Source of the DNA: Hyaloraphidium curvatum SAG 235-1
Taxonomy: Eukaryota; Fungi; Monoblepharomycota
Reading direction: 5' to 3'
Length of the DNA stretch: 64,000 bases
Assembly: GCA_025558095.1 (NCBI GenBank)
Contig: JAIVFI010000012.1
Span: 682,001-746,000 of the forward strand
Shown here: positions 1 through 64,000 of the stretch, piece by piece
How the letters are laid out: the number at the start of each line of letters is the position of its first letter
Position numbering within the stretch: position 1 is the first letter of the stretch
Translations under genes and position numbers: made by a program
Notes under the pieces: generated by a model
Databases searched by the model: none
What the model was told of the DNA's origin: nothing
Seen by the model: only the letters and a program-made list of their open reading frames with translations

Positions 1-2
1 AC

Positions 3-137
3 ATGTTCCGCGCCGACATCGCGGGGCAGTTCGATGCGGTGATGCACTACGATGCGACGAGGGCGGTGGAGCCGCTGGAAACCACGGGGGAGTGGAGAGA
101 GGGGGAGGTGGAGGAGACGTACCCGTCGGGGCTGTGA
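3..137 (+). CDS. C-terminal end of an erythromycin esterase-like protein (gene begins upstream of the window)
   Basis: Frame 3 reads [44 protein letters not shown]. This resembles the QFDA..H.D.T.AVEPL....W...E..ET(F/Y)P.G C-terminus of that family. Confidence 0.7.
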
Positions 138-434
138 GGTGGCAGTAGGGTGAAGTAGTTCTATTTGATCTGGCTTCTTGGTCTACTTCTTTGGCGAGGA
201 ATAGGAGAGCGTTCGGCGGGTCCTCATGCGAAGCGTGCATCAGAAACCAGCCTTCATCATGCGGCCAACTATCGATCCACTTGGTAGAACGAATTCCACC
301 AATTGCACGTGATGCTGGTGCATAATCCCTGACTTTCGAATGTCGGGGGTCGGAGGGACCCTGGGACCGAATCGGAGGCGGAGCCAAGGGTCCTGCCGAC
401 GTCCGACCCTGGTTGCGCCCCCGAACGAAGAGAG

Positions 435-1735
435 ATGTCCGCCGCCGCCGCCGCTCCCGCTCCCGAGACTGAGGCCGCCGCCGCCCCCGCGGTGGCGCCC
501 GTCGCACCCGTCGGCGCTGAAGAGACCTCCGCCGCCGCCGGTGCTGCCGGTGCGACGCAGACGGCTGCCGCTCCCGTCGGCGATGCTGCCGCTGCCCCCG
601 TCGGAGACGCCGCTGCGGCCCCCGTCGGAGCTCCGGCAGTCGGTCCGGATGGCGCGCCTCTCGCACCGGTCGAGATCCCGCCGGTCCTCGGGCCCGACGG
701 TACGCCTTGTTGCGCGACTAGCCGACCGGATCTCTCATGATGGCTCCATTGCAGGCAAGCCCCTTCCCGAGCAGGAACAGAGCGAGCTCATGAAGGAGGT
801 GACTGCCAACATCACACACATGTGAGTCAGGAGCGAGAAGGCACCCTGATGGGAAGGGCTGACGGCTCTGCAGGAACCCGCTGCCCCAAGACATGGACAA
901 GGAGGCCGAGAAGGCCGCCGAGACGATCAACAACATGATCAACCCCGGCAAGGGCATCGACATCATCGTCCCCAAGTCCATCATCGACAAGGCCAAGGCC
1001 ATCGCGGTCCTCCACATCGTCAAGGTTGCCTGGGGCTTCTCCGGACGCGCGGGCTCGGGCGTGATTGTCGCCAAGCTGCCCGACGGGACGTGGTCCGCGC
1101 CCTGCGCCATCGGCATGGTTCGTTTACCGACTTGTGGGCCATCATTCGGAGCTGATCCGTTTTGAACAGGCCGGTGCCGGGTGGGGCGCCCAGGTCGGAG
1201 TCGCTGTGACCGACTTCATGTTCATCGCGACGACGGACGCCGGCGTCAAGGCCTTCTCGCGCGGGTTCAACGTGCAGTTCGGCGTCAACGTCGCCGTTGC
1301 TCTCGGCCCCATTGGGCGCGAGGGTGAGGTGGACATCATGCTGTCGGACTTTGCCCCCGTGTACACCTACTCGAGTGAGTGCCGTCCGAGGGGAGGAGAA
1401 GGAACGGATCACTGATCGTACCCGTCGCTTGCAGAGACCAAGGGCCTCTTCGCCGGCGTTTCGCTCGAGGGCAGCGTCCTGCTCCAGCGCTCGAGGGCCA
1501 ACGAGGCCAAGTACGGCAAGGACGTCACCGGCGAGATGATTCTGACCGGGAAGGTTCCCCATCCCAAGGGGAGCGAGGTAGGCCGGCAGAGATGGCGATT
1601 TCTTCCCATCCAACGCAACGACGCCCTCCCCAGAGCCTGTACAAGGCCCTCGAGGAGATGGACAAGAGGGCTGCGGAGCGGGCAAAGGCGGCCGCGGAGA
1701 AGATGAAGCCGACCTCGGAGGCTCCCGACTTCTAG
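435..1735 (+). CDS. SYLF/Ysc84 (Las17-binding, SH3YL1-like) domain protein, spliced, with an Ala/Pro-rich N-terminus
   Basis: Exons give IVPKSIIDKAKAIAVLHIVKVAWGFSGRAGSGVIVAKLPDGTWSAPCAI, GWGAQVGVAVTDFMF and KGLFAGVSLEGSVL. GT-AG introns include 700-754 and 822-873. Confidence 0.9.
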
Positions 1736-1814
1736 ATTTGCTGGCTGTGCGGGAGACACCAACCACACCGTCTTTCCAGTCGCGAATCGCGCCGTCTCCG
1801 CGGCAGAGCACGCG

Positions 1815-2050
1815 ATGTCGTCCGCCAAAGCGCTAATGGACTTCTCCAACAAGGTCGTGGTCGTCACAGGCGGCGCGTCCGGGTTCGGTTTCGACCTCTG
1901 CACGCTCCTCGCCGCCCGTCGGCCGCGGAAGCTCATCATCGTGGACGTGAGCGCCAAGGGGCCCGAGGCCGCGAAGAGCCTGGCGAGCACGGGGGCAAGC
2001 GTCGAATTCAGGAAGGCGGATCTGGCGGATCCGAGGCAGATTAAGGCGCC
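1815..2050 (+). pseudogene. N-terminal fragment of a short-chain dehydrogenase/reductase
   Basis: A Rossmann motif VVVTGGASGFG followed by IIVDV and ADL is present. Similarity ends at ~2050 and no YxxxK catalytic exon was found downstream. Confidence 0.6.
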
Positions 2051-2347
2051 GAGAGTGAACGTCCCGCAGTCAAGTCATTCCTGTCGTCCATTCACGTGCA
2101 GCGTTTCGATTTAGTTCTGCGACGTCCCGAACATCTATTCCCGATGATTTTCGACTTTCTTCGGCTACTTCAGCACGGTTGAATCACGGTTGAATCACGA
2201 ACGGTCTCCTGTACCAGCCAGCGTGGCTGGACGTGCCCTGACTTTTATCCTTGAGAGCCCTCTCCTCCAGCACAGGCCCCAATCGCCCCCCTGCCACCTC
2301 CGGCCGCCGACCACCTCCGCCGCCGGGGATCCCGCTCTGCCGGCACT

Positions 2348-3763
2348 ATGCCGCTCACCGCGTCGAAGGTGCGCGGGCAACTGGCCGCGGCGCCGCGCGC
2401 GACTCACCGCGCCCCGCTGCCGCGACCCCCGCCCCGACAGGCTGCCCTCGCCGCGCTGGTGCTCTGCGCTGCAATCTCCCTCTTTAGTGCCACCATCGCC
2501 GATGCGCAGGGCGTGTCGCCGAACTCCAACAACCAGATCTGGGCAAAGGGCGCGACATGGTCGGTTCTCCCCGCCGCCCGCATCGCAGCCACTAACGCCT
2601 CCCCGCCCCCGCCGCAGCGTGGCCGGGCAGAGCGTCGGTCCCTGCTGCTGGTGCGCACTGGCCGCTGGGCCGCCGTCGTCGGTTCGGGCCCGATGACTCA
2701 CACGATCCCGCTACCCCACAGCGCGAGGCGCCCCAGGGTCGTCGTCTCCACAAAATTCACTACAAAGACCGCCGTCAAGACCGTGAAGCGCACCAGGACC
2801 GTCACCAGGACCGTCACGTCCACCGTGCTGAACCGCCGCCGTATGGAGCGCGACGTCGTGCCCGAGGTGGCTGAGCGGTCCCTGCCCGAGCCCGCGGTCG
2901 AGGAGGACAAGGTCGACGAGGCCGAGGTCAAGGACTCCCTGTTCGAGGTCGCTGAGCGTGCCGTCACCGAGGAGCCCGAAGCCGCCGACGTCGAGGTCGA
3001 GGAGTACCTCTCCGAGGCGCCCGGCCACGAGCTCTTTGCCCGCAACCTGTGCCCCGCCTGCCCCACCGGCATCAACCCCCGCCTCGGCACCAACAACAAT
3101 GGCGGCAGCGTCAATCTGTGCTGCCCGCGCTCGACCCGGTTCACCACCCGCACAAAAACGACCACTCGAATCAAGACGACGACGGTCAAGACCGCCACGA
3201 GGACGGTCACCACGACCACCACGCAGAAGGCCGCCGTCACGATCCCCGTTCTCGTACTCAGCGAGACCGTCCGCCGTGGGTCCACCCGCCCCCGTCCCGC
3301 CGCCCCCGCCTGACCCGCCCCCTCGCACACAGGCCTGGCCGCACGGAAAGGCGCACCGGTCATCTCCGTCAACGTCTATCTCCGCGGACCGAACGGCAGC
3401 ACCAACATCCTCGGCCAGTGCATCACCGGCATCGGCGGCACCTGCAACATCTACCTCCCGTTCCTCCTCAACCCCGGCGACGTCTACGAGATATTTGTCG
3501 AGCGCGTGGAGTCCGGCGCGACCTTCTTCACCGCCAAGGCCGACGGGCAGCCGCCGATCGGGGCGTCGGGGAACATCGAGGTCACCATCACGGTGGGTTG
3601 GGGTTCCCCGGCACGCGCGGCGTACGGGCTGACGCGCCGCCGTACGGCAGGAAACGAACACCGTGACCATCCGCCGCCGCGAGATCATCGGGCGGCGCGA
3701 CGCGGACGGCAGGTTCCGCCGGGCGCTCAAGGCGCTGGCGACGCCCGCGCCCCAGGCGTTCTG
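2348..3763 (+). CDS. Secreted Thr-rich protein with a CPxC...CC module (spliced); paralog of the gene at 61692-64000
   Basis: Signal-like ALAALVLCAAISLFSATIADA, Thr/Lys-rich tracts, an acidic spacer, LFARNLCPACP...LCCPR, and short GT-AG introns. Confidence 0.6.
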
Positions 3764-4154
3764 AGCCCGCGCCCCGGACAACCTCCTTGGCGGCTCGGGC
3801 TTATGGAGTCTGTATCGTGTTTGGGGGAAGGGGGATGGTTCTGCGGCGCAAGGTCGATCGGCGCGTCGAGGGCCTTGCTGGATCTGGCACTGTACGTCAC
3901 GGACTCGCCTCTGCTTCTATGTACGACTCGCTGTCTGCTGATTCTGAACACTGCTTGGGTCCTATGTATCTCTGATATCCTCGCTCGCTCGTGTGGGCCG
4001 TGTCGCCAATTTTTCGAGCTCCGCGGTCCAAGGGTGGGGCTTCCCGTCGTCCGGTGGACACCTTGCAGTTTCGCTGCTTCTCGCAAGGACGGGAATCGAG
4101 CCCGAAGCCTTGCGATCGAGCGTCGGCCGGCGCTGATGTGACACTGATGCCGCG

Positions 4155-5214
4155 ATGAAGAGGTTTTGCGCCGGCCGCTCGACATCTCTCTGGGCCAGGA
4201 CGGCACGGACGGAAGAAGCCACGTCACTGGGCTGCGGGCGGGGCGGCGGCGACCGCTCGGGCACCAGCGCCACTGAAGCGAACGGGACGGCGGCGTTTGA
4301 GGATGCTGCCGCACACAGTGCAGACGATCTCAGTTGCGCCGGATGGCCTGGGACTGGGCGCCCGGCTTCTAGATTGAAAGCGGACGCGGGCGGGAACGGG
4401 GCGAGGGGACTTGGCTGCACCCACATCGGCACGGACCTGCTCCGCTGCGCCCGGTGCGGTCTCGCGGGGTACTGCTCGCGCTTCTGCCAGGTCCACGACT
4501 GGGGGAGGCACAAGCTGCGATGCGGACCCGGAGGGGCGAAGATCCGCGGGCTATCGGCCACGGCGCAGCCTCCCAAACCGTGCGCGGAAGGGTGCGCATA
4601 CCTTACCCCGAGCGACGCCGTCCCTGACGATGATTTCCGAGCGTGGAAGCAGGGGATGGCGGAGAGGCGGTCGGCTGCTGGGCACGGTTCTTCGTCGGTG
4701 GTCCAAATGGTGCACGGGGCCCGTCGCCTTCAACGCCGAAACGCTGATCAACATTTTCGACAAGACTCTTAGCTTGACGGGGAAGTAATACGTAGGGCGT
4801 ATGTCTGGAAACTGCGATTCCTCAACTTCTATGGCGATCGGCCCTCAGGATGTCCCGGGCGTCCCTGCTCCGCCACGCACATCCTCGAAACCCGAATGAC
4901 TCCACAGAACCACACACCCAAACCGCCGGAAACGGCGTCAAAACCCCGTTCAATCGCTTCCTCGGACGTGTCGCGGCATGGCCGAGCCCGCACGGTGGCG
5001 GAGGCGGCCGCGCTTGTCAGCGCAGGAAAGCGCTGGCGACGTAGAGCAAGATCGCTCCGTAGCTCAGTGGCTTCGAGTATCGGTTGCGGGCCTTCGCACG
5101 ACACCAAGACTGCGGGTAGACGGCGCAGAGTTGGAGGAGTTCGGTAGAGATTCGGGCTCATCCGTTACAGGTAGGTATAGCACTCCCTCGTGCTCCGCCT
5201 CCGCCGAATACTAG
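4155..5214 (+). pseudogene. Degenerate MYND zinc-finger gene
   Basis: CARCGLAGYCSRFCQVHDWGRHKLRC is a MYND finger. Downstream coding-like sequence is broken by frameshifts and stops. Confidence 0.55.
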
Positions 5215-5463
5215 AAAAGGTGGCGAAGGCCCAACGCCCATGCTCCGCCGCGGAAACGTCCGCGGCGTCGCCCTTCCGAGGTGGAGTCCCCTGCGCTTCC
5301 AAGTGTGGCGCAGTCCGCATAGCCTCGGTCCCACAATCCCAATCGTCCGCCGCCATACGCCCCCGCTCCCCCGGTGGGCGAGGGCGTCCCATCCCCAACT
5401 GCGCTCGCCCTTCTGCTGCCTCTCCTGCTCCGGCCCGCCGCCGCCTCTTCCAGCGTGCAAATC

Positions 5464-6426
5464 CTACGGAGGGAGGTCATCGACCCCGCCACTGGCTTTC
5501 TCATCTGCCGACAAGAGCGCACCGCCTCCTACGGCGAACTGGAAGTCTCGCAGTGCGTCGGCTGGTGCACCAGCGGGAACAGCTCCTACTACGGCTGGCG
5601 GCTCGCGGGACGCGCGTCGCCGTGGGGTTACGAGTGCGGCAAATACAACGACATTGGAGGCCCGTCGACGTCGTGCGTTCGCTCCCCCTCGCTCGGGTGC
5701 GGGGGCGTACTCGATCGTCGAGAACGAACCGGGCATGCAAAGGTCGAGCCCGTGCAGGATGAAAGCCGTGAGCGTCATCAGCGGCGAGTAGCCCGACGCC
5801 AGGTTCCGCAGCGCGTTGGACAGCGCCCCAACGCCCGTCGTGACCACAGCATCGACTCCCAAAGGGCCTGCGACTCCCAGCGCGGGGGACCATGCAGACA
5901 GGTTGTCGACAAAAACGCGCAGATGCAGCCGCTTCTTGTCCGGGTCGTAGCGCGCCGATGCGAGGTGCAAATCCAGCTCGATCGGCCCCAGCAGCCCGCG
6001 GAGGGCGCGCAGCGCCCTGGCCGCCCAGCCAACCCTCTCATCCACCGACGCCGAAGCTTCCGGCCTCGCTTTCATTGCCTCAGCGTACTCAGCCCCCTCC
6101 TTCGTCTGCCTTCGGAGCATGGCGAGTATCTTGCGCGTCTTGCGGACGTACTCCGGCACCGCCTCGCTGTCATCTGCCAGCTCGGAAGTGCCCAGCACGG
6201 TCTCCGCAGCGTCGTTGAGCGCGACGGCCAGCGCGCGGCCGGCTTCTGTGGCGGTCGCCCCGGGACGCCCTGGCTCCTTCGGCTCCACCGGCGTTGCCAA
6301 GTCCAGCCGCGACTCGAGTTCGGACGCAAGCGAGGAGGCATCGGGAGAGTTGCTCGTAGTCGCCATGTCCTTCGAATGAGTTTTGTTGAGGAGCTTCGTT
6401 GCGTCTGCAGGAGAGAAGCTCGACAC
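5464..6426 (-). CDS. Hypothetical protein of unknown function
   Basis: 320-codon ORF with protein-like helical composition in its first ~240 aa and no recognised motif. The start is uncertain. Confidence 0.45.
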   Translation of the reverse strand: MSSFSPADATKLLNKTHSKDMATTSNSPDASSLASELESRLDLATPVEPKEPGRPGATATEAGRALAVALNDAAETVLGTSELADDSEAVPEYVRKTRKILAMLRRQTKEGAEYAEAMKARPEASASVDERVGWAARALRALRGLLGPIELDLHLASARYDPDKKRLHLRVFVDNLSAWSPALGVAGPLGVDAVVTTGVGALSNALRNLASGYSPLMTLTAFILHGLDLCMPGSFSTIEYAPAPERGGANARRRRASNVVVFAALVTPRRRASREPPAVVGAVPAGAPADALRDFQFAVGGGALLSADEKASGGVDDLPP

Positions 6427-6454
6427 GTCAGCGCTTGGCCGCGCCTACGCAACA

Positions 6455-7260
6455 CTCGCATCGGTTCCGAACCTGATGACTCCCGCCGCCGCCGCTTCCG
6501 CACCCGCACCGGCAGCATGCCGATGTTATTGTCGGCGGCGGCCGCGGCCATTGCGGAGGGACCTGCCTGGCCCGCAAAAGCGCGCCCGGACCGCCCAGTG
6601 ACTGTCTCGCCGAGCTCGAGCCGCAAGCCGACGGCGGTGCGAGAGTCAGAGCACCGGGCCGTTCCGGTGCTTCCCTGGTCCTCGATGGCGCCGTCGGCGT
6701 GCTCCCACTGCTTTTGCTGGACGCGGCGGGCAGCTCACTCGGACGCGGGGCTTCTCTCTCTCGTGCGGGCATCCGGCAGCCGGCGCAGAGCCCTGCGACG
6801 GAGCGTTGGCGGATGCTGATGCTTCGTTGGGGGCCGCCCGCCGGCAGCTGGCCATGTTATTCCGAGGATCTCTTGGGACGCGGCGGCGGTGACGTGGACC
6901 GACACCGGCGCCGCGCATCGTGGGCCGACTGGGAGAATCATCAATGCTGCCGTGACGGGCTCAGTCTGCGCAGCGTCGGATGGGACAAGCCGGCCTGGAT
7001 CGCCGGCCGCTTGGTACCGGCTCGGACGAGCGAGGCGGCTGCGGTAGGGGACCGGACCACCGGCGCCGCATGCCACGGGCTCGTCCGCGGCATTCCAGAG
7101 GATGCCGCTAGAGCCCTTTAAAGCGTGCGGCGCGGGGACGAAAAGCGGGGCCGTCTGCAGTTTCGGCGGCTTCCCAGTACTCAACCCGGGCAGGGCGATC
7201 CGAGCTTGCGGCGCCGTCGTTCTGCGGATGGGCAACATGCTGCTCAAAGACCGGCACGCT
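6455..7260. repeat. Leader plus hairpin-unit array, copy 1 (~4 units)
   Basis: Leader blocks are shared with 10360-10800. Left arms GGACCG(G)AC..CCGGCGCCGC occur at ~6896 and ~7048, with degenerate units at ~6775 and ~7197. Inner stem example: GCGGCATTC/GGATGCCGC. Confidence 0.8.
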
Positions 7261-7369
7261 GGCCATGTGGATGATCGATGATTGATACGACCACTTCCGC
7301 CTCCAGATTGCGACACCGTCAAGTCAGATGCACGGCGGTCGTCCCACGCTCTTTCCGCCGCTGGTTCCC

Positions 7370-7960
7370 TCACGCACCCCCGAGGTTGATCGAGATCCCC
7401 CTCCCCAGCTTCCGCCCGAACGCCAGCGCGACCCACAGATCGAAGATCCCGTCCACGAGCGGCGCCTTGTCGATCCCGCCCACGCGCACGGGCCTGAACC
7501 CGCACTCGGCGATCAGCTGCTCCGCCGCCGCCTCGGCCGCCGGCTCGGCGGCGTAGAACAGGTCGCACTTGACCGACCCGTCAGGAGCGGGGGCGGCGAT
7601 GGTCTCGGCGGCGACGGTGTTGAACGCGCGCACGACGAGCGCGCCGGGGGCCGCCTCGGCGATGGCCTTGGCGATGTTTGCAACGGTCTTCTTGGTGTCG
7701 TTGGCAGGCAGGACGACCGTCTTCCCGGCGAGCAGCGCCGCGAGCTCCTTTGCGGAATCGACCGCCGCGCCGCCCGGGATGGCCAGCGCGACGGCCTCGC
7801 TGTCCGCCACGGCGTCGACGACCGCGCGCACGGGGACCCCGTCCTGCTCGTTCTCGCCCTCGGCGTGCCGCGAGCCGAGGATGACGGAGTGCCCGGCTGC
7901 GAGCCAGTGTCCGGCGAGCGCGCGCGCGATGTGGCCGGTGCCGACGATGGCGATCTTCAT
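7370..7960 (-). CDS. NADP oxidoreductase, F420-dependent-like (NAD(P)-binding) family; intronless
   Basis: MKIAIVGTGHIARALAGHW...VILGSR, VVRAFNT and GFRPVRVGG motifs. Confidence 0.85.
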   Translation of the reverse strand: MKIAIVGTGHIARALAGHWLAAGHSVILGSRHAEGENEQDGVPVRAVVDAVADSEAVALAIPGGAAVDSAKELAALLAGKTVVLPANDTKKTVANIAKAIAEAAPGALVVRAFNTVAAETIAAPAPDGSVKCDLFYAAEPAAEAAAEQLIAECGFRPVRVGGIDKAPLVDGIFDLWVALAFGRKLGRGISINLGGA

Positions 7961-8738
7961 TCCGGCGGCGGGAGGGCGGGCGGGGCGGGCGGGTGCGGTG
8001 TGGAGTGCGGCGAAGGCGGGGAGTGTTGGATGGTCGGAGGGAGGGCGATATATATCGGAGAGGCGGATTATGAGAGAGTGCGGTGGGTGCGGTGGCTGGT
8101 TCACGGTCTGGACCCGGCCCAGCTCCGAGCGACAGCTCACCCATCACAACCCCGGCAACCTCCTCGCGGGTACGTCCCGCCCACGCAGCTGGCTCTGTTT
8201 CATTGGCCTCGAACCTTGCGGTGGTGGGAAGGAGTGTGTCGGCTTCGGGACGGGGGCGGCGGTCGGGGCCGGACTCGAGAGGCGCCTACGGCGGCGTCTG
8301 ATGGTGCCGCCGTGCATGGTCGTTGTGGACGCATTGGGCTTGGGCTACGGACGTGCGATTTCCAGGGGCAGACTGGCTGTGCGGACCGATAGCCGTCTGC
8401 ACCGCTCACCGTGCCACGGCGGCAAAGCGCCAAACAGACGCCTGGAGAGGGTAAGACTTTCCGAAAATAGGCGTAGTGGTTGCTAGGAGATGCTGTAGGA
8501 CGATATATGCCCCCGCCGGATAGACTGGCCAGCTTTGGGGCGCCGCAGCAATCGGATGTCGGACTTGCACACGGATCGGACGGACGAAACCGGGGTGGCG
8601 GCATTCTAATGTGCTGCCGAAGCCGCGCTGTACGGACTTCTCTATCTCCTGGTGGGCCCGTAAGGGCCACGCCCAGGCGAGGCCGACGAGAAGGGACTTG
8701 CGCGCTCTTCAGCACAAGCACGTCCGGCTAGACGCAGG

Positions 8739-10200
8739 ATGGAGACGGCCGACAAGCGCGTTTTCGAGGCTTTCGAGCAGCGTTTTACTAATGCGGAATG
8801 GCTCTGCTTGTTCCCCGAGGGGCTCAAGGACCCGGGGCCCCTCGACGCGCCGTTGCCTCCCGACCCTGCCGCGGATCTCCGCATGGTTTCTCCCGTCACG
8901 CGTGCGACGCTGGTCCGCGAGCTGCGCCCGGAGTCGCTGCCCGCGGCGGCCGCGGTGGCGGTGCAGACCGCGCTGGTGCCGCACTCTGCACTTCTGGTGC
9001 CGTGGATTCTGGCCGGGTCCGCGGGCATCGCGGTCGTCACAATCGCCGCGTTGTTCGGCAACGCCGTTCTGGGCGTGTTTGGGACGCCGCAAATGGCCGC
9101 GGGCATCGCCGCCGTCCTGTTCTACGCCGTGCTCAGCGGCGTGGCCGGCTCGACCACCGTGCTCCCCACACTCCTTACGCGCCACGCCGCGCCCTCGCAG
9201 AGGCCGCGCGACGCCGACGCCAGCTCGCACCCGTACGCGCCCATCGCGCGCTGGCTGCAGCTCAGGCGCTTCGCGGATGGCACGGAACCCACGCGCCTCC
9301 TCGCGCACGACCCGCGGGACAAGTTGTGCCCCTGTCCGGACCCCGCGTGCGCAGGAGGGCTGCCGGCCGCCGCCGGGTACTGGCGCACAGCCGAGTTCGT
9401 CGTCAGGGTGCTCGCGGTCTACGCCCTCTACTTCTCTCTGTTCTACACCGCCTTCGTCACGCTCGGCGGCGTGATCTGGCACTCGTGGTGGGGCATAGCC
9501 GCCTCCACGTTCGCCCTCATCAGCACCTCTGGCTTCGCCGCCTTCGCCATCGCCCTCCGCTTCGGCGGGAACCCCCCAGCGCGGCGCCTCCTCTTCCGCC
9601 TGCGGCACCGCGCCCTCGTCCTGTGCCTCCGCTCCATGCTGGACCACTACCGCCTCGCCCCGCACGACGCCGGCGAGAAACCTCCCTGCGACAAATCCTA
9701 CCTCGCCCTGCACGCCGCCCTCTCCGTCTCGTGGGACGATCGCACGGTGCCCATGACCTCGGCCGGCTTCATGGCGGTGTACTTTGCCGGTGCCGCGGTC
9801 GGAGGGATCATCAACGCCACCGCGGGGTCGTGCGTCCCCGTGTGGTGCTTCCTCCTCCTCGCGCAGATGCTGGTTGCCGTCACGGTCGACATGGTCAATG
9901 CCGCGGCGACCAACGAGGAGATCTCGGCGGCCGCGGAGCTGTACCTCCGCGCGGGGGCGGAGCTCCAGCTGCTGCTCCCGTTCCACGCCGACCCCGAGCG
10001 CACCGAAATGGCGTCCCGCGCGGCGGGGCTGGGGATGTTTGCCAACGCGGGGGGGAGGAAGCCCAGGTTGGCGCGTGGCAGTCGATTTCGGGGTCGTGCG
10101 GACGGTCCTGGTGACGGCCTTCACGGTGTTCATCGGGTTGTGGACGCTGCTCAGGTCGGCAGGGGTGGACGTGGTGATGGATATGGCGTGCAGGGGGTGA
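8739..10200 (+). pseudogene. 7TM family member 1 (GRL/DUF3537-like), with a frameshift at a G-run near 10050 (real lesion or assembly error)
   Basis: HDPRDKLCPCPDPAC motif and hydrophobic helices. The family C-terminus (GWRVAVDFGVVRTVLVTAFTVFIGLWTLLRSAGV) lies in a different frame. Confidence 0.75.
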
Positions 10201-10359
10201 TGCGTGTCTTTCCGAGCAAATTGAGCGCGGGGGTTCGTCTCCGCCAGCTCACCAATCAACCCCCGCTCATTGCCCTCGTTCCGTGCCCACGGGGACGCCC
10301 TGCGCTGCCCACGAACGGCAGCGCACTCTTAGCATCGCTCTTTACAGTGATGCGGGGAA

Positions 10360-12100
10360 ACGCGGTCGGGTTCGGACGGGCGGAACCGGGCTGGGGAGGC
10401 ACCTTCGACTCCGAGGGCACGGGCCGGGATGCGGCGGCCGGGGAAGCTTCCGACCTCGACACCGGTGGCACCCCGATGTCCATTGTCGAAAATTACAGCC
10501 CGGCCGCAGAACTACCGGACCCGTCGAGCAGCGCCGCACGCGGACCGGACCGATGACTGTCTCGCCCTCTCGAACAAGGCATCGGTGGCACAGAGGCAGA
10601 GCGCCGGAAGTTCCGGTGCCCTCTCCTCTGTAGACTGTCGTCGGCATGCTCCGAGCTGTTTCGCAGGACGCCGGAGGGGACCTCGGACGCGGGGCTTCTC
10701 GCGCGGGCAGGGGACCGATTGGGCAGCAGCCGGCCCGGAACTCCGCAGCGCAGCGTTGGCATGGGCCGACGCCAACCCTTTAGGCACTCAGATCGGACCG
10801 GCAGCTGGGAGACCCGGTCGGACTCGGGACTGTTCGAAACGGACGGCGTGAGGACACGTCATCGGGCTTCCAGGCAGCGGAGCGGATGGGGCGCCGGCGC
10901 CGCGCAAGCTTTCCGGTCGGCGGCATTCGGAGACGCTGCCAATCTTCTAGGTTGTGCGGCGCCAAATGGTCTGGGAAATGGGGTTTCGCCTGGTCGCGAA
11001 AAGCCGGCGGACGGATGCACGGATGCGTGGGACCGGACCGCCGGCGCCGCGCATTGCGTTCGGGTCGGCGGGGTTTCTTGATGCTGCCATGGCCAGAGTA
11101 TGCAACGCGCGGTGCTACAGGGCCCGAGAAGCTTTCGAAACGCAGCCAGGGACGTCGGAAGTGGTGGTGGACGATTGATCGACGGGACCGGACGACGGCG
11201 CCGCGCATTGCGGCACTTCGGCAGCTTCTGATGACGCTTCCCCACGGAGCTCCCTTGCGCGGCGTCGGATGACCTGGGAAAGGGATACATTGCTCGCCGG
11301 AACCAGACGCACGGTTGCGTGGGACGCGACAGGATCGCCGGCGTCGCACTTCTTCCGCTGACAGGCGTCGTTCCCTGATGATGCCTCTGTAGAACTTTGG
11401 TCGCATAGCGCGGCGCCGGATGGCCGGGGAATCGTTCATGACCAGAGATCAAAGATTGCGCTCAATCTGGACTGGGCATGAGAACGGGATCGGATCGGAC
11501 CGCGGGCGCCGCGCATCCACCGCGGACGGGCCGCGTCTGTAGATGCTGCCAGCACATCTGTGAGGATGTCGCGGCCCCGGCCGGGCCTGAATCGGACCGG
11601 GGCGAGCGGCGCTTTGCGAGTCCTGGACGAAGGACGAGCGTGCGAGGTGAGGATGGATCGCAGGCGCCGTGCCCTGCTGAAAAGCTGGCAGCTTTTGGAT
11701 GATCCTGCCAGGGAGTCCAGTTGCCGCTCGGGTGGACTGCATCTACCTGGCGTCGGCGGCATTTTGGGATGCCGCGGAGGGCCGGGATGGGGTCGTGCGG
11801 CTTCCCAGACGGACCAGGGCGATTGGGACGCGGACGGGACCGGACCGCGGGCGCCGCAACTCCACCGCTCATGGGCAGCATGTGCGCGTGATGCTGTCCT
11901 CCCATCCGTCGGTGCGGCGCCTTACGGCCTGGGATCTGTCGCGAAGGCTCTCTCGACCTCCGACGGACCGGACGTGCGGACGCGCAGATCCAAGGGGCCG
12001 GACCGCAGGAGCCTTCTCTCTCTGGCGACAGGCGACATTTGTACGATGCCGCCAGATTTACTGGCAACGGGCGGCGCCGGATGGCCGGAGATCGGTTGGG
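10360..12100. repeat. Leader plus hairpin-unit array, copy 2 (~9 units, period ~145-185 bp)
   Basis: Left arms at ~10884, 11029, 11184, 11328, 11493, 11651, 11836 and 11994. Each is followed by an inner stem (GGCAGC-like...GATGCTGCC-like) and usually a right arm GCGGCGCCGGATGGCC-like. Confidence 0.85.
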
Positions 12101-12278
12101 CTGGACCCTGGGACGGGCGACCCGGGGACACCGGGGCTTCGGGGACGAATGGACTGTGCGGGATAGAGTCCAAAATGCAGTTCGGCTGCGTTGAACAGAG
12201 GTCAAGCGTCCCCATGTCCACGGGAAGCCGTGTTCATGGCGCCACGTCGGCAGATCCTGCGCAGCGCCGCCTGCCGCG

Positions 12279-15200
12279 ATGGCGAAGGGATTTCGAGCCC
12301 CCGAACAACGAAACCGCCAGGTGGCACCGTTCCCCAAGCTGCTCTCCCCCAGCAAGAGGCGGCGCCGGTCCGGGCTCGACCAGCTGCTCGCGTACGCGCG
12401 CGAGGGCGGCGTCGAGCCCGGCCGGGACGGCGAGCGGCGGCGCACGCGCGCGGTGGGCGCCGTCGACGCGGCGGAGGTGCCGCCAAACGTGGGGCGCGCG
12501 CGGCAGCCTCTCAGCCCCACGCCCGTGTCGCCGCCGCCCAACGGAGTTCTGAGAGATGGGGCGGGGAGGCGGGGAGGAGTGGATGGGGCGCCGGGGGGCG
12601 TTTCCTTGAATGCCGCGCCCGTCGTCAGGAGGAGGCGCCGCGCGGCCTCGGACGCGTCGACCGACTCGGAGAGCGACGCCGCCGAGCCGCAGTACGAGAC
12701 CGAGGAGGAGGACGAGGGCGTCGACTTCGAGGACGCCCTGTCGACGACGCCCGGCAGGGGCACGCCCGCCCCCGCCACGCCCACTTTCTCGGCGCCGCAG
12801 ATCTCGACCACGCCGACGGTGCGCGAGCCGCCTTCAGTGGCGGCGAACTCGCCGCGGCCCGCCGGGCCGCCGACGCCGCACTTGCCGATAACTGCTCCCG
12901 GGATGGCCGGGAGCCCAGCCGGCATCCCTGCCGGGGGACCCATCGGACAACCGGCGCCCCCCGGCCCCGCCAACCCTTCCCCCGCCCTGCCCCCCGGCCT
13001 CACCACGACCCCCATCTACCGCGGCCGCGGCCGTGGTCGCGGACGAGGGCGAGGCAGAGGCAGAGGCCGCGGCAGGGGCGCCTCCCTCTCGGTCCCTCGC
13101 CCCCCCTTGGGCCCCATGACCACCCCCCACCCCCCGCTGGCATCCCGCGGCAGGGGCGGCAAGCTCCCACTCTCCCTCCCCCCGCTCTCGATCCCGCACC
13201 CCCTTCCGAACCTGCACCGTCCAACACCTCTGGGGACCGGCACGGGCACGGCCACCGCTACCTTCCCCTCCCTCTCCGCCACCCCCACAACACCACCCAG
13301 CGACACCCCCCGCCTCCCCGGCCCCGTCGTACCCCCTCCCCCCACCCACGCTCCGCAGGTGCAGCAGCAGAGGGGCGTGATGCTCCCCGGCCCTGTGGCC
13401 TTCCCCCTGGGACCGAGGAGGAAGAAGGTGGTGCAGCCTGTGCGGAGGGAGTACGCCACCCGCTCGCGTCACGATCCCGCGGGCGGGCCGGAACAACCCC
13501 CCGCACCCGCGCCCGGAGGGGCAGGCGCCCCGCAGCGCTCGGCGAGCGTGTCGCTGCCGCTCCCCTCGCACGGCATCACCCTCTCCGAGCTCCCGCCCGA
13601 CCTGGACGCGCAGCTGGAACGCCGCCGCACCCTTTCGTCGGTGGACTACGGCCGCGGCCGGGCGTGGGGCGGCGCGGGAAAGACGCCCCCCGACGGGCTG
13701 TTCCCCAGCCCCGAGTTCCCGCCCGCGGGCGCGGCGCCCGAAAGGGGGGCCAGGCACGCGGCGGTGGCGGGCAAACCCGCCCCGGGGGGCGGCGCGAAGC
13801 CGCCGCCCGCGCACGCGAGGGAAGTGCCGGGGCCGCCGCCGCGCCCGGTGCCGCCGCGCCTGCCGCCGCGCCTGGTGCCGGCGGGACGGACCTGCGGGGT
13901 GCTGCTGTTCCGGGTCGAGCGGAGGAGGGACAGGCCGAAACCCGCGCCCGGACCCGTCGCGGTCGTCGAGCACGTTCCGGGGCCCGCGACGCCGGTCTCG
14001 GTGCCGGGTGCGAGGGCGGAGCTGGACACGCCGGCGACGGCTACGGGGACGCCCGGGACGGGGGACACGCAGGCGGCGACGGCCGAGAGCCAGGGCGGGA
14101 GGACGGAAGCCAGCGCGTCGGGGACGCCGGAAGGGACGCCCGAGAGGGTCGGGACCCCCGAGGTGGGTGGCCGCGGTGCGGGGCGGGGGAGGGACAGGCT
14201 GATGCGCCGCGCGCAGGTGGTGATGCCCGAGGTCGGCGCGTCGCCGCGCGAGGCGGAGGGGAGGCACGCCGCGGAGGACGGGGCGCCCGTGCCGAAGGAT
14301 GGGGAGGCGGAGACGGAGGACGCGAAGATGGACGAAAAGCCGCCGACCGCCGCCGCAGCCGAGGAACGGGAGGGGCAGCTTGTGGCGGAGGGGCAGCCCG
14401 GGCCGGCGGAGGAGCAGCCCGCGGCGGAGGAGCAGCCCGCGGCTGAGGAGCAGCCCGCGGTGGAGGAGCTGCCCGCGGCGGAGGAGCTGCCCGCGGCGGA
14501 GGAGCTGCCCGCGGTGGAGGAAAAGACCGCGGCGCCGGAAGAGCCCGAATCCGCTGGGGAAGCGAAAGCCACCGCTGAGCCGGCGGACGAGGAGATGCCG
14601 GCCGCGGATCCCGCACCGGAGGAGCCTATGCCCGCGCCTTCTTCCCTGGAGGCACCGCAGGACGTTGCCGCTGCGCAGGAGGTTGAAGGCGGTGCGCACG
14701 ATGACGCGATGCAGGTCGACGAGGCGCCCGCGGAGGATGGCAAGCTGGACGCGGAACCGAAGCCGGACGGGGCGTCGGCGCCTGCCGAGGCCGCACAGGT
14801 GGCCAAGCAGGAGCAAATGCCCGAGACGGGACGGGAGGCGACGCCCCGGGAACCGACCCCGCCGGCGCAGGCTGATCCAGCGCAGGAGGTGCCCGTCGAG
14901 CAGGAGGCGCCGGCCGAGCAGGCGCTTCCGGTCGCGCAGGACGGACCGCCGCCCGCGGTCGAAGCGGCGCCCGCTGCCACGTCGCTGCCCGTGCCGGCAC
15001 CCACGCCCGTGCCGGCGGTACCGGGAGGGCCGCTGACGCTCGCTCCGATCGTGACCAAGAAACGTGAGTTGCCCCTCCCGCCTCCGCGTTGCGACACCCG
15101 CTCATTTCGGCCCCAGCAACCAAGATCATCCGCCCCATCATCAAGCGCGTCATCCCCACGCGCTCCGCGACCGCGGCGCAGGAGGCGCTGAACCCGCCGC

Positions 15201-18200
15201 CCCCGCCGCCTCCTCAGCCCGCCCCCCTCCCGGCCGCAACCCCCGTGCAGCGCCCCAAACCCGCGCCGCGCCCCCCGAAACCCGCTGCCGTCACCACTCC
15301 GCCGGCCGCTCCGCCCCCCCGCCCCGCCCCGCGGCCCCCGCCCCCGCCGCCGGTGCTGGACCCCTTCCCTGTGCGCATCCAGGTGCGCCCCGCCAACGGG
15401 CCCCCGCGCAAGCCGCGCTGGACGACGTGCCACCGCTCGACCGCCGAGGACCACGTGTTCGTGGACCGCGACGCCGGGCTGCTGGTTCCAGGGACGGGGT
15501 ACGTCGTCCGCGTGGGGTACGCGCTGCCCGATACCCCGGACTCGGAGGTGCTCTGGACCGACGTCGAGCAGAGCACGCTTCCCTGCGCCACCCCCTCGCG
15601 CGCGCTCGCGCTGGAGCTGGAGCCGCTGCTGTCCGTACCCGGTCGCGCCGAAGGGTACCTTGGCTTGGAGCCCAAGCCGGGGAGGGAGGACGTGCTGCGG
15701 ATGCTGTGGGACCCGCCGGTGGGGAGCCCCGAGGAGTACTGCCCCCACCTCGAGTACGCGCTCGAGGCGAGGTGGGAGTGGGAGGGGGAGGAGTTGGAGA
15801 TCGGGGGGAAGGTGGAGGTGGGGGAGCTGGTGGACCTGGGGGACGTCGAGGAGAAAACGGGGGAGGAGGAGGCCGTGGGCGAGGAGGTCGGCGGGCAGGG
15901 TGGGTCCGAAGATGAGGCGTCGGGCGATGCGACTGCTGACGGCGCGCACGGCGACCCAGACTACCGCGAGGTCTACCGGTCGCACGACGCCGGCGCTGGC
16001 ATCTCGGTGCGTAACCTGCTCCTGGAGCTGCTCGGCCCCGACCGCGTGCTCCGCATCGCCGAGGCCTACCGCCCCGACGCCAGCATCACCAGCCACACGC
16101 GGCTGCGTTCCATCCGTGGGCTGCGCGTCGGGTTCCGCCTAAAGTGCACCAACCCGGCCTCGTCGGGCGCCGACGTGCTCGCCGAGGAGGAGGTCGAGTG
16201 GTCGCTGGATCCCAACGGCGTGGGTGCGGTCAGCTGGGCCGCCGTCGCCGCGCGCAGGCTGCAGTACCCCGGCCACGCGGCGGTGATCGACGCCAGCAGC
16301 GCGCCCGTGGAGCAGCAGCTCGGCGCGTCGCCGCCCAGGGCATCGTCGCGGTGGCATCGCGGCAAGTTCCTGGTCAGGGGGTTGGAGCCCGAGGCCAAGG
16401 AGGCCAAGGTCCACCCCGGGGCCAGGGAGCTGCGGGACGGGGACGAGCCGGGGAGGCCACCGTCGCCGCCGCCGCTACCGGATGCGGACATGGACCTGAG
16501 GCACGTGATCGCGCCGGCGTGGTTCTTTGACGAAGACGCGCCGGAGGAGGACGAGGAGGAGAGCGCCGCTGGGGCGGAAGGAGAGGCGGCGCGGGAGGAC
16601 GCGGAGATGGCCGAGGCGGGGGGGCCTGAACAGCAGCTGCCCGGCGACGGATCTGCTGTGAGGGGCGACGGCGAGCCCGGCGACGTGCTTCCGCCGCTGA
16701 CGGCCGAGGAGGAGCGCAGCATGCAGATGGTGCTCGACGACCTGCTAGCCGCCGCAAGCAATGGCGAGTTCTCGCTCGAGGCGGCGGAGGGGCTCGAAGC
16801 CGGCCTGGCAGGCCTGGCCGGTCTGCCGCTGCTCACGGCGTCGGCGGTACAGCACGAGCCCGAGGAGATGGACGAGGCGGAGGAGATGCACGAGGTCGAG
16901 GAGCCGCGAACGCCCGAGATCGCAGCACCGGTGCCTATTTCCGCGCTGGAGATGGCGGCTGGCGCCCAGACGCCCGTTTCACCGCCGCCGCGGGTGCTGC
17001 AGGGCACGCCGGAGCGCGTGCAGTCGGACTACGAGCTCGTCAAGGCGCTGCAGGACCTCGAGAGCCTCCTCAGCGCACACGAGATCATCATTCCCAGCAC
17101 CTCGCATCCTGCGGCTCCACGCCCTGCGGAGCAGGCACAGCTTGGACCCCGGCCGCCGCAGGTTCGGGGCTCGCCTTCGCGTTCGCCGAGGAGGCCGCGG
17201 CCCGTGGACTCGACCAAGGGCAAGGGCCGCCTACAGCCGCCTCCTCCCGCGCCGGTAGTTGCGCCGCCCCCCCTTGCGCCTGTGCTTGCGCCGCCCGAGC
17301 CCCCGAAGGCGCCCGAACCCGTTCCCGAACCGTCGCCTGCTGAGGCGCCGGAGCCTCCCGCTGAGGTCGAGGAAGAAGAGGAGGAAATTGATTCGGGCAC
17401 GATCGAGGAGGCTGCCGCCGTGGCTGCGTCGTCGCCGGCGAACCAGCGGGCCGTCGTGCAGCCGACCTTGGAGGACGCGGCGGAGGAACAGGAGCTTCCG
17501 GCGCCCAACGGCCACAGCAACGGCGATGGTCACGAGGACGACACCGAGTCGGAGCCCGAGGAAGTGGCCGCCGCGCCCTCGGAGCCTGAGGAACGGGTGT
17601 CGCGCGGGAAGCGGCAGCGGTCCGAGGCAGAAGAGCCGCCAAACGCGTCGCCGAAGCGGCCGAGGCGGGAGGTCGAGCACTCGCAGCCGCCTCCGCCGCC
17701 GGAAGCAACCGTGAGCGCCGAGTCGGCCCCGCCGCCGGAGCCCGAGGCGGACGTCGACATGGAAGGAGACGGCGAGCAAGAGTCAGAGTCGTCTTCGGAG
17801 GCGCCCGAGATCAAGCAGCCCAAGCCCATCCTCACCGCCAAAGCCGCGCTCAAGGACCTCCCGCCGGCGACGCCCTCGTCGGCCGAAGCATCGGCCTCGG
17901 CATCTGCCCCCTCGGGAAGCGCCGGCTCCCAGTCTACCTCCGCCGCAGGCCTCACAAGCCACCTTCTAGAGCCGCCCGAAAAGCCAAAGCGCGGCCGCCC
18001 GCCCAACTCCTACTACGTCGCCCTGCAAAAGTACCAGCAGCAGCAGGCCCTTTTGCGCGCCGCCGCCGAGCGAGACTCTTCGGATCAGGCCGAGAATCCT
18101 TCCTCGGAGCCTCCGGCCGCCGCCTCCACCCCACCTTCCCTCGCCCCGCCTGCCAAGCCGCCCGCCACGGTCGCCACCAGCAGGCCGGTGGAGCGGTCGG

Positions 18201-19063
18201 ACTCGCCGGTTCCCTCGCAATCGGACATGTCGGCCTCGGCGCCTCCCGCCAAGAAGCGCCGCGGCAGGCCGCCCAGGCCGCCCAGGCCGCCCAACCCCGA
18301 GATGCCCGAGGCCAGCCCAGGCCGCGGACCCCGCTCGGCGACGTCCTCTCCCGCGCCTTCGGACCGCCGCGGGCGGGGGCCATCGGCCAACGTGGATCGC
18401 CCCGCGTCGGCGCCAGTGGACGCGGGCGGCGTCGCTCCCCGCGGTCGCCCAGGCCGCCAGCCCAAGGAGTCTTCGACGGCGTGGATCTTTCAGCTTCCCT
18501 TCGGCCGGCAGATTGCGGTGTACAATTCGATGCCTTCGTACGAGGGGTGGTGGCTGGCCCGGGCCATGTACTACCAGCCCGTCATCGTGACGGACGGGGG
18601 CTCGGACCCCGGATCGCGGCGGAGCTCCCTCGGCGACGACCACGACGACGCGAGCGAGGACGACACGGGCAGCGAGGGCGGCATGCGGCGCGCGCACCGC
18701 GTGCTCCCGGTCGCCAAACGCATGCTGCGGCTGAGGATCCACTACGAGGGCTACCTGGACAAGTACGACGAGTGGATCGTGCTCGACGAGGCGGGCAGGG
18801 AGCGGATCCGCCAGTTCAAGAAGGCCAAGCCGTCGGCGGCCGAGCTCGGGGAGCTCAAGATCGGGGGCAAGGGCGTCGAGGACGACGAGATCTGGGCGGA
18901 CGCCGAGCGCGCTCAGCGCAAGTATGGTGGGTCGACCTCCCCGGCGCTGCGGCATCCATTATGTCTAATCCTTGCCCTCCATTCAGCGCTCAACAAGGAC
19001 GAAAAGCTGAAGATTTTGGAGGGGGAGCCGGTGATGATTGCGCCCGGCGGCGTGAAGAGCTGA
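12279..19063 (+). CDS. Large Pro/Glu-rich chromatin-associated protein with AT-hooks and a C-terminal Tudor-knot/chromo-barrel (spliced; start uncertain)
   Basis: GR repeat; AT-hooks KPKRGRPP and KKRRGRPP; WWLARA...LRIHYEGYLDKYDEWI. The two long ORFs are joined by an intron near 15064-15116. Confidence 0.7.
14406..14521 (+). repeat. 18-bp coding tandem repeat (AEEQPA/AEELPA, ~6 copies)
   Basis: GCGGAGGAGC(A/T)GCCCGCG units in tandem. Confidence 0.85.
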
Positions 19064-19253
19064 GAATGGGGCGTGAATACCCGAGATCGCACGATGTAAA
19101 ACATCATGAAGCAATGTTAGGTCGGTTGGGAGCTGTCTGCTTTACTTTCGCCACACCACCGCACGGTTGAGTCAATTTGAGGGGAGAGGCGGACTTGACG
19201 GCCGGCTCGACTTTTGTCCGCGAGCCGCAACCACCCCGCCACCGCCGCCCACA

Positions 19254-20925
19254 ATGTCGACCGACTACAGCTTCGTGAAGCTCTCGCCGAAGGCGGAGGA
19301 GCTCCGCAGGAAGCTCATCGACTTCGTCAACGAGGAGTGCATCCCCGCCGAGCACCTGCTCGAGGCGCAGCTCGGAGATGCCAAGAAGGGCACCGCCGGG
19401 CGCTTCGCGAAGTGGCCGCCGATTCTGGACGAGCTCGCGGCCAAGGCGCGCTCCCTCGGCCTGTGGAACCTGTTCCTCGGCCACGAGTACGGGCTGCCGA
19501 GCCCCGGCCTGACGAACCTCGAGTGTGGGACTCCTCTGTTGCGGAGTGCTTACGGCGTGCCTGAACCGGTCTCTCCCAGACGCCGTGCTCTGCGAGATCC
19601 TCGGGCGGAGCCAGAATGTTGCCCCCGTCGTGACCAACTGCAACGCGCCCGACACGGGTGGGTTCTGGGCGCGGGATCACGGGAGACCGGCTAACGCGTC
19701 CCCGCCGGGAACAGGCAACATGGAGCTCCTTGCCAAGTACGGAACCGAGGCCCAGAAGGAGAAATGGCTCAAGCCGCTGATGAACGGCGAGATCCGGTCG
19801 GCTTTCGTTATGACGGAGCCCGACCAGGCGTCGTCCGACGCCACGAACGTGTCGACTCGGATCGACAAGGACGGCAAGGGCAACTACGTGATCAACGGCC
19901 GGAAGTGGTGGATTACCGTGGGTCTCTCGTTCGTTGCCCCGTTGTTGTTCTTGACAGACCTGTCCCGGCTCCAGAACGGGCACAACCCCCGTACCAAGCT
20001 CTACATCCTCATCGGCAAGACCGACCCCGACAACGCGTCGCGCCACCGGCAGCAGTCCATCGTGCTCATCCCCCGCGACACCCCCGGCATCACGGTCGTC
20101 CAGGATCTGACGGTGTTGGGCGAGGACGACGCGCCCATCGGGCACTGCGAGCTCAAGCTTGAGAACGTGACCATGTGGGTGCCGTTGTTGCGGAACTTCC
20201 CTCTTCCCGTGTTCTGATTGTTGGTTGCTCTCCGCCCAGCCCCATGTCGAACGTGATCTTGGGCGAGGGACGCGGCTTCGAGGTCATGCAGGGTCGGATG
20301 GGTCCTGGCCGTATTCACGTTGGTTTCGCGTCGCTCTGCCGCCTATGCCTTCGCTGATTCCTTTGGCCCATCACAGCACTGCATGCGCGCCATTGGGCAG
20401 GCTGAGCGCGCTCTGGACAAGCTCATCCTGGAGGCGACCGACGAGAAGAAGCGGCCCTTCGGCAAGACCAAGGCCTCCCACCAGACCGTGCTCTTCGCCA
20501 TCGGCGAATGCCGTATGGAGATCGAGCAGGCGAGGCTGCTCGTGCTGAACGCCGCGGCCAAGATCGACGCGGTGGGGACCAAGGCCGCGCTGAAGGAGAT
20601 CGGAATGGCCAAGGTGGGCAAATTCTTGATACCTGAACGAGGGCATCAAGCTGATCTTGGTCACCAACAGGTCATTGTTCCCAACGTCCTCGGCAGGGTG
20701 CTCGACCGCGCCATGCAGGTTTCGGGCGCCGCCGGCCTCTCGGACGCGCACGAGCTCGCCAGCATGTTCTCCAACTACCGCACCCTGCGCTACGTCGACG
20801 GGCCCGACGCCGTCCACTGGGAGCAGGTCTCCAAGACGGAGCTCCGCCGCGCGGACGAGCTGAGGAAGCTGTACGACGGGTACCACAAGCGCAGCAAGGA
20901 GCTCATGGCAAGGGCCCGGCTTTGA
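19254..20925 (+). CDS. Acyl-CoA dehydrogenase (ACAD10/11-like), spliced
   Basis: [51 protein letters not shown] and [13 protein letters not shown] motifs. Confidence 0.93.
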
Positions 20926-21146
20926 GGGGAGGCTGGAACAACGGTCGCGGGGGAAGCGGAAGCGAGCCTCTGTCTCATTTTTGGCGCCACAATAGACGGG
21001 CGACGTCGATCAATTGCTCAGATTCAGGCATAATCTATTTGACCGCAGCCTTAGACGAAGATTTTCATTTTTGTTTCAGATCCTGTTGGCTCCAGTTCCC
21101 CTCCTTCTGTTCCTCCCTCCCTTTTCCACCGTGACCAGTCCATGTC

Positions 21147-22244
21147 CTAGAATTCCTCGGCGAAGTCAAACTCGCCGATTTCGCCGGGGTCGCCCGCGGT
21201 CGCCCGCACTTCGACCGAGACGTTGGGCACCTCGTGCCAGAAAGCGAGCTCGTCCTCGATGGAGTCGTCCTTGGCCGTCCGCAGGGCGATGCGGGGGAAG
21301 CCGCTGGCGGCCAGCAGCCGGACAATCTCCCTGCGGTCGGACTTGGTGGCGTCCAAAGCCGCCTGCCGCACGGTGAGCGAGGCGATGCCGTTCGGAATGC
21401 CTTCGGCGAAATCCGACGTCGCAAGGGCGTCCAAGATGAGCTCTTTGACGGGCATTTTTACTTCGAGAAGGCGGCGGAGGGGCCGACTCAATGTGCCGCG
21501 GACCTCGAGGCGGTGTGGGGCGAACGAGCCGATGTCGAGGAGCGGAACGAGCTGGCAGCCCGGCAAGGAGACGGCAGCCAGCTTTGCGGTTGCCGCCGGG
21601 TGCTCGGCAAGGGCGGTGAAGTCGCCGTCGCCGGCAAGGGTCCATGTTGTGAGCTGATCCGAGCTTCCGATGGCGTCGAGCGTCGACGACGGGATCCCCT
21701 CGCCTTCCCAGTCGAGAAGCTGGAGCGATGCCGGCAGACCGTCCAAAACACAGTCGCCATAATGTCCGTAACGGCGCCAGTGGACCTCCAGGCGCTTGAG
21801 CTTCTTCATCCCGCGGATCGCGGGCCAGACGTCCTGGGCGCTTTCGGGGTCGACCCAGAGCTTCAGCTCCTCGAGATCTGTGCAGACCGACAGCGCCCTC
21901 ATCCGCAGCTGCGAGTACTGGGCGCCGCCGTTCATCTTGCGGAGCTCCAGGGATCTGACGGCCCCGAACTGCTCCGCCGGCCCGGCGAAGCAGGCCGACC
22001 AGGTCTTGAGGGCCGCGCGGGCCGACAGCGAGTTGGGCGCCAGGCCCACCGAGATTTCCCGGAACAGCACCGATGCGCCGAGCTCGAAGGTGTCCTTCGA
22101 TGCCAGGCAGAGGTGCAGCAGCGTGCGTCGGTGGCCCCAGGCCCGCAGCAGCCGCATGACTTCGAGCACCAGCTCCGGCGGAACGGCGGGCCGACGGGGC
22201 ACCGCCGCCCCGGCGCCCGAAAGCGACACGATTCCTGAGCTCAT
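21147..22244 (-). CDS. F-box-like/LRR (RNI-like) protein
   Basis: VPPELVLEVM...TLLHLCLASK...LFREI followed by LxxLxL repeats. Confidence 0.7.
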   Translation of the reverse strand: MSSGIVSLSGAGAAVPRRPAVPPELVLEVMRLLRAWGHRRTLLHLCLASKDTFELGASVLFREISVGLAPNSLSARAALKTWSACFAGPAEQFGAVRSLELRKMNGGAQYSQLRMRALSVCTDLEELKLWVDPESAQDVWPAIRGMKKLKRLEVHWRRYGHYGDCVLDGLPASLQLLDWEGEGIPSSTLDAIGSSDQLTTWTLAGDGDFTALAEHPAATAKLAAVSLPGCQLVPLLDIGSFAPHRLEVRGTLSRPLRRLLEVKMPVKELILDALATSDFAEGIPNGIASLTVRQAALDATKSDRREIVRLLAASGFPRIALRTAKDDSIEDELAFWHEVPNVSVEVRATAGDPGEIGEFDFAEEF

Positions 22245-22880
22245 CGCGGGTGTTGAAAGGCGTGGAAGAGGGTTGAAGGGCGTGATCCGGGTCACTTCAT
22301 TGCGACATCTCAACCGCTTCCCCACCGCTTGCGCTGCGCCGCCAACTCGCATGCGCCACAAGGAGAAAAACCCCGCACGCGCCCCCCGCCGCAGCCCGCC
22401 CCAAAAACCGCAGCCGGCATCTGATCGGCCGCGTTCTCCGCAGCTCTGGAGGAAATGGCCCCATTTGGTGCCCCATCCGCTGCTGGAGAGGGGCAATCGG
22501 CGGATGGCACCTAAAGCCTGCCGAGCTCCCCGGACACTTGGCGCTCTTGCAAATTAGAGATATGCATCGACGGCGCAACGAAGGTGATTGGACTGGACAT
22601 AATGCAGTTTCTTCCGTCTCTATCGGTCATATGGATTGTTCCTTCCCGTCTGGCGTTCACGCACTGCTGGGCAGCCACTTGATGGATGCGACGGGGAAGC
22701 CCAGGCCATCGGAGCGGTCGAAAATGTCACTTCATTCAATTTAAAGGCCGTCCGGACAGGATGGGGGTAGTTGAGGGGGTTCAAGACTTCCGCAGCACCG
22801 GCCTCCCCGTTGTCGCGTCGACCGCGCGTCCGCACCTCCCTCCGCAGGCCCTTTCCCCGACATGGGAATCCCGCGTCACG

Positions 22881-23480
22881 ATGGAGAAGATGCTCGACCG
22901 CGTCATGAAGGAGGTGGCGAACCTGCCCAAAGGATTCCGGCACAAGGTCCGTCCCCCCCGCGACCCGTTTCCCGTTTCCAGGACCGACGCGCTCCCCCTT
23001 TCCATTCGCCTCCCGCGCGCGTCTGCCACCCATCGCGCCACGCAGATAAAGGGCGCCGAAGCCAGGATGGTCGCCGAAGCCCTCACCGCGTGAGCGGACG
23101 GCGTCGGCGACGACTGCAACGTGACGCCCAACAACCTCCCCATCTTTTCCATGCTCTCGCCCCACCAGCGGCTCCAGCTCGTCGCCGAGGTGGCCATCGG
23201 GATCATGTGCAAGAAGGAGCCCTTCCCGCCCAACTCGCTGGAGCACGTCTCGGCGCTGTACGCCATCTACGAGAAGGTCTACACGGAAATCGAGGTGGAG
23301 ATCGATTCGGACGACCTGGTGCTGGCCGGGCAGGAGGACGACGACGGGGAGGCGCCTGCCGCCCCCGCAAAGCCGTCGCGTTCGCTGGAGGACTGGAGCG
23401 CGATGGCGGACAAGCTTGTGGCCGACTCCCGGTTCAGCCTGCGCATGGGCAAGGAGAAGCGCAAGGCCGCACGGCCAGGT
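22881..23480 (+). pseudogene. Disrupted gene of unknown function (in-frame TGA at ~23091), cut off at the retrotransposon junction
   Basis: MEKMLDRVMKEVANLPKGFRHK|intron|IKGAEARMVAEALTA*ADG...LSPHQRLQLVAEVAIG. Coding-like sequence stops where the RT ORF ends. Confidence 0.5.
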
Positions 23481-25044
23481 ACGAGCCCGCGAGCCGCGTG
23501 ATGCCCTCCATAATGCCAATCGGCCGGAGCCCCCCCTCCGGCTTGAGCAGAGGGACGAGGATTTGATCCGTGAGGAGCGGCCGGAGCATGGGGGTGTCGA
23601 GTCGGCCAGTGCACACGCCGTGCACCATGGCCGCCAGCGGGCGGAGCTTCCGCCGCGTCGCGTCGTTCTCGCAGTTGTGCACGATGAAAAGTTTGGCCAT
23701 GCTGAAACCCGACATGCCGGCCCCCACGCCGTCCTTCTTCCGGCGCAACCGGGCCCAGATGTCCTCCAGGAAAGCCGCGTCCGTGTAGGCAGGGCAGGGC
23801 GCGGGCGCGTTGGGGGGCAGAGACAGCCGACACAGCGGCTCTCCCTCCCGCGGCCCCGGGTACAGCTCCTCCAGTTCCGCCTGAAGCGTGGGCGTGAAGC
23901 CAGCCGGAACGGCCTCCCCCGAGAGGGCCGCGGACGCAGCACCAGGAGCGCCCTTCAAGGCGGCAAGCACGATGGACTTGAAGAGCTGGTAGTTGAGCGG
24001 CCGCAGCCCGTCCCGCCGCGCGCCCCGGTTGACCTGACGGGCGGCGAAGTAGTTCTGCTCGTACATGTAGTCCCCCGACATGACGTAGCCGCCAAATGCA
24101 AGGTAGGCGGTGAGAGTGCGGTGCAGGTCGGTTTCCGGCGCCGCCGGGTCCTCGTAGGCCCGTTGGAAAGACTCGCTGGCCCGGAAGGCGAGCGTGCTCC
24201 AGGTGGTGGTCCGGTAGCGGTGCTTCAGCGGCTCCGGCGGCGGCGCCCCCGCGCCCCCGCCCGGCGGCGGATCAGGCCCGGGACCCCCGGGTGGACCACC
24301 GTCGCCCGGGTCGCCCGGATCACCGCCGTTGCCGTGCCCGCCAGCCGCGGCGTTGCCGCCCGGCGCGCCGTCGCCGCCTGGGGGATCACCGCCGTCCGGG
24401 GCGGCACGCGCCGCCGCCGCCGCCGCCGCCAGCGCCGCCCGTTGCGCCTGGCCGTCCTGCGGGGCGTCGGCCGCAACCCGGGCGGCCGCAAGGGCCGCCA
24501 TCAGCGCGGGCGCGGGTGGCGAAGCACGGGGAGATGCCGACGATGCCGCTGGTGACGCCGGTCCCTCCGCGCGTCCCGTGGCAGCCGCCCGCTCGGCACG
24601 CACGCGGTCGAGGAACTCGACGAGATCGGGTGGAAGCGAAGCTAAAGAGACGCCGAGTGGCGGGTTAGCTGCGTCCGGGTTGCACGAGGTGTGCTGTCCA
24701 GAAACACCGGCACCAGAGGCGTTTGCGGCGTAGGGACGCCGGCAACCCCCGCACCGCGCTAGCCCCATGGCGCGCAACGCATCGGCAGACAGGCGCTGCA
24801 TCGCCAACCAGTGCTCCGGGCTCCGTGTGACCCGAAGATGACCGTCCCGTTTGTTTTTGTTTGGAGTTGGCTGGAAGCGGCAACCATCAACCGGGCACGC
24901 ATGGAGGCCGGGTTCAGCAGGCGCCTCCGCCATCGGCACATCGCCGTCGATGCAAGATTGGTGATGATGAGATAGAGCTCCGATGTTGGCGAAAGCTGCC
25001 GCGCAGCGGTGGCAGCTGTAAGGCAGGAGCGGCGTGCGGCTCAT
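23434..25044 (-). pseudogene. Zinc fingers plus truncated reverse transcriptase (only the N-terminal RT motifs remain)
   Basis: CHRC..HHHQSC, CPVDGC..H..H and CGGC..H..C fingers; AGMSG; LVPLLKPEGGLRPIGIMEGITRL. No YxDD motif or endonuclease domain is present. Confidence 0.8.
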
Positions 25045-25892
25045 GGCGAATACGGTGGCGGCGGCGATGCCGGTGTCCCGCCGCCAGGATCAGCTACCGC
25101 GGACGGTGCCTTGTCCGACGAGATCTCCCAATCGTCGAGCGCATGTGTCCGCATCCAAACCTCCTGTGACTCGGTCAGGTCGCCCCCCGCCCTGTGCCAG
25201 GCCGCAAGCGCCGACCACGCGTCACCGATAGCATCACGGCCGCCGTCATCGAGGAGCTCGGAACCTGGCCATTCGAGGTGCGCCGGCGAACCGGGCTCCG
25301 TGTGAGCATACCAAGGAGGCAAGGTGCGCGTCGGAGTGGATACTTCCGAGGAGCTCTGCCCCCCCCCGGCCGTTGGTGCCGGCGGCGTGCCGGGGGTTGT
25401 GCGGGGCGGCGCAGGCGGCAGCTGCAAGCTCGGCACGGCGGTTGCAGCTGGGGTTTCCCACGGAGGATGGCCTGGGTGCGCCGAGAGCATGGAAGCGGCC
25501 GAAGCCGGGGCATCAGCGATCAAGATCTGCGATGACGAGGAGGGAGATACTTCCGAGCATGCCGCCCCTTTCCCCCCCGCTGGTGCCGGCAAGCGGGAGG
25601 AGCCGCGGGGCGGCGTGGGCAGAGTGTGACCCTCGGCCAAGCTAGGCACGGCATTTGGCCGAGGGGCCCCGGGGGACGCGGGGTCAATGTCGGAAGTCTC
25701 CCCTGCTGCCGCGAACGGCCTCGGAACTCGGTGAGACGTTGTAGATAGTGGTAGTTGGCGTACCGGTGAAGACTGCAAAACAGCAAAAGATGGAGGGGCT
25801 GACCGCGCCCGGGAGGTATCCGGACGAGCTCGGCGCCGAGAAGAGCAGCCCACTACTCGGCGTTGCCACTTGCTTGGTGGTGTTTTAGGCAT
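25041..25892 (-). CDS. Pro-rich intermediate ORF of the element
   Basis: 283-aa ORF. Its ATG overlaps the ORF1 stop region and its TGA overlaps the next ATG (ATGA). Confidence 0.4.
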   Translation of the reverse strand: MPKTPPSKWQRRVVGCSSRRRARPDTSRARSAPPSFAVLQSSPVRQLPLSTTSHRVPRPFAAAGETSDIDPASPGAPRPNAVPSLAEGHTLPTPPRGSSRLPAPAGGKGAACSEVSPSSSSQILIADAPASAASMLSAHPGHPPWETPAATAVPSLQLPPAPPRTTPGTPPAPTAGGGQSSSEVSTPTRTLPPWYAHTEPGSPAHLEWPGSELLDDGGRDAIGDAWSALAAWHRAGGDLTESQEVWMRTHALDDWEISSDKAPSAVADPGGGTPASPPPPYSP

Positions 25893-28023
25893 TCAAGGAC
25901 GGTGAGCCAGGAGCCGGCAGCAGGGATCCGGTTGACGTGGAGGCGGCCTTGGCCTGGGGGGAGCCGAGCTTGCGAACGGCCGCCTTGGCCTTCCGTTCCG
26001 CTTTGGCGGATTTGACGTCGATTTGCTGATACGGCTTGGCAACCTTGTCCGGGTTTGTCCCTGCCACATCCTCCACGGGACGGCCCTTGCCTGCGTGCTT
26101 GGGGCCTGGGGCCATCGTAGGATCACCAACCGCGGATGCCCCAGCGGCCTCATCGGCCGTGTGCATGTCTTCGCTTGGTGCCTCCGAGTTCGAACCATCG
26201 CCCTCAGCAGAGGCTTCGGAGGCGGCGTCGTTTCCACCCGAGGCCTCAGAGCCGGTGGCATCCTCCTCCATCGCAGATTCCGTGCCCTCCATTGCGGGAG
26301 CAGCAAGCTCCAGATCCTCCAGCGCGGTATTGGCTGCAACCTGCTGTGCAGCACTGCTGATGGCGTTCTCAGCGGCCAGCTGGTCGGCACCACCCATGTC
26401 CTCGTCCCCATCCTTGTCAGCCGGCTCCAAAATGGGAAGACCATGGAAATCCATCTTTTCGGCGGCGTCAGACTCCCCCCAATCGACCGAAGCACCGGCA
26501 CCACCACCACCGAGTGCCGAAAACCTGTTGTGGGACGCCTTGGCCACTGGCTGGGCAAGAGCTGGGGGCGCAGAGCCTGCGCGCTTGCCGGACGGCCCAG
26601 CTGTAAGCCACTCGTTGGCCGCAGGGGCGGTGGGGGAAGCCAGATGCGGAGGAACGACCTCTTCCCTCAGGGGGGGCAGCCGCGGGGTCGTGGCGGGCTC
26701 CACCGTTGGGGGAGAGAGCCGTACGTTGGCCGGGTTGTGAATGCAGTCCGCCTCGTGCGCACGGCGTGCTTGCGGGCTGGCAAAGGCGCCGGGATTCATG
26801 CGGTTGAGACCGTCTGGGCAGTAAGCACAGTTGGTGCACGTGGCATCGTCACCGACGTGGCCGCCCGTGCGCTTGCAGTGGCCGCACTGTCCGTTGCTAC
26901 TGTCATAGCGGACAGCTGGGCGAAGGAGCTTGTGCTGGAGGAGTGTCCCCCACGAGTCAAGGAAGCAGTACGAGGGTGGGCCAATGCGTGCTGCGCGGTC
27001 AAAGAAGGCATCAACCCCGCACTGCGAGACGTCGAAAGTGACCCGCCAGAAGGCGTTGCTGTCGGTGCCCGAGATGGGAGCCGCTTCAATGACTTGGCAA
27101 GGGGCCCCATAGTGGTTCTGGAAAGTCGCGTAGAGGCGGGCCCACCAGTCCGGGCACTCGTGCACCGAACCAGGGACGATCATGGGCCCGATCTTGAGCT
27201 CGGCGTGCGTGTCCTTGAAGACAGGGTGGATGCGCAGCCGACGCGTCGGGCCGTTTGGGAACTTGACCTCCAGCACCCCCTGCTCCACCAAGGCGTTGAT
27301 AGCGTCTGCCCCGTCGACAGCACCAACAACACAGAAGAGGTCCAGTCGCGAGTAACGCGGGTTGTAGCCTCGCGTCTCGGTCGTGAAGACGGTGGTGGGG
27401 AAGGTCGCCTTCGCCACGGCTTCGGCGACGACGCGCCGTCGGTCCTTTGGCACACCGTTGAGGTCGATGAGGCAGTGGGGGACAGGCCCAATGAAGGCCG
27501 GCGTGTAGCCCCGACCGTTGGCGTGCGGTTGCACCCGATCGATGAGCTTGGCGTAGTTGGTGGGCGCCGAGAAAGGCATGGCAGAAGCCAGATGCTCCGC
27601 CATCGCGCCGTCCGTGACACGAACAATCGGGCGGTCGGGCGAGGTGCGCGACGTTGCTGCGGCGAAAGAGCGAGACCCCAGGCGCGTGGCGGGGGCGGTT
27701 GCTTTCGGGAGACGATTCTGCGGAGCCGGCTCCTCCCGGGCGCCGCCGTTGGCGGACGCGGGGCGGATTTCAGTGGTCGATTCAGCAGCGTCCTCCTTAG
27801 AACCTGTCAGCTGAGCCGTAGCACCAGCGGGGGCCGGCGCGGGCTCCTCTGCCGCGCCAGGGAGGCGAGGAGAGGCAGCGACGCCGGGAGCGTGGGAAGA
27901 GTGGACGGGATTCGCAAGCGCCTCCGAGGAGGCCGCGGCGAGCGCAGGGGAGACCTTGCCATCAGGCAGGACCACGGGAGCGGCCGCATCATTGGGCCCC
28001 TGCCCTGTGTCAGGGGGGTCCAT
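25885..28023 (-). CDS. Retrotransposon ORF1 (gag-like, zinc knuckle)
   Basis: CGHCKRTGGHVGDDATC knuckle followed by CAYC...H...C, with low-complexity flanks. Confidence 0.7.
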   Translation of the reverse strand: MDPPDTGQGPNDAAAPVVLPDGKVSPALAAASSEALANPVHSSHAPGVAASPRLPGAAEEPAPAPAGATAQLTGSKEDAAESTTEIRPASANGGAREEPAPQNRLPKATAPATRLGSRSFAAATSRTSPDRPIVRVTDGAMAEHLASAMPFSAPTNYAKLIDRVQPHANGRGYTPAFIGPVPHCLIDLNGVPKDRRRVVAEAVAKATFPTTVFTTETRGYNPRYSRLDLFCVVGAVDGADAINALVEQGVLEVKFPNGPTRRLRIHPVFKDTHAELKIGPMIVPGSVHECPDWWARLYATFQNHYGAPCQVIEAAPISGTDSNAFWRVTFDVSQCGVDAFFDRAARIGPPSYCFLDSWGTLLQHKLLRPAVRYDSSNGQCGHCKRTGGHVGDDATCTNCAYCPDGLNRMNPGAFASPQARRAHEADCIHNPANVRLSPPTVEPATTPRLPPLREEVVPPHLASPTAPAANEWLTAGPSGKRAGSAPPALAQPVAKASHNRFSALGGGGAGASVDWGESDAAEKMDFHGLPILEPADKDGDEDMGGADQLAAENAISSAAQQVAANTALEDLELAAPAMEGTESAMEEDATGSEASGGNDAASEASAEGDGSNSEAPSEDMHTADEAAGASAVGDPTMAPGPKHAGKGRPVEDVAGTNPDKVAKPYQQIDVKSAKAERKAKAAVRKLGSPQAKAASTSTGSLLPAPGSPSLNA

Positions 28024-28332
28024 TTAGCCTCAGGGACGTACGCGGTAAGCACGATGGGTTGCCTGGCACTTTGGTCCCCCGCGGCCACTCTCAGGTTCTC
28101 TACGTGCTTCCACAACTTAGGATCGGTCGCTGTGGCGCAGCTCTCTGCTGGTCGCAGCATTCACGGACTTCATCGACGGGTCAATCGCCGGCGACGAGTG
28201 GTGCCGTAGCGGAACCGCCAGCTCCGACCGAGTTAATGTGACCCGCATTCTCACAGAACACTGCGGCGCTCATGCTGGAAAGATGGAAGGCGACGGAGAG
28301 ACGGCTGAGGCCGCGGATCAGCGTCTCCCCGT

Positions 28333-29847
28333 TCAAGCCCGCGGCGGACACACGAGCTCGCCCGTCAGCACGACCCCCAGCCCCCGGAGCACGCTCCACA
28401 GCCCCACCGCCAGCGTCACCGCGGTCACCAGCAGCGTCCTCAGAGCGCCAAAGGTCACCACGAACCCCAGGAACCTGGCCCTGTACCTGTCGGCCCCGGT
28501 GTACCCGGTCAGCACCTGCACGTCGGCGTCCAGCGCTGCGGCCAGGGCCGGGTCCGCGCGGGAGGGGCACGCGAGGAGCTCCCGCCGGAGATCGGCCAGC
28601 TCCTGCGCCGCGTCGAAGTACAGCGAGCGGATGTCGTCGATCTGGGCGTTGGCGGCTGCCACGTGCACGAGGTCGAAGAGGAAGGTGGCGAGGAGCTGGT
28701 AGAGCAGGTAGGCCGGGTACAAGGCGGGGAGGCACGCGCCGGCGGCCATGTTTGCGCAGCCGGCGACGACGGCAGCGGCGACGGGGATGAGCAGAGGCGA
28801 AGACGCATTGTAGCTCCTGATACGGTTCCGCCAGCCGGAGGCAAAGATGCGGTGCAGGTCCATGTAGGCTGCGCGCTGCGGGTTCTCGGAACCTGTCCAG
28901 GAGCCGGAAAAGGCGGCGCTGCGGTACCACTCGACCAGTGGCGTCAGCGCCAGCCTCATCGCGCGGCGGTTGATTCTGCGGGACAGCTGGAGGAGCGGAA
29001 GGTTCGTCGAGAACCGACCAAAGGCGATCGGGATTCCAAAGGCAACGGTGCCTGCGAGAAAGAACGCGCACATGAATGCAGACCAGGGAGTGGCCCAGAT
29101 TGCGAGCATCATGGGAGGGAAAATTGAGGCGCCGGCCAGGAAGAAGGTGGTCATCAGGAGGTAGATGCCGAACTTGAAGGCCGATTCTGCCACCCGGGCC
29201 ACACCTGCGCGGAGCGGGATGGTTCCCGCGCACGATGCGTTGCTGCACGGGCACAGAAGGTCCTTCGGATCGTGCTCAAGCAGGGATCCCGCAGTTGCCG
29301 GGCGGCGAGCCGCGAGCTGTATCCACCGGGCGAGCCCGGCCGCACCGTGGGAAGAAAACTCTGGTGAAGACTGCGGCATCCCCGACGGTGAAGCGGATCC
29401 AACGGTCTTGAAGGTGCTCCGGTACACCGAGAAGATCGAAACCAGGAACGTGCAGGCGGTGCCCATCACAAGGAAGGCTGCCATCCCGACAGCGAGCTGC
29501 GGAACACTGTAGTACCCGCCGCCGAAGACGCAGACCACGGCCGTTAACCCAATGAAGCCCAGGAACGACCACGTGGCCCGGACGAATGTCCTTCGCGACC
29601 ACGGGTGCACAAAGACCTGCAGCCGCACGGAAGCGGCCAGGGCTCCCGTTTGGGGGCGCAGCGCGGCCAAAAGCGCCTCCAAAGTGAGCGGCCGCTCGGA
29701 GCGCACGGCGGCGGCGGGATCCCCTGGCGGCGAGGCCGCGGGGAGGTCGGGGAACCACTCCGGCGCCGCGGGGAGGACGGCGAGCCACTCGTCCTCGTCG
29801 AGGCGAAACTCCGCGGGAGGAACGTCGATCTTTGCGTCGCCCGACAT
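28333..29847 (-). CDS. 7TM family member 2 (intact, intronless)
   Basis: HDPKDLLCPCSNASC, seven hydrophobic segments, and RARFLGFVVTFGALRTLLVTAVTLAVGLWSVLRGLGV. Confidence 0.85.
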   Translation of the reverse strand: MSGDAKIDVPPAEFRLDEDEWLAVLPAAPEWFPDLPAASPPGDPAAAVRSERPLTLEALLAALRPQTGALAASVRLQVFVHPWSRRTFVRATWSFLGFIGLTAVVCVFGGGYYSVPQLAVGMAAFLVMGTACTFLVSIFSVYRSTFKTVGSASPSGMPQSSPEFSSHGAAGLARWIQLAARRPATAGSLLEHDPKDLLCPCSNASCAGTIPLRAGVARVAESAFKFGIYLLMTTFFLAGASIFPPMMLAIWATPWSAFMCAFFLAGTVAFGIPIAFGRFSTNLPLLQLSRRINRRAMRLALTPLVEWYRSAAFSGSWTGSENPQRAAYMDLHRIFASGWRNRIRSYNASSPLLIPVAAAVVAGCANMAAGACLPALYPAYLLYQLLATFLFDLVHVAAANAQIDDIRSLYFDAAQELADLRRELLACPSRADPALAAALDADVQVLTGYTGADRYRARFLGFVVTFGALRTLLVTAVTLAVGLWSVLRGLGVVLTGELVCPPRA

Positions 29848-29972
29848 GTTGGATAATGACGAAGCGCGGATACTGTAGCACGCGAAGGACAGCCCGTCAG
29901 ACAGCAGTCTGCGATAGGAATCTTCGATCCTTTGCCACTTGGCCGTCCCAACTCGAGCCCGGGCTGCACGCG

Positions 29973-31616
29973 ATGGAGACCGAACTCCCGGTGCCTTTGC
30001 TGCTGAGTGCGGACGAGTCCGCGCTCTCTTCCCCGCCGTCCGGCGGCCCCCGCCGAGCGCGACCTCGGCGGCGCCGCCCCGGATCTCCGCAGCCAGCAAT
30101 GCGACGCCGCGCACGGGCTCCGCGACCGGCCGCTGACCGAGGCCGAAGTACTGCGCGCGCTCGAGCCGCACCCGGGGCTGCGCACGGTCCTGCGGCTCCA
30201 GCTCTCTCCCTTCGTCAACTCCTACCCGGTGCTGCGGCGGATCCCGGCCTTTGTTACGACCATGACCCTCATGGCGACTATCTGGTTGCCGAATGACGGC
30301 CGGTTCGGAACTAAGCAGCTCGCGACCTGTGTGTTCGTGCCGCCGCCGGGGCTCCGAATCGCCCGCTGACGCGTTGCCAGATTGCGTCGCCCTCCCCCTG
30401 GTCTGGCTGGGCAACGTATTCGTCTTTTTCATTTTCTTTTCGTGTTCAAAGTCCCGGCACGAGAATGCCCCTCGGCGGCTCGCGTCGCCGGCCTGGAAGC
30501 ACACGCGTTGGCGCCCCTAGTGCTCTGGCTGCAGCTTTCTTTCCCAACCTCGTGCTCGGGACAACCGGATGCTGAGCATGGGGGCGCGAAGATCAGGCCG
30601 GGCGGCCTCCTCGTCGCGCACGAGCCCGACGACCGGCTCTGCCCCTGCCCCCGCGCGGAGTGCGCCGGTTGGATCCCGGGGCGGGTGCTGCTCGCGCGAC
30701 TGGCGGTGCAGGTTCCGCGCAGCCTCGTCTACTTGTTCATCACGTACTTTTCGGCGCGGTGGACCCAGCTCGTCACCTTTGGGGCGTCTACGTGGGGAAT
30801 GCCGTGGACGTGTGCCGTGGCATCGCTTGCCCGTACGCAATCGAGCTCCGCTCTACGACACGAGCAGGCCCCTGTTGAACCTGAACGCCCGCCTCACGCA
30901 TAGGGCCCTCAGGCTGCACCTGACGGTCTTCATGCGGCGCTACCGGGATGCCCTCGACAAGGACGCCGGTGCTTCAATGCCGGCCCTTCCCGAGGCGGAG
31001 CCCTACCAGGCGCTGCACCCCTGGATCGCCGCGACCTTCAACCAGCGCATCGTTCAGCTGGGCCTCTCGCAAGCCTGGTACTCTTCGATGATCGTCTGCT
31101 TCGTCGTCTACATTGCCCTCTTCATCGTAGGTGCCACCGGGATATCCACGGTACCCGCATCGCCCACCGGCCGCGCCCCGCCAGGCCACCGGATCCTGCA
31201 TCCCCCTCGCATTCTTCACCACCCTCATCCTCAACATCATCCTCCTCGTCGTCGAGCTGGGCCTCGTCGCCACCGGCAACACGCAGGTCTCCACCGCCGC
31301 AGACCTCTACCTCCAGGCCCGCCGCGAGGCCCGCGAACTTACGGCCGCGGCCACCATCCGCGCCGCCTGCGACCCCGATCCTGACCGTTCGGCCCACGCG
31401 GCGAAGCTCTCGGCGGCGCTGGTCCGCCACGCGGACGTGCTGGGCTCGTTCGCGGGCATCGGGGAGCGGAGGGTAAGGTTTCTCGGGTTCCCGGTGTCGT
31501 TCGGGACCGTGAGGACGCTGTGCATCACCGGGTTCACGGTCGGGTTCGGCCTGTGGAGCATCCTGCGCGGCGCGGGGGTGTTTCTGACGGTGGAGTCGGC
31601 CTGCCCGAACGTGTGA
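29973..31616 (+). pseudogene. 7TM family member 3, with multiple frameshifts
   Basis: HEPDDRLCPCPRAEC, an intron at 31127-31184, and VRFLGFPVSFGTVRTLCITGFTVGFGLWSILRGAGV. The 5' half is spread over several frames. Confidence 0.75.
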
Positions 31617-31806
31617 TTGGCCGGAGCGGCAAGCAGCGGGTGACCGGGATGTTCATCCATCAGGGCGGGATCATTACGTTGCTTGAGCATGCCGAAGACT
31701 TCTGATGTCAGATGTCCATGTACAGATTGCATTGCCTCCCCGGGTCCAGGCTGTGCACGATGGAACATTCCTCGTTGCGTTAGCCGGCCGCCCTCCCATT
31801 CGCGCG

Positions 31807-33433
31807 ATGGTGGCCTCCCAGCTCTCCCTCGCCGGCCAGCCCGTCGCATTCACCGCCGAAGAATGGACGGTGATGTTCCCCGCGGCCGAGGCGGGCGACG
31901 GCTCCGTATTCGAGGGCCAAGTGCCGGCGGAGGAGGATCCCGCCGCGGACCACCGCCGCGCCGACCCGCTGACCCGGACGGCGCTGCTTGCCGAGCTGCG
32001 CTCACGGAGCGCGCTGGCGCACGCGTTTGTGGCGGTGCAGTTCGCGGTCGCGCCGTGGGCCTCGCGGACCGTGCTCCGGTTCTTCCTGCACGCCGTCGGC
32101 AACATCCTCATGCTCGTCTGGGTGCTCAACAACGACGGCGGGATGTTCGTCGGCGCCAGGAGGACCTCCGGGGTCATCGCATTCGTGTTTGCTAGCCTCG
32201 GCGTCGGCCTCCTGTTCCCCTTCTTCTCAGTGATCAAGAGCAAGTACGCCGAGCTGGCGGCGGGCGCCGAGGACGCGAGCAGGCTCACCTACGCGCAGGC
32301 CGCGCGATGGTCCCAGCTGGTCCGCAGGATCGGCCAGGCCGGCGTCGCAAAGCCCGAAGACGCCGAGGCGGGCAAGGAGTCGCAGGAACCAATGTCTCTG
32401 CTGCTCGCGCACAATCCCAAGGACCCGCTCTGCCCGTGCGCCGATCCCGATTGCGCGGGGGACCTGCTGCGGACGGCCGGCATAGCCCGTGCGGGCGACC
32501 TGGTTTTCCGGATTTGCATCTACCTCGTCGCCCAGGGGCTCATAATTAACTGGACGGGGTTCGTGACTCTTGGGGACAGCCTCTGGTCCTCGCCGTCCGG
32601 CGTACTAGCGGCGATCCTTGTCAGTGAGTGCATGTCCTCAGTTCGGCCGCTTGCAAGCTCCAATCGAGCCCCCAAATCCAGTCGCCGCAAACCTCAGCTT
32701 GTTCGTCACCACGGCCGTCAGCCTCGTGCCGGCCATGCCCCCCGTGCACCAGCTCGCGCTCCGGATCCACCACCGCGCCATGTCGCTGGCACTCGCTTCC
32801 CTGTTGGCGAGGTACCAGCGCGCGCTCTTCGGTCCCCAAGACGGATCCAAGCTCGCACAGATGCCGCACGAAACGGAGCCCTACACAAAGATCCACACTT
32901 TCCTTGTCGCCAACTGGTCTCGCGGCGACCCATTCATCCTGACGGGGGGCAAGTTCTTCTCCATCACCACCGCCGTCTACATCATCTCGGGGTTCATCTT
33001 TGCCCTGGGGGGCTCCTGTATCCCGGCCTTTGTGCCCTGCTTCCTCCTCGTGCTTCTCGCCATCTTCACCCTGGACCTGGTCAACTATGCCTACGCCAAC
33101 GGACGGATCAACTCCATCACGGATCTGTACCGAGATGCGCAGCGCCACGTGCAGGAGATGATGCACCGCGCAGACCGTGCCATCCCCGCCGGCGACGCCG
33201 AACGCAGGCAGCTCCTCTTCGGCCTGCAGATCCACGACCGCATCCTGTAATCATACGTGGGCTCGCACAGGCACAAGGCCAAGCTGCTGGGTTTCCCGAT
33301 CGACTGGACCGTCATCAGGACGCTCTACCTGACCGCGATACCCGTGGTGTTTGCGCTGTACTCGGTGCTTGGTGGGGCGGGGGTCAGGTTGACCATGGAG
33401 ACCCTGTGCCCGGCGCCGAAGCCGGCGGCGTGA
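31807..33433 (+). pseudogene. 7TM family member 4, with a premature TAA at 33248-33250 before TM7
   Basis: HNPKDPLCPCADPDC and an intron at 32624-32681. After the stop the frame continues KAKLLGFPIDWTVIRTLYLTAIPVVFALYSVLGGAGV. Confidence 0.75.
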
Positions 33434-33618
33434 TTGGCGGCGCGGCCAGGATGATCGGACTTTCGGGCGACAGGTTGTACCCTACCACCGTCCGAATCAC
33501 AGGTAGAATAGACGAGGGCTTCGGCGGAGTGTTGGTCGGAACCGCTGTCCCGCTCCTCGCCCAACCCTCGCCCGTCAAAACCGCTCGCGACTGCCCCCTC
33601 CCCTACGGGCCTGAAGGG

Positions 33619-34602
33619 ATGGCGGAACCTCCGAAGCCCGTTTCCTTTTCCGAGGCGGAGTGGTTGGCCATCTTCCCCGCGTTCCCCACCGTCCCTCCGT
33701 CGCTCTCGGCCGCACCCTCGCCGGCCGACCGCGCCGCCTCGCTGCGCGCCGCCAAACCTCTCACGCCCGGCGCGATGCTCCGCACCTTGAGACGCGCGGA
33801 TCCGCTCCTGGCCGCGTCCCTCACGCAGTTGCCCTGGGCGTCTTGGTCTACTTGATCCCAATCATCGGCCGCTTCTCCACCAACGCCTCCCTGCTTCGCC
33901 TTTCGCAACGGGTCCAGCATCGCGCCATGCGCCTCGCCCTTTCGTCGTTCCTGCAGCGGCTGCGGCGCGCGGCCCTCAAGGGGGACGTCGACATCGACGC
34001 TGCACCGCTGTATATCGAGCTGCAGGATCTGTACGCCTTGGTGTGGCAGCGCCGGATCTCTGCGACTAACGTCGGCACGCCCCAGCTGATCTTTGGCGGG
34101 GTGGCGGTCCTCTGCGCCATCGCAAACGTCGTAGGTCGATCTTGCGCGACCTCTGAGCTGCCCTTTAACCCGGACCCGCCGCAGGCCGTCGGTTCCTGCA
34201 TCCCCTGGTTCTTCATCTGCTACGTCTCCTACTTCATCCTCCTCACCTTCATCGACCTGATCAACTTTTCCGTCTCCAACGGCGCCATCGCCTCGGTCCG
34301 CGACCTCATCCTCGACGCCCGCGCCGAGGTCCGCGCCTGTCTCGCTGAACCGTCCCTCGCGATCGAGGGGAAGCTGACCGAGGGGCAGCGCGCGGCCGTG
34401 GCGCTGCTGAGGGCGCACGACGGGGTCCTGGCGGGCATGGAGGACGCGGACAGGTACAAGGCCAGGTTCCTGGGGTTCCCGATCGATTTCGGGGTCACGA
34501 GTGCTGGTGACGATCATCACCATCGTCATCGGCCTGTGGAGCATCGTCAGGGGGCAAGGTGCCTTCGTAACGCTGGAGATGGCATGCCCGTTGGTCAGAT
34601 GA
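33619..34602 (+). pseudogene. 7TM family member 5, with an internal deletion of TM1-3 and the Cys motif, and a frameshift near 34500
   Basis: The family N-terminus FSEAEWLAIFP jumps to GRFSTNASLLRLSQR. Intron at 34131-34184; KARFLGFPIDFG. Confidence 0.7.
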
Positions 34603-34710
34603 GTTACGTTACGGGGAACGCGAGAGAGTGACTGATTATAGACCAATTGCTTACACAATCGCTTCCGATCCTCATCAATTCCCTACCTCCATCGTTTGGC
34701 GCCTGTTGAT

Positions 34711-35757
34711 CTATGAACGGCGCTTCGTCGTCACAACCTTCTTGCGAGTTGTAGTTTTCTTCCGCGCCGACGTTGTCTTCTTCCTCGCTGTCGTCTTCTT
34801 GTTTCCGCTCTGCACCCGGAGGGGAGAGGTTCCTGTGGGGCTTCTCCGTTGGTGACATCCACGGCGGATACAACCCTTGAGCGCACGCACCCATCCTGCC
34901 GCAGCTCTCAACGTAGCTGCGCGCGGCCGGTCCGAGAATGATGGAGAGCGCCTGGCCCGTGGGGCCGAACGGGCTCTGCCGGCACATCCTTCCATTGAGC
35001 AGCGGAGTGCGGCATCCCGCCGGCACGGGCCGGGTGGCGTTGTTCTGGGACGGGACGTGATCAGCGTCGGCGAGCGGGGGGAGGGAATGCGCGCGGCCGT
35101 GCGCGGCCCGTGACATACGAGGAGCATGCTGGCGGCGACGACGGAGAGCCCGTTCCTGGGAGGCAGGTCGCACGTCTGCGTCGTGTTGGAGAACCAGAGC
35201 TCGTAGTTGAACCCGTTCTGCTTCAGAGCATCCGGCACCGGCCCCGAGTCGATCCCTGTGGGCAGACCAATCCGATCAGGTCCTGTCGAGCAGCCGTGGC
35301 AGTTCCTGTGCGACCCACAGCCGTAGAAGCCGTCGCTGGTGATTGACATTGTGTTTCCAGGCCGGCACCACGTGCGGGTCGGATAGCCGCCCTGCATGAG
35401 CGTCGTGCACTGGGCCGTTGCTTGGGAGGCGGCATAAAAGGATGGGCACGGCCCGGGGCGCACGCCCACGGTCAGCGAGATGCGACCGGGCAGTGGGGAG
35501 GTGCTCGCTTGGGGCGGGGGATTAGCGGTGGTTGTCCAACGGCACGGCCAACGGCCGCGCCACATACCAATGGGAGGCCCGCATTCCGGGCTGCCGGAAA
35601 TGCCGCTCCAGAACGGCTGGTCCAGGTAGATCACGGTGTATATCACGCCGGCGTCGGCGGGGGACGACGATGCGACGAGGACGGCCAGGACGGCCGCTGC
35701 CAGCGCCGCGGCCGTAGTCCGGAGAAGGGGCTTCGGGGGATTGGGAGCGCGGGTCAT
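34711..35757 (-). CDS. Secreted Cys-rich protein with a Lys/Thr-rich tail (spliced)
   Basis: Signal AAALAAAVLAVLVASS, many Cys, and a C-terminal KKTTARKKTT repeat. The exon structure is inferred. Confidence 0.55.
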   Translation of the reverse strand: MTRAPNPPKPLLRTTAAALAAAVLAVLVASSSPADAGVIYTVIYLDQPFWSGISGSPECGPPIGMWRGRWPCRWTTTANPPPQASTSPLPGRISLTVGVRPGPCPSFYAASQATAQCTTLMQGGYPTRTWCRPGNTMSITSDGFYGCGSHRNCHGCSTGPDRIGLPTGIDSGPVPDALKQNGFNYELWFSNTTQTCDLPPRNGLSVVAASMLLVCHGPRTAARIPSPRSPTLITSRPRTTPPGPCRRDAALRCSMEGCAGRARSAPRARRSPSFSDRPRAATLRAAAGWVRALKGCIRRGCHQRRSPTGTSPLRVQSGNKKTTARKKTTSARKKTTTRKKVVTTKRRS

Positions 35758-36100
35758 TCCGTGTCGTTGGCCAGGCAACTGCTTCGGAGCAGTGAGGGCG
35801 GAATGAGCAGGTTCCTCTCCCCGCTTCCAGTGGGCTGGTGGCCGACGAATGTTCCATCTCAATGACGTATGCGTGCATGGGCGACACTACACCGCTATTG
35901 CGCGCGCCTAACATGCGCTAAAGGCCGGACAGCGGATCTTTCGGAGCTCTTAAGGATGGGGAATCAGGCCGGCACGGAGTGGCAGAAGGAGGCGGGGAAG
36001 GCCGCGCTCAACATGGCGGTGAAGGGCGCGTTGAAGCAGGACATACAATGTGGATCAGTTCCCAGCACGGTTCCAATAATGAAATCGTTCCGATAATGTG

Positions 36101-37195
36101 TCACCACCCCATCCCCGCCGCCGGTCCCCTCCCCTTCCACTCGACGCGGGGCGCCGCGGACCAGGCCTCCCGCTCCGCCCTCCCACCGGGGGTTTCCCAC
36201 GCCTCGGCCGAGAGCGGGCCAACGTCCATCACGATCCTCGGGAGCGAACCGCGGGAGAACATAGAGGGCACGAGCACTAGGTCCGAAGAGGCGAGGGACG
36301 GGAGCGGGTCTGTGGCAACCAAGGTGGCCAGTCCCGAAGGGAAGAGCCCGCCGAGCGCGGCGAGCAAAAGCACGTTCGTCGACACCCCGAAGAGGGTGAT
36401 CTTTCGCGTCCCCGCGAACGGTTCCAGGAGCTCCCAGATCCCCGGGCCCGCGGCGTCGGCGCGGAGCACCGCCAGCCTTTCCATCCCCGGCGCCAGACCC
36501 GCCAGCGCAGCCAGCGATTTCCAGTGCACGCATGCGGAGCGGAGCTTCCGCGCCAGGGAGGGCAACTTGGCCAGCTTGGCCCGGGCGGGGTCCAGGAAGA
36601 GCGCGTGCAGGTCGCGCAGGTTCGGGGCGCGGGAGAGGGAGCGCAGCAAAGGGGGGAGGCGGGCGTCGGTGCCCGGCGGGAAGAAGAGGCGGACGGCGAG
36701 GAGAGAGGGGGGGAAGGTAGCGCCGTTGAAGGACGGGACGCCGTCCGGGTGAAGGTCGAGGTCCAGGAAGGCCAGGCGGGCGGCGCTTGGGAGCAGCTTG
36801 ACCAGAGGGGCGCAGGAAGGGGAGTCGGCGCGCAGAGACAATCGACGAATACTCGGCAGGCAATTCTTCAGCAGGGATATGAGGGCCGCGCGGTGCGCCG
36901 GGGAGCGCTGCGCCGGGAGCACGAGCTCGCGGGTGTGGCGCGCGGCCCGCGGCGTCAGGCCAAGGAGAACCTCCGCAGAAAATCTCATGGGCACGACGTC
37001 CAGCGAGCGCAACAGCGCCGGCTCGGCGAGTGCGTGGCACGCTTTGGAGGCCAGCGCGGTCCGCAGCAAGGTCAGGTGGCAGCGCCGCGCCGAGAGGGCG
37101 CACATGACCGCGAAGAGTAGCTCTGGAGGGAGCACCCAACCCGACGGCTCCCCCGCGGGGTCGCACGCCCCGGGCGCGGTCGAGCTGCCCAGCAT
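36101..37195 (-). CDS. F-box-like/LRR protein (start uncertain)
   Basis: LPPELLFAVM...TLLRTALASKACHALAEPALLRSL followed by leucine-rich repeats. Confidence 0.7.
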   Translation of the reverse strand: MLGSSTAPGACDPAGEPSGWVLPPELLFAVMCALSARRCHLTLLRTALASKACHALAEPALLRSLDVVPMRFSAEVLLGLTPRAARHTRELVLPAQRSPAHRAALISLLKNCLPSIRRLSLRADSPSCAPLVKLLPSAARLAFLDLDLHPDGVPSFNGATFPPSLLAVRLFFPPGTDARLPPLLRSLSRAPNLRDLHALFLDPARAKLAKLPSLARKLRSACVHWKSLAALAGLAPGMERLAVLRADAAGPGIWELLEPFAGTRKITLFGVSTNVLLLAALGGLFPSGLATLVATDPLPSLASSDLVLVPSMFSRGSLPRIVMDVGPLSAEAWETPGGRAEREAWSAAPRVEWKGRGPAAGMGW

Positions 37196-37567
37196 AGACC
37201 CGTCCGTGAGATCTAGCGTCGGTTTGTTAGGGGCAGTCCCTTGCCCGCAACCGCCGCCTGACATTGCGACGCGCGATTCCGTGATCTGACGGTCCGCAGC
37301 GGTGCAAACACGAAGATTCAGTAGGCCATCGCCACTTGCGGTACTCCGTAGCGTCGCCGTCTGCCACTGGACGCTGCTATTCGTGGATCTCTGGCCCGCG
37401 ATTGTCTCCCATTGCGGCATTCCGGGTCTCGTCTTCTCGGCCAAGCGATCCCGAATCGCGTCTGGAAGCCCATTATTCAACACCGATTGGATTCGTCTTG
37501 AGCTGTTTTCCGCACCCGTCAAAACCCATTCTCGCACTCGGATCCCTTCCCCGCCTCACTACCGACA

Positions 37568-38410
37568 ATGGCGCCACCTGACACCTCCCTCCGCGTCACC
37601 CTCCTCGGCACCGGCTCGCCCACCGCCTCCCTCGCGCGCTCCCATCCCGCTGCCCTCGTGGAATGGGGCCCGCGCGGATCCGGACACTGCGCGCTGGTGG
37701 ACTGCGGGGACGGCACGGTGCAGCAGCTGCTCAAGGCCGGGGTGAAGCTCAGCACTGTGACGATAATCGGGTTAACTCACATGCACTGGGACCACATTTT
37801 GGGGTACCCTGCATTCGTGTGGGGTAGCTGGCTCGCCGGCAGGCCCAAGCTGAGGACCTACGGCCCGACCGGCACCGAGGAGATGCACCAGCGTTTAGTC
37901 AGGTCGTACTACGCCGACCAGGCAGAATGGGGCATCGATCTCGGGTTCAGAAAGGAAGGGTGGGAGGACATCAAGGTGCTCGACGTGGAAGACGGGTGGA
38001 CGGCGGACCTGGACGGGGGCTGCACGGTCCGCGCGGGGAGGGTCGAGCACCCCCCCATGGCGTCGCTGGGGTACCGCTTCGAGCACGGCGGCAAGTCGAT
38101 CGTCATTTCTGGCGACGTCGCCCGCTGCGACGAGCTCGTGAGGCTTTCACGCGACGCCGACGTGCTCGTCGTCGACGCCTGCGCGGCGCCGCCGCCGGAC
38201 ACCGCGCCACCCCAGCGGCAGAAGCTGATCGAGAAGCTGCACGGGTTCCATGCCAGCCCGCAGGATTGCGTGGACATGGCGCGCGCGGCGGGGGTCAAGC
38301 ACGTGGTGCTGACGCACCACCTGCCCGAGGTGGGGGTGCCGAGCTTCGATGCGGAGGGGTACGAGGGGAAGGTGACCGTGGGCGAGGATTTGATGGTCGT
38401 CGAGGCGTGA
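37568..38410 (+). CDS. MBL-fold metallo-hydrolase (RNase Z/AtsA-like), intronless
   Basis: LLGTGSP, LVDCG, THMHWDH, SGD, H-ASP and LTHH motifs. Confidence 0.9.
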   Translation: MAPPDTSLRVTLLGTGSPTASLARSHPAALVEWGPRGSGHCALVDCGDGTVQQLLKAGVKLSTVTIIGLTHMHWDHILGYPAFVWGSWLAGRPKLRTYGPTGTEEMHQRLVRSYYADQAEWGIDLGFRKEGWEDIKVLDVEDGWTADLDGGCTVRAGRVEHPPMASLGYRFEHGGKSIVISGDVARCDELVRLSRDADVLVVDACAAPPPDTAPPQRQKLIEKLHGFHASPQDCVDMARAAGVKHVVLTHHLPEVGVPSFDAEGYEGKVTVGEDLMVVEA

Positions 38411-38736
38411 TGGAAAATAGGGTTTCCCCCGGTTACGGCTGGAAGACGTACGTGCCGGGAAGCACGCAGCTGTACGAGCTTTAGACGGCGCCGTGGACGA
38501 GGCCATCTGGAGGGGCAAGGAGCGTGAAGGGCATCGGGTCAGGGCTGATTGGGCTGGTTTCACTTCTGGCAATGTTCGTCCGTGACGACTGCAAATGCCC
38601 ACGATGTGGCACCGCGCCTACACGGCCCTGCCTGTCGTGTTGGGCTCCTGTGCGTGAGAAACCAACGACCGCTACCGCCGCCCGACCGTGGTTTGCCTTC
38701 ACGCAACGCCTGACAAAAGATGTCGGGCTGCAACCC

Positions 38737-40406
38737 TCACGCCCCCTTGCCCCCCTTTTCCTCGTCCGCGACGAACTGCAGGTCCACCTGGTCCGACGTC
38801 GCCGCCCGTTCCACCCTCTTCCCGATAATCCAGCACCCTTCAATCCACTCCAGGATGGTCAGGACACTGAAGCCCAGCAGGAGGCCCATCATGCCTCCAA
38901 CGGAACCGAAGTACGTGAGCCTGGCGCGGGAGGAGGTCAGATCGGACGCCGCGTTCCGTGGTCGGGTACCAACGGTGTGTATGCGTGCGTCTCATCAATG
39001 CGCGTGACCATCTGGTCGTTCAGGACCACGCTAAGGATGAAAGTCCCGTCGACTGCCGCAGTGCCATTGATCTGCGCGCCGTTCACCGTCGCGTTGAGCA
39101 TCGCCGCCGTGATGGGTTTGGTCGACGCAGTCTGGGGGAACTCGTACTCCTCGCACGAGGGGAGGGGGCACGCGGCCTTCGCCGCCTCGGGGCCGCAGGC
39201 CTGAAGGAGGGTGCAGTTACTGCCGCTGTATGGGGGCCGGCAAGGGTAGGGGTATTGGGTGAAGTTGCAAGTGCCGTTGAGGTTCTTGCTCGCGCATGAG
39301 CCGGGGAGTTGCTGCGTGCGCCGGGGTCAGCGGAAACGGGTTGCGGTGGGCCAAGGGGAACCTTACAGAGGGAAGATCAGCGCCGTTAGTGGTGTTGATT
39401 GTGGGGTAGCTGCAGGAGCAAGCCTGCTCTATGCAGGATTGCTGGAAGGTCGCAAAGCACCTGGACTGGCCACCGGGTCTGCTGTCGCAGTTGTTGATGA
39501 TCGTGGAACGGGAGATGGAGAATCTCACTCGGGTCGTGACTTGAATGGGAGGCAGTCAGATGCTGCTTGTGCCAACGAAGTGCCCAGAAAACCCACGTTC
39601 GAGGGTGAGGAGGTTGGCAAGCAGCGGCGAGTACTGCTCCTCGGGCTTGCGTATCGCGTAGGTTATCGAGTCGAAGGTCGCTAGGCCCGGGAGGCGGCCC
39701 ACGACAATCATAGAGTAGCCCGGCTGCGTCGCGGCGATGCTTCCGTTCGCAGGCGTCGTGAAGCAGAGCGTGGGGCTCGAGGCAAATGGGTAGTCGATGA
39801 AGCTAAGCTGGCCGTCGGAGCGGCAGCGTTCGCTGCCCGTGACGTAGTCCGAGTTGGCCAGCTGCCGCGGGGTCCGGTTGCCGTAGAAGCATAGGATGCC
39901 CGAGCTGTTGAATAGGTTGACCAGCTGTTCCTCGGGCGATATCCCCGAGACCACGTTGACGAAGGAGCGGACTGAGTCGGGGTCGAGGGTGGAGAGGCAC
40001 ACCGACACGGCGGGGAAGGGGGTGGGCGACACGAACTCCTGGGTGATGAGCGTGCTAGTCGGGTCCGAGACGAGGTACTGAGTCTGCAGCACGAAGTAGG
40101 TGATGAAGAGGGCCACCGCGGCGAGCCAGAGGAGGAGCCAGCACAGGCGGTTGGCGAGAGACCGCTTCCTGTCGAATATTCGCCCTAATTGTCGGCCGTG
40201 AGCGAATGACGCGCAGATTTCGGCATCTTGCGGTGCCCACAGACGCCGTGTGCCGTCGACACGGATGTCACGGCGTAGGTTTCCTCGACCAGGTCGACCT
40301 TCTCCGTCGCCGCCGGCTGCAGAACAGGGCGCTGCGAGACGCCGTTCGTAGCGCCCGCCGCCGCCGCGCCGACCGTCTCCATCTCGGCCGGCGCGCCGTT
40401 GGACAT
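38737..40406 (-). CDS. DEG/ENaC/ASIC (amiloride-sensitive sodium channel) family subunit, spliced
   Basis: STAHGV|WRIF; TM1 CWLLLWLAAVALFITYF; FPAVSVC; Cys-rich CIEQACSC...CPLPSCEEYEF; TM2 FGSVGGMMGLLLGFSVLTILEWIE; stop at 38739-38737. Confidence 0.88.
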
Positions 40407-40749
40407 GGCGGCGGGAGCGGGGCGCGACGTGTTTGGGTTCAGGGTCGCCGGGGATTGCGGTGGGAGGCGGCGGCGCCGCTCCAACCACCCCATTTCCGGG
40501 AAGCGCTTACCAGTGCCTCAGGGCACGGATCACGCGAGGGACGGCAAAATGGGACAATCATGATCATTCTTTGTAGTGTATGTTGCCGCGTGGCTGATCA
40601 GCGTCCCGTGGAGAACACAGGCAGGACATCGCGAGCCAAAAGCGCCTCGCTAGGTCACCTGCGCCTTTGACCGATGACCTGGAGGTGTGGGACGGTCCGA
40701 TTGTGGACTAGATTGGGCGGATCGCACGCGAGAAGGTCAGACGAGTGAA

Positions 40750-41340
40750 TCAGTCTATTCGCACGACCACCCTTGGCATCCTTTTCCAAGTGTCCGCCGC
40801 TGCGGCATCTCCCCCTCTCGACAAGGAGACGTGCACTCGAACGTAAACCTCCAGCGGCTCCAACGCATCCCGCACCTGCTGCATCCACCACACGTCTGCC
40901 GGATTACTTCTCGAAAACGACAGATCGATTCGCCGAAGTGCGGCCAGTCGATTGCACATTTCCAGGAGGTCAACCACGTACGAAGGGTCCGGGAGGACGA
41001 GAATGAGGTTGACAACGGAATCTTGCTTCCTGAGTTCTGAAAATTTGTTTCGGTAACGGTCACGTTCCGCATCTTCGTTCAGGGTTCGCCAGTGAAGCTC
41101 CAGAGAAATCACAACTGGCCGAAGGTTCTGCAGCTTCAGGACACCAATGCCATCCCCGTCAGACGCCCCAAGCGCAATTGTACGGAGCTTCGACGTCGCA
41201 GTCGGGAAGGGCGCGAGACTCGAAGGCTTGATGGGGCGCCAGGTCGGCCATTCTTGCAGCTTCGTCGACTTGTCCAGGAGTGACAGCAGACATTGTCCCA
41301 AAGACCTTCAATGCCCGGATTATAGAGGTCGACTCCCGGT
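40750..41340 (-). pseudogene. C-terminal fragment of an F-box/LRR gene, paralogous to 53741-54898
   Basis: LAPFPTATSKLR vs LEPFPAATSKLR and WKRMPRV vs WKAMPRV. No F-box N-terminus was found. Confidence 0.6.
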
Positions 41341-41614
41341 CCCTTGAGGAGGGTGAACGATCCCAGACCGGCAGGCGATCGTTGCCCAACGGGCCGGTGT
41401 GTGTGGGAGAACCCGACGACGGCGATCGGGGCAACAATGGGGGCGCAGACGACGACAGTGGCTCGGACTACGGCAACTTCGACTCCGCTGACGACGGTCA
41501 CGGCGGTTTCGTGGGGCCCTACCGCCGCAACCACCGTACCCGGGACGAGGGCTGAGCATACGTTGACCTCGGAGGCAATCAGCAAAATCTTTCCATCGCA
41601 GCAGCTGCAGCGCA

Positions 41615-43387
41615 CTACATCCTGCTCCTGCTCTTCAACCCCGCCCGCATCCGCCCCTCCCGCCCATTCTCGCGATCCCCGTCCCCCTCCTCCCCCTCCC
41701 GCGTCCACCGCGCCTCATCGTGGCCGTTCTTCCTCGTCGACCACCTCCAGGCTCCACACACCACCTGCCCGCCCTCCGCGACGAACCCGAACGGCGGCCT
41801 GAGGAACCCCAGCTTCCCCCTCGCGCACCGCCCGTGCGTGCCCCACCACCCCGGGTTCGCCGCACAGAGCTCATCCACCTGCGGCGCGAGGTGCGAGAGG
41901 AGCACGGGGGCGAGCGAAGCGACGTCCATCCCCGGATCCGAGAGCTGCGCCGGGATCCCGACGCCGGTGCTTCCCTCCTGCATGCCGAAAGAGAGCACGT
42001 AGAACGCCGTCTGGCACAGCGACGTCTCGAGCATCACGTGCTCTCCCCCATCGTTCGTTGCCAGCGCGGCGAGGAGCCCCATCGCGAGCACTTCGCCCGT
42101 CATGAGGTCCAGCACCGTTGTCGGGAGCATCCGCGGCGTCTCCGCACCCGACGGCATCGCCAAACCAGTGAAGCACTGCGCGATCTGCTCCCACCCGCCG
42201 AGGTGGGACAGAGGGCCCGAGGGGCCGAAGCAGTTCTCGGAGAGGTAGTACAGGGGCCTACTCCGCGGGCGGCGACCGGATACAATCATCTCGTTGATGC
42301 GGAAGGCGAGGGCGGGGAAGCCCAGGCCGAGCCTGTCGAGCGCGCCGAGGCGGTACCCCTGGATGATGACGTCCGTCTCGGGGAGGATCTCCTCGAAGAA
42401 CACGCGGCGGTCCGCGTCCTTCTTCAGGTCCAAGAAAGCGGACCGTTTGCCCAGGGAGGTGTCAAGGACGAAGGCGTCGATGTCCGGCACGGTGGGGGAG
42501 GAGAGCTTGAGGACCTCGGCGCCGAGGGAGGCGAGGAGTTTGGAGGCGTGCGGGCCGGCGAGGATGCGGGAGAGGTCGAGGATTTTGAGGCCGGCGAGGG
42601 GTCGGAATGGCGTTGCTGGCGACAAAGGGTTCGCGGAACGAGATCCTTCCGAGCCGGGCACCGCTCCCGCGGGCCCCCCGGACGGCTTAACCGGCAGCGT
42701 GGATCTGACCAGCAATGGCATGGTGCCCAGCAGCCGCCCCTGCTCGGACTGCAGACACTCTTGCCTGGTCCTGACCATCGCCGCGCATGCCTCGTTCGCC
42801 CACAGCCGCTTCTCCGCCTCCTCGGCGGTCCAACCCGTCGCCGCGATCTTTGCCCTCAGAAACACCCGAGCAATTGCCTTGTCCTTCAGGTCCAGCTCGC
42901 GGAACGTCCTTTCGTCTGCCCGCGAGAACCCAAGCACCTCGAGCGTCCTCCTCGCCCCCATCGATTTGTGCAGGAAAACGTGCCTACCGTCCGCGAACGC
43001 GTGCAGGCCCGTCAAAACAGAGCCGTACCCCCCGGCCTTGACGGCTTTGGCGAGGATGCCGGAGTCGAACTCCTCGCCGTCGAGCGTGATGAAGTGGTGG
43101 GAGAAGAGCGAGAGCACCGCGTGGGCGGGTGAGGAGGACGTCCGCGGCATGGATCCCGCGCGCCGTTCGGCGACGAGCGCAGCCAGCGCGGCGGTGGCGA
43201 GGGAGATCGCCGCGGCGGGCTCCGCGAGGCGGAACGGCGACGCGGCGGCGAACGCGGCGAGGAAGTCGCGCGCGGCGGCATCGAGCGGCGCGTCGGCCGC
43301 CGCGAGGGCGCGCTGGGCGGCAGCACCGGAGATGCCGAGTCGGAGCAGCAGCGCGCGGGCCGCCATTCCGGTCTGTTCGGGGTTCAT
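41615..43387 (-). CDS. CoA-transferase family III (CaiB/BaiF-like)
   Basis: PLAGLKILDLSRILAGP, LGAEVLK, GKRSAFLDLK and DVIIQGYRLGALDRLG motifs. Confidence 0.9.
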   Translation of the reverse strand: MNPEQTGMAARALLLRLGISGAAAQRALAAADAPLDAAARDFLAAFAAASPFRLAEPAAAISLATAALAALVAERRAGSMPRTSSSPAHAVLSLFSHHFITLDGEEFDSGILAKAVKAGGYGSVLTGLHAFADGRHVFLHKSMGARRTLEVLGFSRADERTFRELDLKDKAIARVFLRAKIAATGWTAEEAEKRLWANEACAAMVRTRQECLQSEQGRLLGTMPLLVRSTLPVKPSGGPAGAVPGSEGSRSANPLSPATPFRPLAGLKILDLSRILAGPHASKLLASLGAEVLKLSSPTVPDIDAFVLDTSLGKRSAFLDLKKDADRRVFFEEILPETDVIIQGYRLGALDRLGLGFPALAFRINEMIVSGRRPRSRPLYYLSENCFGPSGPLSHLGGWEQIAQCFTGLAMPSGAETPRMLPTTVLDLMTGEVLAMGLLAALATNDGGEHVMLETSLCQTAFYVLSFGMQEGSTGVGIPAQLSDPGMDVASLAPVLLSHLAPQVDELCAANPGWWGTHGRCARGKLGFLRPPFGFVAEGGQVVCGAWRWSTRKNGHDEARWTREGEEGDGDRENGREGRMRAGLKSRSRM

Positions 43388-43780
43388 GTTTGCACGCGGG
43401 AGACAGTCGATCGCGGGCACCGTCACGCGTTCCAGCTTGCCTGTGCCGCAGTCTCCAGGCTCCGTCCGCGCAAAGACGTTCCGACGCGTGGAAAGAAGGC
43501 CATGGAATCCGGGAAAGACCCGAACAGCAGCATACGGCGGCCTCGCCTCTCTCCCGCTCGAGCTGCTCGCCGCCGTCGTGCGCCCGTGAGCAACGGCAGC
43601 GTGGCCCCGCTGAAGCGGCGTGGGACCGGCACCTTCGGGAACAACACAGTGCCTCGAAGATGGCCGGACAAACGGACGTAGACTGCAAGAGACAATCAAC
43701 GACGCTATGGAGCGCAGCCCATGCAATTGTGGCGCACGCAGCCCCCTTCGCCTGCCTTTGCGTCAGGCACATCGATCGAC

Positions 43781-45195
43781 ATGTCCGGGACGGGGACAAG
43801 CAACGAGCAAAACGAGCCCCCGATGGAGGGCGAATCCTCCCTTTTGGCGGGATTGGCGCTCGCAGTTTGCGGCGGCGTTTTCGCCGGCCTGGGCGCTGCG
43901 CTGCCAGCAGGTGTGCTCGCGCTGGGCGCAGGGGCGTTGCTTCAGCGTTCCAAGCGCGGGGCATTGGGGGAGAGCGCGCGGGAAGACGCGCCGAAGCGCG
44001 CTCGGCACGATGAGCCTAAATCACAGGTGAACGCGGCGGCGCCGCACGCTCCCGCGACGGTGATAGACTTGGACACTGCACCGGCACCGGCACCAAAGGC
44101 GTCGTCTACAATGCTGGTCATCGATCTCACCGACGATGCACCTGTGGCAGTGTCTCCAGCTGCGGGACCCATGGCAGGAAAGCCTGTCGTCTTGCGCGCA
44201 GACACCGACTACTTGCTGGAGGAGAAGGACGTGGACATCGACCACAAGGCAATAATCGGGGAAGGCGGCTTCGGGCAAGTTTTTCGGGGAAAGCTGCACG
44301 GAATCACGGATGTCGCGGTGAAGAAGTGCCGGACATGGAGGGCCCATGGTGAGGCGAGGGACTACTTCCGGGACGAACTGCTCGCGTGGGCAAGGATGCC
44401 GCCTCGCCCGAATGGTTCGTCCGGCCGACCGACCCGTACCCTTCCCACTAAACCATTCCTTATCAGTGGTCCCCTTGCTTGGGTATCACCTCAACCCCGA
44501 CTTCCTGGTTACGCGTTACTACCCTCATTGCAACCTAAAGAAGTACCTCGCGGGCAAAGGATGGCCTGTACGTGAATCTCTCAAGCTCCTCCACGACGCC
44601 GCAAAGGGCATGGTGTTTATCCACGCCTCTCACATCGTCCACTCCGACCTCAAAGCCGAGAACGTGCTTGTCGACGTCGACAGCGGCGATCATGCCACAG
44701 CGTTGGTGACGGACTTCGGCCTGGCCAAGCGACGCGTCAAATTCGAGAGCGGCGAGAGCCGCTACGAAGGCGCCCGCGGATTCTCTCTTCACTTTGCGGC
44801 GCCAGAGCTGCTCACACCACGGGGCGCCACGAAACCTTCCTCCGACGTGTGGTCGTTCGGCATGATGTGCTACCAGGTCCTCATGTGTGGCGCCTTGCCG
44901 TACGCCAATAGGGGGACAGACCACGTGGTAAGGCATCGCTCGATCCCGCCCAGTTCTTTTCGTCGCATCTCAACCACCGCCCCAGATCCGTTATGCCATC
45001 TCCAGAGGGGAGCATCCGACCCTAGAAAGTGCATTCAGGATTCCGCCAGCGCTGCGGGAGCTCATGGTGTGCTGCTGGGACTTCACTCCCGAGAGGCGGC
45101 CGACAATGGCGGAAGTTGAGCGGCGACTTTGCCAGATTTGGGAGGACTATGAGGAGGATCGGGATGCCACATTGAGCAGAACTGTATCTAATTGA
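43781..45195 (+). CDS. Protein kinase, TKL-like (spliced)
   Basis: IGEGGFGQV, VAVK, HSDLKAENVL, DFGLAK, APE, DVWSFG and CW..PERRPTM motifs. Confidence 0.9.
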
Positions 45196-45353
45196 CTCCC
45201 GTTGCGTCATGATAGCTCCACGTGCATGCCCCGACGGGCATGGCCTAACAGCGTGCGGAGTTTCTTCGTCAGCTGGCGATTCTCAACTTCCCGCCTCGAT
45301 TTCGACGAACATAAACACCTCCTAGACGCGTCAAAACGGCGTCACTACTGGAG

Positions 45354-46250
45354 ATGGACCCTGCATCAGCAGAAAGCGGCTCGAACGCCCTGCCGCCGCC
45401 GCAGGCGTGCCTCGCGTCGCTCCCGCCCGAGCTGCTCCCCGCCGTCGCTGCACCCGCTGGGGCGCCGGGATCTCGCCCGCTGCGCCGCAACCTGCCGCGC
45501 ACTGCACGCCGCCGCGATGCCTCTACTGCTACGCGCCCTGCGGCCCGTGCGACGAGACTTCCCGCTCTTCGAACGCGTGCTCAAGAACCGGCTCCTCGCG
45601 GACATGGTGCGCGAGCTCGATTTGGACGGCGGGCTGGGACAAAAGGACATGGCGTGGTGCCTGCGCGTCTTTCGGAGGATCAGGCAGCTGCGCGTCGAGT
45701 TGGCTTGGAACTGCATCCCCGCGCCGGATGCCCTGCGGGGCATCGAGGGCCTTGAACACCTGGAGCTGGGGTTCCGCGACCACGGCGGCGACGTCTTTCT
45801 GGCTGCGGCGATTTTTCCTCCATCGCTGCGGAGTCTTGCTATAAAGGTGGCACCTTGGGTCACGCAGGCGCCGCCGGAAGGATTGCTGCGGCGGATCGAG
45901 GAGGGGTCCCCGCGGCTGGATTCGCTCTCGTTCGCACTCGTCACGAGCGACAGCAGGCCGCAATCTTTGTTCCTGAAGCGGCTGGAGAGGATCATCAGGG
46001 CCTCGTGGGGAAGCTCGAGGCACTCACAAGCGGTGCGGCCGCGTTGCCGAGAGAGCTGGTCGAGCACGCGCTGTTCGCTCCGAGGACGCTGGAACTGCAC
46101 TTTTCCCACGGGGAAATTGTCCCCGATTGGCTCCTCGCGAGGCCGGCCCACTGCACCGGATCCGCGACTATCCAACGGCAGGGCGGCGCACCCCCACACG
46201 TACTGCCGATTCTGGGCGGGTTGCCCCATGCCGCCGGGCCGCCTCGTATC
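45354..46250 (+). pseudogene. Frameshifted F-box/LRR paralog of 51127-52344
   Basis: Near-identical LASLPPELLP, LGRRDLARCAATCRAL and LDGGLGQKDM blocks, with frameshifts near 45445 and 46000. Confidence 0.75.
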
Positions 46251-46406
46251 AGGCTCCTCAGACGGCAAACTCCTGACGTACCGCCTGCTACTACACCGAG
46301 TCCGCCACCAAGTGCAACATGAGGGACCCCGCGGACCCACAACGACGAGGTATCATTCAGAGGCGTTCATCGTTCGCGCCTGTACAGAACACCGCCGGCA
46401 ATCGAT

Positions 46407-47573
46407 TCACTCCCCATAGAACACCGACTCGGTTTCCTCGACATACTCCCAGTACCCAGTTCGCCGCAGCTCCTGCGCCAGATGGCCGTCCATGCCGACG
46501 TGACCCGCCCTCTCCCTCCAGTAATCCACCCCCTTCCGCAGCTTGTCCCGCTCTTCCTCGCCGAAGATCAGCGGACCCGGATTGGCCAGGCAGAGGATCT
46601 CGATGCTGAACCGCAGGTGCTGGTTCCTCTGCAACCAGTCGAGCAGCTTCAGGTGTCCCGAGCGTCCCAGCTCCAGCGCCGAGACCTCGAGGCGATCGCT
46701 GCGCACCTCGGCCAGCGAAGGCGGCGGGTTGAACGAGACCAGCACGTGCGATCCGAGCGATGCGACCTCGAGGGCGGAAACGGAGGGGAGCCTGGTGCCG
46801 GCGCGTGCGTCCGCGACGAACGACTCGACCTGGGCGGGCCCGCAGTACGTCTTCGACAGGATGACCCTTCGGGGGCGGAAGTCGGGCTCGCTGTAAAGAA
46901 CCTCTGCTGTTGGTGCATTGTAGTGCTAGCCCGTAACCCTGGAGAGGGCGTCCCGGTTGTTGCGGCACCAGTTCGTTGCGACGACCGAGGTGAGCTTCAG
47001 ATCGACCTGCTCCACGGCCGATGCTCCGGCGACGAGGTCGCGGAACGCGGTGCTGAGCCTCTCGGGATTCATCGCGGTGTACCTGAGCTTCCGAAGTTTG
47101 GGAAAGGCGAAGGTCGATTGCACCAGGGGCCCGTCGGGTTCGCGGAGTCCGAGATGCGTGACCTCGAGCTCTTCGAGGGAGCCCGGTAGACCTTGGAGAA
47201 CCGCGCGGATGACTGCATCTTCTTTGAACTGAAATGATGCCGAAACCAGGTTGGTGGCTTCCGACAGGAGCTCCCGCAAAGGCGCGTGTAAGTAATGAAC
47301 GGCGCCCAAGGGCGCGCAGGCGGTGTAAAGGCTTCGCGCGTGGACGAGAAAACCGTGTTAATTCCAGAACGACACCCTCTCGTTCAGGGGAGCCATCTGA
47401 CCCCGCCACCGGTGCGCGAAGTGCGTGAAAAGGAGGCGCGCGAGCATGGCCAAGGAACCGCGCGAGGCGCAGGCGCGCTCGAGCTGCGAGCGGCGCGGGA
47501 GGAAGTCGGCCACGCGGTAGAGGACTTCGGGAGGAAGCAGAGATCGTTCTTCTTGGTACGCCGGGGTCTCCAT
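46407..47573 (-). pseudogene. Frameshifted F-box/LRR paralog of 52361-53632
   Basis: LPPEVLYRVADFLPRRSQLERACASRG vs FPPEILYRIAEFLPHRRQSEFARASRG. The coding sequence is split over several frames. Confidence 0.7.
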
Positions 47574-48020
47574 GGCCGGTGAGGATGAGCGGAGGAGCAG
47601 TCGATGCCCGGGGGCTTTCACACGCGCCAGCTGTCACCCCGGGCACAACATTGTCCCCCCGAGGTTCCAAATGGCCATCCTCGAGGCTGCTATAGGGCTC
47701 TACGCTCCAGTGCAGCCCGGCACGGATCCTTTGCACCTGCTCGGAAGCCGGCAGAAGGTTCCTCCGGTCTCGGAATCGCTCGCAGATTGTCCCCGGCGCG
47801 ACCTGTTCGACCAGCTGCCCGGGCTTGCGGAGTACAGGCGCGCAAGTGTTGTGAAAGCACTTAGAGAGCCTGGAGAGTTCCCGCGGGGGACCAGGGGCTA
47901 GGCGACCACGTACGTTCCCACAACGACTTCTATCGATATCAATGCGCACGCGTGCGACCTAGGCGATCCAATCCCATATCCATCCCAAATACGACCTACA
48001 GCTGGAGCCAAGGAGCGTGA

Positions 48021-48790
48021 TCAGGCTTCCCTGCAGCACCCGCCGATGTTTCCCACCCCCCCCGGCCCAGCGAGCCCGCAATTTCCCGAGCCGGATCCCA
48101 CGACCCCGGTCGAGGTGTCGCACGCCGGCGGATCCCCTGACGTGAACACAGCCATCTCGGTCGTCTTGCCGTCGACGACGCAGACCTTCATGACGTTGCA
48201 CCACGAGTCCATCTGCGCGCGTGGCAGGCAGCACCCCATGTTGCAGCTCCCGGTCGACGACTCGGTGCCCTCCGCAAGGGGCAGGCCGGTGGCCCAGTCG
48301 CAGGCGATCCAGCTGTCTACGCCGGCGTTGCACTGCCTGGAGCCGGGGTATTCCGTAGCTTCGCAGAGTGGGTTCGGGCCGGTGTCGTAGCGCTTGTATA
48401 GGGCGCGGGTGTCAAGAGCCCCAACGCAGGCGACAGTGTTGAGGGGAGCACCAGGGTAGGCGAAGTCGCCTAAGGGGGGAAGGGGCAGACATGTCAGGCC
48501 TTCGTCCGCCGCCGGTCAGGCGGGTCCCTCCCACAGAAGTGCTCCGGGTTGCAGTCCGCGCAGCTGCGCCGGAACACGATGGACACGGGGGCGTTGGCGT
48601 CGCTTCCCTTGAGCGGCCTGCAACGTGGGCGTGAGAGAAGCGGATCCGACGCGGTGGGGGATGCGGTACGGTTGGGGGACGGGAATCGAGGGTCAGCTCG
48701 CGCGCAGGAGAGTGACCCCGCAACTTGCCTCGCGACGGCAGCTCCAACGAGCGCCAATGTGGCAGCGGCGAAGAGCAGGAGGCCGTGCAT
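48021..48790 (-). CDS. Small secreted Cys-rich protein (spliced)
   Basis: Signal MHGLLLFAAATLALVGAAVA, more than 12 Cys, ending GGCCREA*. Confidence 0.6.
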
Positions 48791-49469
48791 TGCGACAACT
48801 TGTTTTCTGGTGGATTGCGGACGTCCCTCAACGCACGGCCACCGTTTTTCCTGAGCTCGAAGGGAAACAACCCCAGCCTCCGCGATCGGGCTGCGGAACG
48901 GCCATCGCGTTGCTCGTTTCGCACCCAGCTTTAGGCAAGCATTTCGGAAAGCAGAACCAGGTCGGTTTCCAGCTCCGCGGTGAATGCGTGAGCGGCAAAC
49001 TTTTCGCCAGTTGGTGGCCGTGCCAATTTCGAGGATCCGGTCAGGGGGAGAGCACTCGGAAAAACGGTCCGCAAAGCCCGTCGGGTCGGCCAGAGGCTTT
49101 TGTGCCGCAGTTGAAGCCTTTATCTACCCTGACGTTGGCCTACCGGCCCCCCTGCCATGCCCTAGCCCGACCGTAGCCCTGCCGTATACCCCCCAGCCCA
49201 TACCTCCTCGCCCCAGCCGACCCCGGCCGTCGTTTGCATAAGCCCGGCCCTCTCCACGACTTCTGTAGCGTCCAGCGGCGGCAGCGAGGCCGGCCGATCG
49301 TCGTTCCTCGTGCGGGGTGGATCGGCACGACGCCTCCGCAATATTGCGAGTTGGCAGAGGGGCAGATGGGTGGTCGGACCCGACCCGCTGCCACCCCTCA
49401 TCGTTCCCCGCCCGCCGCGTGCGGTGCATTCACCGCACAGAAAGGTGTTCCATTCCACACGACCGCGGC

Positions 49470-51086
49470 TCACGAGCCGGCGCGGCAAGCAAAGTCCATG
49501 GTCGCCGTGATCCCGAGCCCCCTGACGATGCTCCACAGCCCGACCACGAGCGTGACCAGCGTGACCACCACCACGGTCCTCACGACATCGTAATCGACCG
49601 CAAACCCGAGGAACCTCCCCCGGAACCTCGCCACATCGGCGTACGAGGCGAGCACGGCGTCGTGCCGGCGGATGTCGGCGGCGAGCCCGGTGCCGCGGAC
49701 CACGGGCAGCTCGCGGATCTCGCGCTGCGCTTCGAGGTACAGGTCGCGGATGGAGGTCACCTGGGCGTTGGAGGCGGCGAGGGAGATGAGGTCGATGAGG
49801 GCGTGGCTGAGCAGCACGTTGGCGAGGTATGCAAGGTAGAAGGCGGGAACACACAACCCCGCGATCTGGAAACGCGGCGTGAGAACTCGAGAATAGAGCC
49901 ACTCGTTCCGTTGGGGTCTCACGATGTTGATGAGAGCCAAAACAACCGCCCCGAATGACGAGAACAGGGTCAACCTCGAGAAGCTGAAACTGGATATCCT
50001 CGTCCTCCAAACCGCCGTGAAGACGGCATGGAGCTCCGCGTACGGCTCGTCCGACACCGGCTCGCCGAGACGCGAAGCACCGGAGCGGAGGCGGAGGAGC
50101 AGATCCGCCAGGGCGAGCTTCATGGTCTTGTGTGCGACGCGCTCCGACAGCCTGAAGGTGCCGACATTCCCGGGGAAGCGGCAGATCGGGTTCACGTTGT
50201 GGCCAGCCAGACAGAGAACGGCGAATGCTCCGAGCGCAGCGGACCACGGAGTCGTCCAGAATTCACTCGCGAGGGTTACGACGGGGGTCCAGATCATCAT
50301 GAGCCCCATGCCGGTCATGAGAACCACCCTGAAGGAAGCCTCGAGGATCCGCAGCCAGGCAATGGCGCGGCCCAGGCCACCGGCGCATCCGGGAAGGCTG
50401 CAAGGACAGAGAGGATCGTTCGGATCGTGCGCGAGGAGCAGGAAACGCTCCGATTTCCCGGACCGCACAACGAGCTCCGTCCACCGTGCGAGGCCGGCGA
50501 GAGGGAACGCGTCGAGCAGCCCGGAACCGGATCGGGGCCGCGCGCCGAGCGCCCGGCGGTAGATGTCGAACGAAGGGTTGACGAGGAGGATCTGCGCCGC
50601 AAAGGCGAGCCACGTCGCATAGCCGATGGCGAGCTCCTTCGTGGCGAACAGGTCGCCGCGGAAGGCCCAAGTTGCCGAAACGGCGGCAGCCAGCCCTATG
50701 AAGACAACTGCGCTGCGCTCCAGGCTCCGGGCGGCAAACGGGGTCAACCACAGCTGCAGTGCCGTGATCGAGCGCAGGGCCGGCTGGGCGGCCAATCCCG
50801 CCAGCAGCTCCTTCTTGCCGAGCGGTCGGGCAATTCGGAGCCGCTCCGCACGATCTGGCGGCGGCGGGATTCCGGAGAAGGAGGGGACGAGCGCCGGGAA
50901 CGACGGCACCACGGCGAGGTACTCGGGCGGCGTCACGATGAAGCTCCCTTTGCCGTCCGCGTCCGCCGGGGCCTCTGCCGCGTTTAGTATGTCCACGACG
51001 ACGGCTCTGTCGCCGGTGCCGTGCTCGGGGGCCTCCAGGTGACACTGTGCACTATGCGAGGAAACGTCGGCGGAATCGCGGTCCAT
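49470..51086 (-). CDS. 7TM family member 6 (intact, with an in-frame intron at 49866-49922)
   Basis: HDPNDPLCPCSLPGC and RGRFLGFAVDYDVVRTVVVVTLVTLVVGLWSIVRGLG. Confidence 0.85.
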   Translation of the reverse strand: MDRDSADVSSHSAQCHLEAPEHGTGDRAVVVDILNAAEAPADADGKGSFIVTPPEYLAVVPSFPALVPSFSGIPPPPDRAERLRIARPLGKKELLAGLAAQPALRSITALQLWLTPFAARSLERSAVVFIGLAAAVSATWAFRGDLFATKELAIGYATWLAFAAQILLVNPSFDIYRRALGARPRSGSGLLDAFPLAGLARWTELVVRSGKSERFLLLAHDPNDPLCPCSLPGCAGGLGRAIAWLRILEASFRVVLMTGMGLMMIWTPVVTLASEFWTTPWSAALGAFAVLCLAGHNVNPICRFPGNVGTFRLSERVAHKTMKLALADLLLRLRSGASRLGEPVSDEPYAELHAVFTAVWRTRISSFSFSRLTLFSSFGAVVLALINIVRPQRNEWLYSRVLTPRFQIAGLCVPAFYLAYLANVLLSHALIDLISLAASNAQVTSIRDLYLEAQREIRELPVVRGTGLAADIRRHDAVLASYADVARFRGRFLGFAVDYDVVRTVVVVTLVTLVVGLWSIVRGLGITATMDFACRAGS

Positions 51087-51126
51087 CTCGCCGCGCCAAG
51101 GATCCCGACGCCTCGAAGACACGGCA

Positions 51127-52344
51127 ATGGAATTCGAAACTGACGCCGCGGCCCCGACAGGTGCTTCCCCCGCGAGCCTCGCGTCGCTTCCGCCCGAGCT
51201 GCTCCCCGCCGTCCTGCGCCCGCTGGGCCGCCGCGACCTCGCCCGCTGCGCCGCAACCTGCCGTGCGCTCTACTCTGCCGCGATGGCGCTCCTGCTGCGG
51301 TCGCTGCGGCCCGTGCGGCGCGATTTCCCACTCTTCGAACGCGTGCTCGAAAAGACGCACCTCGCGGAAATGGTGCGCGAGCTCAGCCTGGACGGCGGGC
51401 TGGGACAAAAGGACATGTCGTGGTGCCTGCGCGCCTTTCGGAAGGTCAGGCGGCTGCGCGTCGAGCTGGCGAGGGACCGGGCGCCCGCGCCGGACGTGCT
51501 CCAAGGCCTGGAGGACCTGGAGGACCTCGAGCTGCGCTTCAGCGACCACGTGGGCAACGCGTTCCTCGCCGCTGTGGACTTTCCGCCGTTTCTGCGGAAG
51601 CTGGCGATAAGGATGGTGCGCTGGATCAACCACGAGCCGCCGGCGGAGGTGCTCGCGCGGATCGAGGAGATGTGCCCGAGGTTGGAAGCGCTCTCGCTGG
51701 CTCTCTTCCCGGACGGCGGCAGCAGTTTCCTGGAACGGATGGCGCGGGAGCATCCGGGCCTCGTGGGCAAGCTTGGCGTGCTCGAGGTCCCGCCGTCCGC
51801 CATCCCCCGGGCGCTGGCGTCGCACACGCTGTTCGCCCCGGCGGAGCTGGTGCTCCATTTCCCCCGGGCCGCCCGCGGGCAGGCCCCGTCGTCCGTCGCG
51901 CCCGCCTGGCTCTGGGACGCGGTCACCCGCCTGCGCTTTCGGCGGCTTGCCCTGCACGGCTTCCCGACCGCCTCCCTGCTGCGCGGTGTGCCGCGCACGG
52001 ACCTGCTGGTGCTAGCCGGGGACTTTGTTCCCTGCATCCCCGCATCCGATCTGCCCCGCGTCGTTGCAGGGATCGAATCCGCGGTGGGAAAGGTCGCCGT
52101 GGGTCCCTCGGTCCTGGACTCCGACCACGGTGGCGAGCGGGCCGCGTGGCGGCGTCTCGCCGCGCTGCCTCCAAGGACCGCGCCCCGGGCGATCAAGCTC
52201 GTCAAGCGCGATCGCCGGCCACCGCAGGCCGCTCCGCCGGCGCCATCACGGACCCGCATCTCCCGTGAGGATTCGGGCAATGCCACCGCGGGTCCGGGTC
52301 TCGGAAGGGCACCGAGGAAGATCTGGAAAGGGCGCGATGAATGA
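51127..52344 (+). CDS. F-box-like/LRR protein
   Basis: LASLPPELLPAVLRPLGRRDLARCAATCRAL followed by LxxLxL repeats. Confidence 0.8.
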   Translation: MEFETDAAAPTGASPASLASLPPELLPAVLRPLGRRDLARCAATCRALYSAAMALLLRSLRPVRRDFPLFERVLEKTHLAEMVRELSLDGGLGQKDMSWCLRAFRKVRRLRVELARDRAPAPDVLQGLEDLEDLELRFSDHVGNAFLAAVDFPPFLRKLAIRMVRWINHEPPAEVLARIEEMCPRLEALSLALFPDGGSSFLERMAREHPGLVGKLGVLEVPPSAIPRALASHTLFAPAELVLHFPRAARGQAPSSVAPAWLWDAVTRLRFRRLALHGFPTASLLRGVPRTDLLVLAGDFVPCIPASDLPRVVAGIESAVGKVAVGPSVLDSDHGGERAAWRRLAALPPRTAPRAIKLVKRDRRPPQAAPPAPSRTRISREDSGNATAGPGLGRAPRKIWKGRDE

Positions 52345-52360
52345 GGGGATCGGATTCAAT

Positions 52361-53632
52361 CTACAGGTCCGCGAAGTCGTCGTCGGAATCCTCGTAGTAC
52401 AAGAGGTCCTCCTCGCCGTCCTCGTCGTCGAAGAGGTCCGCGTCCGGCTCAACCCCGAACCGCACGCCATCTCCATCCAGATCGTCGCCGCCGAATCCTA
52501 CATCCGACTCGCCGTCTTCCGACTCTGCCCCCTCCTCGGGCTCGTCGGGCATCAGATCGGCCGCCCCCGGCGCGAGCACCTCGGCCAGCTCGGGCGTCAC
52601 CCGCACGACCCCGAGCTCCCCCATCCACGCTGCCACCTCCGCACGCAGGACCTCGACGTCATAGGGGCAAAGCCCCCGGGGCTTGCACAGCTCGCCGATC
52701 GTGATGCGGATGCCGGCGTCGTTCGGAACCAGCAGGTCGACCAGGTCGTCGCCGTGAGGGACGCGGAACAGCGTCGGGAGCAAGCGGTCGACAGTGAGAT
52801 CCTGCAGCGATGGCGGCATGCTGATGGTCACCAGCATATGGGAAGCGAGCTCCGAAAAGCGGAGCGAGGTGACGGAGGGCAGCTTGCTGATCGCTTCGAA
52901 GCTCTTCTTGCCAATCCGGGCCCCGTCCGTCTTGATGATCCTCCTCGGACGGAAATCGGGCGTGCCGCAGAGGAACGCAAAGGTGGCGTCGTCGAGCAAA
53001 TGCCACGTCGTCACCCGGCAACGGACCATCTTCGCCCCCGCGAAGAAGAGGCCGTGATGGTTGCTGCCGTCCAGGGACACCTCCAGATCCTCGAGCTCGT
53101 CGCTGTGCGCGATGATGTCAGCCAGCACCCGGGACATCGCTCCGAGCTTCTCGCCGCGGTACGCCAACGTCCGCAGGGCGGGGAACTCGAAGGGCTGGGA
53201 ATCGTTCCGCCACGAACCGCGGTCCAGCACCTCGAGTTGAGTGACCGAGCGGGGCACGGCACGAAGGACTGCACGCAGGGCGGCTTCGTCCTCGAAATCG
53301 AGGGAAGCCGACCGGAGATCCTGCAGCTCGGCGAGCAAACGCTTGACGACGTCGACGCCTTCGGCGGTCCGCGCGCCGCAGTCCGTCCGTACGCTCTTCA
53401 CGCACGCAAGCCACCCGCGGCGTCGCCAGTCCTCCATGCGGTCGAGCAGAGAGACGGCGAAGGAGCGCATGTGCACGAAGCGCGAGAAGGCGAGCGGGGT
53501 GAGGAGCGCCAGCGCGCCGCGGGACGCGCGGGCAAACTCGGACTGGCGGCGGTGCGGGAGGAACTCGGCGATGCGGTAGAGGATTTCGGGAGGGAAGACG
53601 GGCTCCGCGACGGTCGCTTTGGTTGGCTCCAT
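52361..53632 (-). CDS. F-box-like/LRR protein with an acidic tail
   Basis: FPPEILYRIAEFL, leucine-rich repeats, and a D/E-rich C-terminus. Confidence 0.8.
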   Translation of the reverse strand: MEPTKATVAEPVFPPEILYRIAEFLPHRRQSEFARASRGALALLTPLAFSRFVHMRSFAVSLLDRMEDWRRRGWLACVKSVRTDCGARTAEGVDVVKRLLAELQDLRSASLDFEDEAALRAVLRAVPRSVTQLEVLDRGSWRNDSQPFEFPALRTLAYRGEKLGAMSRVLADIIAHSDELEDLEVSLDGSNHHGLFFAGAKMVRCRVTTWHLLDDATFAFLCGTPDFRPRRIIKTDGARIGKKSFEAISKLPSVTSLRFSELASHMLVTISMPPSLQDLTVDRLLPTLFRVPHGDDLVDLLVPNDAGIRITIGELCKPRGLCPYDVEVLRAEVAAWMGELGVVRVTPELAEVLAPGAADLMPDEPEEGAESEDGESDVGFGGDDLDGDGVRFGVEPDADLFDDEDGEEDLLYYEDSDDDFADL

Positions 53633-53740
53633 CGGTGTTTTCGTGTTCGGATGGAGGTGACGAGTCGGTCGCTCGCCAGGTCTGAGTGGCTTCTCCAGAC
53701 GACAGCCGACTCTACCCACACTCGTGCCTTGAACGCACCG

Positions 53741-54898
53741 ATGCAAGCCCTTCCTCTAGCCGCCGAGCCCTTCACCGACGACAATATCGTCGCCGCCGAT
53801 GCCTCGCCGGTGGCGAGGGTCGCCGGCATCCCCGAGCTGCTCCGCCTCATCGCCAGCTGGTGCCCCTCCGGGTCGCGCACGCTGCTCAACCTGTGCCTCA
53901 TGTCGCGGGACTCGTACTCATCGGTGCTTCCGGTGCTCATGGAGACGGTCACCCCGGACTTTCGGACGGAGGAGCAGTTCGAGGCCTTCCTGGGCGACTC
54001 GCAAGGAACGAACCGCCACGGCCTCGTCCGCGGACTGGACGCCTTGTGCGTGAGGGAGCCGTACAAGCTCAGCGCAATGATACCCCTATGTCGCAATCTC
54101 AGGACCCTGACGCTGGATTCGGGTGCTCTTTCCGACGAGCTGGTGGCGCTCATTTCTGAAGTCGCCGGAGAGCTCGACGAGCTGGTGCTCGTGGTGTGGG
54201 CCTGGCCTGGGGAGACCTTTGATCTTCTGCGAGGCATGCGCAGGGTCAGTCGGCTCGAGTTCCGGTGCGCATCCCGCGGTATCCGCGTTCCCGAAAATGC
54301 CGCGCTCCCTGAGGTGTTGGAATCATTCGACATCGTTGATCTATCCGAAAACTGGATTCGGTTCTCTTGGGAAGGGTTCGGAATCCTTCTGCGGTTGATC
54401 GATGGTTGTTCCAGCTTGAAAGACTGGGGGCTGTGGTTCGAGGTTACGGCAGAGGACCTTGAACCCTTTCCAGCAGCCACATCGAAGCTTCGGAGGGTCA
54501 CCGTTTCCGCACTTTACGCGATGGATCTGCTGAAGCTTCCGGGGCTCGACCCGTTAGTCATTCACGTCTCAGGGTATCTCCCGGACGAGCATAAGGAAGA
54601 GGTTTTCCGGGCGATCGGGGAGCTCAAGTCTCTCGTCAACGTCATCGTAGCGACGGATGAAGTAGCAGACCTCGTCTCGCTCGTCGAAAGCTGCCTGCGT
54701 CTCCCCGACATCCAGGAGATGAACATCATATATCACGGAACGGAACTGCTCCGGAAATCCAAGGTACAGCCACGGCTGCGCGAGTTGCTGGGTCGTCCGC
54801 ATTCTCGGGTTACGATCCGCGTCTTTGGGCTGCTACAAGACGATTTTGCCGAGTTGGACGCATGGAAGGCAATGCCGCGGGTTACCATTGACACTTAG
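53741..54898 (+). CDS. F-box-like/LRR protein
   Basis: IPELLRLIASW...TLLNLCLMSR followed by CRNLRTLTL-type repeats. Confidence 0.8.
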   Translation: MQALPLAAEPFTDDNIVAADASPVARVAGIPELLRLIASWCPSGSRTLLNLCLMSRDSYSSVLPVLMETVTPDFRTEEQFEAFLGDSQGTNRHGLVRGLDALCVREPYKLSAMIPLCRNLRTLTLDSGALSDELVALISEVAGELDELVLVVWAWPGETFDLLRGMRRVSRLEFRCASRGIRVPENAALPEVLESFDIVDLSENWIRFSWEGFGILLRLIDGCSSLKDWGLWFEVTAEDLEPFPAATSKLRRVTVSALYAMDLLKLPGLDPLVIHVSGYLPDEHKEEVFRAIGELKSLVNVIVATDEVADLVSLVESCLRLPDIQEMNIIYHGTELLRKSKVQPRLRELLGRPHSRVTIRVFGLLQDDFAELDAWKAMPRVTIDT

Positions 54899-54933
54899 AA
54901 CACGTTGAGCGGCATTGCGAATACTGAGATGGT

Positions 54934-56502
54934 TCACTCCACGATCGGACCGTCCCACGCCTCGAGGTCCGCCAGCTGCGCCTTGGCCTCGTCCCGCGTC
55001 GGCACCCCCCACGCGTCAAAGTACCCCGACAGGTTCCTCCCCACGGCCTTGGAAATGGCGACCAGCCACGCGTCCCGCTTGGCGTCGTCGTCCTGCGGCC
55101 TCTCCTCCTCGGGCATCGCCGCGAACCCAGCAAACGCGTCGTAGAAGGGCTGCCACCCGAACTCGGCGACGAGCCGGGCGTACATGGCCAATGCGAGGAA
55201 CGGGTCGTCCTTCCACTTGGCAAAGTCGGGCGCGGCGAGGTATCTCTTCACTTCGGGGAGGGTTTCCTTGATGCGCGGGTTGTCCCACGCGGCCACGCCG
55301 TTGATCCGCTCCACAGCGTGCAGCACAAACACGTTGTTGGTCACCTCGTCCGTGCCCTCGAAGGTCCACGCGTCGCGCTGGCGGTTGTGCCCGATCTCGT
55401 GGTACGCGCCCCACACGGCGTTGCCGTCCGCGCGGATGGCCTTTTCGTCGAGCACGGCGAACAGCGACTCGTCGTCGGCGTCGTATGTGCCCATCAGGGG
55501 GTACCCGCTGTGCAGGTAGCCGAGCGAGATCTGCCGGTCCGCCACGAGGCGCTCGGGGAAGTTGAACGGCTCCCCGCCGAGCTCCTCGTACGTGACCAGC
55601 GCGTCCTCCCACAGCTGCATCAGCGACTCGGGGTCCTCCAGCGCCCTGAGCTTGGCCGAGGGGACGGTGAAGATGATGCGGGAACAGGCGAGCTCGCCCC
55701 AGGGAGCGGGGCGGTGACGGATCGAGTCGCGCCATTCGGCAAGAGAAGTCTCGCCGAGGATGAAGGTGGGAGCGGGCACCACGGCGCCGCTGATCTCGAC
55801 CTCGAACGAGCCCTCGCCGTCCTCGGGCACCACCACGTAGACGAGCCCGCCGAACGGCGAGGCAATGGTGGTGAGCTCGCCCTCGAGGGGATAGTCGAAC
55901 GACAGGTCCGGCCACCGCGTCCATGCCTGCTCCTCGGCGCCCTCCTCGTAATCCTGGTGGCACCCGCGCGCGACTTCCTTCTCGGAGTAGAGCTCGTCCG
56001 CGTGGGCGCCGATCCTGATCCTCAGGCCGCGTTCGATGGCCTCGGGTGCAGCGCGGATCTCGACGATGCCGCCCGGCCTGGCGTAGCGCTGGGTGCCGAT
56101 CCAGCGCCCGTAGGTCGCGTCTACCGACACCGTGGCGGGCTCATCGGTCGCATCGTCGGGAACCGAGCCGGGGAAGTCGGCGACGGCGGGGCACACGGCC
56201 TGCTCCTCGGGCGGCGCGAGCCTCCACGCTTCGGAGAGCACGAACAGCAGCAGCCTGTCGAGCCTGCGCTCCGGCCCGATCGGGTTCTCCCGCGAGGGCG
56301 TCAGCTCGCTTTCCCTGCTCGCAAACGCGTCCTTGGCCGCCGCGCACAGCGCGTCGATCTCGGGCAGCGGCGACTCCTTGGCGGTGCGCAGGGCGGCGGC
56401 GGCGGCCGATGCGGCGCGCGCGAGCTGCTTCTCCGCGGCGGGCAGCTCTTCCTCGCCGGAGATCCACCGCGCCACGAGGGCGAGCGCTTCGGATGCCTTC
56501 AT
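54934..56502 (-). CDS. M60-like (TCAF/enhancin-type) zinc metallopeptidase, intronless
   Basis: SPFGGLVY, APWGEL, HSGYP, WGAYHEIGHNRQ (HExxH) and EVTNN motifs. Confidence 0.9.
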   Translation of the reverse strand: MKASEALALVARWISGEEELPAAEKQLARAASAAAAALRTAKESPLPEIDALCAAAKDAFASRESELTPSRENPIGPERRLDRLLLFVLSEAWRLAPPEEQAVCPAVADFPGSVPDDATDEPATVSVDATYGRWIGTQRYARPGGIVEIRAAPEAIERGLRIRIGAHADELYSEKEVARGCHQDYEEGAEEQAWTRWPDLSFDYPLEGELTTIASPFGGLVYVVVPEDGEGSFEVEISGAVVPAPTFILGETSLAEWRDSIRHRPAPWGELACSRIIFTVPSAKLRALEDPESLMQLWEDALVTYEELGGEPFNFPERLVADRQISLGYLHSGYPLMGTYDADDESLFAVLDEKAIRADGNAVWGAYHEIGHNRQRDAWTFEGTDEVTNNVFVLHAVERINGVAAWDNPRIKETLPEVKRYLAAPDFAKWKDDPFLALAMYARLVAEFGWQPFYDAFAGFAAMPEEERPQDDDAKRDAWLVAISKAVGRNLSGYFDAWGVPTRDEAKAQLADLEAWDGPIVE

Positions 56503-57077
56503 GGTCGGGAACCGCGGAGAGGTTGTCGGGCGGGATGGCAGGACCCGGAAAGGGCCCGCATTCGACTGGTGGGGTGCAACGCGAGGACGTCCCGGGAAGG
56601 AACTGGATTGGGACACCTGTTCGGTCACGAAGCGGAAGAAGAACTACTGGGACCATATCGTGGAGTGGGCGTCGGAAGGACCCTGGCGAGGAGAGCGACC
56701 GACCTGTGAGCGTGAGCCAGCACAACTCGGACGACTCCCGTCCGAATCTGAGCGGGAATCGCATCCCTACGATGAGGTCGGGAGCGACGAGAGTGACTGG
56801 TGATGTAGACTTCGATCATTGGCTCCTGGAATCGCCCAGGCATGGCCCATGGAGTGGAGGAACGTTTCTCCGCACCTCCTCGATTCTCCGCAAGTTCTTC
56901 GTAGTTGCCCGCAGTCTCGCCTCTCACGATCTGAAGAGCACCGTAGCCATCTCTGTGCCTCATTCTCGGCCAGTGCGTTTGCGCAAGGCGCCTCACTCAG
57001 GTTGTTCCGTGTGGCCGGGCGTCAGGGGCCACGCGTCCGCAGCAGCGCGTCCCCCCACATCCGCCCGATTGCCCGCC

Positions 57078-60000
57078 ATGGCGGACCCGCCGCCCGAGCC
57101 GGGCTCGCCGGGGTCGCCGCCGCTGCGCATCGAGGTCCAGGAAATCGTCGCGCCGACGCTGACCGTCACGGGCGATTCGTCCCCGACGGTCGAGGTTGTT
57201 GTGCCGCCGCCGCAATCCGGTACCCCCGCGCCGCCGCCCCCTCGCGGGCTCCCTTCTGAGACGGGCGCCGCGGACGGTGCCGCGGGCAAGGCGGCGGAGG
57301 CGGGATTCGCCGGTGCCGGGGCGGACGCGGGCCACGCCCACTTTGCTCCCGCCGGCGACTCGCCGCGGCGGCCCTCCGCGGAACTCGCCGCAAACGGGCT
57401 GCCCGCCGCCGGGATCATGAAGCGCCCCTCCGCGGACCTGAAGGCCGGCGCGCCCCACGCCCCGCTCCCCGCCCCGCGCCCCGGCCCGCGCGCCGTGAAG
57501 GTGGCGACGGACGAGGACCCGCGCCAGCTGTGGGCACTCAAGGAGTACGCCTCGATCCCGCTCTCGATCGTCATCATGATCGTCGGGTCGCGCGGCGACG
57601 TGCAGCCGTTCGTGGCCCTGGGCAAGATGCTGAAGGAGACGTACGGGCACCGCGTCCGCCTCGCGACTCACGAGACCTTCCGGAAGTTTGTGACTGTCGA
57701 CGGCGGGCTCGAGTTCTTCCCCCTGGCCGGCGACCCGGCGGAGCTCATGGCCTGTGAGTGGCTCGCGGCGACGATTTTCCGGCCACCCTGCTCACAGGGG
57801 CCCCTTCGCCAGACATGGTCAAGAACCCCGGCCTGATCCCCGGCATGTCCTCCATCCGCGCCGGCGACATCGGCAAGAAGCGTGCCACCGTCGCCGCCAT
57901 CCTCGAGACCTGCTGGGACGCGTGCCACAAGCCCGACCCCGGGCCGCCCGCCGCCGCCGCCGCGGGGAGCAAGTCGGCCGTTGACCAGGCCCACGGCGCC
58001 GGGACCGACCAGGCGCCGGCGGGCCCCGCGCAGCCGTTCGTCGCGCAGCTGATTATCTCGAACCCCGTGACCTTCGCCCACATCCACTGCGCGCAGAAGC
58101 TGCGCGTGCCCCTCCACATCATGTTCACCATGTGGGTTGGACTCCAGCTCCTTACCCATTGACGACGACTGACTCTGGTGGGCAGGCCCTGGACCCCGAC
58201 CCGCGCCTTCCCCCACCCGCTCATCAAGATCAACTCCTCCGGCGAGCCCGGCGTCATGAACTACCTCTCCTACTCGGTCGTCGAGAACCTCACGTGGGCC
58301 CTGCCGCTGCGGCACACGGCTTTTTGCCCTCTAAACGTCGGCCTCCGCCCCACACCGCAGCTGGTCCGGCATGGGCGACGTCATCAACAACTTCCGCAAA
58401 AACACCCTCAACCTCCCCGTCCTCACCCAGATCACCGGCCCCTACCTCCTCACCTCGCACCCCATCCCCTTCACCTACACCTGGTCCCCCGACCTGGTCC
58501 GCAAGCCCGACGACTGGTGCGCCGGGACCTACCCCGAGACGCGCAAGGCCGCCACCGGGGGTTCCTCGTCGCGGACCGACACGGGCGCGTCGCGAAACAC
58601 CCGCGCCGCGACGGCGACCATCCTCCGCGGGGCCGCGGAGGACAGGGAGCTGATCGACGTGTGCGGGTTCCTGTACCTCGACTCGCTCACGGCCAACTAC
58701 GCCCCGCCCGCGGAGCTCGCCTCCTTTCTGGAGCGCAAGACGGACAAGAAGATCGTCTACATCGGCTTCGGCTCCATCGTCATCCCCGACCCCGACGCCT
58801 TCACGAAGCTCATCCTCGAGGCCGTCAAGCTCGCGGGGGTGCGGGCGCTGGTCAGCCAGGGGTGGGGCGGGCTGGGGATGGGCGACCAGGCGGTCGAGGT
58901 GGTGGACGGGGAGAAGCAGGTCATGGTGATCGGCAACACGCCGCACGATTGGCTGTTCCTGCAGGTGGGCCGGCGGTCCGCGGCCGGGGAGCTTCCGGGA
59001 CTGACGCGCATCGACGCTGCAGATCGACGCGGTGGTGCATCATGGAGGCGCGGGCACGACGGCGGCAGGGCTCAAGGCGGGGCGCCCGACGATGGTGGTT
59101 CCCTTTTTCGGCGACCAGCCCTTCTGGTTGGCTCCCCTTTCGTGCCTCTACCATTCTTCTGCTTACCATCTCGCGCGCAGGGGCGCCATGGTCAACCGGA
59201 TGGGCGTCGGTGCGGCGCCGATCCCGTTCAAGAAGCTCACTGCGCAGAACCTGGCCGAGTCGCTGCGGCACCTGATCAAGCCCGAGGTCCGAGCCAAGGC
59301 CGAGGAGATCGGCGAGAAGATGCGCGAGGAGACGGGGTGCGTCCTCCCAGCCCGCAGTCGTGCCTGAAGCTCACCCCCGGGTTCCCAAAGGGTCCTCAAC
59401 GCCTGCCGCTCCATCCACCGGCACCTTCCCCTCGCCCAGATGACCTGCGACATCTTCCCGGACCGCCTCGCGACGCACTACCTCGCCCCCCGGGCGTTCG
59501 ACAAGAGCCTGCCGCTCATCTCGGTGTGCAAGCCCGTGCGGGACCTGCTGATCCAGACCGGCGAGGTGCCCAAGAGCAAGTGGAAGTCGAGGGAGGGCGG
59601 GTTCGTCAAGTGGAACCTGGACGACGTTTCGCGGAACCGTGGGTCGCGGCCGGCTTCTGGCCTTGAAGGGGAGTCTAACTTTGCGCTCAGTGATCGAGGG
59701 CACCCTCCGCGCCGCCAAGGACCTCGCCGTCGAGACCGTCAAGGGCGCCGGATCCCTGTTCTACGAACCGGCCGTCGGTTTCAAGGCCGCGGCCTCGGCC
59801 ACCACCCCCGGCGCCAAGACCAAGGAGGTCTTCCGCGGGCTGGGCCGCGGGCTCGGCCACTTCGTCTACTACCCCATCAAGGGCGGCGGCAAGGTCATCG
59901 GCGACCTCGCCGACGGCCTCCGCAACACGCCCAACACCCTCGAAGGGCGGCCGATGGAGTCCCGCAGGCAGGTGCACCACGCGGCCGACGGGATCGGGTG

Positions 60001-60784
60001 GGGCACGGTGGCGCTCGGGCAGGGGGTCGCCGAGGGGCTCTATGACTTTTTCGCAAAGCCCGTGACCATCTCCATGGACAAGGGGCCGGCGATCGGGGTG
60101 CCGCTCGGGATCCTCACGGGGTCCCTGTCGGTGGTGTTCAAGCCCATGGCGGGGGCGATGGACTTTGTCTACATGAGCGGCAGAGGTATCAAGGAGACCA
60201 CGCGGGATCTGTTTGACCGGAAGGGCGCCAAACGGAGGAAGGAGGCCGACAAGGCGTACAAGAAGGTCGGGGTCATCGGCGGGGTGCTGCCCTCTGCCGA
60301 GCACCACCTGGAGGAGGACACCCCGCGCATGCGGACGCCATCGCCTCGGCCACCGAGCAGGGCCTCTGCGGGAGCTGCGGCCGGGGCTGCGGCCGCGAAC
60401 GGGAACCTGGCGGTCCCCGTGGCGGGTTCCGCGAACCTGGTCTCCACGACGGGGGAGCGGTACGCCAGCTTCTACAGCTTCGCGTCGAACGCGGTGCCGC
60501 ACTCGGACGAGCTCACCGAAGCCGAGAAGGAGTACGCCCTCGCACGCTTCAGGGAGATGCGCGAGGCCCAGCGGGGCGAGACCGAGCTGTTCAAGAAGCA
60601 GCGGGACCAGGCTCGGCAGGAGCGCGAGGAGGAGGTGCTCCAGGAGAAGGCGCTGGAGGAGCGCATCCAGGCCGGCAGGGAGGCCACGGCGATCCTGGGG
60701 AACAGGACGATCCAGGTGGACCGCGTGCTGATCGGGGCGGACAACGACGTCCTCTCGCTGGGGTCCCTCGTGGACCAACTCTAG
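57078..60784 (+). CDS. GT1 glycosyltransferase, sterol 3-beta-glucosyltransferase (UGT80-like), spliced
   Basis: [48 protein letters not shown] and PFFGDQPFW motifs, with a Gly-rich helical C-terminus. Confidence 0.92.
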
Positions 60785-60936
60785 GGACGGCGCGGTTGGA
60801 TCTCGTTCTGATTTCTGGGCATGTATGGAACGTTTTGATTAACTGTCTCTTTCGGAAGAGTTCGGATCGCGGGCAGCGGGGGGGCGTGCGCTACGGCAAC
60901 GTGTGCGAATCCGCCTAATCTCCAGACGCACCGCCC

Positions 60937-61597
60937 ATGGCCTCCCTGGACGAGCTGAAGGCGTTCGAGGGCACCTGGGTGCTCAACCGAGCCGCCTCGG
61001 ACAATGCCGTGCTGGACGAGGTGCTCGCGATGCAGGGTGCGGGGCGGCACGGCGCGTCTCCCGATGGACGGAGCTGACCTCGGCGACCGTCCAGGCATGC
61101 CGTGGCTCATGAGGAAAGCCGCATCACGTTCGTTGACTATCAGCGGCCTCTAAGGATGTGGAATTGACGCGTCTCGTCCGCCAGTCGCGACGCCGTCGGT
61201 CACGGTCAAGGTGGTCTCAAAGAAGCTCGCGGAAGTGGACTGGGACGGCAAGGGGCTCGACGGCGACGAACACGACCCCGAGGAAGAGACCATCGTCTTC
61301 GAGGTGGCCATGCACGCCGGGATCCCGGCGATGCCGACGCGGACGCAGCACAACCCGCTCCACGGGCGGAAGGTTTCCCATGAGATCAGAATTCCCGGGT
61401 TTCCTCCGAAGGTCATCGTCTTCGTTTCGAACCGCACCGAAGGAGGGATCGTTGTACGGAGCGAGAACGAGGCGGAAGGTTGGACCAACGAGGCGCGGTG
61501 GAGTCTCGAGGACGGGGGGAAGACGATCTGCAGGGACATGGTCTTCACCAAGGGCGGCAAGACCAAGAAGTACGTTCTGAGGAACACGAAGCAGTAG
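60937..61597 (+). CDS. Calycin/FABP-like small beta-barrel protein (spliced)
   Basis: FEGTWVLNRAASDN..DEVLAMQ|GMPWLMRKAA resembles the GxW lipocalin/FABP start. The remainder is beta-rich. Confidence 0.55.
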
Positions 61598-61691
61598 GGG
61601 GCTCCTCTGGGCGGTGGCAGATAACTGGGAGGGCGACGCAGATGTACTCACTCTAGACAAAGCTCTCTATCTCTTTTGTCTTCTCTTCCAC

Positions 61692-64000
61692 CTAAGGGGT
61701 GTTCACGTCGACGCATGGGCCGCCGTTGACCATGATCGTCCACATGGTTATTGAGGCCTTGACGATGGTGCAGACCGGAAGGCAGAAGCAGCTTCCGTCC
61801 GGATGCCAGTTGGCGTACGCGTACCCACCGGATGCGCAAGAAGCACCACATGCGTCAATCGGGCCGAAAGGCATCTGGACGGGCCAATCGCCGGGCCCGG
61901 GTGGAAAAACGGGGTTGACGTCATCGCAGAAGCGGTTCGCGCAGGTGGTCCTGGTGGCGGTCTGATGATCCGAGGCAGGGTCAGGCCCGCTGAATGGCGA
62001 CAGACGCCGCCCGCTCACCTCGCAGTTGGTTCCCGTGAAACTCGACGGACACACGCACGAGTAGCTTCCGCCGCCGAGATCGACGCAGGTACCGCCGTTC
62101 TGGCACGGATCGGAAGCGCAAGCCGAGACGGGCACAGTTGCGGCTGCGGTCGAGCTCGTAGCCGTTTCCGAGGTCGTCGCCGTCTCCGACGTGCTCGTTG
62201 CCGTCTCGGAGGCGCTGGTGGCCGTTTCGGACGTGCTTGTCGCGGTCTCCGAAGTGCTCGTCGCGGCCATCTGGGAGCGATCCGGCCCGTCAGCCCACCT
62301 GCTCGCTGCTTGCACGATCCCTCCAGCAGACGCACCTCGCAATCGAACCCCACGAATCCGTGCGGGCACACGCAGATGTAGCCGTCTGGAAGGTTGACGC
62401 ACGTGCCCCCGTTCTGACAGGGATGCGCGGCGCACGCGGGGGCGTTGGTTGTGAGCGAGGACGACGTGCCTTGTGGCCGTCTCCGTAGTGCTCGGCGTCC
62501 AGACGGTGGTGCTCGTGGGCAGCTCAGCGGTGCTGGTGGTCGACAAGAAGATCGTGGTGCTGGATGACGTCAGGCTCCAGGTGATCACGCAGATGCAGCC
62601 GCCGCCCGGCTGCGGGACGCAGATGCCTATGCAAGCGCTGGTCGTTGTCGCAAGGGACGCCGTGCGGGTGAGGCTATGAGACTCCGTGGTCGTTGGGGTG
62701 TAGCTCAAAGTCGACGAAGTCAGGGATTCCGAGCTGGTGGAAGAGGTGGGAGTCTGGCTCAATGTCGAGGAGGTGGCCGTCTCCGACAGGGTGGAAGAAG
62801 TACAGGTCTCGCTCGAGGACGACGAGGTCAGCGTGTCGCTGGATGTCGAGGACGTGAGGCTTTCCGAAAAGGTGGAGGACGTCACGGTTGCCGATGCAGT
62901 CTTGCTGGTATCGGCCGTCAAGCTTTGGGTGATTGAGGTCGTGGCCGTCAGACTCTGCGACTCTGAAGTCGTGGCAGTCATGGAACCGCTCTTGCTGGTG
63001 GTTGCCGTGAGACTGCGAGTGTCCGATGTCGTCGCCGTCAGGCTCTGGGAAGCAGTGACCGTACGGCTCGACGTGGAAGGCGTGACGGATTCTGAGTGCG
63101 TGGAAGACGTGAGGGTCCCCGACAGAGTCGACTCCGTGGTGCGCGTCGGATGTCGAACTTGCGTCCGCGTCGTCCGCGATGTCGTGCCGTCCGAGGTCGG
63201 AGTTGCCGCTGTCGCTGATTTCGACGCTGAAGATGTTGGCCTACCGGCTGAGGTGCTGCTCGTCGCCAGCGGAATCGGGAACGGCCGCACCTGGTTGAAT
63301 GGCGGCGGTGCGCCCTGGAAGTCGATTGGCAGGCTGCCCACGGGATCCGAGGAGCTTGGTTGCCCGCCGGAGCCTGGCACGACAAGACAGACAGATCCAG
63401 GAGGCATTGAGGCTGAAGGTGGGCAGGCAAAGACGAATAGACCATTGGCACCAGTAACGCAGTTGCAGACGACCTCCATGCCTGCGGCCCGGGTCGTCGC
63501 CATGGGGCACTGCAGTTGCAGCGGCACGCCAACCTGGGGGATGTCCCCCGGTTGGTACGTCCCCGTCCCCGTGACGTCAATGAACAGCTGGCCACCGGCA
63601 ACGGCCGTCAGCGTCACGATCGAGGTCGTCGTCCGCCGCACGGTTTTGGTGGCCACGACGGCCGTCCTGGTCTGAGTGCTCGTGACAGTTGACCTTTCAG
63701 GACAGCAGAAGCGGGCCGCGCGGCCCCTGACGCGGGCGACTGGAACGCCGGAGGGACAGGAGGGGCAGAGATGGCGGGCGTAGAGGCGGCGCTCGGCCTC
63801 CTCTTGCTCCAGAGCGCCGAGTGATCCGTTGGTCCACGCGGGGAGCTGCGCCGGCCGCAGCCGCGCCACGCCCGGGATTCGGCCGGTACCAACGCGATTT
63901 CGTGCGAAAATGGTGGTTGTCCGCGTCGCCGTGGTCCACCTAGTCCGCGTCACGGTGCGGCGGGCCGTTGACGTGTGCCACGACGTGACAACTCGGCGCC
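61692..64000 (-). CDS. Mucin-like Ser/Thr-rich surface protein with a CPxC..CC module and two EGF-like domains (5' end outside the window)
   Basis: LYARHLCPSCP...FCCP; S/T repeats; CAAHPCQNGGTCVNL..C.C and CASDPCQNGGTCVDL..C.C; an apparent 1-nt frameshift near 62470. Confidence 0.7.
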   Translation of the reverse strand, partial: RRVVTSWHTSTARRTVTRTRWTTATRTTTIFARNRVGTGRIPGVARLRPAQLPAWTNGSLGALEQEEAERRLYARHLCPSCPSGVPVARVRGRAARFCCPERSTVTSTQTRTAVVATKTVRRTTTSIVTLTAVAGGQLFIDVTGTGTYQPGDIPQVGVPLQLQCPMATTRAAGMEVVCNCVTGANGLFVFACPPSASMPPGSVCLVVPGSGGQPSSSDPVGSLPIDFQGAPPPFNQVRPFPIPLATSSTSAGRPTSSASKSATAATPTSDGTTSRTTRTQVRHPTRTTESTLSGTLTSSTHSESVTPSTSSRTVTASQSLTATTSDTRSLTATTSKSGSMTATTSESQSLTATTSITQSLTADTSKTASATVTSSTFSESLTSSTSSDTLTSSSSSETCTSSTLSETATSSTLSQTPTSSTSSESLTSSTLSYTPTTTESHSLTRTASLATTTSACIGICVPQPGGGCICVITWSLTSSSTTIFLSTTSTAELPTSTTVWTPSTTETATRHVVLAHNQRPRVRRASLSERGHVRQPSRRLHLRVPARIRGVRLRGASAGGIVQAASRWADGPDRSQMAATSTSETATSTSETATSASETATSTSETATTSETATSSTAAATVPVSACASDPCQNGGTCVDLGGGSYSCVCPSSFTGTNCEVSGRRLSPFSGPDPASDHQTATRTTCANRFCDDVNPVFPPGPGDWPVQMPFGPIDACGASCASGGYAYANWHPDGSCFCLPVCTIVKASITMWTIMVNGGPCVDVNTP

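Follow-up and report, generated by a model that had tools for sequence, protein, structure and literature searches.

Two tandem arrays of hairpins in the genome of Hyaloraphidium curvatum, an early-branching freshwater fungus, are each preceded by a related leader of about 350 nt. What is this leader? The initial annotation proposed that it is a promoter or the 5′ domain of a long structured non-coding RNA (ncRNA), or else the terminus of a non-autonomous element. We examined these possibilities in the window, by which we mean the whole 64-kb stretch of DNA analysed. It is intron-rich, eukaryotic-type sequence with a GC content of 59-78%, and all counts of leader and unit copies refer to these 64 kb. 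Locus A comprises a leader at 6494-6850 and an array at 6893-7141, and locus B comprises a leader at 10446-10812 and an array at 10881-12085.

Homology between the two leaders

The leaders of loci A and B lie on the plus strand and are homologous. Local alignment of 6494-6811 with 10446-10761 gave a score of 106, compared with 23.0 ± 2.9 (maximum 33) for 300 dinucleotide shuffles. By blastn the leaders are 71.8% identical over 181 nt (E = 2e-9), and their global identity is 60.6% over 348 columns. The homology had been thought to start at 10360 and 6455, but it actually starts at about 10446 and 6494, and the DNA upstream of the leaders is unalignable (84 of 300 shuffles were equally good). 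The four collinear blocks described in the initial annotation are common to both leaders, at 6507-6534/10460-10488, 6588-6611/10542-10566, 6693-6705/10640-10652 and 6738-6756/10682-10700.

Block 1 of leader B (10460-10488, plus strand) could form a small 5-bp hairpin, as could its counterpart in leader A, with folding z-scores of -1.8 in A and -0.4, not significant, in B. Block 2 (10542-10566, plus) carries a GGAC motif of the same form as the 5′ flank of the array units, followed by an invariant 13-mer. At 10682-10746 (plus), an invariant 19-mer (10682-10700) opens helix L3 (10689-10746), in which 17 of 18 cells are paired and the folding z-score is not significant. Neither the 13-mer nor the 19-mer has another site in the 64 kb with one mismatch allowed. 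A motif of 22-23 nt is repeated in locus A, at the start (6508-6530) and end (6840-6861) of the leader and behind the array (7249-7272). An equal score was reached by 19 of 1000 shuffles, and the motif is absent in such form from locus B.

The structural signal of the leader resides in local hairpins

Both hairpins that the initial annotation had named in the leader are present where it placed them, with pair probabilities of 0.94/0.94 and 1.0/0.72 in the two copies. The first exists, but it is merely the tip of a larger hairpin of 70-74 nt, L2. In leader B, L2 (10577-10646, plus) is 70 nt long and has a single loop and 25 bp (z = -3.1; 0 of 200 shuffles), with an outer 8-bp helix at 10583-10643 around an inner 8-bp hairpin at 10601-10619. 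L2 of leader A (6626-6699, plus) is likewise a single hairpin, with 29 bp and a z-score of -4.7. In size and layout L2 matches an array unit, but its sequence is different. Hairpin L4, with 8 bp and a 4-nt loop, lies on the plus strand at 10753-10772 in leader B (z = -3.4) and at 6803-6822 in leader A (z = -3.9), and it is kept in a third locus, C, described below. L2 and L4 are significant without use of the alignment; the folding z-scores of L1 and L3 are not significant.

Comparing the leaders column by column, 22 helices of at least 6 bp and 3 of 8 bp are possible in both on the plus strand, versus 10 and 0 on the minus strand. Four helices are kept in leaders A and B, comprising 33 pairs with 65 of 66 cells paired. 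Among the 11 pairs that vary, 10 stay paired, 9 by a one-sided change and 1 by a two-sided change. With two copies only, and helices picked from the same sequences, this covariation does not beat the shuffle control (262 of 500 shuffles were equal). By z-score, L2 folds about equally well on the minus strand, and swapping its arms between copies revealed no real preference (summed energies of -83.0 kcal/mol for own and -81.3 kcal/mol for swapped arms). The description of the whole leader as structured held for A, which is unusually stable on the plus strand (z = -2.9), and did not hold for B (z = -0.03 on plus, -2.3 on minus). The structural signal of the leader resides in its local hairpins, not in the leader as a whole.

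Arrays of hairpin units follow the leaders

Array B (10881-12085, plus) consists of eight units with a pitch of 144-185 nt. Its hairpins lie at approximately 10896-10963, 11043-11116, 11197-11266, 11341-11418, 11505-11578, 11664-11734, 11849-11920 and 12008-12078, all on the plus strand, and a lone extra apical hairpin is found at 11756-11777 (plus). Array A (6893-7141, plus) has two units, with hairpins at 6907-6977 and 7061-7133; a third unit at 7147-7214 (plus) is doubtful, with a z-score of +0.8, and is missed by the unit model. Each unit is laid out as a conserved stem, a variable segment of 13-17 nt, a conserved stem-loop, a variable segment of 15-24 nt and a conserved stem. Pairwise identity among units is 45-68%, with conservation of 83% and 69% in the two strands of the basal stem, 66% and 79% in the apical stem, 36% and 27% in the middles and 30% in the loops.

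Across the 10 units, the 19 consensus pairs are paired in 86.3% of 190 cells, a value reached by 1 of 500 shuffles, with the structure derived from the same alignment. Two-sided changes account for 10 cells (0 of 500 shuffles), and slid controls are 33-58% paired. On the plus strand, the unit stems hold 24 G-U and 6 A-C cells (P = 0.0014), or 18 and 5 when the closing pair is left out. C>T substitutions exceed G>A in stems (15/140 versus 6/150); outside stems the balance is unclear (9/96 versus 9/140). The G-U excess and the stem-limited C>T excess point to the plus strand as the folded single strand. In addition, the 5′ and 3′ arms of a unit fold better with each other than when swapped on the plus strand (P = 0.020) but not on the minus strand (P = 0.38), and the own arm is the best partner in just 2 of 10 rows.

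The folds of individual units vary. Eight of the 10 fold with one loop and 2 with two loops; the folding z-score is below -3 in 4 units and weak (-0.3 to -2.3) in the other 6. An MFEI of 0.76-0.95 combined with a single loop is found in both L2 hairpins and in 4 of 10 units. None of 1618 fixed 72-nt tiles elsewhere reaches at least 0.75, a comparison biased toward the hairpins, whose ends were chosen.

Further copies are confined to 8 kb

A unit model built from the 10 units recovered an eleventh, outside the training set, at 4252-4347, with 36.5 bits and E = 1.7e-5, compared with 16.3 bits for the plus-strand row ranked below it. It belongs to locus C (4034-4347, plus), which consists of this one unit and the 3′ part of a leader, with an L3-like helix and L4 at 4120-4139. 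Alignment of 4188-4408 with 10823-11032 scored 80.5, versus 47.5 for the best shuffle. Locus C is without the 5′ part of the leader and continues into an ORF at 4155-4772 (plus), which starts inside the locus, has a low codon score and encodes a partial MYND finger without the first cysteine pair. The exact protein of this ORF is absent from the protein collection, and one protein search returned none. A possible decayed locus D is more tentative (8130-8640, plus). Its sequence is similar to that preceding leader B, and two hairpins of the apical type (8290 and 8597) follow without a leader. Its alignment score was 49.5 against 48.5 for the best of 100 shuffles, the unit model gave a non-significant 13.1 bits (E = 0.97), and the apical-hairpin scan behind it also yields chance-looking rows, 10 on the plus and 6 on the minus strand.

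All copies lie on the plus strand within the 8 kb from 4034 to 12085, between unrelated genes, and the remaining 52 kb contain none. Units lie behind each of the two full leaders and also behind the partial one of locus C. Local duplication, with cassettes gained and lost (1, 2 and 8 per locus), is the best explanation for the origin of these loci.

Could the loci instead be old non-autonomous elements of the DINE/Helentron type, with a conserved block, central tandem repeats of about 150 bp and, in locus C, a captured MYND fragment? In the available part of PMC9957191, DINEs have conserved blocks around central tandem repeats, which in DINE-TR1 are about 150 bp long. The order of a conserved block followed by such repeats, the unit spacing of 144-185 nt, the position of the loci between unrelated genes and the run of locus C into a partial MYND finger all suit this idea. 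However, the elements as described there differ from the present loci, which share no second conserved block at the 3′ side (175 of 300 shuffles aligned the DNA downstream of A and B equally well) and reach no high copy number in the window, being confined to 8 kb and one strand. The units, only 45-68% identical, are structurally constrained, their pairing kept with a strand bias. We saw no terminal inverted repeat or target duplication, and the ORFs scanned include no transposase family. The proposal that the leader is the terminus of a non-autonomous element therefore gains no support, and we regard an element of this type as distinctly unlikely.

The genes around the loci have features of their own. 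Three genes are interspersed with the loci, in the intervals separating C, A, D and B (5467-6366, 7373-7960 and 8739-10200), and are single-ORF calls without introns, unlike the genes at 340-3764, which have many. The gene directly upstream of leader B has a single named relative, a Hyaloraphidium curvatum hypothetical protein with 42% identity. The gene starting at 8739 belongs to a lineage-specific membrane-protein family with five more members at 28348-34587 and 49482-50936, some with stops or frame breaks. Right behind array B lies a very long gene rich in Pro, Ala and Glu (12279-19063, plus) with no Pfam family. Farther away, a 713-nt duplication of 75% identity joins 45405-46112 and 51172-51868, the second copy encoding an F-box. 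Pfam matches unusual for a fungus, to an amiloride-sensitive sodium channel, an M60 peptidase and an EGF-like domain, occur at 39559-40506, 54934-56628 and 61692-63953, all on the minus strand.

The leader carries no coding signal

A decayed gene, the alternative that the initial annotation had itself raised, found no support: the leader has frame-breaking gaps, intergenic-like codon scores and no Pfam match above the cut-off. Only 2 of the 10 gaps in the alignment of leaders A and B are multiples of 3. The mean best-frame codon score was -4.1 in A and -4.8 in B, close to intergenic DNA (-5.3) and below two untrained genes (+1.7 and +5.3), under a model that was trained on genes of the window and is imperfect, as the untrained control region 63000-63600 also scored -3.2. 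Among 22 six-frame ORFs over the leaders, none passed the Pfam cut-off, and the lone row had an E value of 0.2.

Public gene calls do cover locus B, with P0151 over the leader and P0153 over the array. P0151 (605 aa) enters leader B solely via a frameshift at 10073-10075, and the last 41 residues of a paralogue match the other frame at 78%, ending at 10197. The membrane-protein gene from 8739 has a frameshift right before its conserved C-terminus, and the public call reads through 10198-10556 into leader B. P0153 (219 aa, on the minus strand of array B) is an arginine-rich singleton with no Atlas hit. Both of these calls over locus B look spurious.

These two calls, and one unit lying in frame inside the ORF at 4155-4772, are what would favor a decayed gene for a repeat protein. 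Against it, the frame is broken by gaps, unit half-lengths fall in all three phases, P0151 reaches the leader via the frameshift only and P0153 is a singleton with no Atlas hit. In addition, the best 150 of 324 matches to the ORF at 4155-4772 center on the MYND finger, and when these 150 were compared with loci A and B by tblastn, the rows among the matches listed were just marginal (E = 0.025-0.049). We consider a decayed repeat-protein gene extremely improbable.

Contigs join the leaders to their arrays

Two sequencing runs, X1 and X2, cover this stretch, and neither is on record as RNA. X1 is a single study, possibly of the isolate used for the assembly. Of the 15 joints listed for it, six are GT..AG joints, at a depth of 10.5-11.6 in a neighbouring gene. 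Therefore, X1 contains spliced RNA. Its gap-free contigs include 6621-7473 (depth 13), 10648-12032 (11.8) and 10280-10579 (4.1). The first two bridge the 3′ part of a leader and its array without an intron; they carry no information on strand, start or level, DNA may have contributed to them, and 6621-7473 extends into the end of a convergent gene, 7373-7960 (minus). X1 leaves 8124-8691, approximately 6316-6620 and 10580-10647 uncovered, the last coinciding with L2 of leader B; these gaps do not enter our argument. The share of X2 is small; one of its contigs begins at 6493, which does not assign a start site.

Because unspliced contigs join the 3′ part of each leader to its array, we think it more likely that the leader is RNA than that it acts only as a promoter. 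Of the two functions that the initial annotation had put side by side, the ncRNA domain agrees with the non-coding sequence, the one-strand helices and the unspliced contigs. A promoter alone fits poorly, since the contigs include the conserved part, whose base pairing is preserved with G-U changes. Loci A, B and C contain neither TATA nor AATAAA.

Could the loci instead be cis-regulatory, as a structured 5′ UTR or an element near the promoter of the next plus-strand gene? Loci C, D and B end within about 200 nt of plus-strand frames (the MYND ORF at 4155-4772 and the frames at 8739 and 12279), and a weak MYND-like trace is found at 12242-12290 (22 of 300 shuffles were equally good). However, locus A is followed by the convergent gene at 7373-7960 (minus), the downstream genes are unrelated to one another, and among the contigs listed none joins array B to the next gene. 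A cis-regulatory role of this kind is very unlikely.

X1 yielded several other signals. At 6446-6666 its depth is 45.2 at 80% likeness versus 3.79 at 90% in the overlapping bin 6420-6703, which perhaps reflects a highly expressed leader copy elsewhere, or just a run rich in GCC (6483-6500). For a Ysc84-family gene (874-1084) and a threonine-rich gene (2540-3250), contigs of about 80% likeness are far deeper than the exact ones, which suggests strongly expressed paralogues. A contig in 1966-2721 has five GT..AG joints from 2054 to 2721, linking a short frame at about 1815-2054 with the gene at 2348.

A candidate precursor of hairpin small RNAs

Taken together, we think it highly probable that this is a non-coding element in which selection acts on RNA structure of the plus strand. 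These loci most likely represent a real, undescribed family of leader-headed genes for hairpin-cassette RNA, most likely microRNA-cluster-like, with membership of that class only putative. Within this family, we tentatively favor, at somewhat less than even odds, the leader as the 5′ domain of a polycistronic precursor of hairpin small RNAs, for which processing is predicted. Homology, the lack of coding signal, conserved helices, a single orientation and unspliced leader-array contigs count toward this reading.

How might such a precursor work? The plus strand would be transcribed from near 6494 and 10446, probably by RNA polymerase II, since T runs lie inside leader A and array B and the loci have no shared B box. 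The long RNA is predicted to be cut into different small regulatory RNAs, one per 70-nt hairpin cassette. The basal stem, the apical stem and the GGAC-rich linkers may mark the RNA for an RNase III/Dicer-type enzyme, and the variable middle would supply the target sequence proper to each cassette. The leader would provide shared handling signals, with L2 as a putative first cassette from another sequence family.

As for the fold-back without secondary stems or large loops that is expected of miRNA precursors, both L2 hairpins and 8 of 10 units fold with a single loop, but just 4 of 10 units have z-scores below -3. The location is non-coding, with no Rfam match near the cut-off, and two annotated ORFs overlap locus B. 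The inverted conservation (66-83% in stems, 27-36% in middles) argues against the small-RNA reading, as known miRNA families have the opposite pattern. The weak z-scores in 6 of 10 units and the two loops in 2 of 10 also argue against it. No near-perfect target site for the unit arms was found in the window; the best had 3 mismatches in 21, close to shuffled arms. As for the processing enzymes, PMC12663654 lists a Dicer for Gonapodya prolifera, which belongs to the same class, and a search of 12 of the 13 files of its supplement found no entry for Hyaloraphidium. Well-supported fungal hairpins are short and animal-like according to the available text of PMC9757828.

Alternatively, the RNA may work intact as a scaffold or sponge, in which the apical hairpins and GGAC-rich linkers each bind a protein and the leader is a unique functional domain. 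Conservation in the stems and not the middles is what this model expects, the contigs run unbroken through the arrays, and the unit number varies from 1 to 8. An apical hairpin alone at 11756, and perhaps at 8290 and 8597, suits a protein-binding module. GGAC occurs 47 times on the plus strand and 6 times on the minus strand, against 14.1 expected, mainly in linkers, but coding DNA of the window has a similar strand bias (19 versus 0 in 14001-15000). Moreover, a binding loop would not require a rod of fixed 70-nt length whose middle arms are partly co-adapted, and the loops are poorly conserved (30%). An intact scaffold is a possible but rather unlikely explanation.

The layout of a conserved stem, variable segment, stem-loop, variable segment and stem also recalls a dual-guide cassette, in which two stems hold open a target-pairing pocket, as in H/ACA or TIGR RNAs, and the leader loads a protein. 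Several middles pair poorly, as such a pocket would. However, box C (RTGATGA) is absent from both strands of A, B and C, box D (CTGA) is scattered and not placed by unit, and ANANNA is not behind the hairpins. The 3′ variable strand has no fixed length and the arms are partly co-adapted, and no Nop-domain, nuclease or recombinase Pfam family was found in the 36 and 60 ORFs scanned (60 of 114 listed). We give dual-guide cassettes little credence.

Other candidates were set aside. H/ACA guide RNA was rejected with 4 ANANNA in A and 4 in B, none positioned behind hairpins, and no Rfam match. A hammerhead retrozyme or ribozyme repeat was rejected because just 2 of the 8 units of array B contain CTGAnGA, which also occurs once ahead of leader A, and Rfam gave no ribozyme match. 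For telomerase RNA, with TTAGGG as the assumed repeat, there is one AACCCT in B and none in A, C or D. For a Pol III or tRNA-derived SINE, the window has no tRNA, a B box occurs just at 10832 in locus B, and T runs lie inside leader A and array B. Comparison by eye with consensus features led us to drop HDV-like ribozyme, SECIS, Y RNA and attC readings.

Discussion

Animal polycistronic miRNA clusters carry several hairpins per transcript, and so do the present arrays. Scaffold RNAs such as NORAD, Firre, the Xist A-repeat and CsrB combine a unique domain with a variable number of hairpin modules and a recurring short motif in a long ncRNA, as the present loci would. The present loci differ from them in that there is no sequence match, the motif lies in linkers, the loops are unconserved and several paralogous genes are clustered.

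Among described fungal genes, mi/milRNA loci are the closest in form to our preferred small-RNA reading. In the available part of PMC9757828 they are like the present units: intergenic, short, single-loop imperfect hairpins on one strand. The present arrays differ from the loci described there: they have a structured leader of 350 nt in common, their stems are constant and their middles variable, and as many as 8 cassettes follow one another at regular intervals. The main text of that paper contains none of the words 'cluster', 'polycistron' and 'chytrid'.

A further possibility is that these are programmable guide-RNA arrays, in which a constant scaffold would present exchangeable guides to Argonaute or an unknown protein; such a layout would be nearer to CRISPR or TIGR than to described fungal small-RNA genes. 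In the accessible portion of PMC12045711, TIGR arrays likewise repeat a unit in tandem within one precursor, each copy with two variable segments set between parts that are conserved or paired. In contrast to TIGR units as presented there, the present units are eukaryotic, measure about 155 nt rather than 36 nt, have no box C/D and no fixed lengths of the variable segments, and have no Tas or Nop gene among the nearby ORFs scanned. We consider programmable guide arrays unlikely.

Database searches returned no relatives in the collections covered. Rfam gave only chance-level rows, far below the cut-offs, over 5000-13000 and 3700-5000. Pattern scans found 0 and 1 loci in metagenomes, 1 and 1 in viral contigs and 5 Streptomyces loci in prokaryote genomes. 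Apart from the seed itself, the similarity of these 8 loci to the leader and unit profiles was at chance level (best score 20.6 bits, E = 0.013). A plasmid collection gave no blastn match. All these collections contain few fungi, so the negative results say little about relatives. For Monoblepharidomycetes, the open-access literature searched yielded neither a structured ncRNA family nor a cluster of microRNA type.

If the RNA works intact, it would be an undescribed modular lncRNA. If the cassettes are diced, as the preferred reading predicts, a deep branch of the fungi would possess a family of polycistronic genes for hairpin small RNAs, which would bear on the single versus multiple origin of miRNA-type genes. 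In plants, new guides arise via inverted duplication. The constant-scaffold, variable-middle design, if true, would be a route to making guides unlike that one.

What the first reader, a model, noticed from the sequence alone, without database searches (positions are those of the whole stretch)
10720..12100. Tandem array of ~155-bp two-stem hairpin units with conserved stems and two variable segments (guide-RNA-array-like)
Seen in sequence: about 9 units share one layout. It runs left arm GGACCGGACCGCCGGCGCCGCGCA, ~12-14 nt variable, an inner stem-loop, ~13-21 nt variable, right arm TGCGCGGCGCCGGATGGCC, then a ~50-70 nt linker. The outer arms are complementary (CCGGCGCCGC/GCGGCGCCGG). Inner stems differ in sequence yet keep pairing, often with G-U: AGGCGTCGTT/GATGATGCCT (~11363), GGCCGCGTCT/AGATGCTGCC (~11529), GGGCAGCAT/ATGCTGTCC (~11873). 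Spacings (~145, 155, 144, 165, 158, 185, 158) are mostly not multiples of 3, so the array is not a coding repeat. Inference: selection acts on RNA or ssDNA structure. Candidates are a polycistronic small-RNA or guide precursor (the stem/internal-loop/stem shape recalls H/ACA pockets, dual-spacer guide arrays or clustered pre-miRNAs), or dyad-symmetric sites spaced at nucleosome length. No effector protein is identifiable in the window.
Basis: partly seen in the sequence, partly recalled or inferred. Interest (0 to 1): 0.88.

Follow-up and report, generated by a model that had tools for sequence, protein, structure and literature searches.

The report
MicroRNA-like hairpin polycistrons in a chytrid
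The aquatic fungus Hyaloraphidium curvatum carries at least 51 tandem RNA hairpins in six clusters whose measurements match animal microRNA precursors (a stem of about 11-13 pairs, then a fixed 22-nt arm with a freely varying 5' half), although it has no Drosha-type enzyme; whether they yield small RNAs or act as a new kind of guide is untested.

Summary
The array is real: nine complete units plus one half unit at 10716-12091 (+). It is one of six related clusters over 60 kb of contig C12 of Hyaloraphidium curvatum (51 units parsed; the scan had noted the upstream clusters before). Each unit is basal stem / V1 / 9-bp apical stem-loop / V2 / basal stem. Selection acts on a single-stranded fold of one strand: G-U to A-C 81:28, not explained by mutation bias, with sense-only GGAC enrichment in linkers (116 vs 28). 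New here: V1 has a fixed length (12-14 nt in 38/51) while V2 is free (8-27). V1 plus the apical 5' strand is 21-24 nt in 43/51, with 49 different putative seeds. That is pri-miRNA geometry, and the genome has Dicer and three Argonautes. Best reading (0.45): polycistronic miRNA-like precursors with diversified 5' arms. Against it: no Drosha, several units have large open loops, no 5'-U bias, no targets found, no small-RNA data, transcription only suggested. H/ACA and TIGR/C-D membership fail; nucleosome phasing is unsupported. Live rival (0.25): an undescribed 13-nt internal-loop guide RNA.

The parts
10206..10308 (+). Upstream block homologous to the upstream region of sister cluster F (C12:664.5k, minus)
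   Evidence: local alignment z=7.1
10427..10488 (+). Upstream block homologous to 6474-6534 in front of cluster B
   Evidence: local alignment z=5.3
10535..10700 (+). Structured leader: branched two-tier hairpin 10549-10650 (z -4.5) plus a conserved motif ending at 10698; found 4 times in the genome, all in these clusters
10716..10816 (+). Unit A0 (alternative outer-stem type, paralogue of B0): basal 10729-39/10793-803, V1 10740-52, apical 10753-72, V2 10773-92
10884..10975 (+). Unit A1: V1 10907-18, apical 10919-40, V2 10941-52
11029..11128 (+). Unit A2: V1 11054-66, apical 11067-88, V2 11089-105; V1 and V2 largely paired
11184..11279 (+). Unit A3: V1 11208-19, apical 11220-41, V2 11242-55
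11326..11430 (+). Unit A4: V1 11351-63, apical 11364-85, V2 11386-406; asymmetric, weakly paired loop
11492..11590 (+). Unit A5: V1 11516-28, apical 11529-50, V2 11551-67
11649..11743 (+). Unit A6 (degenerate outer stem): V1 11674-86, apical 11687-709
11742..11805 (+). Half unit A7: apical hairpin 11755-75 and a 3' arm, no 5' basal arm
11835..11934 (+). Unit A8: V1 11861-73, apical 11874-98, V2 11899-910; open internal loop in the centroid structure
11990..12091 (+). Unit A9 (degenerate 5' basal arm; register set by hand): V1 12018-30, apical 12031-53, V2 12054-67
6581..7147 (+). Paralogous cluster B: leader (72% identical over 181 nt) plus units B0-B2; lies between two minus-strand genes, so it is not a UTR of a sense mRNA
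4247..4354 (+). Lone A-type unit C1
8598..8624 (+). Possible remnant (apical hairpin only); the region does not fold better than shuffles

Best explanation
The array is one of at least six paralogous, probably Pol II-transcribed polycistrons of microRNA-like precursor hairpins. Shown: each unit folds on the sense strand into a basal stem of about 9-13 bp, a 13-nt variable 5' segment, a 9-bp apical stem with a short loop, a length-free 3' segment and the closing arm, between purine-rich GGAC-containing single-stranded linkers; the stems are under structural selection; units multiplied by local duplication and diversified mostly in the loop segments. Inferred: an RNase III-type cut at the top of the basal stem (by the single Dicer or an unidentified factor, since Drosha is absent) and a second cut at the apical loop release a 21-24-nt 5'-arm RNA (V1 plus apical strand). 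It loads into one of three Argonautes, and the variable V1 supplies a different seed per unit (49 seeds in 51 units). V2 is the discarded passenger side, so its length and sequence drift. Targets are probably mRNAs or transposons bound by partial pairing.
For: V1 12-14 nt vs V2 8-26 nt in an unsupervised parse with equal length ranges allowed (32/39; Levene p=0.001). V1+apical strand 21-24 nt in 43/51, against 15-37 nt on the 3' side. [quoted passage not shown] Conservation order is stems > V1 > V2, with V2 at or near shuffle level in three of four families, as for guide vs passenger arms. Own V1-V2 pairing beats swapped pairs overall (p=0.015) and 24/36 units pair at least 16 of 22 nt. G-U:A-C 81:28, while C>T is lower than G>A at unpaired sites. 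One Dicer and three Argonautes are present. Contigs of a probable RNA run cover 10648-12032 and 6621-7473. Seed-divergent tandem miRNA families confined to one locus are known in mammals (PMC6445303).
Against: No Drosha-type enzyme: the three extra RNase III proteins group with short single-domain bacterial-type enzymes (quick tree, SH-aLRT 88), and fungi show no known two-step dicing (PMC9757828). In the window's own family V1-V2 pairing is no better than swapped (p=0.19-0.29), and A0, A4, A8, A9 and C1 have large open or asymmetric loops. No 5'-U bias at the assumed register (C16, U9, A7, G4). Basal stems are more conserved than the putative seed, the reverse of most miRNA families (my knowledge). 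No target signal in 238 kb or by genome BLAST. No small-RNA data; the run's RNA status is a guess. Three differences in a soil read set fall 1 in V2 and 2 in stems, where they break pairs (depth 2, may be errors).
Confidence: 0.45

Rival explanations
1. Undescribed guide-RNA class. Units are cut out whole (80-100 nt); a protein clamps the two conserved stems and presents the fixed-length 13-nt V1 as a guide in an internal loop for RNA modification, editing or DNA/transposon recognition, with V2 as a flexible tether or second guide. It would work like C/D, tigRNA or bridge-RNA loops without their boxes.
For: Fixed V1 length between two sequence-conserved stems; open loops in several units; stems conserved in sequence within families, as protein-binding sites are; nearly all V1 distinct.
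Against: No effector nearby and no extra Nop-domain gene. V1 segments share ancestry (z 2.7-6.8), so they were not acquired. Many units pair V1 with V2 almost fully (B0, D4, EA2), which would hide a guide. No enrichment for H/ACA-like or TIGR-like bipartite targets in 238 kb. rRNA/snRNA targets were not tested.
Confidence: 0.25
2. Unprocessed structured long non-coding RNA: a repeated protein-binding scaffold or decoy (for a dsRNA-binding protein, Dicer/Argonaute or a GGAC-reading protein), where V1 length only sets the spacing of two helices.
For: Continuous 1.4-kb contig over the array; strong strand-specific GGAC enrichment in linkers; no targets found; V1 only weakly conserved.
Against: Does not explain why V1 plus the apical strand lands at 21-24 nt across different stem families while V2 is free, nor why V1 is more conserved than V2.
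Confidence: 0.2
3. DNA-level or neutral feature: decayed satellite, tandem MITE-like inverted repeats, cruciforms or nucleosome-spaced dyads.
For: Units arose by tandem duplication; spacing is 135-190 nt in three clusters; transcription is not proven.
Against: G-U excess on one strand per cluster, following cluster orientation and not explained by mutation bias; double changes keep pairing 30:8 (the parse rewards pairing, so an upper bound); spacing about 95 nt in cluster E; no dispersed copies in the genome; TRF finds no satellite. Single-stranded DNA hairpins are not excluded by G-T tolerance alone.
Confidence: 0.07
4. Divergent H/ACA-like or C/D-like snoRNA cluster guiding rRNA/snRNA modification.
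For: Stem-pocket-stem outline; polycistronic snoRNA clusters are common (my knowledge).
Against: ACA/AGA/H box 14-16 nt from the upper stem in 1/51; no box C in any unit; the length constraint is on the 5' side of the loop, the opposite of H/ACA; no Rfam match.
Confidence: 0.03

Closest known systems
Animal polycistronic pri-miRNA clusters with seed divergence (e.g. X-linked spermiR/miR-506 family)
   Same: Tandem-duplicated hairpins confined to one locus; about 13-nt lower stem plus about 22-nt arm to the loop; divergent seeds; single-stranded flanks (PMC7174388, PMC6445303).
   Different: No Drosha/DGCR8-type enzyme found; much larger asymmetric loops; lower and upper stems conserved in sequence while the putative seed varies; hairpins only 50-70 nt apart; products unobserved.
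Fungal mi/milRNA hairpins
   Same: Fungal, intergenic, short animal-like hairpins; Dicer and Argonaute present; meets the minimal fold criteria of PMC9757828 in most units.
   Different: That survey never mentions clusters or chytrids (0 text hits); here 51 or more paralogous hairpins with a fixed ruler; no sRNA-seq confirmation.
TIGR stem-loop arrays, C/D snoRNAs, IS110 bridge RNA
   Same: Tandem units with two variable segments inside an internal loop closed by palindromic stems, several sub-arrays (PMC12045711).
   Different: No box C/D motifs, no adjacent Nop-domain effector, spacers asymmetric (13 vs 8-27 nt instead of two of 8-12 nt) and related by descent.
H/ACA guide RNAs
   Same: Lower stem, internal loop, upper stem-loop.
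   Different: No H/ACA box at 14-16 nt; length constraint on the wrong side of the loop.

Membership tests
miRNA / milRNA precursor | Unbranched hairpin, no secondary stems, limited unpaired bases in the duplex | tested here: inconclusive
   24/36 units pair at least 16 of the putative 22 nt; others have large loops
miRNA / milRNA precursor | About 13-nt lower stem plus about 22-nt arm to the apical loop | tested here: met
   V1+apical strand 21-24 nt in 43/51; basal stems 9-13 bp (PMC7174388)
miRNA / milRNA precursor | Precise 20-24-nt mature and star reads with 2-nt overhangs | not testable with these tools
   only contigs of one possible RNA run were available
miRNA / milRNA precursor | Dicer and Argonaute in the genome | tested here: met
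canonical (Microprocessor) miRNA | Drosha-type double RNase III enzyme | tested here: not met
   RNase III census, PDB search and quick tree; DGCR8 not searched
miRNA / milRNA precursor | 5'-U bias of the mature strand | tested here: inconclusive
   no bias at the assumed register, which is uncertain by 1-2 nt
miRNA / milRNA precursor | Complementary targets | tested here: inconclusive
   none above chance in 238 kb, 0.7% of the genome; no long exact match by genome BLAST
TIGR-Tas array | [quoted passage not shown] | tested here: not met
   no eukaryotic-type box C in 51 units, scattered CUGA only; V2 8-27 nt; no short motif fixed on both sides of V2 in the parses
TIGR-Tas array | Adjacent Nop-domain Tas protein | tested here: not met
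   3 Nop-domain genes, on C7, C10 and C19, none on C12
CRISPR/TIGR-type guide arrays | Spacers unrelated to each other (acquired) | tested here: not met
   V1 segments within a family are more alike than shuffles, z 2.7-6.8
H/ACA snoRNA | ACA/AGA or H box 14-16 nt from the upper stem | tested here: not met
   1 of 51
H/ACA or C/D snoRNA | Complementarity to rRNA/snRNA | not tested
Any Rfam family | Match at gathering score | tested here: not met

The most novel reading that the evidence does not exclude
A categorically new eukaryotic guide-RNA system: at least 51 unit RNAs in which two sequence-conserved stems hold a fixed 13-nt guide for an unidentified effector, diversified by duplication and mutation rather than by spacer acquisition.
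Probability: 0.25. Interest if true: 0.92.

Novelty: new variant of a known kind. Interest (0 to 1): 0.72.

Why it matters
If these are miRNA-like precursors, a chytrid-grade fungus without Drosha has independently built animal-style miRNA polycistrons with the same 13+22 ruler and about 50 different seeds. That bears directly on how often miRNA pathways arose and on whether fungi have two-step hairpin processing, which a 2022 survey lists as unsupported (PMC9757828). If they are instead whole-unit guides, they would be a new programmable RNA class in a eukaryote. One small-RNA library from a cultured strain separates the two readings, because the predicted products have exact coordinates.

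Tried and rejected
Rfam at gathering and E-value thresholds: nothing real. tRNA scan, TRF, promoter/terminator scan: nothing. The covariance model of the A-type unit finds only its 13 training units in the genome; sister clusters were found through the leader motif and earlier notes, since their stems differ in sequence. Five off-C12 hits of a 13-nt motif were chance. Metagenome (2 scans) and viral (1 scan) pattern searches found no relatives, so there is no between-species covariation. Target searches were at chance: two full V1 matches against 1.37 expected, bipartite geometries, the neighbouring membrane-protein gene. An apparent best hit of a C46 RNase III to human Drosha came from summing two domains; per domain and in a tree it is bacterial-type. 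A K-turn reading of the GA-containing flank was considered by eye and dropped, as the register breaks the long stem. A coding repeat is excluded by stops in all frames. In one search four unit boundaries were corrected by hand and three poor units dropped; one search gives the uncorrected numbers. The FH and EC parses are rougher.

Full report
Setting. The window is C12:682001-746000 of a 31.9-Mb, 55-contig, intron-containing genome. A protein from this genome is 100% identical to an NCBI entry of Hyaloraphidium curvatum, an early-diverging aquatic fungus. The array is intergenic, between an intronless 438-aa gene without Pfam match (8798-10114) and a gene starting near 12279.

Observation. 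Nine complete units and one half unit lie at 10716-12091 on the + strand. Each has a basal stem of about 11-13 bp, a 5' variable segment V1, an apical stem of about 9 bp with a 3-9-nt loop, a 3' variable segment V2 and the closing arm, followed by a 45-70-nt linker. Apical stems start 144-187 nt apart and all six frames have stops. On the MAFFT alignment of 13 window units, 78% of cells pair against 73% in column shuffles (0/500) and 31-58% in slid controls, and 8 pairs show two-sided changes. This is not a phylogenetically corrected test. No Rfam family, tRNA or TRF repeat matches.

Extent. A 180-nt leader (10535-10700) is 72% identical to 6581-6756, which heads a second cluster of three units; a lone unit lies at 4247-4354. 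Further upstream blocks tie cluster A to B and to cluster F. Following earlier notes of the scan, I fetched the upstream contig and confirmed three more clusters: D (635.6-636.8 kb, minus), E (638.5-641.7 kb, plus, with a three-hairpin higher-order unit) and F (662.7-664.5 kb, minus, sharing the leader motif). Their stems differ in sequence, so the A-type model does not find them, but the layout is the same. The leader motif occurs exactly four times in the genome, all in these clusters. No relatives turned up in metagenome or viral collections. In all, 51 units were parsed.

Selection on a single strand. In stems, G-U outnumbers A-C 81 to 28 (32 to 10 in the window alone), always on the strand that defines each cluster. 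At consensus G-C pairs the ratio is 55:19 and at A-U pairs 12:4. At unpaired conserved sites C>T (0.07) is rarer than G>A (0.13), so strand-biased deamination does not explain it. Two-sided changes stay paired 30 times against 8, an upper bound because the parser rewards pairing. Linkers contain GGAC 116 times against 28 expected, and its complement 12 times. Mean pairwise identity is 0.66-0.94 in stems, 0.48-0.59 in V1 (above shuffles, z 2.7-6.8) and 0.39-0.46 in V2 (at shuffle level in three of four families).

The ruler. With both segments allowed 7-28 nt, V1 came out at 12-14 nt in 32 of 39 units while V2 spread over 8-26 nt, uncorrelated with V1 (Levene p=0.001). With all families, V1 is 12-14 nt in 38/51. 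V1 plus the 5' strand of the apical stem is 21-24 nt in 43/51; the 3' equivalent runs 15-37 nt. The putative seeds are 49 different 7-mers in 51 units. [quoted passage not shown] The units reproduce these measures on the 5' arm only.

Is the loop a duplex or a pocket? Both occur. Own V1-V2 pairs beat swapped pairs over all families (p=0.015, driven by cluster D) but not in the window's family (p=0.19-0.29). B0, A2, A5, D4 and EA2 are nearly full hairpins; A0, A4, A8, A9 and C1 are open or strongly asymmetric. 24 of 36 units pair at least 16 of the 22 nt. This is the main weakness of the miRNA reading and the main support for the guide reading.

Expression. One run, guessed to be RNA, gives contigs 10648-12032 and 6621-7473 that match clusters A and B. 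It has holes in neighbouring intergenic DNA and depths from 3 to over 300 among paralogous genes, which suggests RNA. No intron is spanned, contigs carry no strand, and a hole proves nothing, so transcription is suggested but not shown. Cluster B lies on + between two minus-strand genes, so it cannot be a sense UTR. A soil metagenome holds near-identical reads with three differences, two of which break stem pairs, at depth 2.

Machinery. The genome has three Argonautes, one Dicer and three further RNase III genes. The latter are single-catalytic-domain proteins that group with short bacterial-type enzymes rather than Drosha-type domains in a quick tree; one has an arginine-rich N-terminus suggesting mitochondrial import (my reading). 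There are three Nop-domain genes, the number expected for Nop56, Nop58 and Prp31 (my knowledge), none on C12.

Targets. None found. Genome BLAST with the array and with one unit returns only self (low sensitivity for short matches). In 238 kb held locally, full V1 matches were 2 against 1.37 expected, the best 22-mer identities equalled shuffles, and H/ACA-like and TIGR-like split sites were at chance. rRNA could not be retrieved.

Comparison. [quoted passage not shown] The H/ACA box rule holds in 1/51. A re-analysis of 1727 fungal hairpin loci describes short animal-like hairpins, reports no evidence for two-step dicing, and does not mention clusters or chytrids (PMC9757828). Mammalian spermiRs are a precedent for a locus-confined, seed-divergent tandem family (PMC6445303). 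The element works most like a miRNA polycistron, but cannot be filed as canonical miRNA (no Drosha) or as confirmed milRNA (no reads).

Verdict. A real, structurally selected, undescribed RNA family of at least 51 units. miRNA-like precursors 0.45; new whole-unit guide 0.25; unprocessed scaffold 0.2; DNA-level or neutral 0.07; snoRNA 0.03. Interest 0.72: either leading reading would surprise specialists and one experiment decides it, but products, targets, orthologues and firm transcription are all missing.

Noticed in passing
G000:C46:11006-11254 (-), C46:17265-17510 (+), C7:115621-115854 (+); P0046, P0047, P0049: Species-specific trio of bacterial-type RNase III proteins with extra dsRBD-like repeats and no close relatives; candidate horizontal acquisitions, function unknown.
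   Followed up: partly
window 7370-7960 (-): Intronless F420/NADP oxidoreductase-like gene (PF03807) whose listed relatives are 26-53% identical, mostly unnamed metagenome proteins; possible horizontal transfer. The contig over cluster B runs into its 3' end.
   Followed up: partly
window 8798-10114 (+): Intronless 438-aa hydrophobic protein without Pfam match; many paralogous contigs at 36-337x depth in run X1.
   Followed up: partly
L011 6550-9700 (C12:638.5-641.7 kb): Cluster E repeats three different hairpin types in a 300-nt higher-order unit; all three keep the 13-14-nt V1.
   Followed up: yes
window 10245-10254 and 8129-8138: Shared short element that reads as a 5' splice site on the minus strand; the copy at 10245 lies in the block homologous to the start of cluster F.
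   Followed up: no
window 10835-10843 and 11132-11140: Two linkers contain a Pol III B-box-like 9-mer; the other linkers do not.
   Followed up: no
L041:2876: V1 of unit A6 matches 13/13 (same sense) inside a C46 RNase III gene; within the total expected by chance.
   Followed up: yes
G000:C1:30336-259628: At least four dispersed full-length LSU rDNA copies on C1, 47-100 kb apart.
   Followed up: no

Follow-up and report, generated by a model that had tools for sequence, protein, structure and literature searches.

To our knowledge, the function of 7TMIC proteins is known almost only from insects. The PHTF genes are conserved and low-copy, and a GF-x-h-D motif is probably characteristic of GR, OR and DUF3537 proteins. 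The structures used here as reference are those of insect OR, Orco and GR proteins, which are the founders of Class A (PDB 6C70, 7LIC, 8V00, 8V3C, 8Z9Z, 8JM9 and 8VC1). A split TM7, composed of TM7a, a β-hairpin and TM7b, has been described as a feature of 7TMICs, and Val468 of MhOR5 and the Phe of the GR motif make up the gate (PMC12635824, in excerpt). A single GRL gene is reported for either of two chytrids, six for Thecamonas and Vitrella and families of 4-12 members for plants, and the TM7 motif is regarded as diagnostic yet not definitive for GR and GRL proteins (PMC7746228, in excerpt).

Here we describe a family predicted to be of this kind in Hyaloraphidium curvatum, a single-celled, non-swimming fungus of freshwater type that belongs to the Monoblepharomycota. 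This organism possesses neither a flagellum nor a rhizoid (PMC6899921, in excerpt). The window, i.e. the whole stretch of 64 kb that was analysed, consists of GC-rich eukaryotic DNA with introns of 52-88 bases. A full-text literature search, whose coverage leaves out most subscription journals, found no published report of a Hyaloraphidium 7TMIC family. The main text of a 2023 preprint, as far as excerpted, contains neither Hyaloraphidium nor monoblepharids, and its screen recovered no chytrid 7TMIC (10.1101/2023.08.30.555482); its supplements or Dryad data could hold some of these sequences. No Hyaloraphidium or monoblepharid names occur in 12 of the 53 supplementary files of PMC9998090, and 10.64898/2026.06.15.732144, in excerpt, treats a different family.

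Six family loci and their lesions

An earlier note on this DNA had claimed six copies of a gustatory-receptor-like gene. A tblastn search of the window with copy B found five further copies (best E per copy 1e-55 to 2e-19), and an HMM of 120 family members returned the identical six loci with all segments at E <= 4e-11. The HMM gave no seventh locus in the window, its sole other row having an E of 0.75. Also the six positions in that note correspond to gene starts or stops, namely to the ATG of A, D and E, the likely ATG of C, and the stop codons of B and F (Table 1). F-box-like genes are another apparently expanded family in the same window.

Table 1. Copies of the family and selected features of copy B, in window positions
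Feature	Positions	Strand	Description
Copy A	8739..10200	+	intronless; frameshift at about 10068-10074 directly before the last membrane helix, by which TM7b is lost
Copy B	28333..29847	-	intact, single exon, 504 aa (P0001) by translation; protein used for AlphaFold models
Copy B, TM7b and C-terminal tail	28336..28452	-	residues 466-489, conserved Thr/Ser/Gly stripe, tail with Cys500; putative pore helix
Copy B, His192-Cys199-Cys201-Cys206	29230..29274	-	first intracellular loop; putative zinc site, family-specific
Copy C	29973..31616	+	transcribed and spliced pseudogene with two introns (30329-30380, 31127-31184)
Copy D	31807..33433	+	one intron (32624-32681); premature in-frame stop (TAA, 33248-33250) behind codon 461
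Copy E	33619..34602	+	gene remnant; intron 34131-34184; frame breaks at about 33832 and 34500 (HMM segments, translation)
Copy F	49470..51086	-	intact; 519 aa by translation once one 57-base in-frame intron (49866-49922) is removed

Two of the six copies (B and F) are intact and four (A, C, D and E) are broken. Copy B is 100% identical to the H. curvatum model DFJ74DRAFT_666444 over 498 residues. In copy A, the HMM segments 8772-10070 (profile positions 10-452) and 10075-10194 (455-494) lie in different frames, and the NCBI model P0017 continues past the frameshift into 160 unrelated residues. Three-frame translation of the spliced sequence of copy C, together with the HMM segments, reveals at least three frame breaks, located before 30040, at about 30467 and at about 30832-30853. 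The premature TAA removes the hairpin and TM7b from the translation of copy D, and the NCBI model P0028 stops at this codon; a read-through of the stop was considered, and nothing was found in its favour. The HMM segments of copy E lack profile positions 77-256, corresponding to TM1 up to the start of TM4.

The reality of these lesions could be assessed with the contigs of run X1, which come from one study and maybe from the same strain. That the run is RNA is an automatic assignment, none of the runs listed being recorded as such, and is supported by its many canonical splice joints. Sense splice joints were found in copies C, D, E and F. Copy C shows GT..AG joints and is covered by contigs over 28256-30098 and 30118-31935 with 0 differences, and a spliced contig spans copy D (31999-33529), again with 0 differences. 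It follows that C and D carry genuine lesions, which are also transcribed, and an assembly error is ruled out as their cause. Copy E has low-depth GT..AG joints at 34030-34086 and 34130-34185. Copy F is transcribed and spliced in sense, as shown by a CT..AC joint at 49865-49923 (depth 84) and by a contig without any difference across 49923-51198. The cover of copy B was not counted as sense expression, since the contig carries a plus-strand GT..AG joint at 28199-28256. As contigs drop variants, intact heterozygous alleles of the broken copies may exist. The third-position GC of the broken copies (0.82-0.91) is still like that of intact genes, with 0.84 in B and F and 0.89-0.92 in two neighbour genes, which suggests, as judged from base composition, that the losses are recent.

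Predicted fold and conserved residues

The AlphaFold model of copy B possesses seven TM helices (residues 87-108, 115-151, 210-241, 254-277, 349-370, 376-426 and 466-489), which coincide with the hydrophobic peaks of the family alignment, where TM5 and TM6 fuse into one 38-residue peak. In 116 full-length rows the loop medians are, in order, 8, 79.5, 11, 73, 5 and 66 residues, so that the inner loops are longer than the outer ones, as demanded of a 7TMIC. The positive-inside bias predicts a cytoplasmic N-terminus, and with it an outer C-terminus, in 115 of these 116 rows, with a mean of 18.9 Lys and Arg on the N-terminal side versus 2.8. Neither an N-out topology nor a GPCR fold was found. The earlier description of seven membrane segments, alternating short and long loops, an N-terminus inside and a non-GPCR nature thus holds on prediction.

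The model further contains a long TM4-TM6 cytoplasmic anchor bundle (helices 283-314, 323-370 and 376-426; model pLDDT 93.5) and a split TM7, consisting of the helix 433-449 (TM7a), two short strands at about 458-463, and the helix 466-489 (TM7b). Structural alignments to insect ORs and GRs run at 6-15% identity and an rmsd of 5-6.7 Å and end at TM7b. In several rows, model residues 486-487 come to lie at BmGr9 444 and MhOR5 469, and other rows are off by a helical turn. The Foldseek TM-scores to OR and GR structures are 0.22-0.41, which refers to Foldseek's own alignments (rmsd 9-23 Å), and the anchor-bundle part of the model alone aligns to three-helix bundles.

The claimed resemblance to GR and OR proteins is borne out in predicted structure and topology and finds no support at the level of sequence. 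Pfam 7tm_6, 7tm_7, DUF3537 and PF12129 (PHTF) had no match in 13 + 96 proteins; for DUF3537 (PF12056), the 13 were scanned at E <= 1 and the 96 at E <= 0.05. Weak Pfam matches to GP41 (E 0.0035), GlfT2 (0.0084), claudin (0.021), DUF4175 (0.042), DUF3742 (0.33) and Cpta (0.82) each concern one protein, lie far below the cut-off and were rejected. PDB sequences, searched once with the profile of 120 rows and once with the last 137 residues of copy B, gave chance matches only (E >= 0.57). The insect TM7 motif (T/S)Yhhhhh(Q/K/E)(F/L/M) is found in 0 of 120 rows, and the family is therefore not filed as GR or GRL in the narrow sense. We think that the fold is very probably that of 7TMICs by descent. 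Judged from the model and the topology prediction, the family displays those published structural characters of the 7TMIC superfamily that were examined here, namely the seven helices, the orientation, the loop lengths, the anchor bundle and the split TM7; within the superfamily, it may belong to either Class A or Class B.

TM7b is the most conserved helix in the family alignment and TM1-TM5 are the least conserved, which matches the description given for 7TMICs (10.1101/2023.08.30.555482, in excerpt). Gly467, Thr471, Thr475, Thr478, Gly482, Ser485 and Gly489 of TM7b share one helical face, and the family TM7 reads T478-[VLI]-hhhhh-[SGT]-[VIL]. The C-terminal motif (K/R)x(R/K)(F/L)LGFx(V/I)(D/T/S)xxxxRT, which had been read from the window, is whole in four of the six copies (B, C, D and F, in D past the premature stop) and cut by a frameshift in A and E. 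Family-wide, 12 of 120 rows carry this strict form (0 of 2400 shuffles) and 111 the looser G-h-x-[VI]-[DTSG] (141 of 2400 shuffles). His192 is a histidine in 118 of the 118 rows with a residue there, Cys199, Cys201 and Cys206 are cysteines in 119 of 119 each, and Cys372 and Cys500 on the outer side are invariant among rows with a residue. Altogether seven positions are invariant or nearly so despite a median pairwise identity of 27% (7021 pairs), whereby the counts derive from best-scoring matches and are biased towards conservation. Going by the residue pattern, the His/Cys3 motif of the first inner loop is a likely zinc site. Strands are predicted at 372-374 and 493-495, and a Cys372-Cys500 disulfide would likely tie the tail of the putative pore helix to loop 5-6 on the outer side.

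Family size and turnover

A search with a 15-sequence profile in a database of 1.84 billion representatives yielded 446 clusters at E <= 0.001, of which 403 pass 1e-10 and 271 pass 1e-30, with close paralogues masked by the 50% clustering; the best 150 of the 446 clusters were examined. A sample of every seventh id from P0016 to P0148 consisted entirely of H. curvatum models (20 of 20), and ten further ids, picked mostly for odd composition, comprised six H. curvatum models, three Logan entries and one JGI/ENA record. A binomial estimate from this sample sets a lower limit of about 86%, by which some 130 or more among the best 150 should come from the H. curvatum genome. Thirty-seven named H. 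curvatum family proteins are spread over at least 27 different contigs. The sequences thus point to at least about 130 lineages dispersed over the genome, which agrees with the earlier claim of a large family, and a number of 200-400 genes is an extrapolation beyond the best 150 of 446 clusters. Among these 150, profile coverage is at least 90% in 110, 70-90% in 28 and lower in 12, to be read with the caveat that automatic gene models may conceal frameshifts and that the profile itself stems from 120 rows of the same set. The proteins are annotated only as hypothetical proteins, and Pfam does not detect the family. Word-based homologue searches, a method too insensitive for this family, returned 11, 10 and 5 proteins, all from H. 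curvatum or P0008, and scans of metagenome and viral contigs with narrow patterns, a weak test, confirmed no family loci.

Pairwise identities among the cluster members B, C, D and E are 30-41%. In a FastTree phylogeny (127 rows, 441 columns, midpoint root), the sister of A is P0032, that of B is P0003/P0004, and C, D, E and F pair with P0053, P0062, P0117 and P0014, respectively (support 0.975-1.0). A recent tandem duplication is ruled out by these identities and because the members are not sisters; as the sister of each window copy lies elsewhere, the cluster brings old paralogues together. With four of six window copies broken, ongoing gene loss is supported. In such a birth-and-death process, new copies would become scattered over the genome and later be lost through a frameshift, a stop or a deletion.

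Possible function and comparison with known systems

We propose, with a probability of roughly 0.6, that the Hyaloraphidium family is a 7TMIC-fold repertoire of ligand-gated ion channels reporting dissolved chemicals. [quoted passage not shown] The pore would be lined by the Thr/Ser/Gly face conserved in TM7b, and the Val/Ile/Leu at position 486 would lie close to its outer gate. The ligand pocket could be made up of the variable TM1-TM6 bundle, and due to the variability of this pocket each paralogue would detect different molecules.

A true 7TMIC fold could also serve non-self recognition and defence, with paralogues that recognise molecules of parasites, predators or competitors and a pore whose opening sets off a response of stress or cell death, or it could belong to a non-channel receptor or a conduit for small solutes. 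Birth-and-death turnover as seen in the four broken copies is equally typical of immune-type families, the H. curvatum cell has no flagellum, and the likewise apparently expanded F-box-like genes of the window would suit such a role. However, the intact copies B and F have no fused signalling or death domain, nothing in the data links expression to infection, and a variable bundle with a conserved pore pattern suits receptors of small ligands, so that we consider this alternative unlikely. More improbable still is convergence, i.e. an independent seven-helix family whose long cytoplasmic three-helix bundle packs like that of OR and GR proteins by chance. It would account for the low identities and TM-scores, the high rmsd, the lack of a profile link to Pfam or PDB sequences, the His/Cys motifs peculiar to the family, and the equally high scores of helical bundles on part of the model. 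That the family is a dying relic, formerly expanded and now mostly pseudogenes with little function, agrees with the four broken copies, the transcribed lesions of C and D and the 40 of the best 150 matches covering less than 90% of the profile, but it is very improbable given the 110 that cover more, the (nearly) invariant positions, the transcribed and spliced intact copy F and the third-position GC of the broken copies, which indicates recent losses.

Beyond the proposed repertoire of chemosensory channels, it is a tentative idea that the flagellum-less H. curvatum independently evolved an insect-scale set of 200-400 zinc- and disulfide-bearing OR-fold channels, the largest 7TMIC family outside animals, which would give combinatorial chemical sensing without neurons or motility. 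With at least about 130 lineages in one culturable fungus, the family would mean that the expansion and loss of OR-style repertoires are not bound to animals or nervous systems, and it would put hundreds of natural variants at hand for studying whether 7TMICs outside animals act as ligand-gated channels. It would also give a clue to a lifestyle that is described as unknown (PMC6899921, in excerpt).

Within a known superfamily, the Hyaloraphidium proteins likely represent a new and greatly expanded form. With insect OR, Orco and GR proteins it shares the predicted seven-helix fold, the N-in orientation, short outer and long inner loops, the long TM4-6 extensions and the TM7a/hairpin/TM7b arrangement; common to insect ORs and GRs and this family are also the conservation peak at TM7b and a large, divergent, dispersed repertoire that includes pseudogenes. 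In contrast to ORs and GRs, the Hyaloraphidium proteins are about 500 aa long with a conserved 60-residue N-terminal extension, carry the His/Cys3 motif in inner loop 1 as well as the invariant Cys372 and Cys500, and have no TYhhhhhQF motif; the identities and rmsd of the alignments are those given above. PHTF-like Class-B 7TMICs resemble the family in that their 7TMIC core carries an extended first intracellular loop, with a Z similar to that of Orco (11.8-12.9), but PF12129 does not match the Hyaloraphidium proteins. Plant DUF3537 (PF12056), of the same 7TMIC class, is among the ESM Atlas neighbours of P0005 (0.93, 193/256 features), and its TM7 motif is likewise unrecognisable; the Hyaloraphidium proteins differ in having no Pfam match (109 scanned), and the plant families remain at 4-12 members (PMC7746228, in excerpt). 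The GRLs of chytrids and protists (GRL1 of Spizellomyces punctatus and S. palustris; GRL1-6 of Thecamonas and Vitrella), which were compared by description only and to which no link in sequence became apparent, have similarly been accepted as 7TMIC candidates outside animals because of their topology and fold, and Spizellomyces GRL1 likewise keeps only one of four TM7 motif positions (PMC7746228, in excerpt). With one such gene in each chytrid and six in the protists, as against at least about 130 lineages in Hyaloraphidium, it is the size and turnover of this family that set it apart.

Introns and age of the receptor-like family

In the tree, five relatives out of metagenome or read assemblies (P0008, P0143, P0051, P0062 and P0089) fall inside four separate subfamilies, and because of this nesting the expansion of the family predates the H. 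curvatum strain. Three of the window's copies, C, E and F, share a phase-0 intron directly ahead of the conserved G-S-C-I-P in the short loop 5-6, whereas copies A, B and D are without it, a pattern that could have arisen by intron loss or by retroposition.

Features of the window
Feature	Positions	Strand	Remarks
Phase-0 intron, copy C	31127-31184		
Phase-0 intron, copy E	34131-34184		
Phase-0 intron, copy F	49866-49922		
Repeated element	23434-28023	-	directly beside copy B 3' end
712-aa ORF	25885-28023	-	within element; Cys/His knuckle
536-aa ORF	23434-25044	-	within element
X1 contig	27995-30098		spans copy B
GT..AG joint	28199-28256	+	in X1 contig
F-box-like	21147-22352		no Pfam match
F-box-like	36101-37420		no Pfam match
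F-box-like	45226-46419		Pfam F-box-like, E 0.0043
F-box-like	51127-52344		Pfam F-box-like, E 5.7e-8
F-box-like	52361-53632		no Pfam match
F-box-like	53700-54898		no Pfam match
Thr/Ser-rich	2348-3313	+	
Thr/Ser-rich	34711-35757	-	
Thr/Ser-rich	61692-63998	-	EGF domain
M60-family metallopeptidase	54934-56502	-	PF13402 (E 9.5e-57), PF17291; no introns
Metallo-beta-lactamase-fold hydrolase	37568-38410	+	PF12706; single ORF
Family III CoA-transferase	41615-43387	-	PF02515; single ORF

The repeated element adjoining copy B

Read depth in runs X2 and X3 was 127-1300 across 25500-28068, as against 0-3.5 farther right. At its end the 536-aa ORF carries a motif resembling those with which a reverse transcriptase of the non-LTR type begins, and a Pfam search returned no match for this ORF. 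The element is likely LINE-like, with its second ORF truncated or spliced. The joint in the contig from run X1, a read set taken as RNA, lies antisense to copy B, and the contig may represent an antisense transcript that starts near the 5' end of the element.

Other genes in the window

The F-box-like genes are of similar build and possibly constitute a second expanded family. Another family, of the cell surface, is possibly formed by the Thr/Ser-rich proteins, which appear to be secreted and have in common 'CP.CP.G...CCP' followed by a poly-Thr stretch. The M60 metallopeptidase gene, which is spanned by an X1 contig, looks out of the ordinary in a fungus; a bacterial origin is possible.

Viral structural matches

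The top three viral-structure matches to the predicted structure of copy B (m064517b8ec02) are uncharacterised proteins of 440-577 aa from Edafosvirus, Catovirus and Yasminevirus, with probabilities of 0.87-0.99, E values of 0.013-0.2 and TM of about 0.3. They are candidates for giant-virus proteins of the 7TMIC fold.

Follow-up and report, generated by a model that had tools for sequence, protein, structure and literature searches.

The fungus Hyaloraphidium curvatum encodes a member of the DEG/ENaC/ASIC channel family. The gene lies in the window analysed here, a 64,000-nucleotide stretch of the H. curvatum SAG 235-1 assembly (contig JAIVFI010000012.1, positions 682,001 to 746,000), and we hold with high confidence that it is an intact, transcribed H. 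curvatum gene for a DEG/ENaC/ASIC subunit, belonging to a small lineage-specific clade and probably specifying a cation channel. The host, which an earlier reading of the letters alone (the sequence-only reading) had called a fungus-like genome, is a true fungus, an early-diverging freshwater member of the Monoblepharomycota. That reading described the family as mainly metazoan with sporadic protist members and not standard in fungi, which matches the literature (PMC6986788, PMC9822975, PMC10507113): reviews treat DEG/ENaC as 'animal-specific' or as having arisen at the base of the animals, apart from rare cases in protists (PMC6986788, PMC9822975), and a BLAST survey extending to Fungi turned up no DEG/ENaC candidates among them (PMC10507113). 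We found no report of a fungal DEG/ENaC in the searchable literature on Hyaloraphidium, chytrid, Holomycota, zoosporic or PF00858 topics.

The gene occupies positions 40406..38737 of the minus strand and consists of five coding exons separated by four GT-AG introns of 56, 57, 55 and 53 nt. The start ATG at 40406 and the stop codon at 38737-38739 coincide with the ends proposed earlier for a complete gene, and the estimate of at least four exons was correct as to a multi-exon gene, the exact count being five coding exons and four introns. The TM2 exon had been described as missing from the ORF track, which is true at the default 60-aa cut-off, but it is present as a 51-aa ORF (38737..38892) when ORFs of at least 25 aa are listed. 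A second in-frame ATG lies upstream of the modelled start, at 40493. Manual splicing gives a protein of 482 aa identical to the NCBI hypothetical protein DFJ74DRAFT_666459 (labelled P0002) of H. curvatum; the gene model is thus already in NCBI, without a family name. The features of the gene are as follows.

40241..40406, minus strand: exon 1, residues 1-55 and the first base of W56, the cytoplasmic N-terminus; set by the reading frame, the GT donor at 40240 and the transcript joint 40184/40241.
40245-40250, minus strand: codons of the HG motif (H53-G54) in exon 1, placed by identity with P0002.
40185..40240, minus strand: intron 1, 56 nt, GT..AG; the contig of run X1 skips these 56 nt (CT..AC on the plus strand).
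39597..40184, minus strand: exon 2, residues 56-252 including split codons, containing TM1, FPAVSVC and the palm, beta-ball and finger of the ectodomain; placed by Pfam ASC and the AlphaFold helix 65-94.
40069-40158, minus strand: TM1 in exon 2, about residues 65-94, including W71.
39997-40017, minus strand: FPAVSVC in exon 2, residues 112-118.
39540..39596, minus strand: intron 2, 57 nt, GT..AG; the transcript contig skips 57 nt.
39367..39539, minus strand: exon 3, residues 252-309, the beginning of the Cys-rich thumb (C269, C279, C287, C292, C294).
39312..39366, minus strand: intron 3, 55 nt, GT..AG; the transcript contig skips 55 nt.
38974..39311, minus strand: exon 4, residues 310-422, containing the remaining thumb (C315 to CPLPSC 357-362), the knuckle, the last long ectodomain beta strand before TM2, and IDETHAY.
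38921..38973, minus strand: intron 4, 53 nt, GT..AG; the transcript contig skips 53 nt.
38737..38920, minus strand: coding part of exon 5, residues 422-482 and the stop, containing TM2, E446, E449 and a short cytoplasmic tail; placed by Pfam ASC 430-454 and the alignment to ASIC1 TM2.
About 38830-38920, minus strand: TM2, with the GxS filter G438-F439-S440 at 38866-38874 and the model helix break at 438-441.
38400..38736, minus strand: 3′ UTR, a minimum length; the transcript record covers 38400-38919 unbroken and continues for another 213 letters past 38400.

Two observations bear on the splice junctions. The intronless paralogue P0001 (locus L001) reads continuously across all four junctions of the P0002 gene and thereby validates them. 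In addition, a 1862-nt contig of the public run X1 matches at 100% identity and leaves out precisely the 53, 55, 57 and 56 nt of the introns, and we conclude that the gene is transcribed and correctly spliced; the sequence-only reading had proposed RNA-seq as a check. Run X1 is classed as RNA by a tool's guess only, but a contig without the introns would be difficult to account for in any other way. The contig reaches 40269, so its RNA cover stops short of the 5′ end and the start codon (40406).

The Pfam ASC profile (PF00858) matched the whole of P0002 with 96.7 bits (E 2.1e-27; gathering cut-off 23.6) in two stretches, the best-scoring of which covers profile positions 296-454, so that the HMMER comparison proposed earlier gives a clear ASC match, well above anything to be expected by chance; ASC was the only family that the Pfam search found. 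When the model was searched exon by exon, exon 2 alone scored 35.4 bits over profile positions 14-73 and exon 5 alone matched positions 430-454, each single exon thus matching the correct N- or C-terminal end of the profile (whole-protein analyses used the database protein P0002, identical to the manual model). A sequence search of the PDB with P0002 returned ASIC5, ASIC1, FaNaC and PPK at E values of 1e-9 to 6e-4, and all 30 of the 30 nearest ESM Atlas clusters were PF00858. The motif series named by the sequence-only reading was recovered in full and in order on the minus strand: STAHG (50-54), W71 in TM1, FPAVSVC (112-118), CPLPSC (357-362), IDETHAY (414-420) and TM2 GSVGGMMGLLLGFSVLTILE with G438-F439-S440.

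In an alignment of 124 family members, P0002 also agrees at every near-invariant column (G54, W71, F112, P113, ten Cys, G430, G431, G434, L435, G438, S440 and E446), and C118 of FPAVSVC likewise falls in a near-invariant column. The ectodomain contains 16 Cys, among them the ten in near-invariant columns. The G54 column is conserved in at least 90% of the 124 sequences, and the HG motif aligns with that of ASIC1 and ASIC5; FPAVSVC aligns with FPAVTFC of ASIC1; and G438-F439-S440 lies opposite G-A-S of chicken ASIC1 without a gap, G438 being the sole fully invariant column and S440 being conserved in at least 90% of sequences.

The fold predicted for P0002 leads to the same assignment. An AlphaFold run with a 5-sequence alignment was unusable (pLDDT 42.6), but AlphaFold2 repeated with 124 sequences gave a model with a pLDDT of 85.3 and a pTM of 0.79, in which helices 65-94 and 422-481 flank a mixed alpha/beta domain (95-421) and the second membrane helix is broken at GxS (438-441). 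The best Foldseek matches of this model were all ASIC or FaNaC (E 3.2e-20, probability 1.00). VIA-align superposed model residues 65-448 on residues 40-452 of human ASIC1a, from TM1 to TM2 (Z 18.5, rmsd 3.5 Å over 313 residues), and its best 41 entries were all DEG/ENaC; ASIC5, FaNaC and ENaC structures are matched as well. P0002 is therefore predicted to have an ASIC-like subunit fold with two membrane helices, and the structural check that had been suggested produced a match to ASIC and FaNaC. The compact ectodomain with a reduced finger that had also been suggested is at most weakly supported, since the ectodomain spans about 327 aa (model residues 95-421) and helices are present where the finger, thumb and knuckle are expected. 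The ASIC1 ectodomain is only slightly longer, and that of P0002 is roughly ASIC-sized rather than ENaC-sized. By profile, PDB sequence search, conserved residues and predicted fold, we conclude that P0002 is a bona fide member of the DEG/ENaC (Pfam ASC) family.

Compared with ASIC1a and ASIC5/BASIC (9e4d, 2qts, 9mky), P0002 is only 14-19% identical, yet it belongs to the same Pfam family, has the same predicted fold from TM1 to TM2, and has in common with them HG, FPAV(S/T)xC, the conserved cysteines, a GxS belt with a break in the TM2 helix, and an acidic pair in TM2b (E446 and E449, opposite E and D of ASIC1). The filter itself differs, being GFS in P0002 and GAS in ASIC1, with a bulky Phe in the middle position where ASIC1 and ENaC have Ala or Ser. 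Asp433 of chicken ASIC1 is Ser in P0002, and Thr98 stands opposite the proton-sensing His of chicken ASIC1 in an ungapped HMMER alignment, in which this His was not found in P0002. The ENaC C-terminal PPxY (PY) motif, which serves Nedd4-2 regulation, was not found in the tail of P0002 (453-482). The proton-activated chloride channel PAC/TMEM206 has a similar two-TM trimeric fold and scored Z 13-14 in VIA-align, below the DEG/ENaC entries, but it shows no sequence-profile relation to P0002, is smaller, and is without the thumb cysteines, GxS and HG.

P0002 is one of five DEG/ENaC loci in the H. curvatum genome, which lie on contigs of 786 kb and 573 kb (C12 and C31). The paralogues P0001, P0004, P0006 and P0009 (KAI9009182.1) belong to the same clade, are 35-54% identical, and have the Cys pattern and GFS filter in common with P0002; P0001 (KAI-series) was automatically named 'Amiloride-sensitive sodium channel-domain-containing protein' in NCBI. 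The five loci fall into two subfamilies and differ in intron content (0, 1 or 4 introns). One subfamily (P0009, P0156) is missing the HG motif, the P0006 locus is truncated after QLPG, and the deposited P0004 model overlooks its TM2 intron. In a related organism, P0003 is an orthologue of P0001 within a syntenic block, its neighbours on L007 matching the genes that flank the P0001 locus at 50-58% identity; synteny was tested on L007 only, since the metagenome contigs of P0155 and P0156 were available as lists of genes and not as sequence.

Only seven clusters in a set of 1.84 billion representative proteins belong to the clade of P0002, and Hyaloraphidium is the sole named organism in them, the others coming from metagenomes or a sequencing run. 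The best named match outside the clade (E 3e-15) is EP01135_P003702 (P0014) of the ichthyosporean Chromosphaera perkinsii, a protein that is 647 aa long and about 21% identical to P0002, has a far larger ectodomain and sits on a very long branch. Under both LG+G4 (124 rows) and LG+C20 (47 rows), the fungal clade was monophyletic (SH-aLRT 98-99) and joined to Chromosphaera (SH-aLRT 95-98), and the two together stood apart from each of the remaining 38 or 112 sequences of the sample (SH-aLRT 89-95). Both branches of the Chromosphaera pairing are long (2.81 and 1.18 changes per column), and long-branch attraction may explain it wholly or in part. The phylogeny with animal and protist DEG/ENaCs that had been proposed was realised in part: the clade falls outside the other sampled sequences, with an ichthyosporean, but sampling is limited, most tips are unnamed, the few other sampled sequences with names are all animal, and the homologues of Tunicaraptor, Cafeteria, Symbiodinium and choanoflagellates were left out. 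In neither tree, with 38 or 112 others, was the clade placed among ASIC-like (animal clade A) sequences, and P0002 is not an ASIC orthologue. Non-metazoan members have been described in Tunicaraptor unikontum, Cafeteria roenbergensis and Symbiodinium (PMC10507113) and in choanoflagellates (PMC10770216). Like P0002, these come from unicellular eukaryotes and are patchily distributed and functionally uncharacterised, but they are holozoan, heterokont or alveolate, whereas P0002 is fungal.

These data bear on how the gene came to be in this genome. DEG/ENaC channels are best known from animals, which would fit an animal or protist contaminant or an assembly artefact, a reading that we consider effectively refuted and next to impossible. 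The gene lies within the 786-kb contig, which has a uniform GC content of about 64-66% (64% for the gene, as in the rest of the window), and its introns of 53-57 nt, confirmed by the spliced transcript contig, are the host-type short introns that the sequence-only reading took as an argument against contamination. The four further loci in the genome, the synteny of a paralogue locus in a relative, the single organism label borne by the DNA and transcript runs, and the identity of only about 20% to animal sequences likewise speak against an animal-derived contig, and contamination is excluded by the five loci on large contigs together with the introns and synteny. A pseudogene reading was also considered and rejected. 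Because the clade groups with an ichthyosporean and outside the other sampled sequences, old residence in opisthokont protists and fungi is favoured over recent capture from an animal, and the family may predate the animal-fungus split. One tentative scenario, which we regard as a serious candidate but somewhat short of probable, is that DEG/ENaC channels already existed in the last ancestor shared by animals and fungi, that within Fungi they were kept only in the Hyaloraphidium lineage and uncultured relatives, and that the five-gene family, some members of which are without HG, serves a planktonic, walled cell in sensing ionic, osmotic, mechanical or chemical conditions in its environment. 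It is rather unlikely, in our estimate, that the Hyaloraphidium lineage acquired the family long ago by horizontal transfer, from a unicellular holozoan or some other protist, and not by vertical descent. The very patchy distribution, the ichthyosporean as nearest named relative, and the empty survey of Fungi, whose authors invoke lateral transfer to explain gaps among other non-metazoan members (PMC10507113), would all fit such a transfer. However, two subfamilies of diverged paralogues with differing intron positions, a host-like GC content, and a syntenic orthologue among neighbours that are only 50-58% identical indicate long residence; patchy loss, common in fungi, explains the distribution equally well; and the tree does not give the direction of any transfer.

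Homology is the ground on which channel activity, selectivity and trimerisation are attributed to P0002. Its subunits would come together in threes in the plasma membrane, either by themselves or mixed with the four paralogues, and TM2 and the HG re-entrant loop would line a cation pore that is not voltage-gated and probably prefers Na+. GxS together with E446 and E449 may contribute to selectivity, and the Cys-rich ectodomain may sense an extracellular stimulus that opens or modulates the pore. The proton-sensing His after TM1 (H73 in mammals) and K211 are present in all proton-sensitive ASICs included in a published survey (PMC10507113), and ASIC-type proton gating of P0002 is unlikely because Thr98 aligns with this His. 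A constitutive leak channel, or one modulated by ions, osmotic pressure or mechanical force, is as plausible as a ligand-gated channel. Given the Phe in GFS, the Ser at Asp433 and Thr98, the properties of P0002 may differ from those of characterised members. The unusual Phe in the filter, the loss of the HG gating motif in the P0009 and P0156 subfamily and the truncation of one paralogue copy could even mean that P0002 keeps the fold but is non-conducting, for example as a surface receptor, an adhesion-like protein or a silent modulatory subunit. We consider this improbable, since P0002 keeps HG, the TM1 Trp, the Gly and Ser of GxS, the glycines of TM2 and the acidic pair in TM2b, and GFS is kept in all clade members with a complete TM2, which indicates purifying selection on the pore.

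A fungal DEG/ENaC clade that is expressed, present in several copies and syntenically conserved partly closes the gap that separates animals from distant protists. Either it pushes the family's minimum age back towards the opisthokont ancestor, or it records an old transfer between kingdoms. With 482 aa and partly intronless genes, these proteins lend themselves to direct expression as a test of the stimulus of pre-animal DEG/ENaCs. If they are indeed ancestral sensors, Hyaloraphidium would offer a way to study, outside animals and without neurons, the stimulus that gated the family ancestrally.

Reading the minus strand of the window in three frames from 40520 to 38600 revealed five successive open segments joined by four short GT..AG intervals:

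Exons and introns of the window gene (frame reading)
40406-40241, minus strand, exon 1
40240-40185, minus strand, intron 1 (56 nt, GT..AG)
40184-39597, minus strand, exon 2
39596-39540, minus strand, intron 2 (57 nt, GT..AG)
39539-39367, minus strand, exon 3
39366-39312, minus strand, intron 3 (55 nt, GT..AG)
39311-38974, minus strand, exon 4
38973-38921, minus strand, intron 4 (53 nt, GT..AG)
38920-38737, minus strand, exon 5 (stop codon 38739-38737)

The product is 482 aa, with W56, L252 and P422 arising from three split codons, and it carries all the DEG/ENaC motifs quoted in the sequence-only reading, in the same order. That reading had proposed at least four exons; it was right that the gene is multi-exon, and the actual count is five exons and four introns. 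Its remark that the TM2 exon is absent from the ORF track applies to the default listing, but a 51-aa ORF appears when short ORFs are listed. A further in-frame ATG lies at 40493, 87 nt before the annotated start (window 40407-40493); initiation there would add 29 residues, MGWLERRRRLPPQSPATLNPNTSRPAPAA.

The gene model was confirmed in three independent ways: by a database protein, an intronless paralogue and a transcript contig. A word search with the intronless paralogue retrieved P0002 (NCBI hypothetical protein DFJ74DRAFT_666459, Hyaloraphidium curvatum, 482 aa), which is identical to our manual splice at all four junctions. The paralogue locus L001, on the same contig as the window gene (G000:C12 ~266-268 kb), is a single uninterrupted ORF and continuous over the intron positions (STAHGVWRVFDRK, ...NTRVRF..., ...AAQLPGSCA..., ...AYTVLSYLGAVGG...). 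When two public sequencing runs were compared with window 38400-40700, one of them (X1) yielded a 1862-letter contig that is 100% identical to the gene and omits exactly 53, 55, 57 and 56 letters, the gaps having CT..AC ends on the plus strand, that is, GT..AG on the gene's strand. Thus, the gene is transcribed and spliced as modelled; the four missing introns are best explained if the contig is cDNA, the run's RNA type being a tool's guess. The contig ends at 40269, so that the start codon (40406) and the upstream ATG (40493) lie outside transcript coverage. At its other end it extends at least 213 nt past 38400 (about window 38187-38410) into the 3′ end of a convergent neighbour (37568-38410, plus strand, 280-aa ORF); either the two 3′ UTRs overlap, or the assembly has fused convergent transcripts.

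Profile searches of the spliced model were run per exon, and whole-protein analyses used P0002. P0002 matched the Pfam ASC profile (PF00858) at 96.7 bits (E 2.1e-27; cut-off 23.6); exon 2 by itself matched at 35.4 bits (profile positions 14-73) and exon 5 by itself matched positions 430-454 of 455. A PDB sequence search with P0002 returned DEG/ENaC chains only (ASIC5, ASIC1, ASIC2, FaNaC and PPK26; E 1e-9 to 6e-4). In an alignment of 124 sequences, comprising the clade (the Hyaloraphidium sequences and their closest relatives) and its best 115 full-length distant relatives, P0002 retains every near-invariant residue: G54 (of HG), W71, F112, P113 and C118 in the N-terminal part; C196, C269, C279, C292, C294, C315, C324, C357 and C362; and G430, G431, G434, L435, G438, S440 and E446 in the TM2 region, G438 being the sole fully invariant column. 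The interpretation of the window gene as a DEG/ENaC-family channel gene is therefore supported.

An ungapped HMMER alignment with chicken ASIC1 places G438-F439-S440 opposite G-A-S, E446 and E449 opposite the Glu and Asp of TM2b, G427-S428 opposite the G-D before TM2, and Thr98 opposite the His after TM1. According to PMC10507113, this His and K211 occur in all proton-sensitive ASICs included there. Because P0002 has Thr where the ASIC1 proton-sensor His stands and its C-terminal tail (453-482) lacks the PY motif of ENaC, we conclude that it is orthologous to neither ASIC nor ENaC.

AlphaFold2 run on a 5-sequence alignment gave an unusable model (pLDDT 42.6); the 124-sequence alignment gave a single-subunit model of P0002 (pLDDT 85.3, pTM 0.79) with an ASIC-type fold. 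The model has TM1 as helix 65-94, a mixed alpha/beta ectodomain (95-421) with a long beta hairpin at 399-418, and helices at 124-178, 275-356 and 378-396, where the ASIC architecture would place the finger, thumb and knuckle, respectively. A break interrupts the TM2 helix at 438-441, precisely where the GxS motif lies, and ASIC1 structures also show this TM2a/TM2b break. Foldseek against the PDB returned ASIC1a, ASIC5 and FaNaC (E 3e-20 to 4e-15, probability 1.00). By VIA-align, model residues 65-448 superposed on human ASIC1a chain residues 40-452 (Z 18.5, rmsd 3.5 Å, 313 residues), and the top 41 entries were all DEG/ENaC, followed by PAC/TMEM206 (Z 13-14). Since the ectodomain of ~327 aa is only slightly shorter than that of ASIC1, its description as compact with a reduced finger is only weakly true.

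NCBI assigns the genome to Hyaloraphidium curvatum (Fungi, chytridiomyceta, Monoblepharomycota). The window is G000:C12:682001-746000 of an assembly of 31.9 Mb in 55 contigs; GC content ranges from 62 to 75% along the window and stands at 64% at the gene. The genome holds five ASC loci, on C12 and C31:

ASC loci of H. curvatum
C12 ~266 kb, P0001, intronless
C12 ~721 kb, P0002 (window gene), four introns
C31 ~81 kb, P0006, family match ending after QLPG, unrelated sequence next
C31 ~93 kb, P0004, one 66-nt intron inside TM2
C31 ~334 kb (L008/L013, G000:C31:334060-335507), P0009 (KAI9009182.1), divergent subfamily without the HG motif

P0003, which shares 54% identity with P0001 and 52% with P0002, lies on L007, a 21-kb Logan contig (56% GC) assembled from run SRR23967301. 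Its downstream neighbour matches C12:272841-274628 (50-58% identity) and an upstream neighbour C12:251072-252349 (56%). Both matches flank the P0001 gene, so that L007 is a syntenic block of a related, clearly different organism; the synteny pairs L007:1-17574 with G000:C12:251-275 kb, and the P0001 orthologue on L007 likewise has no introns. Host assembly and GC, the five loci and this synteny jointly rule out contamination, bearing out the view that the contig is not animal-derived. Together with the multi-locus genome data, the synteny at P0001 also shows that the family is older than the split of the two organisms.

The P0004 intron (L003:2641-2706, G000:C31 ~94.3 kb; GT..AG) is read through in the deposited 459-aa model, which ends in unrelated residues; splicing gives ...GSVGGM followed by MSLLLGFSVLTVCEWIEG..., with the pore helix intact, and Ser occupies the position of G434. 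At the P0006 locus (L002 ~2307 onward, G000:C31 ~81.8 kb), family similarity reaches only ...VEQLPG, and thumb or TM2 coding sequence was not found in the 900 nt after the match; the locus, which lies 12 kb from P0004, probably represents a truncated duplicate. The C-terminal ~230 aa of its deposited 609-aa model are unrelated. P0009 and its metagenomic relative P0156 make up a subfamily with SGAPP/SSAPP in place of STAHG and with GFS kept in TM2, and loss of the HG gating motif in P0009 is confirmed at the sequence level. A metagenomic relative, P0008/P0155, has HD in place of HG.

When 1.84 billion representative proteins were searched exhaustively with a profile, 519 matched at E <= 1e-3, only seven of them at E < 1e-30 (Hyaloraphidium P0006 and P0009; P0003 from SRR23967301; metagenomic P0007, P0008, P0010 and P0011), the next best being 6e-17. 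P0008 and P0010 represent two paralogues of one JGI sample, 3300059473. Below the gap, the named organisms among the proteins looked up were a jellyfish, two molluscs, a leech and the ichthyosporean Chromosphaera perkinsii. Maximum-likelihood trees (LG+G4, 124 rows; LG+C20, 47 rows; root not inferred) were built without the published Tunicaraptor, Cafeteria and choanoflagellate sequences, with organism names attached to a minority of tips. The eight clade members formed one group (SH-aLRT 99 and 98) and joined Chromosphaera (98 and 95), separate from all other sampled sequences, on branches that are long for both. Of the relatives with an organism name, the Chromosphaera protein P0014 (EukProt EP01135_Chromosphaera_perkinsii_P003702, 647 aa) comes closest to the fungal clade. 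This placement appears to argue against recent acquisition from an animal, and would fit vertical descent with massive loss as well as an old transfer among protists.

The gene is expressed and encodes two TM segments and a Cys-rich ectodomain with all pore and gate motifs intact, on a predicted ASIC fold. By DEG/ENaC family biology, P0002 would trimerize, with TM2 and the HG re-entrant loop lining a cation pore that is not gated by voltage; Na+ preference may come from GxS and two acidic TM2b residues, and the ectodomain would transduce an external stimulus. As the dominant mode, a constitutive or ion-, pH- or Ca2+-modulated leak is a reasonable candidate, if short of probable; mechanical or osmotic gating seems rather unlikely, and a small-molecule or peptide ligand slightly more so. 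That P0002 is non-conducting we regard as improbable.

In PMC10507113, a BLAST survey of many eukaryotic groups, Fungi expressly included, the candidates were confined to holozoans plus a single alveolate and a single stramenopile; its authors state that the intervening lineages had none, and proposed loss or lateral transfer. Ichthyosporea are absent among the non-metazoan holders named in its accessible text. Choanoflagellate homologues are listed in PMC10770216. In the searchable literature we found no paper joining ENaC with Hyaloraphidium, and by title or abstract apparently none of those on ENaC and zoosporic, chytrid or Holomycota groups concerns a fungal channel. The window-gene protein and its paralogues are already public, one being auto-named 'Amiloride-sensitive sodium channel-domain-containing protein'. 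Deposited yet undiscussed in the searchable literature, the window gene extends a well-known channel family to an unexpected kingdom.
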